Origin: Candidatus Hydrogenedentota bacterium
Lineage (GTDB): Bacteria > Hydrogenedentota > Hydrogenedentia > Hydrogenedentales > SLHB01
DNA length: 64,000 nt
Assembly: GCA_045863295.1 (NCBI GenBank)
Contig: BTWA01000018.1
Location: forward strand, 32,001 to 96,000
Direction: 5' to 3'
The position numbers were made by a program, and so were the translations under genes. The notes beneath the pieces are model-generated. The model was given only the letters and a program-made list of their open reading frames with translations. It made no database searches and was not told the DNA's origin. This document shows positions 1 through 64,000 of this stretch, piece by piece; position 1 is the first letter of the stretch, and each line of letters begins with the position of its first letter.

Positions 1-396
1 AGCCATCCTTTCGTATCGCTGGATCGGTTGGGCGAATATGTTCGACGATTGGAGGAATTCAACACAATCACCGACAATGAATTGCGGGAGTTTCTGAGCA
101 AACACGAGTTGTTCGAAGTGTTCGATCCCGTGGGATTGGCGAGCGACCCGGAAACCTCGACGTTGTTGGCGGCGGAGGGAATACCCGTGGCTCCTGTTGT
201 CGTGCTGTGCACGCGTGTACCTTCGGAGAGTCAACTGACCAATTACGTCGAGACCGTTTTGGAAACGCTGCAGAGTGCGATGAAAGAAGCCTGCAGAGAT
301 GCGCAGGAACGCGGTCAATCTGATCGGGCTCGAAGGATTGTCGCTTTGATTGACCGCACCCAGGTATTGCGCGAAAAGCTGCGAAAGTTCCTTTGA
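1..396 (+). CDS. Hypothetical protein, C-terminal part (5' truncated by window edge)
   Basis: Frame is open from base 1 (SHPFVSLDRLGEYVRRLEEF...) to TGA at 394-396. Natural-looking helical composition; converges on the next gene. Confidence 0.6.
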   Translation, partial: SHPFVSLDRLGEYVRRLEEFNTITDNELREFLSKHELFEVFDPVGLASDPETSTLLAAEGIPVAPVVVLCTRVPSESQLTNYVETVLETLQSAMKEACRDAQERGQSDRARRIVALIDRTQVLREKLRKFL

Positions 397-399
397 TTG

Positions 400-2409
400 C
401 TAATTGGCGGCCAGCAAATCCGTGCCCTCAAAGTCCGCCGGCACGGCAAGCCCCAAGTATTTAAGCGAAGTGACACCCAGATCCATGATGTTAGGCTTAT
501 CCACAGCAATAGGCCGGTTGCAGAAGAAGATTCCCGGAGTGAAAGCAACGTCCGAACTTGCGTGTTCGCCGCTCCACTTGTCGTCGTTTGGTTCAAACAA
601 GACTTTGGGAGCGGCGCCGTTTGCCGCCGATTTTGTGGACTGAAAACCCTCGGCGTACCCCAATTGGATATCCGGCGCTTCGGCCATCGCACCGCCGTGA
701 TAATCCTTCCGGGTATACACGGATCGAAACACCTTTTCTCCCTTTTCCGGATGGGTTACTTCCAGCAATTTTCCACGGATTTCCTCAATGAGCGCATCTG
801 CTTGGGCCGGATCCACAAGTCCCTTTCCTTCCCGGCCTTTGAGATTGAGGAAGATACTCCCAAGCCCTATGCTATACGCTTTACTTCGCGTCCAATCGAA
901 GCCTTGCAAGTAATCCTCGTTGGTAAACCCTGATGCGGCATCAGTCTGCCCTTTGACTACCAGATACCCGTTTCGAATAAGCCATGTATTCACGTTAAAT
1001 CCGGTATGGAAGCTATGAAATCCGTGATCGGACATGATGAAAAGAAGATCGTTCTCCTTTAGTCGCTTCATGACTTCGCCCACGATTGAATCCATCTTTT
1101 GATAGGATTCCTCAACGGCTCGGCCGTATTTCGTTGCACCTTCTTCCGTATAGAGCGGATGACGCTTGTCGCGATAGCGCCAAAACATGTGGCTGACACG
1201 ATCAGGGGCGGTCCACGCCGCCACCATCATGTCAAATGCGTTGGTATCCAGTTCATCCAAAGTCAATTGTTCCTGCCACCCCGCGGAATTGCGCGTGTCC
1301 ATGAGAAACGCTTCATCCGACAACGCATCCTGGCGTAACGCATGAGTGTCGTAAGCCCAGCCGATTGTTTTGAATAGCCCATATCGCTTGCGCAGTTCGG
1401 TTCCGTAGCTGATGGGTGTCGTAAAGGGAATATACTGCTCGTCGGGATGAAACTGCAGACAACTCATGTAGACAGTGACATCTTCCGGCGCAACCTTCAG
1501 CGCATAGAACTGGCTCACTGCGCGTACTTTGTATACTGGACTGAGTTCAAAAGCCCATTCGACCCACTTCGACCATTGTCCCTCGGCAAGCTCGACGGAT
1601 TGCCCTTGCACTGTCAGCGTGACATTACCACCTGCCACATCAGCATTAATCATGAGCGGTACCTTGACAAATGCCTTCGCAGAATCGAATTCTTCACGCT
1701 TGTCGCGAGCCCCGGGAATTTCCACACTACCTGCCCCATCGGTGAGAGTCAAGCGTAGAGCCATCCCCCCGCTCTTTATCGACAATTCACGAGTGGAGAT
1801 TGCGAAGAACGTGCTCGTGGTTCCCCGTATATCAGGCACGCCCAACCCGCAAATCATATGCCCTTGCTCAAGGCTTTCAACCGGGTAGGCAAATGGCACC
1901 AACAGTATTTTGCTTCGCGCCCCTTGCTTATCGGCCACGGACCAGAACGATTCTCCGTGGCGGATAGAATTAAAAACAGGCGGAGTCAACAGCTTTCCAT
2001 CGGGAGACAGCGTGGCGTGTTCCGGCATGCCGAATCCCACACCGGGAAAATACGTTTTTGGATTCCGCCGAAGAAAATCGTACACGCCATGCTCCCCCGG
2101 ATTTTTGCAGGTAATGAATGACGACCATGCCGTGGGGGATTGCGGCGGATTTGCCGTTTCCAACGGTTTGAACGTGCCCTGCTCGCTCAACTTCTTGAGG
2201 TTTGGAAGTTCACCCGCGGCAAACATTGTCTCCACAAGCGTGGGCTCGACGCCGTCGAAACCGAGAATGACCACGCGTCCCTTGGAGGATGGTAGTTGCG
2301 CCTCGGCACGCAAGGTAGAAACGGACAAGACAACAAATACAGCCACCGGCAACAAAAAGAGGGCCTGGGGGAAACGCGCGCGAGACGAGAACGCAGTTAC
2401 GACGGTCAT
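400..2409 (-). CDS. Alkaline phosphatase superfamily protein (type I phosphodiesterase/nucleotide pyrophosphatase-like), exported
   Basis: Motifs VVILGFDG, PPQSPTAWSSFITCKNPGEHG, DRVSHMFW, IMSDHGF, WSGEH. N-terminal hydrophobic signal. ATG at 2409 preferred over the ORF-track start 2460. Confidence 0.85.
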   Translation of the reverse strand: MTVVTAFSSRARFPQALFLLPVAVFVVLSVSTLRAEAQLPSSKGRVVILGFDGVEPTLVETMFAAGELPNLKKLSEQGTFKPLETANPPQSPTAWSSFITCKNPGEHGVYDFLRRNPKTYFPGVGFGMPEHATLSPDGKLLTPPVFNSIRHGESFWSVADKQGARSKILLVPFAYPVESLEQGHMICGLGVPDIRGTTSTFFAISTRELSIKSGGMALRLTLTDGAGSVEIPGARDKREEFDSAKAFVKVPLMINADVAGGNVTLTVQGQSVELAEGQWSKWVEWAFELSPVYKVRAVSQFYALKVAPEDVTVYMSCLQFHPDEQYIPFTTPISYGTELRKRYGLFKTIGWAYDTHALRQDALSDEAFLMDTRNSAGWQEQLTLDELDTNAFDMMVAAWTAPDRVSHMFWRYRDKRHPLYTEEGATKYGRAVEESYQKMDSIVGEVMKRLKENDLLFIMSDHGFHSFHTGFNVNTWLIRNGYLVVKGQTDAASGFTNEDYLQGFDWTRSKAYSIGLGSIFLNLKGREGKGLVDPAQADALIEEIRGKLLEVTHPEKGEKVFRSVYTRKDYHGGAMAEAPDIQLGYAEGFQSTKSAANGAAPKVLFEPNDDKWSGEHASSDVAFTPGIFFCNRPIAVDKPNIMDLGVTSLKYLGLAVPADFEGTDLLAAN

Positions 2410-2505
2410 GTGAAAAAAATCCTTGTGCCTGATTCCAACGCTAAGAGCGGAATATACCACGTGCGTCTAACCCCGTCCAAAAGTCGTAAGTTCCGGGAAT
2501 GTTCG

Positions 2506-5109
2506 CTACGCCGCGTGTATTTGCGTTCCAGGCAATAGCGCCACTTGTTCTGCCCGCAAATCAAGTGCAAAGCCCCGCTTTGGAATTGTGCGGATCAGCT
2601 TCTCGCGTCCAGGCACAACGCCGGTAATACGTTCCAGCAGTTTCTTCTTTTGAAAATGCATCTGCGCAGGCTCCACGACAATTTCACCCCAAAGCGCTAT
2701 ATAGATCGACTCATACGGAACACATTCGCCAGGAACTTCCGCCAGGCATCGCATCAGTCGAAACTGTTTCTCCTGCAATCGAACCACGCGGCCGTCCAGA
2801 TGAATTTCACCCGGTTTGCGATCGTCCAGCACCAGTACTGGCTGCATTGCCCGACTTGTTCGATGCATTGCTTTTGCCCCTTGACCACGCACCTCACCCT
2901 GTGCCCATGTTCGCAGTGCGCGTGCCGTACCCGCCGAAACCCATTTTGTCAGCAACGCGTCGGTTGCATCGGCCAATGCTTCCGGCATATGCAGCCCCAT
3001 TCGCTCAAAGGCTATGGCTGTGTGACGTGTCACGTCGGTTTGCCCCAGCGTCATTATCCGTGCCGCTTCCGAGTGCAGTCCGTATTGCACCCGTTCCGCA
3101 GTACGCCGGATTTCGTCTACAAAGCTCCGTTTGGCCGCCATGGCTTCGGCAATGGCCGCTGCGGCGTCCAGCAGCCAACTCACCTGATCGGCCGCCTCGC
3201 CAATCTGTCCCGCGAAGACATGGTACCGCTCCTCCAATTCGTATAGATCGGCTTCGCGAATCCACTCGTCCAGAATGAGCGCCGCCTTGACTGCCCGAAC
3301 TTCCTCGTAAAAAGGCTTCACGGTCGCATGCCGCAATCGATTCAGCGGTACATCGGCTTCGTCCTGCGTCTCTCTTGCGCGGCGCTTCAGTCGGTTAACG
3401 TAGTCCGATTGGTCGTACTCTTGTGCTGCGAGGGCCATTTGAATCAACTTGCCGTCCGCAGTCATCGCCGCCGCCAGGATCAAGTCGATGGGCAACCACT
3501 CACGCGTTTCCGACTCGCGCACCCAATATGCCAGTTCCCGTGCCGTATCAATCGATATTCCTTTGGACGCGACCGCATGCCCAAACGGCGTCGCCGACAG
3601 CCTTCCATCCGCATCAGACTGAACCAACCCCGCGTCCCGTACTCGATGCATTGCCGCGCGGATTCGGTTTTCAACCTCGTCCACCGTACAGGTCTCTGGC
3701 CAAATCCAGCTTCCGGACAATGTCGCGTCAAAAAATTGGGCCAAATCGGAATCCGTCCTGCATGTGCGCGAGGCGACCAATCGGAGCACATGATCCTCCA
3801 GTGGGTCCTGCGCCAGCCGCGGCGTGATTCGTTCGCGGTCGCCATCCACATATCGCCGCCAAAGGGTGGCCCGATCATAGGGAGAAGTGGCGATCACAAT
3901 CGATCGCCCAAAAGGAATTCCAGTGCCAAACCTGCCCGCCCGCCCGCCCATGTTTTCGTATTCCGCGCGCAAAATAGGCGTTTTCCACGGCATGCCAAAC
4001 CGGCTGTCAAACTGCCATTTGTCGGTGGTAATAAAAACGTTCTGTGCGGGAAGATTCAGGCCAACCGCAAGTGTGCTGGTTGCCACCAACGCTTTCACCT
4101 CGCCGGAGCGAAACGCATTCTCCACAATAACGCGTTCGTCCCGGGACAAGTCGGCATTATGAAATGCGACACCGTGCGCCAGGGTTTCCATCAACATATC
4201 CCTGGAATGCGTCGCTTCCAGCCGTTGCATTGCCACCAAGGCCTCGCTCGCGGGAGTACTCGACACCCGCTGCGCCAGCACATGCGCCCCGTTCCGCGTC
4301 TCCGCCTTGGCCTTCACAAACACGAGACACGGCTCTTCACGATCCACAAATGCGCTGACATTGTCCGCGAGGATTTCCCACATGGAATCCGAATGCGTAT
4401 GAATCAGCCGCTCTTCCGATTCCGAATACTCGTTGTGCGTCCGGTAAGAGAACACACCGTCATGCAGGACCCCGAATCGCAACTCAACCGGTCGTCGCTC
4501 ATACACCACCATTTCGGCATTCATCCAATGAGCCAGCTTGTCGGCGTGACCAATCACAGCCGACAAGCCGATCAATCGACGCTTCGATCGCAGGATACGT
4601 GTTAACAGCAGTTCGGCCTGCGCCCCGCGCTCGGGATCGGACAGCAACTCCAACTCATCCGCGACGACCAGTTCGATTTCCTCCAACCGTTCAGGCCGAC
4701 GCACCAACAACTGCCCCAGTTTCTCGTACACGACGACTGCAATCGAAAAGTCGCCCTGTTCCAATGCGCGGTCATGCTCCCGACGGTCACGCGTGGAAAT
4801 AATGACCTTCAGTCCATACGGCTCATACTTAGCACGAAAGCCCGCCCACTTCTCCTCGGCAAGGGCCTTCAACGGCACGAGGTACACGACCTTCTTCCGC
4901 TTCAGCGCGGTTTGAATCGCCGCCATCTCCCCCACGAAGGTCTTTCCGGAACTGGTGGGGGCCTGAATCAGCAGATTGCCACTGGTAAACAGGCAATGGC
5001 GCTTAATGGCGAGTTCTTGAAGTGGAAGGAGGGTTTCGCCCTCTTCCTCCTGCCAAAGGCGGATAATCTCCGGGGGAATGTCGTACCGCAACAATTCGGT
5101 TAATTTCAT
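2506..5109 (-). CDS. Hel308/Ski2-like SF2 DExH-box helicase with C-terminal OmpR/PhoB-type winged-helix domain
   Basis: Q motif (LPLQ), APTSSGKT, VPLKALAEEK, VVADELE, LSAVI, VAFHNADL, ATSTLAVGLNLPA, NMGGRAGR, Hel308-like ATPFG. Last ~100 aa resemble Trans_reg_C (LQEKQFRLMRCLAE...LWG...IRTIPKRGFAL). SD GGGAGGG upstream. Confidence 0.9.
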   Translation of the reverse strand: MKLTELLRYDIPPEIIRLWQEEEGETLLPLQELAIKRHCLFTSGNLLIQAPTSSGKTFVGEMAAIQTALKRKKVVYLVPLKALAEEKWAGFRAKYEPYGLKVIISTRDRREHDRALEQGDFSIAVVVYEKLGQLLVRRPERLEEIELVVADELELLSDPERGAQAELLLTRILRSKRRLIGLSAVIGHADKLAHWMNAEMVVYERRPVELRFGVLHDGVFSYRTHNEYSESEERLIHTHSDSMWEILADNVSAFVDREEPCLVFVKAKAETRNGAHVLAQRVSSTPASEALVAMQRLEATHSRDMLMETLAHGVAFHNADLSRDERVIVENAFRSGEVKALVATSTLAVGLNLPAQNVFITTDKWQFDSRFGMPWKTPILRAEYENMGGRAGRFGTGIPFGRSIVIATSPYDRATLWRRYVDGDRERITPRLAQDPLEDHVLRLVASRTCRTDSDLAQFFDATLSGSWIWPETCTVDEVENRIRAAMHRVRDAGLVQSDADGRLSATPFGHAVASKGISIDTARELAYWVRESETREWLPIDLILAAAMTADGKLIQMALAAQEYDQSDYVNRLKRRARETQDEADVPLNRLRHATVKPFYEEVRAVKAALILDEWIREADLYELEERYHVFAGQIGEAADQVSWLLDAAAAIAEAMAAKRSFVDEIRRTAERVQYGLHSEAARIMTLGQTDVTRHTAIAFERMGLHMPEALADATDALLTKWVSAGTARALRTWAQGEVRGQGAKAMHRTSRAMQPVLVLDDRKPGEIHLDGRVVRLQEKQFRLMRCLAEVPGECVPYESIYIALWGEIVVEPAQMHFQKKKLLERITGVVPGREKLIRTIPKRGFALDLRAEQVALLPGTQIHAA

Positions 5110-5135
5110 CGGGGGACCCTCCCTATTCAGGAGGG

Positions 5136-5164
5136 ATAATACTGAAAATTTATTTAGTTGTCAA
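5136..5164 (-). promoter_or_regulatory. Sigma70-type promoter of the helicase with a palindromic operator in the spacer
   Basis: Minus strand: TTGACA (5164-5159), 17-bp spacer, TATTAT (5141-5136). Spacer carries the imperfect palindrome ACTGAAAATTTATTTAGT (5141-5158). Confidence 0.75.
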
Positions 5165-5183
5165 GCCCCCGTTCCACAATAGG

Positions 5184-5213
5184 AACCCATAGGACGCAAC
5201 CGCCCTATGGGTT
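5184..5213 (-). terminator. Stem-loop downstream of the kinase-barrel-peptide operon, probable terminator
   Basis: Minus strand AACCCATAGGGCG-GTTG-CGTCCTATGGGTT, a 13-bp stem with one G-U. U-tract is weak on the minus strand; TTTT lies at the stem end on the plus strand. Confidence 0.5.
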
Positions 5214-5340
5214 TTCAATGCAGCGCGTTCGAAGAGAATGTCAGGTGAAGAACCCGACGAAGAAATTGATAAACAATTGCATTGCAACCAGGATCAAGCC
5301 AAAAACGATGATAAACATGGAGTGTCCTCTCCCCTCGCTG

Positions 5341-5556
5341 TCACGGATTTTGTGGGTTGACGCCGAAAACCTGTGCCAGCGTATTCAGAAAATTAGTAGA
5401 CGCACTGAGAAATCCGACGACACCCGTTAACAAAAGAACTATCTGAGAGCCTTGACCAATGAATATGTTCGGTATCGCCAGAATCGTTTGGAAGATGCCC
5501 AACAACTGGGCAATCGGTTCGAACTGGGCCTTCGCGGGCAACGTGTATCGCTTCAT
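5341..5556 (-). CDS. 71-aa hydrophobic/amphipathic small protein with short basic leader (MKRYTLPAKA-Q)
   Basis: ATG at 5556 overlaps the barrel stop codon (ATGA) and follows a strong SD (CAGGAGG). Sequence MKRYTLPAKAQFEPIAQLLGIFQTILAIPNIFIGQGSQIVLLLTGVVGFLSASTNFLNTLAQVFGVNPQNP. Confidence 0.75.
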   Translation of the reverse strand: MKRYTLPAKAQFEPIAQLLGIFQTILAIPNIFIGQGSQIVLLLTGVVGFLSASTNFLNTLAQVFGVNPQNP

Positions 5557-7022
5557 TTCTTCGCCTCCTGCACCGGGCCTTGGTCGTTCTTGGCCCGCTT
5601 GTTTCGTTTCCAAAGGTTCCGGTCGAAATAGATTACCGTCGAAAGCATCACGCGATTCTGCACGACATCTTCGTCGAATCCGCGAATGCCTCGCAAGAAA
5701 TCCGAGTTTACATCATCGCCATACCGCAATTGATACGCGAGGTCGATATTCACGCTCTCATTAATCAGACAGCCCACGCCTACGGCGAAGCCATAAAAAC
5801 TGTCCGGCGCCCCTGTGGCCGGCTCCTGATCGTAAAATACACCGCCGCGCAAGCTCCACAACCGCTTGAACACTTCGTCCGGCTGTTTGGGGATGAAGAC
5901 ATATTCCGCCCCAAACCGTACCGTATACGTCGGGTCGAAATCCTGCGCAAACCAGATGTCATCGAGGTTGCTTGCATCCACGAGCGAGATGCGGTTTCCA
6001 TCCCGCCCCTTAAACCAGAAGTCGTTCCAGTCCGTACGCGAAACGTCCATCGCCAGTGTCAACCGGTCGTTTGGCCGGTAGGCCGCACCCACCGCCAGCG
6101 TTGCCGGAAAACTGATGTCCCGAGGTTCCTTCGTAATTGAGGGGAGGAAAAAAGCGCCGCCTCCCGTGAGCGAATAGTTAGAACGGATGCTGCGCTGCTC
6201 GAAATCGGCCCGGCCGACCCATCCGGTGTCGTATCTCGCGCCAAAGCTCCATTGCTCGTTCATATCCCAAAGCAGTCCGATGGAAAGGTTATATCCAGTC
6301 AGGTCTTTGTACTCGTCATGCGACGTGGACGAGTTCAGCGTGACTCCGTTGGCGCTTTGCGAAAAGGTGGTCGTCTTCAGGTCTTGTTCCCACGAGTTGT
6401 CAGAAATGAACGTGCTTCGCCAAAAATTGAGCGCAACACCCAGCGACAAACGGTGCGTTAATTCCATCGCAATGGCAGGGGAGACCGTGCTGATAGACCC
6501 GTTCTGTTCAAACTTCATGTTCAGGTAGTTGTTGGTAATGGTGCCCGCCGCCGCACCCGCGTTGCCGGGCGCCACGGAAAACGTGTTGAACTGTAAATCA
6601 AAGTTGCGCGTGAAATCGTATTTATGCTGGTAATACAGCCCCACCACCACGTTCCGGTTGAGCACGGTAAACGGCAAGGGGTAGGTAAGGCTTAGAAAGT
6701 TCAGGTTGAACGCATGGTCGTTGTGCCAGGAATCGACCTCGTCATGAAAATCCGCGGAGAACCCTTCGTAGATGCCGTTATACGAGCCAACGATTGCAAT
6801 CTCCGGCACTTCCAACTGCACCAGCCCAGCGGGATTCCACGAAGCCGCGCTTGCGTCGTCCGCGATTGCCACGAAGGCATCCGACATGCCCGCCGCGCGT
6901 GCACCAGACCCCACCGGGCTCGGCGAAACAGAGATTTCCAATTCCTGTGCGGGCGCCGTGGCCGCAAGCAACAACGCAACGGCCAGACACCCTAGTAGCG
7001 TATGCAGGGTTCTATTTGACAA
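5553..7022 (-). CDS. FadL/OmpP1/PorV-like outer-membrane beta-barrel protein
   Basis: Signal peptide from TTG 7022 (MSNRTLHTLLGCLAVALLLAATAPA-QE); hatch motif GSGARAAGMSDAFVAIADDASAASWNPAGL; alternating beta-strands; ...LSTVIYF followed by a 23-aa tail. ORF track start is 7067. Confidence 0.85.
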   Translation of the reverse strand: MSNRTLHTLLGCLAVALLLAATAPAQELEISVSPSPVGSGARAAGMSDAFVAIADDASAASWNPAGLVQLEVPEIAIVGSYNGIYEGFSADFHDEVDSWHNDHAFNLNFLSLTYPLPFTVLNRNVVVGLYYQHKYDFTRNFDLQFNTFSVAPGNAGAAAGTITNNYLNMKFEQNGSISTVSPAIAMELTHRLSLGVALNFWRSTFISDNSWEQDLKTTTFSQSANGVTLNSSTSHDEYKDLTGYNLSIGLLWDMNEQWSFGARYDTGWVGRADFEQRSIRSNYSLTGGGAFFLPSITKEPRDISFPATLAVGAAYRPNDRLTLAMDVSRTDWNDFWFKGRDGNRISLVDASNLDDIWFAQDFDPTYTVRFGAEYVFIPKQPDEVFKRLWSLRGGVFYDQEPATGAPDSFYGFAVGVGCLINESVNIDLAYQLRYGDDVNSDFLRGIRGFDEDVVQNRVMLSTVIYFDRNLWKRNKRAKNDQGPVQEAKK

Positions 7023-9576
7023 CCACTTTATCCCCCACTTGCACGACGCCCAGTTGTTGGTTTTCACGGGTAATCATCACCGCGGCGGTACTGTCCGAAG
7101 CACCCACCCCATCGACCAAGGCTTCGCCGACGATGCTAACTTCTTTATCCACCACTTCATTGGTAATCGGATCGAGGATGTCATTCCCTTCACGGTACAC
7201 CACATACTTCATGGATTCGCGCACTCCTTCCAGCTCTGAGAGGTCGCTTGTGAATCCACGTGTGTACTCTACCGACTGCGGTGCTTTCTCTGGCAGCTTG
7301 CCTATCAACGCCGTGGCTACCCGCCGGATGAGCAATGTCTTGTCGTCGGGAGATCCAACCGCACCGGTCTCCATGTGGCTCGCGGCCACCACACTCGTTG
7401 CCGTGTCGACGGCTTCCAGCCGCACCGTGGTCTCAATACCCACTTGCGACATCGACAACCGAATCAGCCAATCGGTCGGCTCCATCGCTTCCAATGCCAA
7501 CCGCGCACTTTCCGACCCGAGCGCCTCGCTTAGTTCCTGTTCCGCGAGAATCGCGTCGATATTCTCCCTGTCCACAATTGAAAAGCGATTTGATATATCG
7601 AATTCCCGTTCCAATTCCTGTAGCGCGTTTAGCACGTCTTCATCCGAAGACTCGCTGGATTCAAGTGAGGTTTGGTCCAGGAAGGCGATGGTCGCGCGCG
7701 ATGCGGTGACCTGGGTTGTCTCTGTGCCGCGCACATTGACGACCTGTCCCGAAACCCGTGGGAATTCCTGAAAGGTGCGCAAGGCAAGATCGCCGACTAA
7801 CTGCCTCAATTCGTCTTCCGATTCCGCGTTCCCTGCCACGTCCATTCGCGCGACAAACAACGAAGTTTCAGAACTGACTGCCTCTAAGACAATTTCGATA
7901 CTGTCCGCATCGCGGTAGACCCGTCCGATAAGCAGCACTTCTGCGGGCGTGATCGAACCCATCGCGACTCCGCCAAGCGCGGCCCGGCCTTCCCGCGATC
8001 CGAGCGCGGCCGCCAATTGCTGCTCGGAAAGCACTTCGCCAAGGTCGTCACGGTTCACAAAATTGAACCGGTCGTACTTTCGTAGCTCGCTGTCCAGCAA
8101 CGAGACTATCAGCCGATCTTCGTCGTTCAATAGCTGGCCTTTGCCTTTCCACACATTGCCGAGCAGAGACACAGTCAACCGTCCGGACGTGTCTTCCAAG
8201 GGCGAAAGCTCTCGCAGAATGCTGACCCCTGCCGAAGTCTGGTTGCCCTGATCGTCTTTTACTGTCGCTTCCAACTGGTTCACGCCTTGGTCCAGGCGAA
8301 TTCGCCGGCTCAAACGCTGCACCGATCGCCCCGGTACTGTGTCCAGAGGAATGCCATTGAGATCAATTGTGGAAACCGGCGTGGGTGTTACCACATCGAG
8401 ACTTACCAGAATCTCGTCGATACGAAAAACTTGATCGGGCCGCAGGTTGGTGAACCGAATTTCCGGTGTTGCTTCGGCCGCGGCCGGCACCGCCGCCATG
8501 GCCACCACCCGTCCGTTCAATGCCAGGGCGCGAATCCCCGGGGCCACTTCGACGACTTCAGGCCGATACGAGGCGAACATGGTTTCCGGCAATGCAGAAG
8601 ACAGCATGACTCCGTCCGCGGTCAGTTGGCCGCGAGTAATGTTGCCCAGCGTGTCCTTGCTTTCGTAAAGAACAGGAGCCGCCAAAACGGACTTGCTCAC
8701 CCCCGCCGAGAATACATAAGTTCCGTCGGCTTGCGAAGTCAGAGTGGCGGCCGCCCCGCCAATCGTCACAGATTCGACCCCGCTGACATCGTTCACTGCC
8801 CCGGTCACCGTACCGGGCAGTGTAAGCGGCCGGTCAAAACTCAGTGCGGGCCCATCCACGTCGGACTTGATGTCCACGGTGGCTACCGCTTTCTTGCCCA
8901 ATACATCTTCCGTCTCAACCGTGATGGTGTTCTGTCCGGGCCGTAAAACAACCGATTGCTTGAAGGCCACTGGATTGTCCGCAATCTTCAGTGCGTACGG
9001 TTGCCCATCGATGGTGATTCTCGCAATGTAGTTGTCGTCCCTCGCGACACCTTCCACATCAACCACGAGCGAACCCACCGGCACGCCGCCGCTAGGCGAG
9101 GCCAATTCGATGGTCGGGTCCTCAGTATCAGCACCGGCCTGCGAAAGTTTGTCTTTCAGCGCGCGCTCAATGAAATAGGCTGCCCGCGCCGATTCCGTCT
9201 GTTCGTAGCTCAGCCGCAACACGTCGATTGCTTCGTCGTACCGGCCCTGGTGATACAATGCGATTCCCAATTCGCGATTCGGAAAGTATTCGGGAATGAA
9301 ATGCAGTCCGTAGGTACGGGGCCACAATTGATCGCCCTTGCGCGTGAGCATCGCCGTGCGGAAATCCTCTTCCGCCTCGACCCAGTACTTGCCAGAATCG
9401 GCAAAGGCCCGGCCGCGCTCGTAGTAGTTCCACCACCGCCCGCGGAACGGGCCTTCGTAATTCACTTCCGGATACTGGCTCATGTCGCGGCCTTGAATTC
9501 CGAGCGAAGTCGTGGCACAACCGGTAAGCACGCCCACGGCCAGAGACAGCAGAATGTAGCGTTTAAGTTTTGTCAT
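7012..9576 (-). CDS. Lipoprotein with N-terminal TPR, Ig-like repeats, two CsgG/HfaB-like domains and an FlgT-C-like domain
   Basis: Lipobox VLTG-C; TPR-like RELGIALYHQGRYDEAIDVL; Ig-like LRPGQNTITVETED and LDQGVNQLEATVKD; two copies of RFxxVxRxxLxxxLxEQxL. Confidence 0.8.
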   Translation of the reverse strand: MTKLKRYILLSLAVGVLTGCATTSLGIQGRDMSQYPEVNYEGPFRGRWWNYYERGRAFADSGKYWVEAEEDFRTAMLTRKGDQLWPRTYGLHFIPEYFPNRELGIALYHQGRYDEAIDVLRLSYEQTESARAAYFIERALKDKLSQAGADTEDPTIELASPSGGVPVGSLVVDVEGVARDDNYIARITIDGQPYALKIADNPVAFKQSVVLRPGQNTITVETEDVLGKKAVATVDIKSDVDGPALSFDRPLTLPGTVTGAVNDVSGVESVTIGGAAATLTSQADGTYVFSAGVSKSVLAAPVLYESKDTLGNITRGQLTADGVMLSSALPETMFASYRPEVVEVAPGIRALALNGRVVAMAAVPAAAEATPEIRFTNLRPDQVFRIDEILVSLDVVTPTPVSTIDLNGIPLDTVPGRSVQRLSRRIRLDQGVNQLEATVKDDQGNQTSAGVSILRELSPLEDTSGRLTVSLLGNVWKGKGQLLNDEDRLIVSLLDSELRKYDRFNFVNRDDLGEVLSEQQLAAALGSREGRAALGGVAMGSITPAEVLLIGRVYRDADSIEIVLEAVSSETSLFVARMDVAGNAESEDELRQLVGDLALRTFQEFPRVSGQVVNVRGTETTQVTASRATIAFLDQTSLESSESSDEDVLNALQELEREFDISNRFSIVDRENIDAILAEQELSEALGSESARLALEAMEPTDWLIRLSMSQVGIETTVRLEAVDTATSVVAASHMETGAVGSPDDKTLLIRRVATALIGKLPEKAPQSVEYTRGFTSDLSELEGVRESMKYVVYREGNDILDPITNEVVDKEVSIVGEALVDGVGASDSTAAVMITRENQQLGVVQVGDKVVVK

Positions 9577-9597
9577 GACCTTCCGCAGTCAATCCAG

Positions 9598-12225
9598 TTA
9601 CGAGTTTGCTACAGCTTCACGTACCAGCAGTTCCTTGCCCGCGGGCAATTGAACATCCGATTGAATTGTCACGTCCGCCGAACGATCGCCAATGCTGCTA
9701 GTGACCACCGCAAACGCATTCGCGTTGGATGGACGAAACGCCTCATTTACGACCGACCCGACCTCGAACCGCATGCCCTCCCGAACGCCAACATTGCTGC
9801 CCACGTCAATCTTGCCATTGCCATTCGCGTCAACCGTCAACGTTGCCTGAATGGGATATCGCTTTTTTACCGCCGTAGCGATGTCCGCGGCCACTTTCTT
9901 ACCAAGTTCGGTGAAATCCCCTCCGTCTTGCAACGGCATTGACGTAATTACCGGCGTGTCCTGCGACGTCCACACATCTACAAGGCGAGTGGTCAGATAG
10001 TCTTTGTCTTTGACCGAGTTGAATTCAAGTTTCACAAAGAACCGGGCGCTCATGAACTGACCGATTTTCGATTTATCGACTCCTAGTTGCGACAGCGTTT
10101 GCTCAGTAAGTATCTCATTTATCGCGGCCCGGTTTACCATTTCCAGCCCATGCGCAGACGCGAGCGTGTCGCCTGCAACCTGCGGCATCAAATCCGTGAA
10201 TCCATTATCTTCCGCATAAGCAGTCGCCTTTTCGACCGGCATGAAGTAAAACCGGACAGTGTCGCTGGTCCATTCATCCTTGGGCGCCTCCGGCTTCGGA
10301 TTGGCTTTCATGGCAGCCAACACGTCCGCGACAAGCGCCTTGGTTTCCGCCCGCTCCTGAGCCTGCTTTTGCTTCTGAATGAATTCCAGATAGGCGTCGG
10401 CAATCTTCTGATCATTAGCCGGAGCCAATTCTTTCAGCGACGCAAAGATTTGCTCCGCTTTCTCCAACTCATCCAACTTCACATAGGCTTGTCCCAGCGC
10501 CTGCAAGGCTTTTTCCTTCTGCCACTGGAAATTGAAGTTCTGATCTTGTATCGCTTCCAACGCTTTCGCCGTTTCCTCGGCGTTTCCCGCAATCATACCT
10601 TCCAGCGCCTTCAAATAGGGCGTATTCGCCGCCGAGGCATACTGAACGATTTCCGCCTTCGCACTGGCGCCCTTTTGCATGTATGCCAGAGCCGCCAGCC
10701 CTTCGGTTCTCTTGGCTGTGTCCGTGATGCTTTCAAACGTCTTCTGCGCGTCTGCAAAATTGTTCTGCAGCAATTGCGCGCATCCAAGGCCGTACAATGC
10801 GTCCTCGTTTCCACCCGCCGCCAGCGACTCGTACTTGGCTTTCGCAGCGTCCAATTGACCCTGATTCAATAAGCTGTTGGCCTCGGCAACAGGTCCGTTG
10901 TCCTGGCTGCCTCCGCCAAACAACACAACCCAACCGACCAGCACGACCGCCGCCGCAAATGCCGCCACACCGATGTACGTTAACGAACGCGGCTTCTTGG
11001 CATGTTCCGGCTTGATCGCGGATCCGCTCAGTTCACGAAGCATTTCCTCGGGTGCAGGAATCGTTTTCTCCAGTTGCGATTCTTGTGCCTCCAGGGCGTG
11101 CCCAAGATCGCGCGCGAAGTCGTGCGCGCTCTGATAGCGCTGATCCCGGTTGTACTCCAGCGCCTTGTCCACCACTTGAACCAGCGCCGGAGGCAGATCC
11201 TTTCTACGCTCCGTAATGTGTACGGAATTATTCCCGCGTACCTTGTTGATGACCTCCGTCGGAGTCTTGCCTTCGAAGGGGCGCTTGCCCGTCAGCAATT
11301 CGTACAACGAAACGCCCAGTGAAAAAATATCCGTGCGGTTGTCCAGCTCTTCCCCGCACGCCTGTTCCGGAGACATATACGGAGGGGAACCGCTGATCCC
11401 GCCTCCAATGAGCGACGTCTCATTGGAATCCATCAAGCGCGTAAGGCCGAAGTCCGTTATTTTGGCAGGGCCCTCCGGCGTCTCCAGCAGGATATTTGCC
11501 GGTTTGATGTCGCGGTGCACGATGTTTTCGTCGTGTGCGAACGCGAGCGCCTCGGCGCATTGTTTGATTAAACTCACCGCGGTTGGCACGGCGATTCCCG
11601 ACGGATTCGATTTTATCAACGACGCGAGACTCGTGGGCACGTATTCCAATATGAAATAATTCATATCATTGAATTCGCCCCACGCAAAAATATCCACGAT
11701 GTGCGCGTGTTTACCCAGCTTCGCAATCGCCTTAGCTTCACGCTCGAACAGACTGCGATGCTTTTCGTTCATCGGGTTGCGCAGGAACTTTAATGCCACC
11801 TGCCGGCCAAGTTTTTCATCGACCGCATGGTACACATTGCCGAACCCGCCTTCGCCCAGAAGTCCATCTATCGCGTAATTCTGAATCTGCGCGCCAATCA
11901 ACGGATCGCGTGGATCAGATCCGAACGAATCCGACGTGCCAATCGTCTCAACGGTAGGCTCGTCGCTTCGAACCATACGGCTCTGCGCCGACGGGTTTGA
12001 AAGACTCGTGGGTTCGGACCCGCTCAGATTTCGAGTTTCACCAGAATCGGACATATTTATCCTCCAGGCATCGGCTAGGGATTCAAAGCGCGCAGTGGGA
12101 ACTTCGTCGGAACGAACGACCGCCTCTCGAGCAGCAAAGTCGCTCTGCGCCAAGTCGATCCCCTGATTATCAGGGGATTCCGCTTGTTCAGGAGAATCCT
12201 CACCTCTGGCCGATTCACTATTCAT
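9598..12225 (-). CDS. Membrane-anchored Hanks-type Ser/Thr protein kinase with extracytoplasmic TPR, CsgG-like and FlgT-C-like domains
   Basis: LGEGGFGNVY, VALK, HRDIKPANILL, KITDFGL, GSPPYMSPEQ, TDIFSLG; one TM helix (YIGVAAFAAAVVLVGWVVLFGG); TPR helices; VNRAAINEILTEQTL; IDVGSNVGVREGMRFEV. Confidence 0.92.
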   Translation of the reverse strand: MNSESARGEDSPEQAESPDNQGIDLAQSDFAAREAVVRSDEVPTARFESLADAWRINMSDSGETRNLSGSEPTSLSNPSAQSRMVRSDEPTVETIGTSDSFGSDPRDPLIGAQIQNYAIDGLLGEGGFGNVYHAVDEKLGRQVALKFLRNPMNEKHRSLFEREAKAIAKLGKHAHIVDIFAWGEFNDMNYFILEYVPTSLASLIKSNPSGIAVPTAVSLIKQCAEALAFAHDENIVHRDIKPANILLETPEGPAKITDFGLTRLMDSNETSLIGGGISGSPPYMSPEQACGEELDNRTDIFSLGVSLYELLTGKRPFEGKTPTEVINKVRGNNSVHITERRKDLPPALVQVVDKALEYNRDQRYQSAHDFARDLGHALEAQESQLEKTIPAPEEMLRELSGSAIKPEHAKKPRSLTYIGVAAFAAAVVLVGWVVLFGGGSQDNGPVAEANSLLNQGQLDAAKAKYESLAAGGNEDALYGLGCAQLLQNNFADAQKTFESITDTAKRTEGLAALAYMQKGASAKAEIVQYASAANTPYLKALEGMIAGNAEETAKALEAIQDQNFNFQWQKEKALQALGQAYVKLDELEKAEQIFASLKELAPANDQKIADAYLEFIQKQKQAQERAETKALVADVLAAMKANPKPEAPKDEWTSDTVRFYFMPVEKATAYAEDNGFTDLMPQVAGDTLASAHGLEMVNRAAINEILTEQTLSQLGVDKSKIGQFMSARFFVKLEFNSVKDKDYLTTRLVDVWTSQDTPVITSMPLQDGGDFTELGKKVAADIATAVKKRYPIQATLTVDANGNGKIDVGSNVGVREGMRFEVGSVVNEAFRPSNANAFAVVTSSIGDRSADVTIQSDVQLPAGKELLVREAVANS

Positions 12226-12417
12226 CCTACAGCATCCTAAGTTTTCGTACTAGTTCGATTGCGTCGGCAGTCCCAGCACTCACTTTCGGTTCGAGCCGCA
12301 CAACGCTTTGCGCGCCTTATCGATTCACATTGAACTCGTTTCAGTTGGACCCATCGGATCGATCCGGCACTCTGGGCCAGCGGCAAGGTGTCCATGTCGA
12401 CTGGCCAAGGTAGAATT

Positions 12418-12434
12418 AGCAACGCGAGTGCCAA
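12418..12434 (-). promoter_or_regulatory. Sigma54 (-24/-12) promoter upstream of the kinase operon
   Basis: Minus strand TTGGCAC-TCGCG-TTGCT, an exact match to TGGCAC-N5-TTGCW, oriented toward the kinase about 190 bp upstream of its ATG. Confidence 0.8.
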
Positions 12435-12450
12435 CTCTCGGACTGTACAC

Positions 12451-12480
12451 ATAAGTCATTTTTTTATAGATATTTATGCT
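12451..12480. promoter_or_regulatory. AT-rich IHF-like bending site
   Basis: TAAGTCATTTTTT (12452-12464) matches YAANNNNTTGATW with 2 mismatches. It lies in an AT-rich tract at about -45 to -57 of the sigma54 promoter. Confidence 0.5.
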
Positions 12481-12530
12481 CATTGGGCCGTTTTGGAATG
12501 GCTATCGGAAGCTGGATAATTGACTCACCT

Positions 12531-12569
12531 TGATCAGTTATTGAACAACCTGTGTCCAGTTTATGGGCA
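12531..12569. promoter_or_regulatory. Tandem palindromic enhancer (UAS) sites for a sigma54 activator
   Basis: TGATCA-GTTAT-TGAACA (12531-12547) and TGTCCA-GTTTA-TGGGCA (12553-12569). Each is a 1-mismatch inverted repeat; centres are 22 bp apart, at about -132 and -154. Confidence 0.6.
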
Positions 12570-12839
12570 TCGGATCGAAAGGAGTGCCAATCGAAAGGCC
12601 ACAGACGGCGATTTGGATCGGATCCCTGCCGCAATTAGTACAGGCGTAATTCGTGTCACTCGAATCAGTTGGTGCAAGTCCGAACCGCCCTGAAGGATTC
12701 ATGTAAAAAGCCCGGCCGACTGGGAAATACAACGAAGCCTTGTGCTATTCTCCAAGCCGTTTGCTGGGTTCCTGCACATAATGAGAAATACGTTGAACAG
12801 GTCGATTTCTTTACACCGACACCCTGATATGCATAGCAT

Positions 12840-14600
12840 ATGACGCAGCCAATCACTGCCGAGCAAGCATTGCGTAACTTGCGACAGCCCAGGGTTTTAC
12901 ACCCGGTTCTGTTAGCTCTAAGCCCACTTTTCGGCCTATACGCTCAGAACGCAGAATACCTGCCGTTACACGTGCTGATCAGGCCGGCTGTAACCCTCAC
13001 ATTGGGAGCCCTGTTACTTTGGATAGCTTGTTCGCTGATCATTCGAGACCATTTCAAGGGAGGACTGTTTGCTTCAACGCTAATACTGGGGTTGGTGGTG
13101 TTGTGGGGACCCTTGGAAGACATCATTGAATGGGTAGTACCTGTTCTCGCCACTTGGCCGCCTGTTTTCTTCTACGTGGCATACGGTCTCTTCATGATTA
13201 CCGCTACTGCGTACATAATTGTCAGAATCCGCACTCGAGGCGACGACAATCTGAAGGGGTTGCGACTACTCTTCATCTTAACGTTAGCTGGGTTTCTTGT
13301 GGCGGCGTTGCTGTTTTCACCTTTGTTCGGACGCCGCGCTGCCTGGCTAATAACCGGGTACCTCATTTTGCTGGCAATGGCCTCCGTTACAGTCTGGCGA
13401 TATCAGGGCGACCGGCTTCGCGCGACCCGGATGGCGAACTGGTTTGGGACAGTGCTTTTGGCGTTGTACATGGTAGTCGTAGTCTACAACTTGCCCCGGT
13501 CAGATGCCCGCGATCTCGACCCTTTTGCCATTCCGGTTTCGGATCAGCAGGACAAACCCGATGTTTACTGCATCATGGTGGATGGATATCCACGGGGCGA
13601 TGTGCTCCGGTCAACCTACGGGTACAACAACCTCACTTTTGAACAGTTCTTAACCGAAAAAGGCTTCCAAATTGCCGACCGGAGCCGGACCAACTACACG
13701 TCGAATCTGGTCTCGCTTGCGGCGTTCCTGAATGGCGATTATCTGCAAAACCTCGTGCCTGACGAATCGCGCCCCACCGCAGGCATGGAAACAGTGCTCA
13801 GGCTGTACAGACAGAATCGTGTTGCCGAGTTTTTCGACCGGCTCGGCTACACAAGTTACGCATTCTCACCCGGACTTGAGTCAATTGAACCGTATAAAGG
13901 CGCCGACGTAATTCTAAAACCGCCCCATGCGCTCGGAGAATTCGAATTGGTGCTCCTTAACCGTACATTCGTGTCCCGCCTGATGCAGGGAGTGTTCTAT
14001 TTTCTATACCGAAATCCGGCGTACTGGCGATTCGAATTCCGGCGTGAACGCATCCTCTATTGGGCCAACCAGATGGGTAAAGTGGCCGCCGAAGAAGGGG
14101 AACCCAAAATCGTTTTTACGCACCTGCTCGTTCCCGATCCCCCGTTCTTGTTTACGCGTGACGGCCACCGCGCCCAACCGTTTGGCCGCGGATCGCTGGC
14201 CATCGATAGGGAATTTCGCGCTTCGCCGGAAGAATACGTGGCTGCTTACCGGGAACAACTTCATTTCACGAACCAACTGCTGCAAAAAGCAATAGACAGT
14301 GTGTTGGATGCGTCGAAATCGCCTCCAATTATATTGATAGTCTCGGGACAAGGTTCTCGGTTCGTTCGCGGCGTCACCGGAGCGGAGTCCATTCCCAAGG
14401 ATATCTTCTCGAACTTCGTGGCGGTTCATTTGCCCCGGCATGACACCCCTTTGACTCCATTGCCCGCGGATATCACTTTGGTAAACGTCTTTCCGTTTGT
14501 CCTGAATGCTGTTTTTGACGCAGATGTGGACGTCCAAGAAGATGTCTGCTATTCCGTAGCGGAGAGTTCCCCGTTGCAGGCTGAGCCGTTGCCCCAGTGA
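12840..14600 (+). CDS. Multi-pass membrane protein with C-terminal sulfatase/LTA-synthase-like domain (metal ligands degenerate)
   Basis: About 7 N-terminal TM helices; KPDVYCIMVDGY, TNYTSN, HLLVPDPPF, YREQLHFTN, IILIVSGQG. Confidence 0.75.
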   Translation: MTQPITAEQALRNLRQPRVLHPVLLALSPLFGLYAQNAEYLPLHVLIRPAVTLTLGALLLWIACSLIIRDHFKGGLFASTLILGLVVLWGPLEDIIEWVVPVLATWPPVFFYVAYGLFMITATAYIIVRIRTRGDDNLKGLRLLFILTLAGFLVAALLFSPLFGRRAAWLITGYLILLAMASVTVWRYQGDRLRATRMANWFGTVLLALYMVVVVYNLPRSDARDLDPFAIPVSDQQDKPDVYCIMVDGYPRGDVLRSTYGYNNLTFEQFLTEKGFQIADRSRTNYTSNLVSLAAFLNGDYLQNLVPDESRPTAGMETVLRLYRQNRVAEFFDRLGYTSYAFSPGLESIEPYKGADVILKPPHALGEFELVLLNRTFVSRLMQGVFYFLYRNPAYWRFEFRRERILYWANQMGKVAAEEGEPKIVFTHLLVPDPPFLFTRDGHRAQPFGRGSLAIDREFRASPEEYVAAYREQLHFTNQLLQKAIDSVLDASKSPPIILIVSGQGSRFVRGVTGAESIPKDIFSNFVAVHLPRHDTPLTPLPADITLVNVFPFVLNAVFDADVDVQEDVCYSVAESSPLQAEPLPQ

Positions 14601-14659
14601 AAGAGCGCCATTGCTTTGTGCCGTAGGCAACGCCCGCGCACTGCGGAGAAGACGCAAGC

Positions 14660-14689
14660 TTGACACGATATTGTACTTTTTGGCACGAT
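14660..14689 (+). promoter_or_regulatory. Probable sigma70 promoter of the V/A-ATPase operon
   Basis: TTGACA (14660-14665), 18-bp spacer, TGn-CACGAT (14681-14689). Confidence 0.45.
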
Positions 14690-14816
14690 TCCCTCCCGAC
14701 TTCGCGGAATCAACTTGGTGCAGGGTAGCCGGCAAGCGGGCTGCCAAGGGAATCGGTCGGGTCGACTCCGGGGCCAAAATCCCGAATAACAATAATTAAC
14801 ACGCGAGAACTGTGCA

Positions 14817-15173
14817 GTGGAACGTTCCGAGCAAACGGCCGCGAATTCCGTTACGTCATTGAGTGCAATCGCCTTCCACGAACGCAAGCTACTCGGCGAC
14901 CTCGAACAGATAAAGCGTGACGCACGTGCGCTGATAGAAGAGGCCCGGCAGGAATCCCTTCGCCGCATGGCCGCCTCGGAACGGGATCTGGCGGAAGAGA
15001 CGTCCCGAATCATGCAAGCGGCCCGCGATGCATGCGAACGGGAAAGAGCCGCGTTGTTGGCGGCTACGCGAACACGGCTGGAAGCGGAAACCGCCGAAGC
15101 GCGGACCCGGTTTCAAAAGGCTGCTGACGAAGTCGTGAATATGGTCCTTCCCGGCCAGACCGGCCTGAGGTGA
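14817..15173 (+). CDS. V/A-type ATP synthase subunit G/H (peripheral stalk)
   Basis: Ala/Glu/Arg-rich coiled coil ending in VVNMVLP; first gene of the operon, before subunit I. Confidence 0.75.
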   Translation: MERSEQTAANSVTSLSAIAFHERKLLGDLEQIKRDARALIEEARQESLRRMAASERDLAEETSRIMQAARDACERERAALLAATRTRLEAETAEARTRFQKAADEVVNMVLPGQTGLR

Positions 15174-15177
15174 TACC

Positions 15178-17109
15178 ATGATTGCAAAGATGAACAAAGT
15201 GGAAATTGTATGTCTGCGTGAAATCATGCAGGACGTCACTTTGCTCTTGCAGGACAAGGGTCTGATTCACGTTGAGGAGGTACCGCTCGCCTGTGCCGAA
15301 GTGCCCGATTTTTTGAATCGGGCCTGCCTCGCCCCAGAGCAAACGGCGGAATCCGAAGCGCTGGAATCCATGTATCGCAATATCTCCGAGGTAACCCAAC
15401 TACTTTCCGTAAAGCCCAACCCTCACGATATCATTTCGGCGTCCACGACACTGCGTGCACTGAAAAATGAAGATCGCTGGGCGAGTGCGAAGCAATGGAT
15501 TCGGGAATTGCGGTCGTACTCACGTAGGAAGATCAACGCCAAAGACAACCTGGAAGTGTTATCCCAGTTCTTGAAGGTGTTGACTCAGCTTGAACCAATT
15601 GTTGGCGACAAGCGTGACATTGTACTCGGCAAGAATGCCCGAGCGTTCGTGTTGAAGGGCGACATAGCGGGTATCTCCGAAACGATCGACAACCGCCTGA
15701 AGGAACTGATCGGCCTGAAGGCCATTTTTGTGCACAAACAGCTGGCGCGCGATACGATGGCCGCCATTGTCATGTACCCTGAAGAGTTGGATTCAGTCGT
15801 CAGTAAGATTTTCCGCGAAGAAGGCATCACCCCATTTGATGCCCCGGACAAAAACCTACGTGGACTTTCATTTGAACAGGTCGTTCGCCGGCTTCATGAA
15901 TCAATTGACAAGCAGAAGCATTCACTGCAACAGATACAATCGGAGTTGGATACGTTTTCGAAAGACATCGGCGCGAAAGTGGCTGCGCTTGAGTTGATGA
16001 TTCGCGACGAATGTGCGCGCTTCAATGTGGTGAACCAGTTTGCCCAAAGTCAGATGGTGGGCGTCATTCATGGATGGGTGCCGGCCGACGATCAATCCGC
16101 GCTCGAAAAGGCGTTGGATGACAAGTATCCGGGGCAAGTTCTTGTGAGTATCCAGTCCGTCACTGAAGTGCCGGCACATACCATTCCGACCTTGCTGAAG
16201 AACCACCCCATTTTGAAGCCCTTTGAAGTATTGCTGTCAATTCTGCGTCCTCCGACGTACGGCACGTACGACCCCACGGGTCTGGTCGCGGTTTCTTTCA
16301 TTCTGTTTTACGGGTTCATATTGGGAGATGTCGTATATGGGCTGGCCGTGCTTGCATTTGCCTTTTGGTTGAATAGCAAGTGGGGCTACAACCCAATTGT
16401 CCGGTCCGCCAGTGTAGTCGGCAAGTATATGGCCGCTTCGTCTGTGTTGTTCGGCGTCTTGTTCGGCGAGTATTGCGGCGACCTGGGCATGCGGTTGTTC
16501 GGTGTCGAAAATGTGCCGCATATTCTGCACCGCAGTCACGATCACATACCTTTGTTGATGCTTGCCATTGCAATAGGGGCCATTCACATACCACTTGCAT
16601 TGATCATCGGCATCCGCGAGAGCCTTCATCACGGTCACAAAGAACATGCCATGGAAAAGCTCGGCATGTTAATGGGCCTTACGGGCATTGCCGTGGGTGC
16701 AGCGCACCTTGCCGGCGTCAGCGTCTTCGCAGCTTCGGCCGTCGGTATCCTCGCCTTGATGCTCTACGGTATTGGCGCTGTGCTGATCCTGCGGGCCATG
16801 GGTGCGATGGGCATTGTCAACATCCTTGAAATCTTTTCACTGGTCGGCAACGTATTATCCTATGCACGTTTGATGGCCCTGGGCATCGCGTCCGTCATCA
16901 TTGCCGACTTGGCGAACCAATTGCCGGAGGCCATTGGTTACATCATTGGCGTTCCGCTAGCTGCCGCAATCCATGTGTTCAACATCGGCATCGGAATGTT
17001 CAGTCCGACGCTGCACTCGTTGCGTTTGAATTACGTTGAATTTCTTCCGAAGTTCTATTCGCCGGAAGGGAAAAGTTACAAACCGTTCAAGAAGGAGGCG
17101 TTATGGTGA
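15178..17109 (+). CDS. atpI: V/A-type ATP synthase subunit I (a)
   Basis: IPTLLKN, YDPT, FYGFILGDVVYG, NVLSYARLMALG, HSLRLNYVEFLPKFY. Confidence 0.95.
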   Translation: MIAKMNKVEIVCLREIMQDVTLLLQDKGLIHVEEVPLACAEVPDFLNRACLAPEQTAESEALESMYRNISEVTQLLSVKPNPHDIISASTTLRALKNEDRWASAKQWIRELRSYSRRKINAKDNLEVLSQFLKVLTQLEPIVGDKRDIVLGKNARAFVLKGDIAGISETIDNRLKELIGLKAIFVHKQLARDTMAAIVMYPEELDSVVSKIFREEGITPFDAPDKNLRGLSFEQVVRRLHESIDKQKHSLQQIQSELDTFSKDIGAKVAALELMIRDECARFNVVNQFAQSQMVGVIHGWVPADDQSALEKALDDKYPGQVLVSIQSVTEVPAHTIPTLLKNHPILKPFEVLLSILRPPTYGTYDPTGLVAVSFILFYGFILGDVVYGLAVLAFAFWLNSKWGYNPIVRSASVVGKYMAASSVLFGVLFGEYCGDLGMRLFGVENVPHILHRSHDHIPLLMLAIAIGAIHIPLALIIGIRESLHHGHKEHAMEKLGMLMGLTGIAVGAAHLAGVSVFAASAVGILALMLYGIGAVLILRAMGAMGIVNILEIFSLVGNVLSYARLMALGIASVIIADLANQLPEAIGYIIGVPLAAAIHVFNIGIGMFSPTLHSLRLNYVEFLPKFYSPEGKSYKPFKKEALW

Positions 17110-17462
17110 GTGTGTTCAATTCCAAAACGGCGGCTATTTTGGCGCTGGCCCTGATTGCGGCCTCGATGCTGGGCATGCCGGCGTTTGCCGCGGCGGGCGC
17201 GGAAGCGGAAGCAGCCCCTGCAGGCGAGGCCGGTCTGGGCGGCGGCCTGAAGGCTCTGGGATTAGCCGTAGGCGCCGGCTTGGCCATTGCGGGCGGCGCC
17301 ATTGCGACGGCGCGCGCACAGGCGGCTGTCGGCGCGGGCGGAACGGGCGCTTTGGCCGAAAAGCCGGAGTTGTTCGGTAATATCCTGATCCTGTTCGCGA
17401 TTCCCGAAACACTGGTTATCTTTGGTTTCGTGATCGCGATCATGCTCTGGGTCAAGATCTGA
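17103..17462 (+). CDS. atpK: V/A-type ATP synthase subunit K/L (c, proteolipid), single hairpin with signal peptide
   Basis: GLAIAGGAIATARAQAAVGAGGTGALAEKPELFGNILILFAIPETLVIFG with the essential Glu; N-terminal signal ending PAFAA. Confidence 0.92.
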   Translation: MVSVFNSKTAAILALALIAASMLGMPAFAAAGAEAEAAPAGEAGLGGGLKALGLAVGAGLAIAGGAIATARAQAAVGAGGTGALAEKPELFGNILILFAIPETLVIFGFVIAIMLWVKI

Positions 17463-17476
17463 GAAACACCGAATCG

Positions 17477-18070
17477 ATGCAAGCAGCATTGTTCGAAACG
17501 ATGGCGCGGCAGATTGCCGCGCAGTGCGAAGCGGAACTCGCAACCGCGCGCGCCGAGGCCTCTTCCATTCTCTCGGAGGCGGACAAGCGCATCGCCGGTG
17601 TCCGCGAGAAGGCGCTGGCGCGCGCACGCGCATCTGCCGAGGCGTACGCCAAGGGCGCACACCAGATGGCCGTGGCTGAAGCCGAGAAGGAAGCCTTGTC
17701 GCTATATCAGGCCTTGGCTGACGAGGCACTGCATGCGGCTGAAGCGAAACTTGCGCACCTCGCGGAATCGCAGGATTTCGTGCCGGTGCTTACACGGCTT
17801 CTGGCGGAACTTATGCCGGCTTCGCCCGCAGGATCCACAATCCTGGTGCCTCCTGCGCATGTGGACCAATGCAGCGCTTGGCTTAGAACCAATGGATTTC
17901 CTGATGTGCGAGTCGAGCCTTCTGCGGAATTGCCGGATGGGGTGGCCGCACAGGACCGAGATCGAACCTATCGCATCACGAATGCGTTGTCGACCCGCTT
18001 CGGCATGTTGCGAAGCGATGCACGAAAACGTTGCCTCAAAACGCTCTTCGCGGGGAAGGCTGGAACATGA
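17477..18070 (+). CDS. atpE: V/A-type ATP synthase subunit E
   Basis: N-terminal coiled coil; C-terminal DGVAAQ...ITNAL..R; operon position. Confidence 0.85.
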   Translation: MQAALFETMARQIAAQCEAELATARAEASSILSEADKRIAGVREKALARARASAEAYAKGAHQMAVAEAEKEALSLYQALADEALHAAEAKLAHLAESQDFVPVLTRLLAELMPASPAGSTILVPPAHVDQCSAWLRTNGFPDVRVEPSAELPDGVAAQDRDRTYRITNALSTRFGMLRSDARKRCLKTLFAGKAGT

Positions 18071-19128
18071 GTGAAGACAGCGTTCTCGGCGCCTATGTGA
18101 ATGCGCGTGTGCGAGGCATGAAGAGTGAATTGCTGCCGCGCCGCCGGATGGAAGAGTTCCTCGATTTTGACGACGTCAGCCGTCTGATCGACGGACTCGT
18201 GAATTCGCCATATGGCGAAGACATGTCGGAAGCGCTCGGGCGTTTCAAAGGTGCAGATGCCGTGGAAGAGGCCGTGTCTCGAAACCTGGTTAAGACGTTG
18301 CAGAAGTTGAACCGGTTGCTGCGAGATGAATGGGGCGAACTGATCTCCACGTTCCTGCATCGATGGGATCTATTGGCCGTCAAGTCGCTCTTGCGCCTGC
18401 GCCACACGGGAATTGATGAACGCGAGGGCGAACTGGCCTTGTGTCCTGGGCCCACTTTGACGCTCGCGCTGATGCATTCCTTTGCACAGCGAGGATCTAT
18501 GGAGGAACTCGTTGGCGCACTGGTCGCATGGAATCCGGATATCTGCGGCGGTCTCAATACCGGACTTGCGGAGTACCAAAGCACGGGCCACATTCGAGTG
18601 CTTGAAGATGCCCTCGACCGGGCTTACTACTCGGGCAAGTACAAGACCTTGTCTTCTAGCGAAGATGAAAACACCCAAATGGTCCGTAAAATGCTCGGCA
18701 TGGAAATCGATCGCATAAATATTCGCATGATGCTGCATTTAAACGGATCTGGCGGGTCTCCGGAGGATCGTCTGGCGCGATTGCTTCCTGGCGGCACATT
18801 GCGCCAACAGGTTCTGCGCGACATGGCATTTGCCAAGACAGCCGAAGGAGTCGTTGAGCAATTAGGTTCGACCATTTACGCGGACCTCGTTCAACGGCTA
18901 TTCGTGTTCATACAGACCGGGCGTTTCTCGCCGATGGAACGTTTTTTCGAAATTCTAATGATCAACGAACTGAAGCGCGACACCCGCATACATGTCTTTA
19001 GCCTCGCGGTCCTGATGCAGTTCGTCTGGCTCAAAAACAACGAAGTAGTCAATCTTCGGATGATTGCGCGCGGCGAATCCCAGCACTTGCCCAAGGCGCG
19101 CGTGCGCGAGGAGGTGCAATATGCCTAA
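18067..19128 (+). CDS. atpC: V/A-type ATP synthase subunit C (d)
   Basis: AYVNARVRGMKSELL, WDLLAVKSLLR, EIDRINI, KNNEVVNLRMIARG; ATG 18067 overlaps the E stop. Confidence 0.9.
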   Translation: MSEDSVLGAYVNARVRGMKSELLPRRRMEEFLDFDDVSRLIDGLVNSPYGEDMSEALGRFKGADAVEEAVSRNLVKTLQKLNRLLRDEWGELISTFLHRWDLLAVKSLLRLRHTGIDEREGELALCPGPTLTLALMHSFAQRGSMEELVGALVAWNPDICGGLNTGLAEYQSTGHIRVLEDALDRAYYSGKYKTLSSSEDENTQMVRKMLGMEIDRINIRMMLHLNGSGGSPEDRLARLLPGGTLRQQVLRDMAFAKTAEGVVEQLGSTIYADLVQRLFVFIQTGRFSPMERFFEILMINELKRDTRIHVFSLAVLMQFVWLKNNEVVNLRMIARGESQHLPKARVREEVQYA

Positions 19129-19441
19129 TGTCGTGGCAATTGCGAATGGTCACGTAGCATTGAAGCTGGGATTGACAGGCATTTTCGTTGAACACGCTTC
19201 GGATGTGCATCAGGCTCAGGAGTCACTCGTGAAGAACCTGGAAGGTGACGCGGACGTTTTGGTTATCCAGGATGAGTTTCGCGATCAGTTTTCCGAATGG
19301 CACAAGGAGCAACTCAGACGCCACCGCGGTACGCCTCTGGTTGTGTTTTGTCCTTCGTTTTCCGAGGAGAATTCCAATGTGGACGCCTATATTTCGGCGG
19401 TGCTCAAGCCCGCAATCGGATATGAAATTCGACTGGATTAA
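19121..19441 (+). CDS. atpF: V/A-type ATP synthase subunit F
   Basis: About 106 aa, VVAIA...LGLTGI...AIGYEI; lies between C and A. Confidence 0.85.
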   Translation: MPNVVAIANGHVALKLGLTGIFVEHASDVHQAQESLVKNLEGDADVLVIQDEFRDQFSEWHKEQLRRHRGTPLVVFCPSFSEENSNVDAYISAVLKPAIGYEIRLD

Positions 19442-19480
19442 ACCCCTCGGGCATTAGTGCCCGGTATGGAGCGGAGACTT

Positions 19481-21280
19481 ATGGCGACAACGGGAACCAA
19501 TAGCGCTGTCGGGAAACTGACCCGGATTTCCGGCCCGATGATCAGCGCCAACGGAATGCTGGGCGTGTCGATGGGCGAAATCGTGCGCGTCGGCAAAATG
19601 GGACTCATCGGCGAGGTTATACGGATCGACAAGGATACGATCTTTGCCCAGGTGTTCGAAGACACCTCCGGCATGTATCTTGGCGAGGAAGTGATACCCA
19701 CAGGAGAGCCCCTCTCCGTGGAGTTGGGACCCGGCCTGCTGGGATCTACCTACGACGGCATTCAACGCCCCTTGATCACGTTGCAGCAACAATCCGGCGA
19801 CTTCATCGATCGCGGCTTAACGGCCGTTGCATTGGATCGGTCGAAAAAGTGGGTGTTTAAACCTCTCAAGCACGTCGGCGATAAGGTTGTCGGGGGTGAC
19901 GTGATTGGCACCGTGCAAGAAACCGAACACCTCGTGCATAAAATTCTCGTTCCTCCGCGTGTTTCCGGGACAATTCAGAGCATTGTTGGCGAAGGTCAAT
20001 ATACCATCGAACAGCCGGTGGCCAAGCTCGATAACGGTCAGGATCTCAAGCTCTACCACACGTGGCCGGTGAAGCGGCAACGCCCTGTAGCGAAACGGCT
20101 TGGTTCGAACGAGCTTTTTGCAACGGGACAGCGAGTCTTGGATTTTCTGTTCCCAATCTCTCTTGGCGGATCCGCCATTGTTCCCGGCGGTTTTGGCGCG
20201 GGCAAAACGGTCGTGGAGCAGAGTTTATCCAAATTCTGCAATGCCGACATCATCGTCTATGTGGGTTGCGGTGAGCGTGGTAACGAAATGGCCGACGTGT
20301 TGGACGAATTCCCACATCTTGAAGATCCTAAGTTCGGCGGCCCGCTGATGAACCGCACCATTCTGGTGGTCAACACTTCAAACATGCCCGTGGCCGCGCG
20401 CGATGCGTCCGTATACACGGGCATTACTCTGGCCGAATACTACCGCGACCAAGGGTATAATGTCGCGTTGATGGCGGATAGTACCTCGCGTTGGGCCGAG
20501 GCCTTGCGCGAAATTTCCTCGCGGTTGGAAGAAATGCCCGGGGAAGAAGGATATCCCACGTATTTGGCCGCGCGCATTTCCGAATTCTACGAACGTGCCG
20601 GACGCGCCGTAGCCGCTGGATCAGACGCCTCGGGGGACAATGCCCGTGTGGGTTCCGTGACCGTGGTGGGCGCGGTTTCGCCTCCCGGCGGTGACTTCTC
20701 CGAACCCGTCACGCAAACTTCGATGCGCGTGGCAGGCGGCTTGTGGGCGCTCGATTCCGCGCTTGCCTATAGCCGTCACTATCCGTCCGTAAACTGGAAT
20801 CGCAGCTACACGCTTTACAAGAACGAGCTGGACGGCTGGTTTGAAAAGAACGCGCCCAAAGGATGGGCAGGTTTCCGTCAACGGATTGCCACCTTGCTGC
20901 AACGCGACGCCGAGTTGCAGGAGGTCGTTCAGTTGGTCGGACCCGACGCACTCCAGGACCACGAGCGACTCATTCTTGACGTGTCCCGAATGATTCGTGA
21001 ATTCTTCTTGCAGCAGAACGCCTACTCCGCGAACGACGCTTATTGCAGCCTCGAAAAGGCGGCTGGTATCGTCGAAGCCATTCTCACGTACTATGACGAA
21101 AGCCATCGCATACTGGACTCGGGAATCATGCTGGCCCGCGTTCAAGAACTTCCCGCGCGCGAAGAAGTGGGCCGCATGCGTGAAGTCAATAGCAACGACT
21201 ATCCCGCCCACAAAGATAAAGTCATTGCCAACATGAAGTCGATCATGGCGGAACTCGCCGCCGCGACGAGGGGTAACTAA
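19481..21280 (+). CDS. atpA: V/A-type ATP synthase subunit A (catalytic)
   Basis: PGGFGAGKT, VGCGERGNEM, NTSNMPVAARDASVYTG, DSTSRWAEALRE, PGEEGYP, VSPPGGDFSEPVTQ. Confidence 0.97.
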   Translation: MATTGTNSAVGKLTRISGPMISANGMLGVSMGEIVRVGKMGLIGEVIRIDKDTIFAQVFEDTSGMYLGEEVIPTGEPLSVELGPGLLGSTYDGIQRPLITLQQQSGDFIDRGLTAVALDRSKKWVFKPLKHVGDKVVGGDVIGTVQETEHLVHKILVPPRVSGTIQSIVGEGQYTIEQPVAKLDNGQDLKLYHTWPVKRQRPVAKRLGSNELFATGQRVLDFLFPISLGGSAIVPGGFGAGKTVVEQSLSKFCNADIIVYVGCGERGNEMADVLDEFPHLEDPKFGGPLMNRTILVVNTSNMPVAARDASVYTGITLAEYYRDQGYNVALMADSTSRWAEALREISSRLEEMPGEEGYPTYLAARISEFYERAGRAVAAGSDASGDNARVGSVTVVGAVSPPGGDFSEPVTQTSMRVAGGLWALDSALAYSRHYPSVNWNRSYTLYKNELDGWFEKNAPKGWAGFRQRIATLLQRDAELQEVVQLVGPDALQDHERLILDVSRMIREFFLQQNAYSANDAYCSLEKAAGIVEAILTYYDESHRILDSGIMLARVQELPAREEVGRMREVNSNDYPAHKDKVIANMKSIMAELAAATRGN

Positions 21281-21282
21281 CC

Positions 21283-22704
21283 ATGAGCCAAGATCTGCTT
21301 CAGAAGGAATTCTGGGACGTAACGTATATTTCCGGCCCGCTCATCTTCCTTGGAAGTGGCGGACGTTTTCCGACTGGCTCCATTCTGAATCTTCAATTGG
21401 AAAACGGCGAGACTCGGCAAGGTCAGGTCCTGGAAACTAGCAAGACGCACGCAGTCGTACAAGTGCTCCAAGGTACTCAGGGATTGGACGTAAAAGGCGT
21501 GTCGGTCTCTTTGGCCGACGAAAGCGCGCGTATCGCGCTGTCCAAGGATCTCATCGGACGCCGCTTCAACGGCACGGGAACTCCGATTGACGGGTTGCCT
21601 CCGGTAGTGGCGGAAAAGGAATTGCCCATTGTGGGTGCCGCCATCAACCCGGTGTCACGCAACAAGCCCAATGACTTCATCGAGACCGGTGTAAGCGCTA
21701 TCGACGGATTCAACACACTCGTACGCGGCCAAAAGCTGCCGATTTTCTTTGGTTCCGGTCTGCCCGCCAATGAAATTGCGGCGTTCGTGGCGCAAAACGC
21801 GTCCACACGCGGCGAAGGCGAAGAATTCGTGGTGGTGTTCGGCGCCATGGGGCTGACGGATCGTGAAGCATCTTTTTTCATCCGTTCGTTCGAAGAGGGC
21901 GGCCGTGGCTCTCGCGTGGTGGCCTTTATCAACAAGGCAAACGATCCCGCGATCGAGCGTATCTTCACACCGCGATGCGTGCTGACCGTTGCGGAATACC
22001 TGGCGTTTGAACACGGCTACCACGTGTTGGCGATTCTAACTGATATGACGAGTTATTGTGAGGCCTTGCGGGAGATATCAAGTGCGCGCGAGGAAATCCC
22101 CGGCCGACGCGGGTATCCCGGTTATATGTACACGGACTTGTCGACGATATACGAACGCGCAGGCCGTATTCACGGGCGTTCCGGCTCCGTGACGCAGATG
22201 CCCATGTTGACGATGCCGGACGACGACATCACGCATCCGATTCCCGACTTGACGGGGTATATCACCGAAGGTCAGATCGTGCTTGGCCGCTCGCTGCACC
22301 GTCAGGGCGTCTTCCCGCCGGTGGATTTGCTGCCGTGTCTATCGCGCCTTATGAACAATGGTATTGGCGATGGACGTACACGCAAAGAACACCGCGAATG
22401 GGCAAACCAGCTGTACGCGAGTTACGCGCACGGCCGGAATATTCGCAAACTCGTTGCCATCGTGGGCGAGGATGCACTTGGCGAACTGGACATCAAGTAT
22501 CTTCGTTTCGCCGAAGCGTTTGAGCGCGAGATGGTGGGGCAGGGCACGGTACGCCGTACGATCGATGATACCATGGAGTTGGGCTGGAAATTGCTCAGCA
22601 TGTTGCCCCGTTCCGAGCTGACCCGCGTACGAAAAGAATATATCGATCAGTTCTATGCCCCGGCCGGCGATCAGGTCAAGGAAGCCGAGAAGGCAAAGGC
22701 ATAG
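21283..22704 (+). CDS. atpB: V/A-type ATP synthase subunit B
   Basis: RGQKLPIF, TDMTSYCEALREIS, PGRRGYPGYMYTDL, THPIPDLTGYITEGQI. Confidence 0.97.
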   Translation: MSQDLLQKEFWDVTYISGPLIFLGSGGRFPTGSILNLQLENGETRQGQVLETSKTHAVVQVLQGTQGLDVKGVSVSLADESARIALSKDLIGRRFNGTGTPIDGLPPVVAEKELPIVGAAINPVSRNKPNDFIETGVSAIDGFNTLVRGQKLPIFFGSGLPANEIAAFVAQNASTRGEGEEFVVVFGAMGLTDREASFFIRSFEEGGRGSRVVAFINKANDPAIERIFTPRCVLTVAEYLAFEHGYHVLAILTDMTSYCEALREISSAREEIPGRRGYPGYMYTDLSTIYERAGRIHGRSGSVTQMPMLTMPDDDITHPIPDLTGYITEGQIVLGRSLHRQGVFPPVDLLPCLSRLMNNGIGDGRTRKEHREWANQLYASYAHGRNIRKLVAIVGEDALGELDIKYLRFAEAFEREMVGQGTVRRTIDDTMELGWKLLSMLPRSELTRVRKEYIDQFYAPAGDQVKEAEKAKA

Positions 22705-22753
22705 ACGGGCGGATTCGCGGGCACACCCGGCCCGCACGCATCGGGAGCACGAG

Positions 22754-23413
22754 ATGACAGGCGAATCCATCGCACCAACGCGAATGAACATGCTGGCCCG
22801 CAAGGCCCAGATCAAGCTCGCCGCCGACGGCGTTACGCTATTGGAAGGTAAGCGAGAGGCCTTGTTAAAGGAACTGATCAAACGCGCCAAGGAACTGCGG
22901 TCCCTCCGAAACGAGTTGCATTTGCGCGGGCGGATGGCCGTGTCTTCGCTGGCTATCGCGCGGGCTGTGTGCGGTTCCCGTGAAGTGCGTTCCACAGCGG
23001 TCGCAGGGCGTCGTGAACTTCAATTGCGCGTAAAGACTGAAAAGGTGTGGGGACTGCATTTGGGCGATGTGGACCAGGAAAACGTTGTCCGACATGTACT
23101 TGACCGGCCCATCGGTGGATACGACACATCCTCACACGTTGTCGAGGCGGCAGAGTCCTCGGAACGCATGCTGGAACAGCTGCTCGTATGCGCACCCAAG
23201 GAATTGAACCTTCAGATTATCGGCGAGGAAGTGCGAAAAGTCAGCCGTCGAATAAACGCTTTGAATGAGTATTTGCTGCCCAAGCTACGGTTCGAAGTGC
23301 GGACCATTGCGCGTGTATTGGACGAGCGTGAGCGCGAAGACACGTTTCGCCTGAAACGAATCAAAAAGAAAAATGCTGAGAAGAAGGCGGCGGCGGCCGC
23401 AGCCTTGGGCTGA
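22754..23413 (+). CDS. atpD: V/A-type ATP synthase subunit D
   Basis: PTRMN...LLEGKREAL, RRINALNEYLLP, LDEREREDTFRLKRIK. Confidence 0.95.
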   Translation: MTGESIAPTRMNMLARKAQIKLAADGVTLLEGKREALLKELIKRAKELRSLRNELHLRGRMAVSSLAIARAVCGSREVRSTAVAGRRELQLRVKTEKVWGLHLGDVDQENVVRHVLDRPIGGYDTSSHVVEAAESSERMLEQLLVCAPKELNLQIIGEEVRKVSRRINALNEYLLPKLRFEVRTIARVLDEREREDTFRLKRIKKKNAEKKAAAAAALG

Positions 23414-23473
23414 AGCCCACATCCAGATTCAGAACGCGGACGACACACATCGGGCAAGGAGTGGTGCTAAACA

Positions 23474-23956
23474 ATGTTACTTGGCGAGTTGTTACACGAG
23501 GGCGTCATCGTCACGAACCTCAAAGCCAGCAACAAATTCGAAGCCATTGAAGAGCTGCTAGATACCCTCGTTTCGGCACACGAAATCTCCATGACCACAC
23601 GTGACGACGTCTACAACTCCATCTGGAAGCGGGAAGATTCCATGACGACGGGGATGGAGCATGGCGTGGCTGTGCCACACGGAACCACCGACAAGGTGGA
23701 GGATGTAGTCGCCGCTTTGGGCATATCTCCAAACGGCATACCGTACGATACCTTAGATGGTCTTCCGGCACGGCTCATTCTGTTGCTGGTTCTTCCTCGG
23801 CGCAATTTTCATGGGCACGTCCGTACAATGGCCGGTATTGCCCATCTTTTGGCCAATGCAACGCTAAGGGACCAATTAAAGAAGGCTTCCACTGCGGATC
23901 ATGTGATCAAGCTGATCGAGACCGAAGAAGACAAATCGGGCCTTCACGGAAAATAG
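23474..23956 (+). CDS. PTS EIIA component (fructose/mannitol/nitrogen-regulatory PtsN-like)
   Basis: KREDSMTTGMEHGVAVPHG with phospho-His, GIPYDTLDG; SD AAGGAG. Confidence 0.9.
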   Translation: MLLGELLHEGVIVTNLKASNKFEAIEELLDTLVSAHEISMTTRDDVYNSIWKREDSMTTGMEHGVAVPHGTTDKVEDVVAALGISPNGIPYDTLDGLPARLILLLVLPRRNFHGHVRTMAGIAHLLANATLRDQLKKASTADHVIKLIETEEDKSGLHGK

Positions 23957-24169
23957 TTACAGCATGCCCAATCGTCTGCAGGGCGGGCGGACGCGCGGAA
24001 ATTGGACTCTGCATAAGGGTAGGGGGTTCAATGCGGTGCCTGGGAATTATGCGACGATTGCAGCCTGCCGAGATAACCAAACAGTCGCAGGTATCCCAGA
24101 TTGTTTGCGTCGCATCTGGTAGCAGAATTCAACAGCGGATTATGAGTGAATTGAAAGCCGCGGCCCAGT

Positions 24170-24964
24170 TTACCGAAGCCCCAACACATCCTGCATGTCA
24201 TAGAGTCCAGGCTTCGCCGCCAACGCAAATTGCGCCGCGCGCAAAGCCCCTTTCGCAAACGTGTCCCTGTTGTGTGCACGGTGCGTAAGTTCTATGCGTT
24301 CGCCCTGGCCAATGAAATAAACGGTGTGATCGCCGACTACATCCCCGCCGCGTACCGCATGCATGCCGATTTCCACCTGCGGCCGCTCCCCGACAATCCC
24401 TTCCCGGCCGTGCTTCACGTGGTCGTTGTAGTTCATCCCCAACGATTCCGCGACACATTCGGCCAGCCTTTTTGCCGTCCCGCTGGGGCTGTCTTTTTTG
24501 AGCCTGTGATGCGTTTCGACTATTTCAACGTTGTAGTCAAGACCCAGTACCCCCGCAACTTCGCTCGCGAGTTTGAATAGCAGATTCACGCCGACGCTTG
24601 TGTTCGGCGCGAAGACCACCGGCACCATATGGGCGCTTGCCGCAATGTCGCTCGCTTGAGCGTCGCTTAGTCCGGTCGTGCCCACCACGGCTGGTTTTTC
24701 CAATTCAGCTGCTGCATGCACGTTGGCCACAGCGGCTGCCGGAGAGCTGAAGTCAATTAAGACATCGGCTTTCAATAGGGCCTCCAGTGGGTCCGACGAA
24801 AGTACAAGCGATACTGCCCGGCCGCTTTCGGCGCCAATAGTAACAGTCGTGCCCGCGAGTTCGCGGCGTTCAAGCCCCGCCGCGATTTCAAGCCCATCGG
24901 CCATTGCCAATTCCATAATGCGCCGGCCCATGCGTCCGCCCGCGCCTGCCATGCATATTCTCAC
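24170..24964 (-). CDS. dapB: 4-hydroxy-tetrahydrodipicolinate reductase
   Basis: GAGGRMG, VLIDFS, VVGTTG, ETHHRLKKDSPSGTA, RGGDVVGDH. Confidence 0.97.
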   Translation of the reverse strand: MRICMAGAGGRMGRRIMELAMADGLEIAAGLERRELAGTTVTIGAESGRAVSLVLSSDPLEALLKADVLIDFSSPAAAVANVHAAAELEKPAVVGTTGLSDAQASDIAASAHMVPVVFAPNTSVGVNLLFKLASEVAGVLGLDYNVEIVETHHRLKKDSPSGTAKRLAECVAESLGMNYNDHVKHGREGIVGERPQVEIGMHAVRGGDVVGDHTVYFIGQGERIELTHRAHNRDTFAKGALRAAQFALAAKPGLYDMQDVLGLR

Positions 24965-24965
24965 G

Positions 24966-25835
24966 TTAAATCAACCCCAACTGCTTGAGCACGGTTTCCA
25001 ATTTCTTGAACGGCTCCGGGCGCATCGGCGTTAGCGGAAGCCGCAACACGTTTTCGCACAAGCCCATGGCCGCGAGCGAAGCCTTGACTGGCATCGGGTT
25101 AGTCTCCAAAAACAACGCCTTGAAAAGCGGCAGCATTGCGTAGTGGATCTTCCGCGCCTCGGCGAGGTCGCCACGATCAAATGCGGCGCACATCTTCGCC
25201 ATCGGCGCGGGCACTACATTGGCAGCAACTGAAATCACGCCCTTGGCGCCCACCGCCATCATGGGAAGCGTCAGGGAATCGTCGCCTGAAAGCACCGTAA
25301 TACCGCATTGCGAGACGATTTGCGACACCTGATCCACACTGCCCGCCGCTTCCTTTACTGCGCTAATGTTCTTGTACTGGGAGAGCGCCGCAATGGTCTC
25401 CGGCGTCATGTTCGTACCCGTACGGCTAGGCACGTTGTAAAGAACAATAGGAATATCTACCTGTTCCGCGATGAGTCTGTAGTGCGCAATCTGGCCTTCG
25501 GGCGTGGGCTTGTTGTAATACGGGGTAATCAACAGCGCGCCGTCCGCGCCAGCGTCTTTGGCGAATTGGGTAAGCCGCAACGCTTCACGCGTATTGTTCG
25601 AACCCGTGCCCGCGATTACGGGTACCCGTCCCGCAATGCGTTCAAGGGCGAAGCGAATACACTGTTCCTGCTCTTCGTGCGAAAGCGTTGCGGCTTCGCC
25701 CGTGCACCCGCAGGGCACGATTCCGTCCGTACCTTGATCCAATTGAAAATCTATCAACCGCGCATAGGCGTCGAAATCAATATCATAGTTAGACTTGAAT
25801 GGCGTGGCTATGGCCACAATGGAACCACGAAACAT
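24966..25835 (-). CDS. dapA: 4-hydroxy-tetrahydrodipicolinate synthase
   Basis: GCTGEAATL, ITPYYNKP, LYNVPSRTG, AVKEA, LSGDD, FLETNPMPVK. Confidence 0.97.
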   Translation of the reverse strand: MFRGSIVAIATPFKSNYDIDFDAYARLIDFQLDQGTDGIVPCGCTGEAATLSHEEQEQCIRFALERIAGRVPVIAGTGSNNTREALRLTQFAKDAGADGALLITPYYNKPTPEGQIAHYRLIAEQVDIPIVLYNVPSRTGTNMTPETIAALSQYKNISAVKEAAGSVDQVSQIVSQCGITVLSGDDSLTLPMMAVGAKGVISVAANVVPAPMAKMCAAFDRGDLAEARKIHYAMLPLFKALFLETNPMPVKASLAAMGLCENVLRLPLTPMRPEPFKKLETVLKQLGLI

Positions 25836-26006
25836 GAACGTCTCCCGGCTGCGGCAAGGCCGCTCTTACATGGAAGTGAAATAGGGACGCCGGTGCCAAC
25901 CGCGCCCAAGAATAGCGCGTATTCTAGCACTCCAAAGTGCCCATAACCAACATGCCCGGCATGCATATCGAACCCCAGTGGGATTGCAAGGTGCTCCTCA
26001 CCCCGC

Positions 26007-28319
26007 TCAGGGTGTGAACACGTCCGGGCCGGGAGAGAATGGTGAGGACGGACTGGCAACGAACGAAAGTATGTCACGAAAATTCGGCAGGGCCGGATCA
26101 CTATACTCAATACGCCAGGGGCCTTCTTTGTTCGTAAAGGTCAGCCATACTTCGCCGCTTTCAGTTCGGGGGAAAAAGGCCTCCGAATCCGCACGGGCAC
26201 CGTCCCAGACGGCGATGCCGCTGAACCGGACATAAACCGAGACACGAATTTGCTCGTCTGTGGTCACTTTGCTGAAGTCCCAGGCGCGGATTTGCCGGTC
26301 CATCCGGCAGAAATCGTACTTCTCAAAGAACCACTGGTACGCACGCTTCACATACGCGAACGGCCAAAGTTGCGGATCCTGGTAGTCTTGAGTATACAGC
26401 TCTGTAACCACATCCAGGCGTTCTTCCCGAAAAGCCGATTCCCAATCTTCAATACGTTTCACGATGGTCTCGGCCTCGCCTTTGAATTCAGCCGGCACCC
26501 CATCGTAATTGGGCCACCAAGGAACGTCCACCGGCGGCGCGACCGGCTGGTCCAACGATTGGCTGACTCCAGCATCCAGCAATTCCGTCAATAAGACTTC
26601 TTCCGCAAGGCGGCTTTCCACTACGCTAAAAGCGAGATACTCGCCGTAGTTGACCGTACCCTCGTACACTTCCTTTTGACTGGCGAGGCCTGTCGTGATA
26701 GCGGATATCGCGTACGAGGCAGGGGTTGTGCCTGTTACGGACGTGTCCACCCACGAGTAACTCTCGGTCACCTCCGCTATAGCGACAAACGGCCCTTCCA
26801 GACCATTGGCCCTGCGGTAAATGCGAAACGCGACGTCGTCTTCGCGTCGCGTCCAGTCAAGGCGTACTCCATTTGCCTGGCGCGTCGCCGTCAGCCCGCG
26901 AAGAGGTGAAGGCATGTCGGGTATGCGGTAAGTCTGCTCCTCGTAAGCATTTTCGCGCGTATGCATCACGAACACGCCTCGAGCTATTCGCGCGGCGAAT
27001 GCTGTGCCAGAGGCATCTGGAACATAGTGCTGATCCAGTAAAGCAGTCCAATCTGCCGGCGAGACAATCTCTCCCGGGCGCACCACCCGGGCAAATCCCG
27101 CAAGCGAATCAGCTAGCGCATAGGGTGATAAGATGGGCACCCAAAAATGTCTGCCCGAATTCAAAACCAACTCAGAAACCTGCCCTGGCCGCTCCATTCC
27201 GTACGCGCCATGAATCAGGTGTCCGGCGTCCAGAACGCCGTCCGCATCCGCCAGATTGCTGTGAAATGCAAGCGCATCGCGGGAATTGCTCATCTGAAAG
27301 CCAATTACGCACTTCTTCCGGACAAACTCCTTCGGCGCGACAAGACTTTTCTCCAAGACCTCGCGAAGTGTGGGGGCAATGGCCGAATCCCAAAAGAGGC
27401 GGTGCTGTCCCGACCACAAATCCTTGCCACGGGGAAATGAATATACCGTGGCGCCTCCCATCGCACCGTTGAGAATCATCGCCCGATAAAAAGACGGAGG
27501 CATGGTCGCCGCATTCGAATTGGGGCCAAACACGCCAGGACGCACAAACCGAGCCGATGTATACCAGTTGGAAGTTGCAGAAACGCCCCAATGCGCTGCG
27601 CTCTCCTCGAGCCATAGCCCCATCAACGCCATTTGCCTCGTTGTAGTATGGCCATCGGTATGCGCGTTCAATGGCAATACGTACCCTTTGCACTCGCGAA
27701 GTGTCTGGAACAACGGTGCGCACCAGTTGTTCGACATTACGCGCAGCCAGCCAACCCGATCCAATTCTAACGCCGTAAACCTGCCATATGTCCGGGTCAA
27801 CCGAAGCACCTCGGAAGTCCAGCGCACTACTGGCGGAGTTCCCAAATCCTGTGCCGCTCCAAATGCGTAGTAGTCTTCAAATACCAATCCCGATACATAC
27901 CAGCCCTTCAGATTCGTGTAATCGCGCAGCAATTCTTCAACCAGCGGCAGCGGATGAAAAAACGCAGGGTCGCCATCAGTCAATTGGACGGCTACCGGAA
28001 TATCCGAGGCACGAACCGTATCCAATATCGCGCGAAGACGCCCGTGGCGGCTCACTACATCAAATGCGCCAACCCGAACGATCAATGCGCTATACGGCTT
28101 CAGGTCATCAGGCAGGGATAGCCACGTGGTTATCACGGCGTTGGCGTATGTCTCTGCGGGAGCTTCGGGTTCCGCGTCGATTCCAAACAGGAACAGCGGA
28201 TGTACATCCAGAATCTCCACCGATGGTTGAGGGACCGGATCCTCTGCCCATGCGGTGGCCATGGACAGGATCAGAATCTGTAAACAGAGTCTGCTCAATG
28301 AGTTAAATCGGCGAAACAT
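26007..28319 (-). CDS. Exported GH98-like protein with FN3-like and C-terminal NTF2/SnoaL-like domains
   Basis: Signal peptide from ATG 28319; HPLFLF, WLSLPDDLKPY, MGLWL...WG, MILNGAMGGATVYSF, NSGRHFWVP and HTRENAYEEQ resemble GH98 M/C modules; VRLDW...FRIYR FN3-like segment. Confidence 0.6.
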   Translation of the reverse strand: MFRRFNSLSRLCLQILILSMATAWAEDPVPQPSVEILDVHPLFLFGIDAEPEAPAETYANAVITTWLSLPDDLKPYSALIVRVGAFDVVSRHGRLRAILDTVRASDIPVAVQLTDGDPAFFHPLPLVEELLRDYTNLKGWYVSGLVFEDYYAFGAAQDLGTPPVVRWTSEVLRLTRTYGRFTALELDRVGWLRVMSNNWCAPLFQTLRECKGYVLPLNAHTDGHTTTRQMALMGLWLEESAAHWGVSATSNWYTSARFVRPGVFGPNSNAATMPPSFYRAMILNGAMGGATVYSFPRGKDLWSGQHRLFWDSAIAPTLREVLEKSLVAPKEFVRKKCVIGFQMSNSRDALAFHSNLADADGVLDAGHLIHGAYGMERPGQVSELVLNSGRHFWVPILSPYALADSLAGFARVVRPGEIVSPADWTALLDQHYVPDASGTAFAARIARGVFVMHTRENAYEEQTYRIPDMPSPLRGLTATRQANGVRLDWTRREDDVAFRIYRRANGLEGPFVAIAEVTESYSWVDTSVTGTTPASYAISAITTGLASQKEVYEGTVNYGEYLAFSVVESRLAEEVLLTELLDAGVSQSLDQPVAPPVDVPWWPNYDGVPAEFKGEAETIVKRIEDWESAFREERLDVVTELYTQDYQDPQLWPFAYVKRAYQWFFEKYDFCRMDRQIRAWDFSKVTTDEQIRVSVYVRFSGIAVWDGARADSEAFFPRTESGEVWLTFTNKEGPWRIEYSDPALPNFRDILSFVASPSSPFSPGPDVFTP

Positions 28320-28545
28320 GGTCGAGAGTCTACCCAACCGAATGTGCGTTGCACAACTACCTTTAACCGTATGTTTCCGTGTCATCTTCGTAACCATTAC
28401 AAAGACATGAATACGCAAATTGCCGTGAAAGTTCGATTTACAGCAGATTTATCGCAGGCCCTGGAACAGGCTTAGCCTGCTTCGCGCGACGCAAAATTTG
28501 CGGTGAATGCCTGCCATTTGCTAGAATTCCGCTCTGCCTGACTAC

Positions 28546-28622
28546 GTACCCGTAGCTCAATTGGATAGAGTGCTTGGCTACGGACCAAGAGGTTGGGGGT
28601 TCAAATCCCTCCGGGTACGCCA
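28546..28622 (+). tRNA. tRNA-Arg (anticodon ACG)
   Basis: Acceptor GTACCCG/CGGGTAC, D arm GCTC..GAGT, anticodon stem CTTGG/CCAAG with loop CTACGGA, T loop TTCAAAT, encoded CCA. Extended -10 TGcTAGAAT lies just upstream. Confidence 0.97.
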
Positions 28623-28710
28623 TTTTTCCCTATTAACACCCTCACCATGGATTAACTGCGGCATGATTGCCCGAATTGTTCGCAAAGCGACGTCAGGGAG
28701 TCCGGGGACA

Positions 28711-29883
28711 ATGGATTCTCATACGAGGTGCGCAAAAATCCCAGGCGCCATTTTACTGACTTCGGCATTTTTATTGGCGCTGTGTCCCGTCCGCACATCG
28801 GCCCAAACGATCGTGCCGGTGTATGTAAGTCCAATTGGCTCCTACCAGGAAGTACGCATTCCTTCCCTGGTCTGCACCCAGACCGGCACACTTTTGGCCT
28901 TTGCCGAGGGACGAGTGATACCGGGAGACCATGCGCGCAACGACATCCTTCTCCGGCGCAGCATGGACAACGGCGCGACATGGGGATCCATCCAATACGT
29001 GCATGCAGATCCGGATCGGGTGTTTGTGAATCCCTGCTCTGTCGTGCTTCCGTCGGGCCGCGTGCTGCTGATGTACCAGTCCTTTCCTCACGGCCTTCAC
29101 GCGCGAAAAATTGGCGATTCGGTGAAGCTGCTTTCGCCGGGTCTGGAGGGCGATCGCATCAGCCGCACCTTGTTACAATGGAGTGACGACGATGGCGTTA
29201 CTTGGTCCACTCCGCGCGATATTACTGCGCAGACCAAGCGGCCCGCACCCATTATTTCCACGGCCAGCGGTCCGGGCATTGGCATTGTGATCGCACGCGG
29301 TCCGCACAAGGGTCGCGTCGTGATCCCCACGAACGAAGGCTGGTGGGAAACGCCCGGCCGCATCTTCAATGTCTTTGCCTGCTACAGTGACGACAACGGC
29401 GAAATGTGGCAAATCGGTGAAATTGCACCGCGTAGCGAAGGCGTCATGGGGGATGAAGTGCAAATCGTCGAGTGTTCGGATGGCGCACTGCTGCTCAACT
29501 CGCGTGCCAGCTTTGGATCCCACCGGCTGTCGGCGCGAAGCACGGATGGCGGAGAGAACTGGTCGCCTCTGCGCGTGGAATCTTCCCTGCCGGAACCACG
29601 CTGCATGGGGTCCATCTTCCGCTACAGTTGGCCGGAGGATGGAAAGAGCCGAATATTATTCGCCAATCCCGGGAACGAGATATCGCGCACTAAGGGAACC
29701 GTTCGCGTAAGCTACGACGAAGGCAAAACCTGGCCGGTCTCTAAAGTGGTTTTCGAAGGCGATTTCGCGTATTCCTGTCTTGCCCGCCTGACCGACCACA
29801 GCATCGGCCTTCTCTACGAAACGAACGATCACAGCCGCATCGAGTTCATGAGATTCACACTCGAATGGCTGGAAGGTTCTTGA
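28711..29883 (+). CDS. Exo-alpha-sialidase (GH33)
   Basis: RIP motif (VRIPSL), AFAEGR, Asp boxes SMDNGATW, SDDDGVTW, SDDNGEMW, STDGGENW, SYDEGKTW, and AYSCL...LLYE; signal peptide. Confidence 0.9.
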   Translation: MDSHTRCAKIPGAILLTSAFLLALCPVRTSAQTIVPVYVSPIGSYQEVRIPSLVCTQTGTLLAFAEGRVIPGDHARNDILLRRSMDNGATWGSIQYVHADPDRVFVNPCSVVLPSGRVLLMYQSFPHGLHARKIGDSVKLLSPGLEGDRISRTLLQWSDDDGVTWSTPRDITAQTKRPAPIISTASGPGIGIVIARGPHKGRVVIPTNEGWWETPGRIFNVFACYSDDNGEMWQIGEIAPRSEGVMGDEVQIVECSDGALLLNSRASFGSHRLSARSTDGGENWSPLRVESSLPEPRCMGSIFRYSWPEDGKSRILFANPGNEISRTKGTVRVSYDEGKTWPVSKVVFEGDFAYSCLARLTDHSIGLLYETNDHSRIEFMRFTLEWLEGS

Positions 29884-29946
29884 CGGCCGGATTTTCATCC
29901 ACAATACAATCAGGCTAGGCAGTGCCGATCTTAAGCATTGTGCGCG

Positions 29947-31483
<1,537 letters not shown>

Positions 31484-31487
<4 letters not shown>

Positions 31488-31867
31488 GATTGCACTCCTA
31501 GCGTCGTCTGTAAGATCTCGCTAATCTTTTCAGGTGTAAATGGCTTTCGTAGATATGCAATGACTCCCAGATCCTCAACCTCGTTCATCCGCGAAGCGCT
31601 GCCCTCCGTGGACACCACAATCACCGGAATCTCTTTTAACACGGGATCCGACTTCAGTTTGCCTATCATGGCTATACCATCCATTTCCGGCATATGAATG
31701 TCCGTGATGATGAGATCCACCCATTGCGTAGCCAGCACATCCAGTGCCTCGCGGCCATTTGCCGCATGAAGCACGCTGCCTATAGCGATTCCCGCGTGTC
31801 CCAGCGTACGGGCAATTACCGCCCGCACCGTGGCCGAGTCATCCACGATCAGAATATTGAGAGACAT
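31484..31867 (-). CDS. cheY: Single-domain response regulator (CheY-like)
   Basis: ILIVDDS, ITDIHMPEMDG, VVSTEG, YLRKPF. Confidence 0.9.
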
Positions 31868-31917
31868 GAAGCGTAGCTCCTATGAATCCGACCGCATTAC
31901 AGTTTGCGGCCATCCAA

Positions 31918-32421
31918 CTAAATCTCCGTTTCGTCTTTCGCAACTCGCACAGTCGTAACCCCCGAATCCATGTACAGTGTCATGGTTCTGGCCACTGTGC
32001 CGCCCACATCCTGGCCGCCGATCAAAACGTTGTTCTTCCACAAGACCTTGTGTAGCACCGTGAAATTGCGTTCGCCAATCTGAAACATACCCCCGGCATT
32101 TAACGGGGCGGCACCTCCGGCGACCTTGGCAACCAACCGCTGTTTGCTGGCCCCCGCATTCAGCACGGCTTGAATCAGTGCAGCCACACCGGTATCCGTA
32201 AACATGTATGGGTTGGATGCTGCTTTGTCCTTGTCGATTCGCGACAACGGCAGCATGGCATGAAGCATGCCCCCTACCCCCACGGCTGGATCGTACAAGG
32301 TTAGACCCACACAAGATCCCAGCGAATACGTGATGAGAATGTCATCCGCACAGTCGGACACAACCATGTCGGAAATTCCGACCACACGATTGGCTCGCCG
32401 GGCCGCTTTAAGCTCAATCAC
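31918..32421 (-). CDS. cheD: Chemoreceptor glutamine deamidase CheD
   Basis: TYSLGSCVG, GGMLHAMLP, AKVAGGA, IGERN, DVGG..ART. Confidence 0.93.
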   Translation of the reverse strand: MIELKAARRANRVVGISDMVVSDCADDILITYSLGSCVGLTLYDPAVGVGGMLHAMLPLSRIDKDKAASNPYMFTDTGVAALIQAVLNAGASKQRLVAKVAGGAAPLNAGGMFQIGERNFTVLHKVLWKNNVLIGGQDVGGTVARTMTLYMDSGVTTVRVAKDETEI

Positions 32422-32426
32422 TTTGT

Positions 32427-33227
32427 TTAATCCTTTACGTACACCGCTGGGCGTACCGACCGTAGTCCGTGTGACAACCCGGCAAGACTCTCCGCATGCC
32501 CCACCATTAAATAGCCTCCTGGGCGCAACAATCGTTCAAACTCACCGATGAGTTTCCCCCTTACTGCATTGTCAAAGTAAATCATGACGTTTCGGCAAAA
32601 GATTACGTCAAAGGGCCCACGCATGGGATACGGCGGTTGAGCCAGGTTTAAGCGTTTGAACAACACCATTCCCTTAACCGCCGGACAAATCTCAAAGTCA
32701 TCTCCGTCCCGTGCCGGCGGCGCCGAGCAGTATTTGGTGAATCGAGACGGAATCTCTACAATCTTCTTCGCGGGAAATTTCGCGGATACCGCAAACCGCA
32801 AAACCTTCGTAGAGATATCCGTAGCCAGTACGCGCATCTCGGCCGGAGTTCCGATGAGCGTATCCGCCATGGTCATCGCTATCGAATAGGGCTCTTCGCC
32901 CGTGCTGCTTGCGGCCGACCACACTCTGAATTTTTGTTGGCCCAGACGTACCCACCGCAGCAGCAATTCCCGCAGCAAGTCAAAATGTTGGGGTTCCCGG
33001 AAGAAACTGGTGACGTTCGTCGAAATGGCATCGAGTAGTTCGACCAGTTCGGTGGCGCGCCCTTCGTTTGAAACGAAGGCCAAATAGGCCTCTTCCGTGG
33101 CAATCCCGAGTGCGCGCATCCGCTTGCCGATACGTGAAGAAATAAGCGCGTCCTTATTGTCGCCGAGCTGGATGCCGCACGACTCATAGATCAGATTCTG
33201 AAACCCGCGCATAGTGCTAGATTTCAC
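32427..33227 (-). CDS. cheR: Chemotaxis methyltransferase CheR
   Basis: STNVTSFFRE, RVWSAASSTGEEPYSIA, ATDIS, FDVIFCRNVMIYF, GHAESL. Confidence 0.96.
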   Translation of the reverse strand: MKSSTMRGFQNLIYESCGIQLGDNKDALISSRIGKRMRALGIATEEAYLAFVSNEGRATELVELLDAISTNVTSFFREPQHFDLLRELLLRWVRLGQQKFRVWSAASSTGEEPYSIAMTMADTLIGTPAEMRVLATDISTKVLRFAVSAKFPAKKIVEIPSRFTKYCSAPPARDGDDFEICPAVKGMVLFKRLNLAQPPYPMRGPFDVIFCRNVMIYFDNAVRGKLIGEFERLLRPGGYLMVGHAESLAGLSHGLRSVRPAVYVKD

Positions 33228-33248
33228 CGGTCTTATCCTCGTGCTCGA

Positions 33249-33617
33249 CTAGGCCGGCACGCGTTTGAGCGTCGCGTTGATCTTCTCGATGATGACTTCG
33301 GGAGTGAAAGGCTTGATTACATAGTTGTTCGCGCCGGACTTGATAGCCTCAACCACGCGCCCCTTTTCCGCCTCCGTGGTTACCATGATGATGGGCATGG
33401 ACTTACCCATACCGCGAATGGCGCGCACGGCGTCAATCCCGCTCATGTTGGGCATGTTCCAATCCATCAACACCAAGTCCACCTCCGCGGACTTGCTGCA
33501 TTCGACGGCCTCCACGCCGTCGCTGGCTTGTACTACTTCCTTGATCCCGGCGCGGTCGAGCGCGCCGATAAGCACTTTCCGCATCACTGCGGAATCGTCG
33601 ACAACCAATACTTTCAT
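33249..33617 (-). CDS. cheY: Single-domain response regulator (CheY-like)
   Basis: VLVVDDS, LMDWNMPNMSG, MVTTEAE, YVIKPF. Confidence 0.92.
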   Translation of the reverse strand: MKVLVVDDSAVMRKVLIGALDRAGIKEVVQASDGVEAVECSKSAEVDLVLMDWNMPNMSGIDAVRAIRGMGKSMPIIMVTTEAEKGRVVEAIKSGANNYVIKPFTPEVIIEKINATLKRVPA

Positions 33618-34108
33618 ATCAATGCTCCAGCCGTCTCGCGTTCCATGGCCAAAGTAACGCGAAGACTAAAGGGCCCCAATTCGCACTCGAAAGGAATCTC
33701 CAGCCACGTGGTCTTTCCAGGATAATCCACCTTGAAACTCGCACCGTGAACGACGCTCGGTAATCCCAGCGATATAGGTTCCATGTCGCCTTCCGAAATA
33801 GTCGCCTTCGCTTGACCCGCGATCATGTTGACAAACTCCGCGACTCCGTCGCAGATGGTGGAATCCACTTCCGTGATCTCCATGCAAAGCCATTTATTGA
33901 CGATTGCCAACGCCGTGGAAACCGGTAGTTGAAGCGCTACCGTTCCCTTGGCAGCGCCGCTCAACCCGATCAGCGCCACCAGATTTTCTGGATCAGGTGG
34001 CGTACTCGCGACGGCCACGCCGCGCCGTTTCGGATCCACCTGAATAATCGTGCTGAACACACTATGTACCGCGAAAAGGAACGGGTTTATATAACGTACA
34101 TCCATCAT
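33614..34108 (-). CDS. cheX: Chemotaxis phosphatase CheX
   Basis: YINPF, IGLSG..KG, DGVAEFVNMIAGQAK, LPSVV.G, IPF. Confidence 0.9.
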   Translation of the reverse strand: MMDVRYINPFLFAVHSVFSTIIQVDPKRRGVAVASTPPDPENLVALIGLSGAAKGTVALQLPVSTALAIVNKWLCMEITEVDSTICDGVAEFVNMIAGQAKATISEGDMEPISLGLPSVVHGASFKVDYPGKTTWLEIPFECELGPFSLRVTLAMERETAGALI

Positions 34109-34111
34109 GGT

Positions 34112-36550
34112 CTACTGCTCCATCGAGTGTTGCAATTCCAACGACTCATCCGCGTGCTTCACTTCCTCGGTTTCCGTAATGCGAATCAAACCCGCAACGT
34201 CCAGAATGAGGCCGACCCGACCATCCGGCATTATCGCGCCCCCTGCAATCCCAGGCACGCTTCCCAGGGCACGGCCCAGTGTTTTCACCACGGTCTGTTG
34301 CTGTCCCAGGAGTTCATCCGCCACAAGCCCAATCTGCTTGCCGTTGTCTTCAACCACGAGCACCGTGGATTGCGTCAACTCCGGCTCCGGCGCGCGCATG
34401 TCCAAAATGCGTTTCAACCGAAACAACGGAATTAAATGTCCCTGAAGAGACAGCATCTCGCCTCTCTGGTTGAACGTCTGAATATCGCGGCCTTCGGGCC
34501 GAATTGCCCGCACAACACTCCCAATCGGAGTGATATAACGCTCATTGCCCGCCATGAGCGCCATGCCGTCTATGATGGCCAACGTCAAGGGAAGTCGAAT
34601 AGAAAACGTCGTACCCCTCCCCAGCACCGACTGAATATCCACGCGCCCACGCAGTTGCGCAACGTTGCGCCGTACCACGTCCATTCCCACGCCCCGGCCG
34701 GAGACATCGGTGACCGTCTTGGCCGTCGAAAAACCCGCCTCAAAGATGAGATTCCACACTTCCGGGTCCGACATATGATCGCCGGCCCACTCAATGCCTC
34801 GCTCGTGTGCCTTGGCAAGGATGCGATCGCGATCCAGCCCGCGCCCGTCGTCCCGAATTTCAATCACGAGGTTGCCGTGACGATGAAACGCGTGAAGTTC
34901 AATCGTACCTTTGGCAGGTTTTCCGGCTTCCATCCGCTCGGCCGCAGTGTCCTCCAAGCCGTGGTCTACGGCATTTCGGATCATGTGCACCAGGGGATCG
35001 CCAATCTGATCTACCATTGACTTGTCGATCTCCGTATCTTCCCCGCTGACCACAAATTCGACTTCTTTGCCCGTCTTTTGCGCGAGGTCACGCACCAGCC
35101 GTGTGATTTTTTGGAAAGTGGAACGAAGCGGAACCATTCTCAAAGACATGCCGGTTTGCTGAAGATCACGCGTGATACGGTCGAGTTGGTCAAGATTGCG
35201 TAGTGCCATCGCCGAAGCGGATTTGCGAAATCCGTCCGTTTGAGTCACCATCGACTGGACAATGACCAGCTCGCCAATCATGTCTACCAGCTTGTCGAGA
35301 CGCTCTGCATCAACTTTGAGCACCTCTTTCACGGAATTGCCGCCCCGCTGGGCCGCCTGTTGCCGGCGCAATCCCTGAGCTACCTCACCAGGTGACACTT
35401 TGCCGCTTTTGATAAGCACCTCGCCAAGCAATGGAGACTGAGGCGGAAGTGCCTGCTTCTGTAGAGCCGTTTCGATATCGCGTTGCGTTGCCCACTCCTG
35501 CTCCACCAGGATTTCCCCAAGCCGCTTGTCGGGCTGTTGCCGCTGCATCTCCAACGCCCGGTCCACGCGCGATCGAGTAACCACATTTGCGCGCACAAGC
35601 AACTCACCCAACTCCGTGGGCGGAAGCAATGCCGCCTGCAACTGAATCGCCTCCGCCACATCGCCATGGGTGGCTACTCCCATGTCCACAAGGATTTCAC
35701 CCAGGGGGCGCCCTCGGTCCGTGGACTCGGCCTTGGTGACGACGGCCTTGTGGCAATCAGGATTCTGAACGCATTGAATCTGCACGATCAGCTCTGGCAA
35801 ATCCGGCGGTGGTACCATCAGGCCGCCCTTCAACGCCTCGCTCAAGGACCCAATAAGCCTTCTTAAGAAATCTACGGCCCTCAATGCCACGTCCATTACA
35901 GAGGCCTGAACAGGGATTTCCCCACGCCGCACTTTGTCCAGCAGGTTTTCCGATTCATGGGCCAACGCCTGTACGGCATCCACGTGCAGCATGCCGGCGA
36001 CACCCTTGATCGTATGAAACGCGCGAAAGACCGCGTCCAACGATTCCGCATCATCAGGATTTGTCTCCAGAGCCAGCAGCGCCACCTCGGCATTTTCGAG
36101 GTGTTCCATAGCCTCGGTGACAAACTCCGCCAACAAATCCACATCGCCCGTCATCGGATCGAATGGAGCCAGCAGTCTATTTTCAGGTGCTGTCACTGCA
36201 CCCAAGACCGTACCCAGGGCCTCTCCGTCGAGTTGTAACAGCTTCGGAAACACTTTTGGCGAAGCAGGAGCAAAACCCTTGCTTATCGTCTGGCACTGCG
36301 CAATGGTTTGCCTTGCGGCCTCCAGTCCCGCCGCCGGATCCGCACACTCTTCCAATATGAGGGACTCAACTAGCTTTGCACTCGCTGCCAGCGCGGACGC
36401 AATAACCGTCTCCTTGGCAGAAGCCGCGCTTGCCGAGGTCTCTAGAAAACCCGTGTGCATTTGTGCAAGGCCCGGCAAGTCAAACAGATCCGCCAGCACC
36501 GCTTGCTCGGCCAAGTTCTCCAATTGCGAATTAAAGGTTTCGGTAAACAC
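34112..36550 (-). CDS. cheA: Chemotaxis histidine kinase CheA with four MshEN-like motifs in place of P2
   Basis: HPt FRAFHTIKGVAG; LDKLVDMIGELVI; HMIRNAVDHG; DDGRG; GFSTA..VTDVSGRGVGMDVV; C-terminal CheW domain. Confidence 0.96.
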   Translation of the reverse strand: MFTETFNSQLENLAEQAVLADLFDLPGLAQMHTGFLETSASAASAKETVIASALAASAKLVESLILEECADPAAGLEAARQTIAQCQTISKGFAPASPKVFPKLLQLDGEALGTVLGAVTAPENRLLAPFDPMTGDVDLLAEFVTEAMEHLENAEVALLALETNPDDAESLDAVFRAFHTIKGVAGMLHVDAVQALAHESENLLDKVRRGEIPVQASVMDVALRAVDFLRRLIGSLSEALKGGLMVPPPDLPELIVQIQCVQNPDCHKAVVTKAESTDRGRPLGEILVDMGVATHGDVAEAIQLQAALLPPTELGELLVRANVVTRSRVDRALEMQRQQPDKRLGEILVEQEWATQRDIETALQKQALPPQSPLLGEVLIKSGKVSPGEVAQGLRRQQAAQRGGNSVKEVLKVDAERLDKLVDMIGELVIVQSMVTQTDGFRKSASAMALRNLDQLDRITRDLQQTGMSLRMVPLRSTFQKITRLVRDLAQKTGKEVEFVVSGEDTEIDKSMVDQIGDPLVHMIRNAVDHGLEDTAAERMEAGKPAKGTIELHAFHRHGNLVIEIRDDGRGLDRDRILAKAHERGIEWAGDHMSDPEVWNLIFEAGFSTAKTVTDVSGRGVGMDVVRRNVAQLRGRVDIQSVLGRGTTFSIRLPLTLAIIDGMALMAGNERYITPIGSVVRAIRPEGRDIQTFNQRGEMLSLQGHLIPLFRLKRILDMRAPEPELTQSTVLVVEDNGKQIGLVADELLGQQQTVVKTLGRALGSVPGIAGGAIMPDGRVGLILDVAGLIRITETEEVKHADESLELQHSMEQ

Positions 36551-36574
36551 GCGGGGCCACCCCTGTCTGGTTAT

Positions 36575-36600
36575 CCGGCGGGGGCCGAAGCCCCCGCCGG
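36575..36600 (-). other. Very stable intercistronic hairpin with cUUCGg tetraloop
   Basis: Minus strand CCGGCGGGGGC-TTCG-GCCCCCGCCGG, a perfect 11-bp all-GC stem with no U-tract, between mcp and cheA. Confidence 0.75.
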
Positions 36601-36644
36601 GTAGCCCGTTCCATCCTCTGCGGCACTAGAGTCCAACTGACGGC

Positions 36645-38798
36645 TTAGAAATCGCCGAAGTCATTGTCATCCAGCGGGATTACTTCCTCGGGCCGGCGGC
36701 CGTTGGAAGATGCACCCGCGCCGACCAACTCCGGTTCGCGGTGTTTTGAAGGGGACGGGCGCACCGAACGCTCGGGCTTGGCCGTCTCGTGGCTATGCGT
36801 GGGAACGACTGCGTTGTGCTGCCGTTCCAAGGGTGAATGTGTATGCCGCCGCGCAACCGGCTTCGCTGTCTTGTGCACCGCGCGTTCGCCCGACTTGCCG
36901 CCCACAATAGTGGACAAGTCTTCTACGATGCGCGCCAGCTCTTCGGATTGCGCCGACAGTTCCTCGCTGGCCGCCGCCGCCTCTTCCGAATTCGCCGCGT
37001 TGGCCTGCGTGACCGTGTTCATCTGCGCCACGGCCGAATTGATCTGATCGATTCCGCTCGATTGTTCCTTCGAAGCAGCCGACACCTCGGCTGCCAATTG
37101 CGTCACCCGGTTCACGGACTCACCGATTTGCTCCAGGATCGCGCCCACCTCGGTCGATACGGCCACGCCGTTTTCCGCACTCGACTGCGCCCCCTCTATC
37201 AAGGCTGCTGTATTCTTGGCCGCGTCCGCACTGCGCTGCGCCAGGCTGCGCACTTCTTCCGCAACAACAGCGAACCCCTTGCCTGCGTCCCCGGCGCGGG
37301 CCGCTTCCACTGCCGCGTTCAGGGCGAGCAGATTGGTCTGGAAGGCAATTTCATCGATCGTCTTAATGATGTTCGCCGTTTGATCCGACGCCTTCTTGAT
37401 GTCGACAATCGCCGTCGACATGCGCTGCATCGCTTCCCGCCCTTTCTGCGCCGCATGGCCCGCGTCCGACGCCATCGAATTTGCCTGATTGGCATTCTCC
37501 GTATTTTGACGCGTCATGGAAGTCAACTCTTCAAGGGACGCCGACGTTTCCTCCAGGCTCGACGCCTGTTGGCTCACGCCACTTGCCAACGATTGACTTG
37601 ATTGCGACACTTGGTTTGCCGCTGAGTTCACTTGTTCGGATCCCGAAGTAAGGGATTGAATTACACGATTGATGGGCTTCGTAATGCTTCGCGTTACCAC
37701 GATCCCTATGACAATGCCAAGTACCGCCGCAGTAGCAAGCCCGACTACAAGTATCCATGAGGATCGTGCAAGAAGGGCCCCGGATGCCTCTGCTATCTTG
37801 ACAGTCTCGTCCATCCCCTTTTGTGACAGTTCCTGGACTTTCGAAAGCACCAACTCGCCTTTTTGTCCTCGCTCCACGGCAATGGTGTCCAGCGTTTCCG
37901 TTGCCGCGATCAACCGGGTAAGACCGTCCTTGTATTGATTGGCTGCCTCCTCGCACTGATCTATCAATTCCAAATCTTCTTTTAAGCGCGTAATCTTTCG
38001 AAGCGAGTCAAACTTCTCTTTCATGGCGGCGAAATTTTCCATGCCGTCTTTGACGATGGAAACGTCTCGTAGCGCTTGTCCCTTGAAGTTGGCCAGTCGC
38101 GTCGCGTTGCCCAGGTTGATAATCTCATTGACGGTGGATATCTTCTCCAAACGTTCTAATAGCTTTGACGAGTCGGTAAATGATTCGTCCGCAAGAGCCG
38201 TTGCCGCCCCGGCGGCCACTTGACCGGACGCGTTCACAGGGGATTCTAACGAGGTATTTGCCGCGACATTCGTGGTTTCTCCGCGGATTTCGCGGCCAAA
38301 AGTAGCATTCTGCCCGGAAAGAAACGCGTAGCACGCATCCATGTAGGCCTTGGCCGAACTGTCCAACTCGGCTCGTGCCGCGTCCAGTTCGGCTATGTTC
38401 TTCTCAGTATCGGTTACCAGCTTGGAGTAATCGGTTACCAGTGTCGAAATGTCGGATACCGAAGACTTCAATGCAACGAGATGCTCAGATTTCTCCGCAA
38501 GATCCTTTGCTTCCGACAGCGCCGTGTCGACTTCCTGAAGTTCTTTGCGCCCGTCTTCTAGAAATCCAACCGTCTCCGTTAATCCATAGCCTCGAATGTT
38601 GTACATCGTGAGTAGTGCGTGCCGTTCCGTCGCCGTGGCGACCGCGACCTCAGGGATATACTCCAAGTCAAGCATCGCCGCCGATTGACTAACGGTCAAC
38701 ATGCTGCTCACCGCGATACCCCCGAGTACGACCGCAATGAGAATCAATCCTCCGAAACCAACACCTAGTTTCGTACTGAGTTTCATATTCTTGAACAT
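36645..38798 (-). CDS. Methyl-accepting chemotaxis protein with helical periplasmic sensor and C-terminal pentapeptide
   Basis: Two TM helices; [38 protein letters not shown]-terminal DFGDF. Confidence 0.96.
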
Positions 38799-38938
38799 AA
38801 CAGGTGCCTTTCAGAAACTTGCGCGGTTCGCTGCGAACGTACTGCGATTGCCGCGCCCCCCGTGGGCAAGAAGCTTGCCACGTATCCCCCAAGTACCGGT
38901 GGCCGCACACCCCCGTGAACGGCTCCGAAAGCCGCGAC

Positions 38939-39460
38939 CTACGCCGCTTCCACTTTCTCCAACAGACCGGACACGGTCCCAATGCACAGAATTCTGGACA
39001 CATCGAGCAACATCACGACCCGCTCCCCGATTTTCCCCATGCCGCGCAGGAGATTTGTCTCAACCCCCGCGCCCAGGTTGGGCGGTGGCTCAATGGCATC
39101 GGCGCCAATGTCCACGACTTCAGATACATCGTCGACCAACAATCCCATCGTGAATATTTCGTCTTCAAGCAGCAGTTCCGTTACGATGATGCAAGTGCGC
39201 GGCGTATCTTCAATGGCTTCCAAGCCAAATCGCTTGGAGAGATCAAGAACCGGAATGACCTTTCCACGCAAGTTGATTACGCCTCGAATGGACTCCGCCA
39301 CCTTGGGAACGCGCGTGATGGGCTGTAGACCGATGATCTCCTGTACGCGTAGTATTTCCAGCCCGTACGTCTCCTTGTCGAGCATGAACGTTAGGTACTT
39401 GCCGGCAACCTGCGGAATCCCCTCATCCGTCTGGTTCGCTGTGTACACAGCCATATCCAA
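38939..39460 (-). CDS. cheW: Chemotaxis coupling protein CheW
   Basis: GKYLTF, YGLEILRVQEII, GVINLRGKVIPVLDL, GLLVDDVSEV. Confidence 0.95.
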   Translation of the reverse strand: MDMAVYTANQTDEGIPQVAGKYLTFMLDKETYGLEILRVQEIIGLQPITRVPKVAESIRGVINLRGKVIPVLDLSKRFGLEAIEDTPRTCIIVTELLLEDEIFTMGLLVDDVSEVVDIGADAIEPPPNLGAGVETNLLRGMGKIGERVVMLLDVSRILCIGTVSGLLEKVEAA

Positions 39461-39486
39461 TCCCCCTTGTGTTGTGCGTGTGCCCG

Positions 39487-39966
39487 CTAGTGAGAGTGAA
39501 CCTCAAAGTGCCCGTGCCGTTCCGTCTCCCACGACAGCAATGCCGTAACCCTCCGGCCACCGGCATCAAACTGGAGACTGTCACTCAGCGTGTGTACCAG
39601 CCTCAGCCCTCGATGCCAATCTTCGTCGGGCGATGATGGCGCGGACAAATCCAATTCGGAGAAATCAAAACCATTCCCTTCATCTTCAACCACAACTTCT
39701 ATCGCGTTGTCGCCAATACGAGTTACTCGGCAGGCAATCTTCTTCTCCGGGTTGTTTTTGCTGCCATGTTCCAGTGCATTCGTAAGCAATTCACGCAGCA
39801 CAATGGGAACCTTCGGCGCATTGGCCGGGTGAAGCGCGGTGGCAAACTCAAGGCACGACAGGCAAACCCCTGAAAATAGCGCGGGGTCCGCGGTAAATCG
39901 CATTGAAACAGAGGCGTTGACCGGAAATTTGCGCCCGGTGCGCGTCAAGATCGGATACGGCTGCAT
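39487..39966 (-). CDS. RsbW/SpoIIAB-like ATP-binding protein (HATPase_c)
   Basis: LRELLTNALEHG, VEDEGNGFD, HRGLRLV. Confidence 0.8.
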   Translation of the reverse strand: MQPYPILTRTGRKFPVNASVSMRFTADPALFSGVCLSCLEFATALHPANAPKVPIVLRELLTNALEHGSKNNPEKKIACRVTRIGDNAIEVVVEDEGNGFDFSELDLSAPSSPDEDWHRGLRLVHTLSDSLQFDAGGRRVTALLSWETERHGHFEVHSH

Positions 39967-40010
39967 GGATGAAGTCCCCGTAGTTCCCCCTCGTGAGACT
40001 CATAGGGAGC

Positions 40011-40026
40011 GCATTTGCCATGCCAA
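40011..40026 (-). promoter_or_regulatory. Sigma54 (-24/-12) promoter of the chemosensory operon
   Basis: Minus strand TTGGCAT-GGCAA-ATGC (GG-N10-GC), 45 bp upstream of the first operon ATG. Confidence 0.65.
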
Positions 40027-40090
40027 CGGTTGTATAACTGGCAAAGGGCGATGGGAAAAGAGGTTAGCGAACTACGGCAGAATTTCCGGG

Positions 40091-40193
40091 GTGTGAACAA
40101 ACTCACACATGGCTGTCGCAATCGCTGCTAAGATGAAAGAGTGAAAAGACTTGCGAGCCTGTGCCTATTGTGGGGACTGTGCAGATTGGCACA
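40091..40193. promoter_or_regulatory. Two perfect TGTG-N8-CACA palindromes (enhancer or CRP-family sites)
   Basis: GTGTGA-ACAAAC-TCACAC (40091-40108) and TGTGC-AGATTG-GCACA (40178-40193); a half site TGTGC lies at 40160. Confidence 0.6.
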
Positions 40194-40209
40194 CCCCAGG
40201 TAACGCAAG

Positions 40210-41646
40210 TTAAGCCTGACGATCGCTGTTCAGGCGCTTGTTCAACGCCGTACGCGAGATGCCCAGCAGCCGGGCCGCAATCCCTTGATTGCCTCCCGAT
40301 CGCCGCATCGCTTCGTCAATCAACTGTTCTTGTACTTCACCCAGCGTGGGCAAGGTAAGGTGATCGCTGAACAATCCGGCCGGTGTGTTCGTTGCGGCCT
40401 CATCCGAAATGGCGGCGTCCCCAATGCGCTCGATATGTTGAATGAACGGTTGGAGCGAAAGCGTATTTCCGCTTGTACTCGCCACCGCATTGAACACCAT
40501 ATGTTCCAGCTCGCGCACGTTGCCGGGAAACGAATACGTGCGAAGTAGTTGGTACAGCGAATTGGGAACCGCCGGCGGCTTGACATTGAGTTCCCCTGCC
40601 GCAATTGCCACAAAGTGGCGGACCAGTGGAGCAATGTCGCTCTTGCGATCGCGCAACGGCGGAACATGGATGTGATGATTGCTAATCCGATAGTACAAAT
40701 CCCGCCGGAAGGCGCCCGATTTCTGCATCGCCACGATATCGCGGTTGGTGGCAAAAACAAACCGGGCGGCCGTACGGTGAACCGTGTCCGATCCCAAATG
40801 GCGGTACTCTCGTTCCTGTATCAATCGCAGCAGCTTCAGTTGCGAAGTGGGAGAAAGATCGCCAATCTCATCCAAAAAAAGCGTACCGTCGGCCGCGCCG
40901 GCAACCAGCCCCATTCGGCCATCCCCTGCGCTCGTATAGGCACCCGACACATGCCCATAGAGCGTGTCCATCAGCATGGTGTCGTCATATCCCGAGATCG
41001 TCTCGCTGACAAATGGCGAGTCCGGGCAACTTAATCGGTGAATGGCTTTTGCGATCAGCTCTTTTCCAACCCCACTCTCGCCGGTAATAAGTACTGGCTT
41101 TCGCGAATGCGCTATGATCTCGATATAACGGAAGATCGCCCGAAGGCTGGCGCAATCGCCTACGATGCCTGAAAAAGCCGCCGGATTCTGAATCTCGTCG
41201 AGCACGGAGTTGGTCACAAACTGCCGGTACTCGGCCTGAAGCTCGCCCAGTTCAAGCGCCCGCCGCGCACTTGCCATCAATCGCCTGGGCTCAAACGGCT
41301 TCAACAGATAGTCCTGTGCCCCAAGGCGCATGCAACGGACCGCCATATCCAGATCATTCTGGCCCGTCAACATGAGCACAGCTACCTCGGGCACCCATTC
41401 ACGCAGCGACGTCAAAAGCTCGTCGCCGTTCATGTGCGGCATGGCGATATCGAGCAAGATCAGGCTGACGGCCTGATGTTCCAAAAGGTCGCGCACCTGA
41501 AGTGGATCGTTGCACGTAATGGAATTGGTGAGCCCCTCCGTGCGCAACATCAGTTGAACCAGCTTCAACATCTGCGGGTCATCGTCCACAATCAATATCG
41601 GACGCGAAGGATACAGAACTCCCGGCTCTACAACCGTTCCTGTCAT
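40210..41646 (-). CDS. NtrC-family response regulator (REC-AAA+-Fis HTH), sigma54 activator-like
   Basis: ILIVDDD, LLDIAMP, GESGVGKE, GAYTSA at the GAFTGA position, LFLDEIG, FRRDLYYR, FPGNVREL, GNQGIAARLLGISR. ORF track start is 41676. Confidence 0.92.
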   Translation of the reverse strand: MTGTVVEPGVLYPSRPILIVDDDPQMLKLVQLMLRTEGLTNSITCNDPLQVRDLLEHQAVSLILLDIAMPHMNGDELLTSLREWVPEVAVLMLTGQNDLDMAVRCMRLGAQDYLLKPFEPRRLMASARRALELGELQAEYRQFVTNSVLDEIQNPAAFSGIVGDCASLRAIFRYIEIIAHSRKPVLITGESGVGKELIAKAIHRLSCPDSPFVSETISGYDDTMLMDTLYGHVSGAYTSAGDGRMGLVAGAADGTLFLDEIGDLSPTSQLKLLRLIQEREYRHLGSDTVHRTAARFVFATNRDIVAMQKSGAFRRDLYYRISNHHIHVPPLRDRKSDIAPLVRHFVAIAAGELNVKPPAVPNSLYQLLRTYSFPGNVRELEHMVFNAVASTSGNTLSLQPFIQHIERIGDAAISDEAATNTPAGLFSDHLTLPTLGEVQEQLIDEAMRRSGGNQGIAARLLGISRTALNKRLNSDRQA

Positions 41647-41788
41647 AGGCGGCCCCCAGTTCCACGCATGTCGCATTCAAATCAGGTCTGCAAGAATGTA
41701 ACGCATCCCGTCATTGGAAATAAATGCAACGGTGCCGCCAAATGCAGGTCTATAAGGGTAATACGCACGAACAGCCGGAAAACGAATC

Positions 41789-42565
41789 TTAACCCAGGCC
41801 TGTAGTTTCCAGCCATGTCCTTGCCATCAGCGCGTGTCCGGCGACCGACGGATGCACACCGTCCTTGGCCCAGTATTCCGGTGGTGTTGCTTCGCTCACC
41901 GCCGCATCGAACATGGATTGAAAAGGCACCCAGATGGCCCCTACATTGTCCGCCACCCGCTTGGCGGCCGCACGCCGATCGTCAAACTCCGGAAACCAGG
42001 AACTGTCAATCGCGCCGCAACGAAGTACAAACGGCTCGCATACCACCAGAATAACATCCGGAAGGGCCGCCTTGGTCTGATTCAAGAGTTCGGCATATCC
42101 GGACTCGTACTGTTCGACCGTTCCATCGTACTTTCCACTCTTCTTATGCCAAAGATCATTGACTCCAATCAGAATGCTCAGTACCGCCGGATTCAGATCA
42201 ATGGTCTCGGCCTGCCAACGAGCCGCCAAATCGGGTACCTTGTTGCCGCTAATGCCCCGGTTGTAACACTGCAGCGTGAGCCTCGCGTGTGCGCCAAGAA
42301 TCGCGGAGGCGGCCATCATGGCATACCCAAAACCCCAGGCAGATAAATCGTTGGGTCCAAGTTGCTCCTTGTTGCGGCCCGCGTCCGTGATGGAATCGCC
42401 TTGAAACAAAACGACACCATTCTGCTTGAGTGATATGGAAGTCACTTCCGCTCCTTCCGCGGCGTGTGCTGCGCCGCCGCTAAGTATAGCCGCGCCACCC
42501 GCCGCGATAGCTCCCTGCAATACAATACGACGGGGAAACTGAAAATCGTTGCCTTTGCCAGTCAT
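41789..42565 (-). CDS. SGNH/GDSL hydrolase with Tat-like signal
   Basis: PRRIVLQG signal; FQGDSITD, NRGISG, IGVND, DGVHP. Confidence 0.9.
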   Translation of the reverse strand: MTGKGNDFQFPRRIVLQGAIAAGGAAILSGGAAHAAEGAEVTSISLKQNGVVLFQGDSITDAGRNKEQLGPNDLSAWGFGYAMMAASAILGAHARLTLQCYNRGISGNKVPDLAARWQAETIDLNPAVLSILIGVNDLWHKKSGKYDGTVEQYESGYAELLNQTKAALPDVILVVCEPFVLRCGAIDSSWFPEFDDRRAAAKRVADNVGAIWVPFQSMFDAAVSEATPPEYWAKDGVHPSVAGHALMARTWLETTGLG

Positions 42566-42776
42566 ACCGTGGCTCCTTGCTGGATATGGAATCGGCCCTG
42601 TCGGATCGCGGGATGCTCGGCCCGCGCTTCTGGGGATCATCTAAACAGAAAGCCGAAACTGCTTCAAGGCAACGCCGGTACCTGGATTTGCGCGTCCGCC
42701 CGCGCACGGAATTTGAATTCGCAGGCCGAAGCGAATAGCGTTCCCGTATAAATTGCTCGTCCAAGGAGAATTCAGG

Positions 42777-44246
42777 ATGTCCACCAAAATAAACCGGAAT
42801 AATCGACGGCGGCGATTCATTGGCTTGACGGTGGCCGTGATGCTCCTTCCGTGGACAAGTAATGCCGCACAGTTGTTTGCAGGCTCCTCAACCGCGTCGA
42901 TAACGCCCGATGGTCCCGTAGCGCTTTCGGGACAGATGAACACCCGTATTGCTTCTATCGTGGAAAGCGAAGTGCTCGCAGTAGCGCTCGCCTTGGAGTC
43001 GCGCGATGCAGAGGTCGTCGTGGATCAGGCAATTATGGTGGCCTGCGATCTTGTGGCCATTCGGGAAGGCATTTTGGACAAAGTCCGCGAGCGCATCACC
43101 CCCCGGCTTACGGATTTTGACCCCTCCAAGCTCTTGCTTAGCGCAACTCATACGCATACGGCACCGGTCACCGAAATCGAGGCATACACGATTCCAAAAG
43201 ACGATGTGATACAACCGGAAGTGTACGTGGAATTCCTGGCTGACCGTGTCGCAGGGGCGGTCATTGCCGCATGGGAATCCCGGAAACCCGCCAAAGCGGG
43301 ATGGGGACTCGGCCACGCGGTCGTGGCACAAAACCGGCGCTCGATCTACGCTGATGGACATGCACAGATGTATGGCCCCACGGACAAGCCCGATTTCCGC
43401 GCCATCGAAGGAGGAGAGGATCAGGGTGTTGAGGTGTTATTCATTTGGAATGAACGAGAGGAGCTCGTCGCGACTGCAGTAAATATAGCTTGTCCATCGC
43501 AAGAAGTGGAAGGGCGTTCCGCCGTCAACGCGGATTTCTGGCACAACGTCCGTGAAACGCTTCAAGCCAAGTACGGCCCGAATCTCGCCGTGCTCGGCTG
43601 GACCGGCGCGGCCGGCGACCAGTCTCCCCACCTCATGGTGCGAAAGGCGGCCGAAGAACGCATGCGCGAACTGCGCGGCATCGATCGCCTGGAGGAGTTG
43701 GCCAGAAGGATTGTTGCGGCATGGGAAGAAGCCTACGAGGGAGCAGCAAAAGAGAAGCACTCGGATCTGAAAATGCAACATACAGTGCGGACGATAGAAT
43801 TGCCTTTGCGTACAATTACTGAAAAGGAAAGCGCGGAAGCGCGCGCGCATGTGGAATCGCTTTCACACGATCCAAACAACCGCCGTCGTGTTGTCTGGCA
43901 TCAATCCGTAGTCGACCGGTATGAACAGCAACTGGCAGGACAAACACTTCCTTACTTGATGGAGTTGCATGCAATTCGATTGGGCGACATCGTAATTGTC
44001 ACTAACGATTTCGAGTTATTCACCGAATACGGCCTCCAAATGAAAGCACGCAGCAAGGCGCTGCAAACATTCGTGATTCAACTCGCCGGGCCCGGAACCT
44101 ACGTGCCCACGGAACGCGCCGCAAAAGGCGGCGGATACAGCGCGGTCGCCGAAAGCAATGTCGTCGGCTTCGAGGGGGGCCAAGTGCTAACCGAAAAAAC
44201 CGTGGAAGCCATTAATGCCTTGTGGCCCGAAGTGGAAGCGAAATAG
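42777..44246 (+). CDS. Neutral/alkaline ceramidase-like exported protein
   Basis: ASITP, SATHTHTAP, ADF, GAAGDQSP, ELFTEYG, YVPTERAAKGGGY; signal peptide. Confidence 0.7.
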   Translation: MSTKINRNNRRRRFIGLTVAVMLLPWTSNAAQLFAGSSTASITPDGPVALSGQMNTRIASIVESEVLAVALALESRDAEVVVDQAIMVACDLVAIREGILDKVRERITPRLTDFDPSKLLLSATHTHTAPVTEIEAYTIPKDDVIQPEVYVEFLADRVAGAVIAAWESRKPAKAGWGLGHAVVAQNRRSIYADGHAQMYGPTDKPDFRAIEGGEDQGVEVLFIWNEREELVATAVNIACPSQEVEGRSAVNADFWHNVRETLQAKYGPNLAVLGWTGAAGDQSPHLMVRKAAEERMRELRGIDRLEELARRIVAAWEEAYEGAAKEKHSDLKMQHTVRTIELPLRTITEKESAEARAHVESLSHDPNNRRRVVWHQSVVDRYEQQLAGQTLPYLMELHAIRLGDIVIVTNDFELFTEYGLQMKARSKALQTFVIQLAGPGTYVPTERAAKGGGYSAVAESNVVGFEGGQVLTEKTVEAINALWPEVEAK

Positions 44247-44267
44247 ACAGAGTGGGGGAGACGATAA

Positions 44268-45296
44268 ATGACGAAGTCCGTGGCCAGCCTCATGGTAATC
44301 GCTTTCGTGGCGGTGCTCTCGAGCGCAGAGGAACCTTTCAGGTCGATAGTTGTGCCGGTGCATTCTGGAAATCCGCGCAACAGCGAGGCCGCGATCATTC
44401 CGTTGCGGAACGGCGCGCTGCTGCTCGGTTGGACAGAATTCTACGCGGGTGACGGAGCCGATCACGGACCTGCCCGCATTTCCGGGCTGATCTCCACGGA
44501 CAACGGATACACATGGGAAGGCAAATTTACACTCGTTGAAAATGACGGCGGACGTAACGTCATGGAGGTGAATTTCCTTCGCCTGAAAGACGGCCGTATC
44601 GCATTGTTTTACTGCCAGAAGAACACCGAGTCCACGGACTGCCGGGTGATGATGCGCGTCTCAGGCGACGAAGGAAAGACTTGGGGTCCGGCCAAACAAC
44701 TCAGCCCCGATAACAAGTACACCGGTCTTACAAATGGCCGATCCATTCGCCTCAAATCGGGCCGAATCCTGCTCGAGGCTTGGGAAAACGGCGATAGCTA
44801 CTGCTACCTCTCGGACGACGAAGGGGAAACCTGGCGCGAGTCGCAACGCGTCAAGCCCGGAGACGGATCCTGGGAGCCGGCATGCATCGAATTGAAGGAT
44901 GGCCGTGTACTAATGCTCATGCGCACTGGACTCGGCGGTCAGTTTAAAAGCATCTCTGCCGACGGTGGATCGACATGGAGCGATCCTGTTCCAACACCCC
45001 TTACCGGAACTGCCGCGCCTGTCTCCATAAGCCGCGTGCCCGGCACAGACGATTTGCTCGCCATCTGGAACAACAATGCCGGAGCGGGGGCGAGACGGCC
45101 CTTGACAGCCGCTCTGTCCAACGACGAAGGCGAAACCTGGTCAACGGTGAAAAACATTGAAGACGGTCCAACGGACCAATGGGCCTACCCGGCTGTCACA
45201 TGGTTTGCCGATCGCGCGTACCTCACCTATTTCAACTACGAGGGAGGCCACTCCTTAATCTTGAAGATACTTCCTTCAGAGTGGTTCTACCAGTAG
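44268..45296 (+). CDS. BNR/Asp-box sialidase-family protein
   Basis: Signal peptide; PRNSE; Asp boxes STDNGYTW, SGDEGKTW, SDDEGETW, SADGGSTW, SNDEGETW; WAYP. Confidence 0.85.
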   Translation: MTKSVASLMVIAFVAVLSSAEEPFRSIVVPVHSGNPRNSEAAIIPLRNGALLLGWTEFYAGDGADHGPARISGLISTDNGYTWEGKFTLVENDGGRNVMEVNFLRLKDGRIALFYCQKNTESTDCRVMMRVSGDEGKTWGPAKQLSPDNKYTGLTNGRSIRLKSGRILLEAWENGDSYCYLSDDEGETWRESQRVKPGDGSWEPACIELKDGRVLMLMRTGLGGQFKSISADGGSTWSDPVPTPLTGTAAPVSISRVPGTDDLLAIWNNNAGAGARRPLTAALSNDEGETWSTVKNIEDGPTDQWAYPAVTWFADRAYLTYFNYEGGHSLILKILPSEWFYQ

Positions 45297-45384
45297 CGCG
45301 GATTCACTGACCTTTTATGGGAGTGCTGTGCTCGCAAGTGGCGTGTACATGGGCCAACGGCAGTGAGCAAACGAGGTAAATTGC

Positions 45385-48300
45385 ATGAAAAGAATTGAAC
45401 AAGTCGTTCGTGTCGTTTGGACACTGGCCACTCTCTTGCTCGTGATTACCACGCCACCGGTCGCAGGACAGGAAGGCGAAGAAAAGATCCTGGGGTGGGA
45501 TTACTTGTCCGATCAATTGTCCGTCTCCGGCGAATTCGAGACTCCACACACGAAATGGGGAAAGCCTCTGAATGGCGGTGCCGTGAAAGTCGTCTTCATG
45601 GTTCCATGGTCTCAAGGAAGTACGGAAGCCCGCGAAATCGTCGAAATGATGCAGCGATTCGATCTCGAAGGACACGCCATCTATTTTATGGGCGACCGTA
45701 TTGTTGGCGACGGCAGGCCCGATTGGTACGGAGGCGATCCTGAAGCCGGAAGCAACCGCGTGAAGCGGTTGCTGGGCGAAGGCCAAGCCGTCTTTTTTCT
45801 CAACCAACTTACATTAGACGCGATTCCCGAATGGTTGAATCTCGAATTAAGAAATGCCGTGGAGCGCGGCGCGGGACTTGTGCTCGTCGGTGACAAGGCA
45901 ACCCCATTCGAAGACTCGCTCGACACCGATGAAGCAGCACGATCCTTGCCCCAGGGCAGGTACGCGACATTGGGAAAGGGCCGCATCGTTGTGCTCCCGA
46001 GCCGCGAGAGGCTGGAATTCCAATTGGGTTGGGAAACGACGTTTGACTATCAAATGCAGGCGCAGGGGCGAGCCCTGCTCTGGGCTGCCGGCAGAGACTC
46101 GCGCGCAGATCTCATGTGGGATACATCAGGCGCGCCTGCCAAGCTTTCGCTGACTTATACGGGTCTTCCCGAGGGCACTGCCATTGAAGTGACACTTCGT
46201 CGTTGGGATGGCGTCTCAATCAAGCTTGCGCCAGTCGCCGCCAAGGAAGCAGAAACCCAACAAATAGCCCTTCCGCATCTCCGCGAAGGCGACTACCAAG
46301 CCCATGCGATTGCTCGGGTCAACAATCTCGTTGAAACATGGAGCTGCACGCCGTTTGCTGTGGCTGCGGATCGTGCAATAGTCGCCGTGGAGCTGGAACG
46401 CGACTGGGCTGAGCGTGGCGAGTCCGTGACAGGCCGGGTGCGTTTCTCTGGAGTTCCGGTCGAAGGCGATACCGTGGAGGCGCGGTTGACAGACACGCGA
46501 GGGAGAATCCTCGATAGAAAGCGCCAGAAAGCGGTTGACGGAATGCTCATAGCCTTCGACGTCTCCGATTGGGCTCCCATGCTGCTTCGGGTCGAAGCTG
46601 TGCTGATGTATGCGGAATCCGAAATTAGCTACGGTTACGCCTACCTGCGTGTTCCAACACGCAATCGCAATCAATTCAATTTTGTAATGTGGAATCACGC
46701 CACGGGCGATCTTGCGGCATACGGCATCGAAGCCCTGGCCCGATACGGCGTCACGGCCATCCTCCAAGGTGGACCGCCCCACCTTGCTCTCGCGGCGAAC
46801 AACGTGGCGTACGTGCCCTACGCCGCCAGTTTCCGTGCCAGCAGCCACACCACCACGGCCATGCTGGATCCGGAAACCGGCGCGCTAAAAGGCGGGTGTG
46901 TTCACGACCCGGAATCCATGGCCAAATCCGTGCAAGCCGTGGTCGAGGGCGCGGCGGAAGCGCGCAAACTCGGTGTGTTTGCCTATTCACTTGGCGACGA
47001 GAACGCCGTTCGCGCATCTTGCTTGAGTCCGCATTGCCTCCAGGCGTATCGCAGGTACCTCAATGACATATATGCCGACATTCAATCGCTCAACCGTGAA
47101 TGGAGCACGAGCTATCCTTCATTCGATGCCATCGAACTCCTGACCGAAGGCGATCTACCCGCAGCCGACGCCCCGGAATGGTTTCGCCTCTACTTCGACG
47201 AACGGACGCTCCTTCACCGCACCGACAGCGAAGGCGCCAAGGATGATGCCCTGGACAAACAAATAGCCCATGGCGATATCAACGATGAGATGCGCGCGCT
47301 CCAGGCAGGCAACTTTGCCCGATGGTATGACCGCCAAGCCTTTCAAAACTACTCCTATGTCGAATGGTGCAAGCAATTCCAGAAAGCTTTTATGGAGACA
47401 GATCCGTACGCATTTACAGGCTTCGAGGGTACCGATAGTTTCACCATACGAAAGCTGACCACGCGCAGCCGCCAGGGCGGCGACATCGATTTATTTGTGC
47501 GCGAGATGGATTACTACGGATCGTATGAAGGCCCCGCAAACGAAGTCATGCGCTCCATCGCCCCGCCAGAATTTCCCATGGGGAGCTGGATCGGCTACAC
47601 GCCAGATGTGGAAGAATTGCTTTTCAAATACTGGCAACAAGTAACGGATCGAATGAACACCATTCAATGGTGGCGTTGGGACAACCTCGACGGATACAAC
47701 GGTTATCTCGCACCCAATATGGCGCCGTTTCCCGCAACCCGCGAAATCCTCGAAGACACCCAGATTGTCCGCGACGGACTGGGTACGCTGCTGATGCAAT
47801 GCGAAATACAGGATGACGCCATCGGCATGATGTACTCCATGCCGTCTACCTATATTGCCCACTTTGACAATAACGAGACTTTTGGCCTGTACAAGCGGGA
47901 CCATGAACGCTGGCACGAGTTGATTCACGGAGCGGGCCTGCAGTTCCGGTATTTCACTGATCGCATGTTGCGCCAAGGCGAAGTCGATTTGAGCCGATTC
48001 AAGGCGGTCATACTCCCCTTGACGTTCGCCATGTCCGAGGTGGAAGCAACGGCCTTGCGCGAATATGTACACAATGGCGGAACTCTCATCGCCGATGTGC
48101 GCCCCGCGCTGTACGACGGGCATTGCAAGCCGCTCGCCGCGGGTCAGCTCAATGACGTTTTTGGAGTGAGCCAGACCGGAAACCGTCCTGCACGCGAAAT
48201 TGATCGCATATACATCGACGGCACCCTGAGTGATCGCGCTTTGATCATGCGATGGGGAAACTGGCATGGCAAAGACATTTATCCGCAGATGAAAGTCGAC

Positions 48301-49023
48301 CCCAATGTCGAGTTGACAACGGCAAAGGGCCTCGGCGAAGCCTATTACATTCACTTCTGGACCGGCCTTAAAGCGCCCGTGTGCGTCTTGAATGAGTCTG
48401 GGAAGGGCAAGGCCATATTGCTGAACTTTTCGTTGTTCGAGGCTCCGGCGGATTCCTTCGTGCGCGACCTGCTTGAGGCATCGGGAATAAGTCCTTCCGT
48501 TACGGTGAACGCTGCCGCAAATCAGTCGGAACACGATGTCGAAATCACCCGATGGAAAAACGGCAACATGCAGATTGTTGCGTTGCTGGGGAGTCAAGAA
48601 GGGCCCGTTCATGTCACGGTACCGAACCCCGGCCATGTATTCGACCTGAAAGCACGGCGTTACCTTGGAGAAACGGACCGCTTTTCCGCTGAACTACGGC
48701 CGAATCGCGCCTCCTTCTTTGCCGTGCTCCTTGGACAACCCGGGAAGCCAGAGATTTTGATGCCAGACTCTGCTAAAAGAGGCGAAACCATACACGTTAG
48801 AGTAAAGGTGCCCGGCATTGACAGCTTGCGTCCCGTGCGCCTGAGACTCACAGACCCCGCTGGTACACCCGCGGATTGGATGCAACGCACTGTCATTACG
48901 GGTAATCAGACAGTCGCAACCGATATACGATTCGCATTTAACGATGATTCCGGTGCTTGGACGCTGCAAGCTGAGGACATCATTACCGGAGAGGTCGTAT
49001 CGCGAAAGGTAGACGTGCAATAA
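45385..49023 (+). CDS. Large exported GH42-like beta-galactosidase / trimerisation-domain protein
   Basis: Signal peptide; YSLGDE, Y..IQSLNREWST.Y.SF, class-I-GATase-like FKAVILP...LREYVHNGGTLIAD; C-terminal Ig-like FAFND..G.W. Confidence 0.7.
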   Translation: MKRIEQVVRVVWTLATLLLVITTPPVAGQEGEEKILGWDYLSDQLSVSGEFETPHTKWGKPLNGGAVKVVFMVPWSQGSTEAREIVEMMQRFDLEGHAIYFMGDRIVGDGRPDWYGGDPEAGSNRVKRLLGEGQAVFFLNQLTLDAIPEWLNLELRNAVERGAGLVLVGDKATPFEDSLDTDEAARSLPQGRYATLGKGRIVVLPSRERLEFQLGWETTFDYQMQAQGRALLWAAGRDSRADLMWDTSGAPAKLSLTYTGLPEGTAIEVTLRRWDGVSIKLAPVAAKEAETQQIALPHLREGDYQAHAIARVNNLVETWSCTPFAVAADRAIVAVELERDWAERGESVTGRVRFSGVPVEGDTVEARLTDTRGRILDRKRQKAVDGMLIAFDVSDWAPMLLRVEAVLMYAESEISYGYAYLRVPTRNRNQFNFVMWNHATGDLAAYGIEALARYGVTAILQGGPPHLALAANNVAYVPYAASFRASSHTTTAMLDPETGALKGGCVHDPESMAKSVQAVVEGAAEARKLGVFAYSLGDENAVRASCLSPHCLQAYRRYLNDIYADIQSLNREWSTSYPSFDAIELLTEGDLPAADAPEWFRLYFDERTLLHRTDSEGAKDDALDKQIAHGDINDEMRALQAGNFARWYDRQAFQNYSYVEWCKQFQKAFMETDPYAFTGFEGTDSFTIRKLTTRSRQGGDIDLFVREMDYYGSYEGPANEVMRSIAPPEFPMGSWIGYTPDVEELLFKYWQQVTDRMNTIQWWRWDNLDGYNGYLAPNMAPFPATREILEDTQIVRDGLGTLLMQCEIQDDAIGMMYSMPSTYIAHFDNNETFGLYKRDHERWHELIHGAGLQFRYFTDRMLRQGEVDLSRFKAVILPLTFAMSEVEATALREYVHNGGTLIADVRPALYDGHCKPLAAGQLNDVFGVSQTGNRPAREIDRIYIDGTLSDRALIMRWGNWHGKDIYPQMKVDPNVELTTAKGLGEAYYIHFWTGLKAPVCVLNESGKGKAILLNFSLFEAPADSFVRDLLEASGISPSVTVNAAANQSEHDVEITRWKNGNMQIVALLGSQEGPVHVTVPNPGHVFDLKARRYLGETDRFSAELRPNRASFFAVLLGQPGKPEILMPDSAKRGETIHVRVKVPGIDSLRPVRLRLTDPAGTPADWMQRTVITGNQTVATDIRFAFNDDSGAWTLQAEDIITGEVVSRKVDVQ

Positions 49024-49062
49024 CGCCGGTGGATGTAGCCAGAGATCCTGGAGAAAAATCTA

Positions 49063-51426
49063 ATGAAACGTGCACTGAAGTGGATGGCAATCGCGACGCT
49101 TCTGCTTGTCCTTTGCGTGCTTTCTGTGCCGCTATCCATTTACGGGTACTACCAATACAGGGTCAGCGCCACCCCCGGTTCCTTGACCCTGGCAGTCGTG
49201 CCCACTGCCCGTAATGCAAAAGTTAATGTGTTCTTGGGAACAGGCGGAATTCCCTGGATGTGTGCCCACAACACGCCCGGTGCCACGACTCCATTTGGCA
49301 TGGTCCGTCTGGCGCCGGACACAGCGGGAATCGTGACCAGCGCAAAAGGATACAACCGATCCGGCTATTTTTATGGCGACAACAAGATCATCGGGTTCAG
49401 CCACACCCGGCTCGTAGGAGCCGATGCCCACGAAGGCGGTGTATTCCGCACGTTCCCAAGCCGCGACAGCAAGATTCACCTCGACCGAAGTGACAATCGC
49501 TCGCTCGCCTTTTCCCATAAGTACGAATCGGCAACGCCCGGCCTCTACACACTCTACCTTGCGGAACGAAGCGTACTGGTCGAACTCGCCGCAACCCCAC
49601 GCGTGGGCGTGCATCGATATTCTTTCGATCCACGTGAAAGCGATGCCCCTCATCTACTGCTGGATATCGCAAGCACACTCGGCGGGCGACGCGCCGAAAA
49701 TGCACGTGTCCGGATACTGCCTGAAACCCGCGAGGTCGAAGGGCAAGTCACGATCCACGGATCGTTCTCCGGGCGTTACGACGGCCTTACTGCCTATTTC
49801 TCAGCCCGGTTTGACCATGATTTTGCCGTCACAGGCACACGCACAGGCGTTGGATATACGCCCCATGCATTGGTGGCGTCCGGACAACCGTGCGAGGCCG
49901 ATCTTGAATTCAACTCCGCCGACAACGGACCCACAGTCATTGAGATGCGTCTCGGAATCTCCTATACCAGCATAGAGAATGCACGCCAGAATCTCGCTGC
50001 CGAAGCTGGACCTGACAAGACGTTTGAATTCCTCGCCGCCGTGGCGCGCGATGCATGGGACGAACGCCTGGGGCGCATTCAGATTCAAGGCGGAACCGAA
50101 ACACAGCAGCGGATCTTTCACACGGCTTTATACCGCGCATTTCACATGCCGACAGCCTTCAATGACGTAAACGGCGAGTACACAGGGTTTGATCGAGCCG
50201 TTCACAATGCACTGGGATTCACCTACTACACAGACATGTCGCTCTGGGATACATGCCGCACTGCGCAGCCGCTCTACTACCTCATCGCGAGAAGCGAAGC
50301 CCGCGATATGATGATCTCGCTGGTGGAAATGGCAAAGGCCGGTGGTTGCCTCCCGCGATGGCCGTCCGGTGCGGGCTACACCAATTGCATGCTGGGTACC
50401 CCAGCGGATATCGCGGTGACAGAGGCCTATCTAAAGGGCATTCGCGGATTCGACGCCGAGGCCGCCTATCAGTTTATGCGCCAGACTGCGCTCAGCGGCA
50501 AGCCAGAGGGTACCCGCTTTGCCGGAAGAGAAGGCCTTGAGCACTACCTGGACTACGGATATTGCCCCAGTGACAAAATGCGAGAGTCGGTCGCCGCAAC
50601 CCTTGAGTTCGCATGCGAAGACAACGCCATTGCTCTATTGGCAAAAGCCCTCGGCCACGATGCAGACGCGGATGTCTTTGCCAACCATGCACAAAATTAC
50701 CGGAATGTGTGGAACCCACAAAGACAATTCTTCGACGCCAAAGACTCCACGGGTCGCTTCCAGAAGGAATTCAATCCGTTGAAACTCACCTACACCGATC
50801 GGGGAGGACGCTATACACACGCCTATGTAGAAGGTAGTGCATGGCAGTGGAGATGGTTTGTACCTCATGACCCCGAAGGACTCGTTTCTCTGTTCAAGAG
50901 CAAAGAGTATTTTGTTGAAGAGCTCAACACATTCTTTGCAAAGTCAAATAGCAATGTTGGCAATTGGAATCCAGGGCCCTACTACTGGCACGGTAACGAA
51001 CCGGACATTCACGCGGTCTATCTCTTTAACGCGGCGGGGAGGCCTGATCTAACGCAAAAATGGGTGCGCCATATTCTCAACGCCAAATACTCTGACGACT
51101 ACGTAGGCCTCGACGGTAACGACGACGGCGGCACACTTTCCTCGTGGTACGTATTCAGCGCATTGGGGTTTTATCCTGTGTGCGGTACCACCCGGTATGA
51201 AATTGGATCTCCACTGTTTTCGCGCGCCGTGATCAACATGGGAGACGCGAAGCTGACCGTTTCGGCACCGCGCAACTCTCCGGAAAACATTTACGTGCAG
51301 CACGTTCAACTGAACGGGAATACTTTGGATCGGTGGTGGTTCACGCATGACGAAATTGCGCAAGGCGGCACTCTTACGTTTGAAATGGGCCCCCATCCGA
51401 TAATAAATTCTCCACCCTCCGCTTGA
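49063..51426 (+). CDS. GH92 alpha-1,2-mannosidase family protein
   Basis: PGATTPFGMVRLAPDT, GFSHT, SLWDT, LPRW, EGSAWQWRWFVPHD, YWHGNEP, GNDDGGTLSSWYVFSALGFYP. Confidence 0.93.
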   Translation: MKRALKWMAIATLLLVLCVLSVPLSIYGYYQYRVSATPGSLTLAVVPTARNAKVNVFLGTGGIPWMCAHNTPGATTPFGMVRLAPDTAGIVTSAKGYNRSGYFYGDNKIIGFSHTRLVGADAHEGGVFRTFPSRDSKIHLDRSDNRSLAFSHKYESATPGLYTLYLAERSVLVELAATPRVGVHRYSFDPRESDAPHLLLDIASTLGGRRAENARVRILPETREVEGQVTIHGSFSGRYDGLTAYFSARFDHDFAVTGTRTGVGYTPHALVASGQPCEADLEFNSADNGPTVIEMRLGISYTSIENARQNLAAEAGPDKTFEFLAAVARDAWDERLGRIQIQGGTETQQRIFHTALYRAFHMPTAFNDVNGEYTGFDRAVHNALGFTYYTDMSLWDTCRTAQPLYYLIARSEARDMMISLVEMAKAGGCLPRWPSGAGYTNCMLGTPADIAVTEAYLKGIRGFDAEAAYQFMRQTALSGKPEGTRFAGREGLEHYLDYGYCPSDKMRESVAATLEFACEDNAIALLAKALGHDADADVFANHAQNYRNVWNPQRQFFDAKDSTGRFQKEFNPLKLTYTDRGGRYTHAYVEGSAWQWRWFVPHDPEGLVSLFKSKEYFVEELNTFFAKSNSNVGNWNPGPYYWHGNEPDIHAVYLFNAAGRPDLTQKWVRHILNAKYSDDYVGLDGNDDGGTLSSWYVFSALGFYPVCGTTRYEIGSPLFSRAVINMGDAKLTVSAPRNSPENIYVQHVQLNGNTLDRWWFTHDEIAQGGTLTFEMGPHPIINSPPSA

Positions 51427-51582
51427 CGCGCCGCCCTACTTGCACGTACAGTAAAAGTGATCCGTGGTGCAGTGTGGATCACCCCCCGGATGTACCAACC
51501 TGCTCCCTTTGTCTGTCCTTGTGCGCCTGTTTGTCGACTTTCCCCTACTTAGGAATTTGTTTGACGTGGGAGGATCGCAATT

Positions 51583-53211
51583 GTGGATAGACAGTGGTTT
51601 TGTCACAGAAATAGTAAAAAATACGGCCCTTTCTCCGAAACGCAGATGCGAATCGCCTGGGAACAAGGCAAGTTGACCGCGGCCGATCCAGTATGGACAA
51701 CTGGCATGACCTCTTGGTTGCCCGCAGGCCAAGTAGTTGATCAGTTCATGCCCGAGCCCGCGACTATCGGCGTGCCCGGATTGGATGTGCAGCATCTCGA
51801 TCTCGGATTGGACCGCTCCCCCGCGCACGCATACAAGCCAGGGTCGCGCACCACGTCCATGGAACTCCATGACCGCATCCTGCGTGCATGTTTCGTTGCG
51901 ATTGCCGTGGGCGCAGCGTGGGGAATTCGAGGCAGCTTCGGTCACGTGCTCGGCGCGATGTTTCCCGGAGCAATGCTGGGACTCGCGTTCGTGTATGTGA
52001 CTGGCCAGGAATCCCTTGTTAAGAGAATGCCGCACATCGCCGCCATTTCCGCAGCCGGCATCGGACTCGGCGGAGACATCAGCTACGGTCTTCTGCACGG
52101 TTATGCTCAAGCAGATACGTTCCGGAATTTCGCCTACGGAATGTTCACACTGCTCTTGTGCGGCGGCGCGTGGGGGGCCTACGGCGGCGCTATGGTGGGC
52201 CTGCTGCTGGAACGAGATCGCTCCGTCGCCGTTGATTGGGTTGGCGGGATTCTAGCGACAATCCTTTCCGGCGGCCTGGCTTGGGTAATCATCTATAAAG
52301 TTATCGGATTCGATGTGAATCCGTTCCGTTCCAATGCGCTGACTGGATTCGCTGGCGGACTGATAGGCATGTTTGCGTGGCTCGTCTATAGAAAACGTTT
52401 TCGCAGTATCCGCGCAGGACTACTGGGTTTCATGGGGTTTGGGCTTGGAATGTCCCTTGGCCGTCTGCTCGCCAATATGGTTCGCAACCTGGAACCCGCA
52501 CTGGAGACAAACCACTGGAACATCATGGAAATCTCCGTGGGTCTTGTGGGCGGCTTTGTCTTTACCTTTGGCATGTTGGGGATCACGTTCCCCGATCGCT
52601 CCAGCAAGGCTAATCTGTCACCTTGGCAGGCGGCCTGTTCCATCTTCGTGCTTGCTTTAATACCCGTCTTCCATCGCATTACCCGAGTGAACGAGGACCG
52701 CATCGCAGACTGGAATAAGAACCTGCTCGAGTATGGAAGCTCATGGACGGCCTCCACCGTGGTCAACGCGCTGAGCTTCATTGCCGCGTTGGGCGTCGTC
52801 TGCTCACTCGTTTGGTTGTACCTGCAATGGTCTGGAAAAGATCGGGCCGCATGGTTCCCAGTGCTTGCATTGCTGTTGGTTATGACACTGTTTCAAAATA
52901 TCTTTGCACTGTATTACTTCTATCCGGGTAAGCCCTCATTCTTCGACACCAATCATTTGTATTGGGTTATCTTCCTCGCCATGGCCGGCTATGTGACCTG
53001 GCGCGAGATGAACGAAGGGCATTCCGACGATGGCGATCCGGCCGATACCGTGGAACCCACGGCATGGCTCCCCATTCTCGGCATCGCAGCCGCGGGTCTA
53101 GTCATTGCAATTCTTGGCTGTGCGCTGGCAAACGGCAGCGACACCATGAAAAACGCCGAAACACGTTGGCCCCTATGGTCATGGCGCGACGGCCCTTTTC
53201 CCGGATCATAA
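51583..53211 (+). CDS. GYF_2 (DUF4339) domain fused to a Gly-rich multi-pass membrane protein
   Basis: QWF...YGPFS...GKL....VWTTGMTSW; more than 10 hydrophobic helices; SD GGGAGG before GTG. Confidence 0.75.
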   Translation: MDRQWFCHRNSKKYGPFSETQMRIAWEQGKLTAADPVWTTGMTSWLPAGQVVDQFMPEPATIGVPGLDVQHLDLGLDRSPAHAYKPGSRTTSMELHDRILRACFVAIAVGAAWGIRGSFGHVLGAMFPGAMLGLAFVYVTGQESLVKRMPHIAAISAAGIGLGGDISYGLLHGYAQADTFRNFAYGMFTLLLCGGAWGAYGGAMVGLLLERDRSVAVDWVGGILATILSGGLAWVIIYKVIGFDVNPFRSNALTGFAGGLIGMFAWLVYRKRFRSIRAGLLGFMGFGLGMSLGRLLANMVRNLEPALETNHWNIMEISVGLVGGFVFTFGMLGITFPDRSSKANLSPWQAACSIFVLALIPVFHRITRVNEDRIADWNKNLLEYGSSWTASTVVNALSFIAALGVVCSLVWLYLQWSGKDRAAWFPVLALLLVMTLFQNIFALYYFYPGKPSFFDTNHLYWVIFLAMAGYVTWREMNEGHSDDGDPADTVEPTAWLPILGIAAAGLVIAILGCALANGSDTMKNAETRWPLWSWRDGPFPGS

Positions 53212-53304
53212 GGTGACCGTCCGTGTGGACAGATAGAATCGATGCAGTTACAATGCGCGAATTCAACGCAGTGCCGTGAAGGCAAAACGTAATGGAATCT
53301 CAAC

Positions 53305-54369
53305 GTGCTCGTATTCGACGCCCACCTTGACCTTGCTTGGAACGCGCAATACTACGCGCGGGATCTGAAACGAACCGTTCATGAGATCCGCCAGGCCGAG
53401 ACCGGTATGCCCGAGCGGGGCCGTGCCGCAGGCACGGTCGCGTTTCCCGAACTGCGAAAAGGCCAGGTGGGGATGTTCATTGCCACCTTACTTGCCCGTT
53501 CCACAGGCACTCCCGTGCGTGATTTGGATTACCCTTCTTGGCCGCAGGCCTACGCCAGCGCGCAGGCGCAGTGGGCCTACTACATGGCCCTGCAGCAGGA
53601 AGGCATAATCACGCTGATTCGCGATCGCGCGGCGCTGAATCGTGCTGCGGCAGCATGGAAGTCGCCCGAAGCCAAATCGCAGCCGTTTGGCATGGTGCTC
53701 TCGATGGAAGGCGCGGACCCGATTCGCTCTCCCGAAACCCTTCAGGAATGGTGGGATCAAGGTCTGCGGCTATTGGGGCCAGGCCACTACGGACCGGGCC
53801 GGTATGCGGGAGGCACCGGGACCAGCCTCGGCTTTTCAGAAATCGGATTCGAATTGCTGAAGGAAATGGCGAGAATTGGAATCGGACTCGATGTAACCCA
53901 TCTCACCGACAAGGGTTTTGATGAGGCCCTTGATCGATATGAAGGACCTCTACTCGCAAGCCACAGCAATTGCCGCGCCTTAGTGCCGCATGAACGCCAG
54001 TTCACCGACGTTCAGTTGAAACGAATCATCGAACGGGGCGGAGTAATCGGTTCCGTTTTCGACATCTGGATGCTGCAGCCAGGGTTCCGGAAGTTCGAAC
54101 AAACCAACGAAGGCATTACGTTGACCCTCGTAGTGGACCAGATCGATCACATTTGCCAACTGGCGGGCAACTGCAGGCATGCGGCCATCGGGAGCGACCT
54201 TGACGGACTTTTCGGTTTGGAACAAAGCCCGTGCGACATGGACACCATCGCGGACCTTCAGAAACTGCCGGATATGCTTCGCTCGCGGGGGTACGGAGAA
54301 GACGACATCGCCGCCATCATGCACGGCAATTGGCTCGATTTACTCGGCCGAATCTTGCCGGAGCCATAA
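53305..54369 (+). CDS. Membrane dipeptidase family (peptidase M19)
   Basis: FDAHLD, SMEGAD, LDVTHL, ASHSN, IGSDLDG, GNW. Confidence 0.92.
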   Translation: MLVFDAHLDLAWNAQYYARDLKRTVHEIRQAETGMPERGRAAGTVAFPELRKGQVGMFIATLLARSTGTPVRDLDYPSWPQAYASAQAQWAYYMALQQEGIITLIRDRAALNRAAAAWKSPEAKSQPFGMVLSMEGADPIRSPETLQEWWDQGLRLLGPGHYGPGRYAGGTGTSLGFSEIGFELLKEMARIGIGLDVTHLTDKGFDEALDRYEGPLLASHSNCRALVPHERQFTDVQLKRIIERGGVIGSVFDIWMLQPGFRKFEQTNEGITLTLVVDQIDHICQLAGNCRHAAIGSDLDGLFGLEQSPCDMDTIADLQKLPDMLRSRGYGEDDIAAIMHGNWLDLLGRILPEP

Positions 54370-54376
54370 TCGGAGG

Positions 54377-55798
54377 CTACGCGAGAATCTCTCGAACCAC
54401 TCGCGCTGGCTCCACTCCCGTGAGACGCGCATCGAGCCCCTGAAACCGGTACGTGAACCGTTCGTGATCGAATCCAAGTTGGTGCAACAGGGTCGCGTGC
54501 AAATCGTGCACATGAACGCGGCCGCTTCCCACATTGAAACCCAAATCGTCGCTTTGGCCGTACGTAATTCCCGGTTTGAATCCACCCCCCGCAAACCACA
54601 TGGTAAACGCATTGGGGTGGTGATCGCGCCCATCGTCGCCGTCGCCTTGAACCATCGGAGTACGTCCAAATTCGCCGCCCCAAATCACAACGGTCTCTTC
54701 AAGCAGGCCACGGGCTTTCAAATCCATCACAAGCGCCGCGCTCGCCTGGTCCGTGTCTTTACAGTTCTTTTTCAAATCGTTCCGTAAGTTGCCGTGCTGG
54801 TCCCATGCTTCGTGAAACAACTGGACGAACCGTACCCCGCGTTCGACCATCCTCCTTGCCAGAATACAGTTCTTCGCGAACGAAGGCTCGTCCGGCTTCG
54901 CACCGTAAAGGTCCAGAATGTGCTGCGGCTCGTTGGAAATGTCCATGAGTTCAGGCGCACTGCTTTGCATACGGAACGCCAGTTCAAAAGAGTTGATGCG
55001 AGTCGCAATGTCTGGATCGCCCATGACGTCGAGTTGGCGCCCATTCAACTCGCCCAGCACGTCCAATGTGTCGCGTTGCACCACGTCATCTACACCGGCT
55101 GGATTCGAAAGGTACAGCACCGGATCGCCGGTCGTGCGAAACAAGCAACCCTCGTGCACCGTCGGCAGAAATCCGCTGCTCCACACCGCGGATCCACCGC
55201 TCGGACCTTTCTGCCCGGAACTGAAAACAACAAACGCGGGCAGGTCCTTGTTCTCGCTCCCAAGTCCGTAACTCGTCCACGCTCCAACGCTCGGACGGCC
55301 AAACTGTTGCGAGCCCGTGCTCATCAATATCTGGCCGGGAGCGTGGTTGAATGCGTCAGTGACCATGCTGTTGACGATGGTCACATCGTCCACGATCCGA
55401 GTGAAATGAGGGAGAAGTTCGGACACCCACGCGCCGGACTGTCCGTGTTGAGCAAAATTAAATCGAGTCCCCAGAAGCCGCGAATTGGGATCGATAAACG
55501 CCGCCCGATAATTCTTCAACAATTCAGGCGGGGGAAGGGTGCCGTCAAACTTTGTGAGTTCAGGTTTGTAATCCAGTAACTCAAACTGACTCGGCGCACC
55601 TGCCATGAAAAGATAAATGACCTGCTTCGCTTTCGGCGCGAAATGCGGCGGCTTCACCGCCATCGGATCCATTCGCGCCGCTGAAGCAGTGGATCCCGTA
55701 AGCTGCGCCAACGCCGCCGTGCCCAGTCCAACTCCGCACTGCTGCAGAAACCAGCGCCGTGCAATCCGGGGACCGACTCCGTTTGAAGTGCCATCCAT
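54377..55798 (-). CDS. DUF1501 domain protein (sulfatase-like, Tat-type signal)
   Basis: RRWFLQQ signal; KAKQVIYLFMAGAPSQFE, ARRMVERGVRFVQ, WDQH, GGEFGRTP, GRDHHP. Confidence 0.9.
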   Translation of the reverse strand: MDGTSNGVGPRIARRWFLQQCGVGLGTAALAQLTGSTASAARMDPMAVKPPHFAPKAKQVIYLFMAGAPSQFELLDYKPELTKFDGTLPPPELLKNYRAAFIDPNSRLLGTRFNFAQHGQSGAWVSELLPHFTRIVDDVTIVNSMVTDAFNHAPGQILMSTGSQQFGRPSVGAWTSYGLGSENKDLPAFVVFSSGQKGPSGGSAVWSSGFLPTVHEGCLFRTTGDPVLYLSNPAGVDDVVQRDTLDVLGELNGRQLDVMGDPDIATRINSFELAFRMQSSAPELMDISNEPQHILDLYGAKPDEPSFAKNCILARRMVERGVRFVQLFHEAWDQHGNLRNDLKKNCKDTDQASAALVMDLKARGLLEETVVIWGGEFGRTPMVQGDGDDGRDHHPNAFTMWFAGGGFKPGITYGQSDDLGFNVGSGRVHVHDLHATLLHQLGFDHERFTYRFQGLDARLTGVEPARVVREILA

Positions 55799-55821
55799 CT
55801 GAATTCGCGCTCCTCGCAGGG

Positions 55822-58800
55822 TTACTGCCTCACAATCGTCTCGTCCAGATTCAATAATACACGTGCCGTGAGCGTCCAAGCGGCCAGTTCAACCATGTCG
55901 TCATCTGGGTTCGCCGTTTGCACGATGCTTTCCGCACCCAGTTCACCCGCCGCAATCCGGGCTCGCTGCTTTTCCAAAAATTGCTCCAGCCTGGCCAATT
56001 CCAACTCGTCCGCTGGCCGGCTGACACAACGACGGAAGGCATAGTCCATCCGCGAACGCGTCGTGGCGCCGCCCTCGGCAATAGTAAGCCGCGCAAGTCC
56101 CGCCGCGCATTCGAACATCAGAGGCTCGTTTAACGTCGTAAGCGCCTGAAGCGGGCTGTTGCTGCGCTCGCGCCGAGTGCACGGCGCATCCCCCGCGGGC
56201 GTGTCAAACACCTGCAACGCAGGATACGGCACGCTGCGAAAGCGAAATGTATACAATGCCCTGCGGTATCGTTCGGGACCCGTGGCGGTGTTCCACGTCT
56301 TTGGACCATAGCTGGCAGGCGGTTGAAACAAGTATTCCGGAGCCGGCGCATACACACTCGGACCCCCAACGGTCAGATTGATCAAACCGCTCGCCGACAA
56401 CGCAATGTCCCGTACCGTCTCGCCCTTTACTCGGAATCGCTCGCCGCGTGCCAGGAGCCGGTTGTAGGGATCGAGCTCAAGCAACGCAGGAGTCGTTTGG
56501 GACGACTGACGATACGTCGATGACATGACGATAAGACGGTGCAAGTCCTTGATCTTCCAACCGGATTCCATAAACTCAACCGCAAGCCAATCGAGTAATT
56601 CCGGATGCGTTGGTGTATCGCCCTGCGTGCCAAGATCGGATGCGGTCTGAACAATGCCTTCCGAGAAGTAGTGTTGCCATACGCGATTTACGAATGTACG
56701 TGCCGTGGTTGGCGCCTCCGGAGAAACTAGCCAACGGGCAAGGTCAAGCCTGTCTAGATCCCCTTCGACGTCCAGCGCATTCAAGAAAGCGGGCACGCCC
56801 GGCCGTACCGGTTCCGCCGGACTCAGGAAATCACCCCGCTCAAGCCGGTGAGTGACGCGTGGCGTCGACCGTTCCTGAAGCACGAGTTGCGTTGTACCCG
56901 AAGGCAGCGCTTGAAGCAAAGCGGCGATTCGTGCGTTGGCTTCCGCCAACGCGGGCTGCGTGACCCGCCATTGTGCGAACAACTGGCCCCACTCTTGCTC
57001 ACTGCGCTCTTCGGGCGCGAGTTCCAACGCTTGGCGGACCAATCCGGGCAAAACCCGATCCGGCAATGCGTCCGAATCCGTTACGGAAATGCGGAAGCGT
57101 CCTAGATTATTCGTCTGATTGTCATCGCTGTTCCAACCGCCATGCTGCTGCCCGATCCGGAATGCCAAAACCTTGCCTGGTTCCACGCTCAGCGGTTCAG
57201 CCAGTTTGAATATCGCGCCGTGTTCCTGATTGCGGCGCTCCGGATCAACGTCCGTCGACCAAGCAGTTTCGGCCTTGCCGTCGATGGCAAATGCAATCCC
57301 CCCGGTAATGCGGTTCCGCTCTTGCCGATCGGGAAACTCCGATCCCAGCGTCCGTATCGACGGATTCACGCTCGCAATAGCCGATTCAATCGCCACGGGC
57401 GTCCACTGATCGTAGTTCGCAATCGCCACGTCGGCCGCCGCAATGCGCATCTCGAACTCCGACAGTGCGCACGCGCCATACACCGATCGGCCGGGTCCTC
57501 CGCGGGGAAGATTTGGATCGGGTATCAACTCGATACGTACTGCCGTTATCCGGTTCAATGCAGTCGTTGCCGTCATTTTGGGCTGAAATTGCGTCGGAGC
57601 ATACCCCTGGGCCAAATAGGATCCGTCCCCCTGGGGAATGCACTTCTGACCACCGGCGGAGCTGTCGTCAAACGCGAGTTCCATTACTTCCCAAACCGGC
57701 TCTGGCTGCGCTTTGACCTCCGATTCCCATCCGGCGACGCGGGCGCGCCAATCCGGATAGCGTGCCTTTATCTCCGTTTCAATTTGCGAAACCAAACGCA
57801 AAATATCTTCCCGCTGCTTCTCTTCACCCGGAGAGTACACCGTGATGCACGCTTCGTGAGCATTGTTCAAAAACGCGAGAAGGCCGTAATACTCCGTATG
57901 GCTGATCGGATCATACTTGTGCGTGTGACACTGGGCACACTGTACCGTCAGTCCCAACAGTGCGCGGCCAACGATGTCCACTCGGTTGAACTGTGCCTCC
58001 ATCCGAAACTGCTCGGGATCGATGCCGCCTTCTTCATTGATCATGCTGTTGCGAAGAAAGCCCGTGGCCACGCGTTGATCCTGAGATGCATCCGGCAACA
58101 AATCACCCGCAATCTGCTCAATCACAAACTGATCGTAAGGCATGTCCTCATTGAAGGCGCGAATCACCCAGTCACGCCACGCCCAAACCTGCCGAGGCTT
58201 GTCTTTCTCAAATCCGTCCGAATCCGCATACTGTGCCGCGTCAAGCCAATCGCGTGCCCAGTGTTCGCCGTAGTGCGGCGAGGCCAGCAACCGTTCGACC
58301 AACTCGCCATACCAAGTTTCGCTCGTGTCCGATTCCGCGCGCTCTATCTCGTCGATCGACGGTGGCAATCCCGTCAAATCGATCGACAGACGACGCAACA
58401 GCGCAAGGCGACTGGCGTCCGGAGAAGGCTCCAGGCCTTTCTGCTCAAGTCGCGCCCCAATAAAGTGGTCGATCGCATTGCGCGCCCAAGCTGTCTCTAG
58501 AAGGGTTGGAACCGCGGGGCGACTGGGTTTGGTAAATGACCAATGGGTGGAATACCGCGCGCCTTCGGAGATCCATTGTCGAAGCAGTGCCACCTGTTCG
58601 GCGGATAACGCATCACCTGCCTCGGGCGGCGGCATACGTTCATTCGAGTCCGTGCTGATGACTCGCCGGATAAGCTCGCTTGCATCAGGATTTCCCGGCA
58701 CGATGACAGGGGGGCCGCCGCGTTCTGCAAGCGCGTCCTCCGCATCATCCAGCCGAAGTTTGCCCTTGCGCGACGTAGGATCGGGACCATGACACTGAAA

Positions 58801-58917
58801 ACAATTGCCGCTCAATATCGGCAGCACTTGATGGCTGAATGAAACCTCTTCGCCCGATGATAGCGGTAATACAAGCGAAGTCAATAGTCCGAAAGCCAAT
58901 ACCAGTTTGAATCTCAT
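55822..58917 (-). CDS. Planctomycete cytochrome c / PSCyt2 (DUF1549) / PSD1 (DUF1553) protein
   Basis: CFQCHG, MPP, LLRRLSIDLTGLPP, YGEHWARDWLD, CAQCHTHKYDP, VNRVWQHYF, PTHPELLDWLA, PLQALTTLN. Confidence 0.92.
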   Translation of the reverse strand: MRFKLVLAFGLLTSLVLPLSSGEEVSFSHQVLPILSGNCFQCHGPDPTSRKGKLRLDDAEDALAERGGPPVIVPGNPDASELIRRVISTDSNERMPPPEAGDALSAEQVALLRQWISEGARYSTHWSFTKPSRPAVPTLLETAWARNAIDHFIGARLEQKGLEPSPDASRLALLRRLSIDLTGLPPSIDEIERAESDTSETWYGELVERLLASPHYGEHWARDWLDAAQYADSDGFEKDKPRQVWAWRDWVIRAFNEDMPYDQFVIEQIAGDLLPDASQDQRVATGFLRNSMINEEGGIDPEQFRMEAQFNRVDIVGRALLGLTVQCAQCHTHKYDPISHTEYYGLLAFLNNAHEACITVYSPGEEKQREDILRLVSQIETEIKARYPDWRARVAGWESEVKAQPEPVWEVMELAFDDSSAGGQKCIPQGDGSYLAQGYAPTQFQPKMTATTALNRITAVRIELIPDPNLPRGGPGRSVYGACALSEFEMRIAAADVAIANYDQWTPVAIESAIASVNPSIRTLGSEFPDRQERNRITGGIAFAIDGKAETAWSTDVDPERRNQEHGAIFKLAEPLSVEPGKVLAFRIGQQHGGWNSDDNQTNNLGRFRISVTDSDALPDRVLPGLVRQALELAPEERSEQEWGQLFAQWRVTQPALAEANARIAALLQALPSGTTQLVLQERSTPRVTHRLERGDFLSPAEPVRPGVPAFLNALDVEGDLDRLDLARWLVSPEAPTTARTFVNRVWQHYFSEGIVQTASDLGTQGDTPTHPELLDWLAVEFMESGWKIKDLHRLIVMSSTYRQSSQTTPALLELDPYNRLLARGERFRVKGETVRDIALSASGLINLTVGGPSVYAPAPEYLFQPPASYGPKTWNTATGPERYRRALYTFRFRSVPYPALQVFDTPAGDAPCTRRERSNSPLQALTTLNEPLMFECAAGLARLTIAEGGATTRSRMDYAFRRCVSRPADELELARLEQFLEKQRARIAAGELGAESIVQTANPDDDMVELAAWTLTARVLLNLDETIVRQ

Positions 58918-59249
58918 GTCACGCGTACACCTCGATCGCCGCTCGCCTTCACACCGCCCTCCACTCTAGCGCGACGGGGTAAATCCTGCAAACTGCCAAA
59001 CCGACCGCCAGTAGTGTGGATAAGATGCCCGTTTTCCAGTTCACAGTGGCGGCTCCGGCCGCTCCACCCGGATGCCCCAGCACTACCCGAATGGACCCGG
59101 CTGGGCAAAGTTTGGTATGGTGCAACGGTTCATGCGCGACGCATTATTGCGACAGGCGGGCTCGTGCAGCAATGAACACATCCGGCACTTCCTGCACCTT
59201 TGGAAAAGCGGGATCGTTGGGAATACTCATACTGAAGCGGAGCTGATCT

Positions 59250-61505
59250 GTGGATATACACATCCGGAAATCCAAACGCAGCCTTTCGTTGCTGTTGCCC
59301 GCCACCTTCCTCGTCGGCGTGGCCATCGGCTTCACGCTGTGCTACGCGCTATACGCGCCATCAAGTGCACCCGAGGATGATACGCAAGTGGCCTCGGGTC
59401 CGGAAACGGCCCCTGTAGATGCGCCACCCCCCGCCACCGAGACCGCACAAGCCGACATGGCGGAACCCGTCGCCCCCACGGAACCTGCCCCTGCGGAACC
59501 GGCCCAACCCGAAACCACGGCTGCCGAGTACCTCGACGAGAATCAAGCCGTTTGGCCCGCAAGGCATTTATTCATCGCGGTCAAAGGATCGCAATTGGAT
59601 AGGGCCACTCGTGACATGTTGGGTGAACTTAAGCCGGGCGGAGTAGTGTTGACGAAAGACAACATCTCCAACAAGCCGCAGACCAACCGTCTCGTGACAA
59701 CGATTAAGGAAGCCGTTGGATTCGGCACAGGCGTCGCCGATCTTCCATTGATAGCCGTCGATCAGGAAGGCGGCCCCGTGAACCGGCTCAGACTTCGGAA
59801 TACTACCGGTGCGGCGGAGCTTGGCAAGAAGCGTGACCCCAAACTTGCGCGAGAACTGGGTTCCGAATTTGCCAACGCCTGCGAGTCGCGCGGTATCGGC
59901 ATATTGCTCGCGCCCGTGCTGGACGTCGCCGAAAGCGGTACGAACAAGAATTTGACGTTGCGTACGTTTGGTGACGACAGCAAGACCGTTACCTCGCTCG
60001 GACTATCCTTCGCCGCCGGCGTAATGGATGGCAAGGACGGACAGGTGTTGCCGGTAGTGAAACATTTTCCGGGCCATGGTGCGGTGGCGGAAGATACGCA
60101 TGCCGCCCTGGCCGTAATGAAACATGAATCCAAGGACTTGCCCGGTGTCTTCTTCCCATTCAGCGAAGCCGCACGAGCGGGCATCCCCGGAATAATGGTA
60201 GGTCACATCGCCGTACCGAGCCTGGATACCGAGAATCCCAATCGCCCCGCTTCCTTGTCCCCCAAGTTGATCAAGGAACTCATCCGCGAACGCTGGATGT
60301 ATGAAGGCGTCGTATTGAGCGACGACCTCGCGATGGGTGCCATCGGAAAGACGATGAATGCCGAAGAAGCAGCCGTAAAGGCGCTTGTCGCCGGATGCGA
60401 TGCAGTCATCATGTTGGAAACGAATCCGGAACGCGTGCGCGCCGTGTGCAAGGCCATTGAAGATGCGGTGGCAGCCGGCACACTGGCAAAGGCTGATCTG
60501 GCAAGGAGCAAGCAACGGCTCGATCAATGGCAAATCTGGTTACGCAGCCCGTCGCCATTGAAGGGCGAAGTGCCGCCACTACCCGAAGTGCAAGTGGCGC
60601 AAGTACCGGCGGAACCAACTGAACCCGCGCCGGCAACCGAGGCGCCCACCCAAGCGGCGCAGGAGCCCGTCGAGACAGCCGGTGAAATCGTCCATGTCGT
60701 CAAGAAAGGCGACTTGCTGGGAAAAATCGCCACGCAATACAACGTGTCCGTGAAAGAAATTCAGGAATGGAACAATAAGAAAGACACCCGCCTGAACATT
60801 GGCGACAAGCTTGTAATCCGTATAAAGGCACCCACCGTGCCTGAGCCTGCGGCGCCCGCCCCTGAAACACCCCCGGCGCCGGAGGCAACCGTTCCGAACA
60901 ACACGCCAGAGACTGCAAATGTGGAACCCGTGCAAACGGTAAAAACCAATGACGTGGTGTCCACACCCCCTGCGCAAAGCGAGCCCGCGCCGGAGACGGC
61001 CTCTCCGCCAGCCGAACCTCAACCGGAACCGGTGCCCGCGCCGCAACCAGAGCCCGCGCCAGCAGCACCCCCGGCGGCCATGAAGAAAGTGCAGCATACG
61101 ATTGCACCGGGAGAATTTCCCAATAAGATTGCGCAGAAGTATAGCGTCTCGGTCAATGACTTGTTTAAGTGGAACGGTATTGCCGATGGGAGAATTCGGG
61201 CAGGAGACACACTGATCGTCTACGTGCCTATGGATGCCCCGTTCGACGGTGAAGCAGTCACATCCGTTTCCGACCAGCCCGCGGCATCGGAACCCGCCGC
61301 CGAACCCGTTGATCCACCGGAAGAAGCGACAGTCACTCAACCCGCGGATACCGAAGAGTACACGGTTGCCCCCGGCGATTCGCTGGTGAAGATTGCCGCA
61401 AAATTCAATACCACACGCGAAAACCTCGTGGAATTGAACAAGCTGGATAATCCAAATCGGCTCCGCGCGGGCCAGAAATTGTTTGTCCCGAAAAAGTCCC
61501 CGTAA
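59250..61505 (+). CDS. Membrane-anchored GH3 beta-N-acetylhexosaminidase (NagZ-like) with three LysM domains
   Basis: N-terminal TM; AVDQEGG, APVLD, KHFPGHG...DTH, IMVGH, SDDLAM; three LysM repeats separated by Pro/Ala/Glu linkers. Confidence 0.9.
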   Translation: MDIHIRKSKRSLSLLLPATFLVGVAIGFTLCYALYAPSSAPEDDTQVASGPETAPVDAPPPATETAQADMAEPVAPTEPAPAEPAQPETTAAEYLDENQAVWPARHLFIAVKGSQLDRATRDMLGELKPGGVVLTKDNISNKPQTNRLVTTIKEAVGFGTGVADLPLIAVDQEGGPVNRLRLRNTTGAAELGKKRDPKLARELGSEFANACESRGIGILLAPVLDVAESGTNKNLTLRTFGDDSKTVTSLGLSFAAGVMDGKDGQVLPVVKHFPGHGAVAEDTHAALAVMKHESKDLPGVFFPFSEAARAGIPGIMVGHIAVPSLDTENPNRPASLSPKLIKELIRERWMYEGVVLSDDLAMGAIGKTMNAEEAAVKALVAGCDAVIMLETNPERVRAVCKAIEDAVAAGTLAKADLARSKQRLDQWQIWLRSPSPLKGEVPPLPEVQVAQVPAEPTEPAPATEAPTQAAQEPVETAGEIVHVVKKGDLLGKIATQYNVSVKEIQEWNNKKDTRLNIGDKLVIRIKAPTVPEPAAPAPETPPAPEATVPNNTPETANVEPVQTVKTNDVVSTPPAQSEPAPETASPPAEPQPEPVPAPQPEPAPAAPPAAMKKVQHTIAPGEFPNKIAQKYSVSVNDLFKWNGIADGRIRAGDTLIVYVPMDAPFDGEAVTSVSDQPAASEPAAEPVDPPEEATVTQPADTEEYTVAPGDSLVKIAAKFNTTRENLVELNKLDNPNRLRAGQKLFVPKKSP

Positions 61506-61549
61506 TTCAATGTGGATTGTGTGCGGCCCGTGCTGGAGGGGGTGAAACC

Positions 61550-62620
61550 ATGGCGCTCTTCCACGCTTGCATGGTGTTGGCCGCGGCCTCTCTCGCGCAG
61601 CCTACGCAACCGGGCTCGTTCGCGTTCCACGAAGGCAAAATCTTTTTGCCGGTTGCGTTGAACGGCGAGGGGCCTTTCCAACTGGTATACGACACCACCG
61701 CACAACAAGGCATACTGGAACGCGCTATTGGCAAGCCCACTCCATTGCCAGATGCTGTGCCCATCCAGAACGCCACCTTGCACGGATTAAAGCTGGGAGG
61801 ATTCGTATTCACAGCGTCTAGCCTTCGCGCCGGACCAAACGTCGAAGGAATATTGCCGGCGGAATGGTTGCCGTATGCCGTGACGTTCAATTTCCGTGCA
61901 AATCAAGTCTCATTTTCAGGATCAGCACCTCCTGCAGCAACCACGGACGGCTACACCATTCCCCTGCGTCGTACCAATGACGCCACATGGCGACTCGCAG
62001 TATCCATCAATGGAAGCCAACCGTTGGAGTCGGTGTTGGATACGCGGCTGTCCACATCGCTCGCACTGCCGAGATCCTTGGCTGAACATCAGGGCTGGCT
62101 AACAACGGATACGCCACGGTTGGCAATCATCGATGCGTCCACGGATACCGCGCTCGTGGGTCAAACCCAAATTCGCCTGTCCCAAATTGCCGCGGGCAGA
62201 GCCGTATTGAATAACCCAGTCGTCGCGCTTACGGACTCCAATGCCGAACCAAGAATTGGAACAGGGTTTCTCCGCAGATTTCGCGTGACCATTGACTTGC
62301 CCGCCCACTACATCCGGCTGGAGCCGGACGCGTTGTACGCACCAACCGATGGCCCAATCGTCGGCGTCGGTGTGACACCAGCACAAATCGATGCCGAAGG
62401 GTACTGGCTGCTGCACGTCGCCCAAGGCTCGCCCGCGGACATTGCCGGGATCCGCCCGGGAGACCGCCTGGCGGACATCAATCGCAAGCCCATGAAGGGC
62501 GCGGCGCTGGATACCGTGCACGAACTGCTCGCAGTCTCCGAAGGCGATAAGGTCACCCTGGGCATCCTGCGGAATGGCATGGTTCAGCATGCTCTCATGG
62601 CGGCGCGAAAGCTGCTCTGA
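61550..62620 (+). CDS. Exported tandem aspartyl-protease-like + PDZ protein (DTG motifs altered)
   Basis: LNG..P..LVYDTTA and INGSQPLESVLDTRL; IGTGFLRRF.VTID; PDZ GSPADIAGIRPGDRL; SD GGAGG. Confidence 0.75.
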   Translation: MALFHACMVLAAASLAQPTQPGSFAFHEGKIFLPVALNGEGPFQLVYDTTAQQGILERAIGKPTPLPDAVPIQNATLHGLKLGGFVFTASSLRAGPNVEGILPAEWLPYAVTFNFRANQVSFSGSAPPAATTDGYTIPLRRTNDATWRLAVSINGSQPLESVLDTRLSTSLALPRSLAEHQGWLTTDTPRLAIIDASTDTALVGQTQIRLSQIAAGRAVLNNPVVALTDSNAEPRIGTGFLRRFRVTIDLPAHYIRLEPDALYAPTDGPIVGVGVTPAQIDAEGYWLLHVAQGSPADIAGIRPGDRLADINRKPMKGAALDTVHELLAVSEGDKVTLGILRNGMVQHALMAARKLL

Positions 62621-62698
62621 GCGACCGCAATAGTGTATACTGTCGCGCTCTGGTATGTCCGATAAACCCATGCACAAACTCCAGGAGCCGTCTGCATA

Positions 62699-64000
62699 AT
62701 GAAGCGCTCGATAGGTGCCTTTCTTGCTGTTCTGACGTTGGCCGGACTGAATCCCGCAATTCGTGCCGACGAAATCTCGAACCTGCCGTGGACGCTGCGC
62801 GATCACTACACATTCGATGCGCCACGGATTTCCCTCATTTACGCAGTCGATAATGGGGAGTGGTGCCTCAACCGGGCAGATGGGAAAGTCTTGCTGGATA
62901 AGGCACGCGCATCAGTCACTCTTGGCGACGGAAAAGTGATCGATGTAAATGCCATGGGACCCGGCGATGCATTCCGGAGGAGGGATGTTACCGAACTCGG
63001 AGACGGAAGCCGGTACGGCCTCAAACTAACTGGTAGTCAGGGCGTCGCGGTCGAGCACAGCATTACGAGCCACAAGCAGCATCCGTACTACCTGATTCGG
63101 GTGACCGTTACAAATACAAGCGCGGAACCCATCGAAGTCGCCGCCATTTCTCCGGTCGTGGTTCCGCGCGGATCGATGGCGCAATTGGATCCCGAGGTGG
63201 AAGTACAGCGGCGCACAATGGACGTCCTGGGGCCCAACGCGGGATTTAATCCTGCGTCGCCCGCGCACATCTTGACGTTTCACAATAAGTCCGTGGGATA
63301 TATGACTACTCTCGGGGTCTTCCCTCGAGACGTGGCCAGGACGGGCATCAATCTTCAATTCTTTGACGGCCAGTGGCAAGGAGAAATTACCTCCACGTTC
63401 GACCCTCCGGTGCGCCTCGCCCCTGGCCAGTCGCTCGAAGCGGATCCAATCTGGTTGGCGTTCACGTTCGACACCCCTGAAGCGCTGGATCAGTTCATCA
63501 GCTATACACACGCCACCCTGAAGAAGCCAGCGTTTGACACGGATATCGTGGAAGCGTGGTCCACCGCCGGAGAAGGCGAGCCCCTGTCCGCTGTGGAAGC
63601 TGCGGCGAAAGAGTGGTCCGCGGTTGGAGTGAAACATGTATTGATACCCTACGGATGGGAAGGACGGCCCGGTTCCCTCCAAGGCGCCGATCCGGCATAT
63701 CCCGGAAATATGGGAGCGGCTGCCCGACAGCTTCAAGCCGCGGGCGTAACGCCGGGCATTACCGTCGACATCCTCGACATCGGAAAAGGTGCGGATCCCT
63801 GGGCTATTACCTCGAACGACGGCCATGTTTGGGCGAACCCCGCCGACCCTGCCGGCCGGGATGCCGTCTTAAAGGCGGCGAAGACGGTTGCGGGGTGGGG
63901 CTTCGGTTTTTATGCCGTGCGCCCAACAGCCATGCCCGACGAAGTGCTTAAGACGTTTCAATTGACCCGCACCCAGGCCGATGCCTTGGCATACGCCATC
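62699..64000 (+). CDS. Exported GH36/GH27 alpha-galactosidase-like protein, 3' truncated (absent from ORF track)
   Basis: Hand translation from ATG 62699 is open to the window end (434 codons): MKRSIGAFLAVLTLAGLNPAIRA...VTVTNTS...LAPGQSL...GVKHVLIPYGW...YPGNM...GVTPGI...NPADP...WGFGFYAVR. Confidence 0.75.
   Translation, partial: MKRSIGAFLAVLTLAGLNPAIRADEISNLPWTLRDHYTFDAPRISLIYAVDNGEWCLNRADGKVLLDKARASVTLGDGKVIDVNAMGPGDAFRRRDVTELGDGSRYGLKLTGSQGVAVEHSITSHKQHPYYLIRVTVTNTSAEPIEVAAISPVVVPRGSMAQLDPEVEVQRRTMDVLGPNAGFNPASPAHILTFHNKSVGYMTTLGVFPRDVARTGINLQFFDGQWQGEITSTFDPPVRLAPGQSLEADPIWLAFTFDTPEALDQFISYTHATLKKPAFDTDIVEAWSTAGEGEPLSAVEAAAKEWSAVGVKHVLIPYGWEGRPGSLQGADPAYPGNMGAAARQLQAAGVTPGITVDILDIGKGADPWAITSNDGHVWANPADPAGRDAVLKAAKTVAGWGFGFYAVRPTAMPDEVLKTFQLTRTQADALAYAI

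Follow-up and report, generated by a model that had tools for sequence, protein, structure and literature searches.

A FadL-family barrel, a FlgT/CsgG-fold lipoprotein and a single-pass receptor as a candidate trans-envelope signalling system of Hydrogenedentota and other, mostly uncultured bacteria

The window analyzed here is a stretch of 64,000 nt from a Candidatus Hydrogenedentota bacterium (GCA_045863295.1, contig BTWA01000018.1, positions 32,001-96,000 of the forward strand). Four genes follow each other on its minus strand, and their ORF positions agree with the short gap and the overlapping stops and starts described in an earlier note on this DNA. The first gene encodes a receptor kinase (12225-9598, 875 aa) and is separated by a 21-nt gap from the gene of a lipoprotein (9576-7012, 854 aa, lipobox LTG-C20). 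The stop of the latter overlaps the start of the barrel gene (ORF 7067-5553, likely start TTG at 7022, mature chain from Q at 6947), and the barrel stop in turn overlaps the gene of a 71-aa peptide (5556-5341) within ATGA. The three large proteins have no paralogs in their own genome, save one weak CsgG-type match.

The unit is preceded by a sigma54 -24/-12 consensus (TGGCAC-N5-TTGCT) at 12433-12418 on the minus strand, around 190 nt ahead of the start of the kinase gene. This is the sole match in the window, where 0.13 are expected; genome-wide, 24 matches are found, versus 6-9 for wrong spacings, and rpoN is encoded in the same genome. The proposed sigma54 promoter is thus present, at 12433-12418 and not at 12569, but it is not general across the receptors: the motif lies upstream of 4 of 38 receptors (background 0.9%), and sigma54 control as a system-wide feature is rejected. 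A 71-aa ORF at 12452-12237, which contains the promoter motif, is unsupported as a gene, and the genome search with it gave noise only. At the other end, the unit is closed by the expected stem-loop (5213-5184, minus strand, 13-bp stem, z -4.3), which is absent from the matches of the terminator scan. The peptide gene and the hairpin are separated by a possible hydrophobic ORF of 25 codons (5318-5241, minus strand), which has a ribosome-binding site; no equivalent was seen behind the peptides of four relatives, and no homolog was seen.

The receptor consists of a Hanks kinase domain (residues 118-365), one transmembrane helix (~418-436), TPRs (~447-604) and a module similar to the middle and C domains of FlgT (~646-875). 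Pfam reports Pkinase at 164.9 bits and a weak TPR, and the glycine loop, VALK, HRDIKPAN and DFG motifs are intact. Together with the single helix and the extracytoplasmic domain, these features place the protein among the Hanks-type receptor kinases, outside the Stk1/PknB PASTA group (NF033483 262 vs cut-off 450; no PASTA match). Pfam CsgG does not match the kinase, and a single-sequence search for ectodomain homologs gave 2 proteins only, so alignments were required. The CsgG/FlgT-like part of the kinase, as first read from the letters, is borne out by structure comparison: the C-terminal 230 aa of the predicted structure fold like the FlgT middle and C domains (3w1e; Foldseek E 1.3e-10; structural alignment Z 10.2, rmsd 7.7, 189 residues aligned).

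The lipoprotein carries, behind its lipobox Cys20, a TPR domain, three to four Ig-like sandwiches, two CsgG/TolB-N-like domains and a FlgT_C-like beta domain; most homologs have one CsgG/TolB-N-like domain. The TPR domain is marked by the invariant motifs RWWNYYERG and RTYGLHF..EYFP.RE.G. In Pfam, Glucodextran_B reaches 41.7 bits and CsgG 29.8 bits (cut-off 20.8) in two stretches, which span profile positions 42-98 of 210, around 60 positions. Since the fold search with the whole model returned Ig-stack proteins only, the evidence for the CsgG-like domains comes from Pfam and from homology to the receptor, whose C-module is related to that of the lipoprotein with an hhalign probability of 99.5. 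The domains listed in the earlier note are confirmed. Three homologous lipoproteins carry an inserted caspase domain.

The genome encodes BamA, so an outer membrane exists. The barrel is recognized by Pfam as FadL/Toluene_X (56.9 bits; PF03349 cut-off 29.7), and the PorV profiles stay below their cut-offs (PF19572 17.9 vs 27; NF033710 24.8 vs 250; NF033709 53 vs 90), which upholds the FadL part of the former "FadL/PorV-like" label and removes the PorV part. A search for the SprA translocon gave no match in this genome, nor in the control genomes. The N-terminal plug (GSGARA..M..A..A.ADD..A..WNPAG) is highly conserved, with W37-N38-P39 invariant among 46 sequences. The closest solved relatives are FadL, TodX, TbuX and CymD, and BamG scores equally well. 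Such relatives would fit FadL-type import of a hydrophobic nutrient, which the lipoprotein would accept while the receptor links its uptake to regulation. This explanation is highly improbable: BamG matches as well as the transporters do, and the gene maps, in which most neighbors are mapped by length only, show no recurring genes for catabolism or for uptake across the inner membrane.

The window barrel has a 23-aa tail beyond the usual terminal Phe441 (5625-5627); F or W ends 31 of 34 complete metagenome barrels. It is because of this tail that the barrel and peptide genes overlap. An assembly error as its cause is rejected, and the tail is real, since the site is covered, with no gap, by contigs from two further samples. 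The tail and the shortened leader of the peptide may reflect decay of the window copy.

An interface between the barrel and the lipoprotein, which the earlier note had asked for, is predicted by a complex model. The pairing of the barrel with lipoprotein residues 20-244 scores 0.73, versus 0.01 for the best of 3 controls; the mark used for this score is reached by 116 of 157 solved pairs and by 2 of 215 mismatched pairs. The runs share at least 73% of their contacts, and the partner pLDDT is at least 81. In the model, the invariant RTYGLHF hairpin of the lipoprotein (W85-F93) is predicted to insert under the barrel and touch the plug. The predicted contacts involve R87, Y89, G90, H92 and F93 on the lipoprotein side and D30, D31, Q44-E46, N99, R291 and D294 on the barrel side, residues that are invariant or nearly so in both families. 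They are predicted to lie on the periplasmic turns, the side being taken from the strand count off the terminal Phe.

The core of the system has three parts and not four: the FadL-family barrel, the lipoprotein with its TPR, Ig and FlgT/CsgG-fold domains, and the single-pass receptor. This three-gene set is shared by three bacterial groups whose members are mostly uncultured. The linkage survey covers 139 distinct lipoprotein loci, and the denominators count loci with room on the contig; the genomes are related, so neither these counts nor the co-occurrence counts are independent. The barrel adjoins the lipoprotein in 84 of 96 loci (47/50 in clade I, 18/18 in clade II, 19/28 in clade III), and a receptor is adjacent in 50/56 loci of clade I, 17/34 of clade III and 0/22 of clade II. 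In clade III, an adjacent receptor is therefore missing at 17/34 loci and an adjacent barrel at 9/28. Among 41 genomes, the receptor module is present in 27 of the 28 with the lipoprotein and absent from 12 of the 13 without it. The neighborhood survey thus confirms a wide co-occurrence of the three large genes; the four-gene composition first proposed does not hold, as the peptide is optional, confined to the kinase clade and absent from 124 of the 139 loci.

The second Hydrogenedentota clade splits the receptor into a kinase and a secreted adaptor. Clade II genomes encode the module as a secreted thioredoxin-like/TPR protein, which lies directly behind a membrane kinase gene at 12 of the 17 loci fetched and has no kinase beside it at the remaining 5, one of them at a contig end. 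A trypsin-TPR gene precedes the split kinase.

The cytoplasmic part of the receptor is exchanged between groups: a Hanks kinase in Hydrogenedentota, a class III cyclase, a CHAT protease or a TIR domain elsewhere. The best 150 representatives of the receptor module comprise 77 with a kinase, 11 with cyclase and CHAT, 6 with CHAT, 4 with TIR, 3 with a cyclase, 12 with other partners and 37 short pieces. Pfam finds cyclase, CHAT and TIR each fused to TPR and/or CsgG, and nearly always one transmembrane helix separates the output domain from the periplasmic part. The CHAT His/Cys dyad is kept in 6/6, and the fused kinases keep DFG in 32/32 and H-R/G-D-x-K-P in most. Some outputs may be inactive, since five kinases have HGD instead of HRD and the cyclase catalytic motif patterns are matched in some copies only.

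Outputs such as TIR, CHAT, caspase and cyclase domains are characteristic of immune systems in bacteria. Such a likeness would suit an alarm for envelope integrity or invaders, in which the complex tethers the two membranes, senses damage, proteolysis or attack instead of one particular ligand, and triggers a stress or cell-death output. The recurrence of proteases near the module (the caspase in three lipoproteins, trypsin-TPR, TPR-CHAT, C13) is consistent with it, as is the use of the FlgT, TolB and LpoB folds as envelope scaffolds. Yet the loci look stable and orthologous over 82 of 135 genomes, unlike fast-turnover defense islands, and the conserved plug-hairpin contact and the linked peptide suggest a defined ligand, which makes the alarm quite unlikely.

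TPR-CHAT and C13 genes recur near the module, and at least 15 C13 matches are found in the genome of the window. The module is also flanked by 28 distinct same-strand proteins of at least 900 aa, with Peptidase_C13 in 5 of the 13 scanned, and the C13 domain family is present in 48 of 135 genomes; of these 48, 45 belong to the 82 with the receptor module. These large neighbors would fit a route of export or surface display, where the barrel and the lipoprotein move or anchor cargo, either the peptide or the large proteins, and the receptor only monitors or regulates. FadL-family barrels do serve as protein scaffolds, as in the docking of the lipoprotein BamH by BamG in the portion of PMC12611786 available, and the CsgG/PelC fold makes rings under export barrels, according to the accessible part of PMC12141448. 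However, the scanned neighbors show no recurring ATPase, TonB or secretin, many of the large proteins carry hydrophobic C-terminal tails of their own, and the C13 query finds nothing in 37 of the 82 genomes with the module. Moreover, the plug is highly conserved with the predicted hairpin beneath it, most loci have no peptide, and the varying part is a signaling enzyme. Export is accordingly a minority reading, and an unlikely one.

The explanation that we consider probable is a trans-envelope relay, in which a signal received at the surface would pass through the barrel, the lipoprotein and the receptor into the cytoplasm. This option of the earlier note is backed by the three-gene co-occurrence, the FlgT/CsgG fold, the predicted barrel-lipoprotein interface and the swapped enzymes on the same periplasmic module. 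A hydrophobic ligand, most likely a peptide, would enter or bind the barrel and shift the plug. The lipoprotein hairpin would read this movement, and the Ig stack would relay the change across the periplasm. There, the FlgT/CsgG-fold module of the lipoprotein may pair with the homologous module of the receptor, as suggested by the rings that this fold forms in FlgT, CsgG and PelC. The resulting clustering of receptors would activate the cytoplasmic enzyme, the Ser/Thr kinase in the window copy. Several observations count against the relay. Clade II keeps the receptor genes apart from the barrel-lipoprotein operon, with kinase-free adaptor loci besides, and in clade III adjacent receptors and barrels are often missing. 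Some outputs may be inactive and the window copy may be decaying, and the large exported proteins that often flank the module are also compatible with an export role.

The 71-aa peptide is an optional partner of the module. It belongs to the AQFE subfamily of the phylum-wide Hydrogenedentota MKH-leader family, and it likely has an amphipathic core; the H-x-x-x-I-S part is missing from its shortened leader. Of the 70 loci of the kinase clade, 15 have an AQFE peptide beside them (downstream in 6, upstream in 5, convergent in 4); none of the 69 remaining loci has one. Three leader-family members in the genome of the window head one operon with a SCIFF-maturase-like protein (69 bits vs cut-off 425), GNATs, a CPBP protease and an ABC transporter, and the window peptide gene lies far from it. 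A dedicated export route for the peptide, the second option of the earlier note, is not favored, given the peptide-free loci and a leader shared with this separate processing and ABC-export operon. Possibly the peptide is the ligand of the relay in the kinase clade, for which it is the best candidate, though optional. A more elaborate and rather doubtful version is a new type of pheromone or identity circuit: the leader-tagged peptide would be trimmed, acylated and exported by the phylum-wide GNAT/CPBP/ABC operon, return via the barrel, be read by the hairpin and cluster the kinase, on a modular platform that in other phyla would be connected to cyclases, caspase-like proteases and TIR domains. 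The restriction of the AQFE subfamily to kinase-clade loci supports such a circuit, as does the fused-kinase receptor in 13 of 14 AQFE genomes, versus 33 of 135 overall.

To our knowledge, few routes bring surface signals into the cytoplasm of two-membrane bacteria, and we know of no ligands for most of the receptor Ser/Thr kinases, membrane cyclases and membrane-bound TIR or CHAT proteins of bacteria. If the relay is true, a constant front end of barrel, lipoprotein and ectodomain with plug-in outputs would be a new signaling route and would give FadL-family barrels a new role. Such a front end would also provide a testable input for these enzymes: the cyclase variant could be followed with a standard reporter of cAMP, and the peptide is available as a candidate ligand. 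The barrel-lipoprotein-receptor relay is likely an undescribed system. The main text of the lipocone paper (PMC12419801), in its accessible part, does not mention CsgG, FlgT or FadL. Among the titles and abstracts surveyed, no description was found of CsgG/FlgT/TolB-N with FadL, kinase, TPR, CHAT, TIR, caspase or cyclase; no description of Hydrogenedentes with a leader peptide was found in titles and abstracts, and no literature joining CsgG and the CHAT domain was found.

In the TonB-dependent FecA-FecR-FecI signaling and in the Rcs relay, information crosses both membranes via a barrel and periplasmic contact. The window system would share this principle and differs in its output, an enzyme that forms part of a single-pass receptor; its three core proteins include no TonB-dependent barrel, no anti-sigma factor, no ECF sigma and no histidine-kinase relay. 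The leader of the MKH family resembles the SCIFF leader. Unlike the SCIFF/ranthipeptide precursors, the window peptide has no Cys and so no Cys-rich core, and NCBIfam (including TIGR03973) gave no match among the seven leader peptides scanned.

The periplasmic modules share a common alpha/beta fold with FlgT of the Vibrio T-ring (PDB 3W1E, 8Z5N), CsgG, PelC, TolB-N, LpoB and the CadC periplasmic domain, and the FlgT match extends to the following beta domain. Unlike in FlgT, the module is preceded by TPR or Ig domains instead of the FlgT N-domain, and flgH is located on a different contig. At the loci themselves, no genes of flagella, curli or Pel were recognized. The system is also distinct from curli, as the CsgG matches are partial and the curlin repeat has no match in the 96% complete genome, with a positive E. 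coli control.

The pair BamG-BamH (PDB 9HIV, 9HJM), in the available portion of PMC12611786, likewise uses a FadL-family 14-stranded barrel as a lipoprotein docking site, and the window barrel matches BamG with a profile E of 2e-8 and the NCBIfam BamG model NF053685 with 66.6 bits, far below its cut-off of 250. However, BamH docks outside the cell, whereas the window lipoprotein is predicted on the periplasmic turns, and the window barrel is linked to a receptor and does not lie beside bamA. The closest functional analog, especially of the cyclase variants, is found in Sinorhizobium meliloti, where, according to the accessible part of PMC7529298, the outer-membrane barrel receptor NsrA is needed for a protein signal to activate the inner-membrane cyclases CyaK and CyaD1/D2. 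As far as that part of the source goes, the window system has no shown homology to it and is set apart by its FadL-family barrel, its separate TPR-Ig-FlgT lipoprotein bridge and its exchangeable outputs.

The barrel, lipoprotein and receptor encoded at this locus probably constitute a trans-envelope signal relay, and this is the reading that accounts best for the system. Its four minus-strand open reading frames encode the receptor kinase (9598-12225), the lipoprotein (7012-9576), the FadL-family barrel (5553-7022) and a 71-aa peptide (5341-5556), and their positions bear out the 21-nt gap and the overlaps described in the earlier note. Pfam likewise confirms the Hanks kinase with TPRs and the Ig-like and CsgG matches of the lipoprotein; the barrel, labeled FadL/PorV-like in that note, belongs to the FadL family but did not qualify as PorV. 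The window barrel carries 23 residues beyond the terminal Phe, the position at which 31 of 34 complete metagenome homologs end. This tail is genuine, since contigs from two other samples span its site without gaps, and it accounts for the overlap with the peptide gene. Sludge-metagenome contigs match pieces of the region nearly without differences.

The claimed control elements were also recovered. The sigma54 consensus at 12433-12418 is the single match in the window (0.13 expected), and rpoN is found in the same genome; a strong hairpin occupies 5213-5184. The words TTTCGAT and GATCCGAT recur at 12570-12625 (minus strand), 140-200 nt farther upstream than the sigma54 motif, together with a second TGGCAC without a -12 element; these are possible activator sites. 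Between the peptide and the hairpin lies a very hydrophobic 25-codon ORF with a purine-rich ribosome-binding site (5241-5318, minus strand), and no counterpart was seen behind the peptides of four relatives. The neighboring genes include one for a Hel308-like helicase at 2506-5109 (minus strand), which has archaeal helicase domain 4, carries a Trans_reg_C winged helix at its C-terminus and is preceded by a near-consensus sigma70 promoter of its own (5164-5136), and V/A-type ATPase genes for subunits I, C and A (15178-21280, plus strand).

Named lipoprotein homologs come from Candidatus Hydrogenedentes. The family is present in 28 of 41 genomes searched (the own genome and 40 relatives), and at 46 loci in the genome collection. 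In metagenomes it turned up on 396 stretches, the 80 best of which were used, and a second phylum, sampled with 401 genomes, has it in 22 of them (E < 1e-80). Regions were fetched for 20 of the main matches from the 41-genome search and for 40 more. A quick tree of 71 lipoproteins separates a kinase clade (clade I; 34 rows, support 100), a second Hydrogenedentota clade (clade II; 23 rows, support 100) and Thermodesulfobacteriota, Nitrospirota and Myxococcota records (clade III; 13 rows, support 91). After duplicates were collapsed, 139 distinct loci were assigned to clades by best profile, and across them the three large genes co-occur widely, with barrel and receptor recurring beside the lipoprotein (in clade II, the barrel only). 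Where the flanking DNA leaves room, the receptor adjoins in 50/56 and the barrel in 47/50 cases in clade I (70 loci), in 0/22 and 18/18 in clade II (23 loci), and in 17/34 and 19/28 in clade III (46 loci). The receptor module, the FlgT-like periplasmic C-terminus, is found in 27 of the 28 lipoprotein-positive genomes and is missing from 12 of the 13 negative ones, counts that are not independent because the genomes are kin. Across the phylum it occurs in 82/135 genomes, at least one low-scoring match being a lipoprotein cross-hit.

The periplasmic part of the receptor is constant, with TPRs followed by the 230-residue module, and the cytoplasmic output varies. All 42 whole clade I receptors are kinases. 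Clade III receptors carry, by Pfam-confirmed domains, cyclase+CHAT (10), CHAT (3), cyclase (3) or TIR (1), and four are cut. The module's 150 best representatives divide into 77 kinases, 11 cyclase+CHAT, 6 CHAT, 4 TIR, 3 cyclase, 12 others and 37 short proteins; a word-indexed search gave 75 longer proteins, the majority cyclase+CHAT and one a caspase. The CHAT dyad is intact in 6/6, and HGD replaces HRD in five kinases. Two module proteins, P0287 and P0299, have an N-terminal cytoplasmic part of ~230-280 aa without Pfam match, possibly a further output domain. In clade II genomes, the module is carried by a secreted thioredoxin-like/TPR protein, whose gene lies directly behind a membrane kinase gene in 12 of 17 loci fetched; a trypsin-TPR-like gene, so labeled by Pfam on two proteins and by N-terminal likeness for the remainder, precedes the kinase in 11 of these 12. 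An example of such an operon is L152:7808-12521, with 11 similar loci, encoding a secreted trypsin-TPR protein, a membrane Hanks kinase whose periplasmic domain is small and a secreted thioredoxin-like/TPR/CsgG/FlgT_C adaptor. Lipoprotein homologs in Desulfobacterales records (L053:31-3018; L054; L062:2808-5882) have an inserted caspase (Peptidase_C14) domain, and directly behind one barrel lies a membrane protein (L055:14617-15225) that looks exosortase-like from its motif.

The first contact of the relay is predicted by modeling. The lipoprotein model (pLDDT 88.6, pTM 0.78) contains TPRs, three to four Ig-like sandwiches, two alpha/beta domains, the second being an insertion limited to a subclade, and a split C-terminal beta domain. 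Barrel profiles match FadL, TodX, TbuX, CymD and BamG chains. For the mature barrel modeled together with lipoprotein residues 20-244, the score was 0.73 and the best control gave 0.01; the mark used is reached by 116/157 solved and 2/215 mismatched pairs, a rough calibration given the custom alignments. Runs share at least 73% of contacts, with partner pLDDT of at least 81. This supports binding of the lipoprotein to the barrel, and an interface of the kind sought by the earlier note is predicted for this pair. The lipoprotein W85-F93 hairpin and R45-R47 are predicted to touch D30-D31 and Q44-E46 in the plug as well as barrel turns 90-99, 165, 231, 291-294, 350-365 and 394-400, all of which would face the periplasm by strand count from the terminal Phe. 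The contact residues are invariant or almost so in both families. Memory of BamG-BamH, a solved FadL-barrel-lipoprotein pair, is an unlikely source of the score, because that lipoprotein docks outside the cell (PMC12611786).

A ligand at the barrel would move the plug, and the lipoprotein hairpin would read this movement. That the barrel serves nutrient uptake is very improbable; an envelope-damage alarm is somewhat less so, though still unlikely. In the signal relay, the FlgT/CsgG-fold module of the lipoprotein would then engage the homologous receptor module, and receptor clustering would activate the output enzyme. Of this reading, the parts, their linkage and the exchange of outputs are what the data show directly. 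The expected fold was recovered for the receptor module (pLDDT 88.5), which matches FlgT across both domains and, in its first domain, also TolB-N, CadC, CsgG, PelC and LpoB; it is homologous to the lipoprotein C-module (probability 99.5).

The main rival, export or surface display, is improbable at about one chance in a handful. It draws on 28 large exported proteins flanking the module, several with NHL and Peptidase_C13 domains, and on the presence of the module in 45 of 48 genomes having a Peptidase_C13-type domain; such proteins might just as well be targets of regulation or proteases that generate a ligand. The family of giant exported proteins has frames of ~1,100-4,200 aa with NHL propellers, Peptidase_C13-like domains and, in many, a hydrophobic end tail (L225:1543-5805; L114:8017-12954; at least 15 matches in the own genome), and is almost restricted to genomes having the module.

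The 71-aa peptide is one of a family of short ORFs that share the leader M(K/R/T)H-hydrophobic-x-x-hydrophobic-S..P-x-A, shortened in the window copy, and have a variable core. The family is matched in 105/135 genomes (E 0.01; weakest matches uninspected), with at least nine further members in the own genome. Three of its peptides head an operon there (contig C30, L109:1-6615) of three GNATs, a CPBP protease, an ABC transporter and a degenerate SCIFF-maturase-like protein. Others lie behind a MacAB-TolC-like exporter, LQPVWE-type peptides directly so in four genomes (L110:1258-6540; L118; L120; L122). The window peptide falls in the AQFE subfamily, which has a clear score gap and occurs in 14 genomes, all already in the seed of that search, a subfamily first found from four sequences; 13 of these 14 have the fused-kinase receptor, against 33/135 overall. 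Among the 70 clade I loci, 15 have a peptide within 1.5 kb (downstream in 6, upstream in 5, convergent in 4); none of the 69 loci of the other clades does, and most kinase loci are without an adjoining peptide. Its presence in three different arrangements speaks for a functional link to the kinase loci rather than hitch-hiking.

No published description of the system was found in the literature searched (listings and abstract starts, with subscription papers and supplements outside), and tests for membership of BamG, PorV, curli, FlgT rings, PASTA kinases and TonB-dependent signaling placed it in none of them. We regard its composition as new; the function, which we infer, has known analogues. 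Folds are shared with BamG, FlgT, CsgG and PelBC (PMC12141448). BamG-BamH likewise pairs a FadL barrel with a lipoprotein, but outside the cell, whereas a periplasmic position is predicted here; the relay would work like NsrA-CyaK of Sinorhizobium (PMC7529298).
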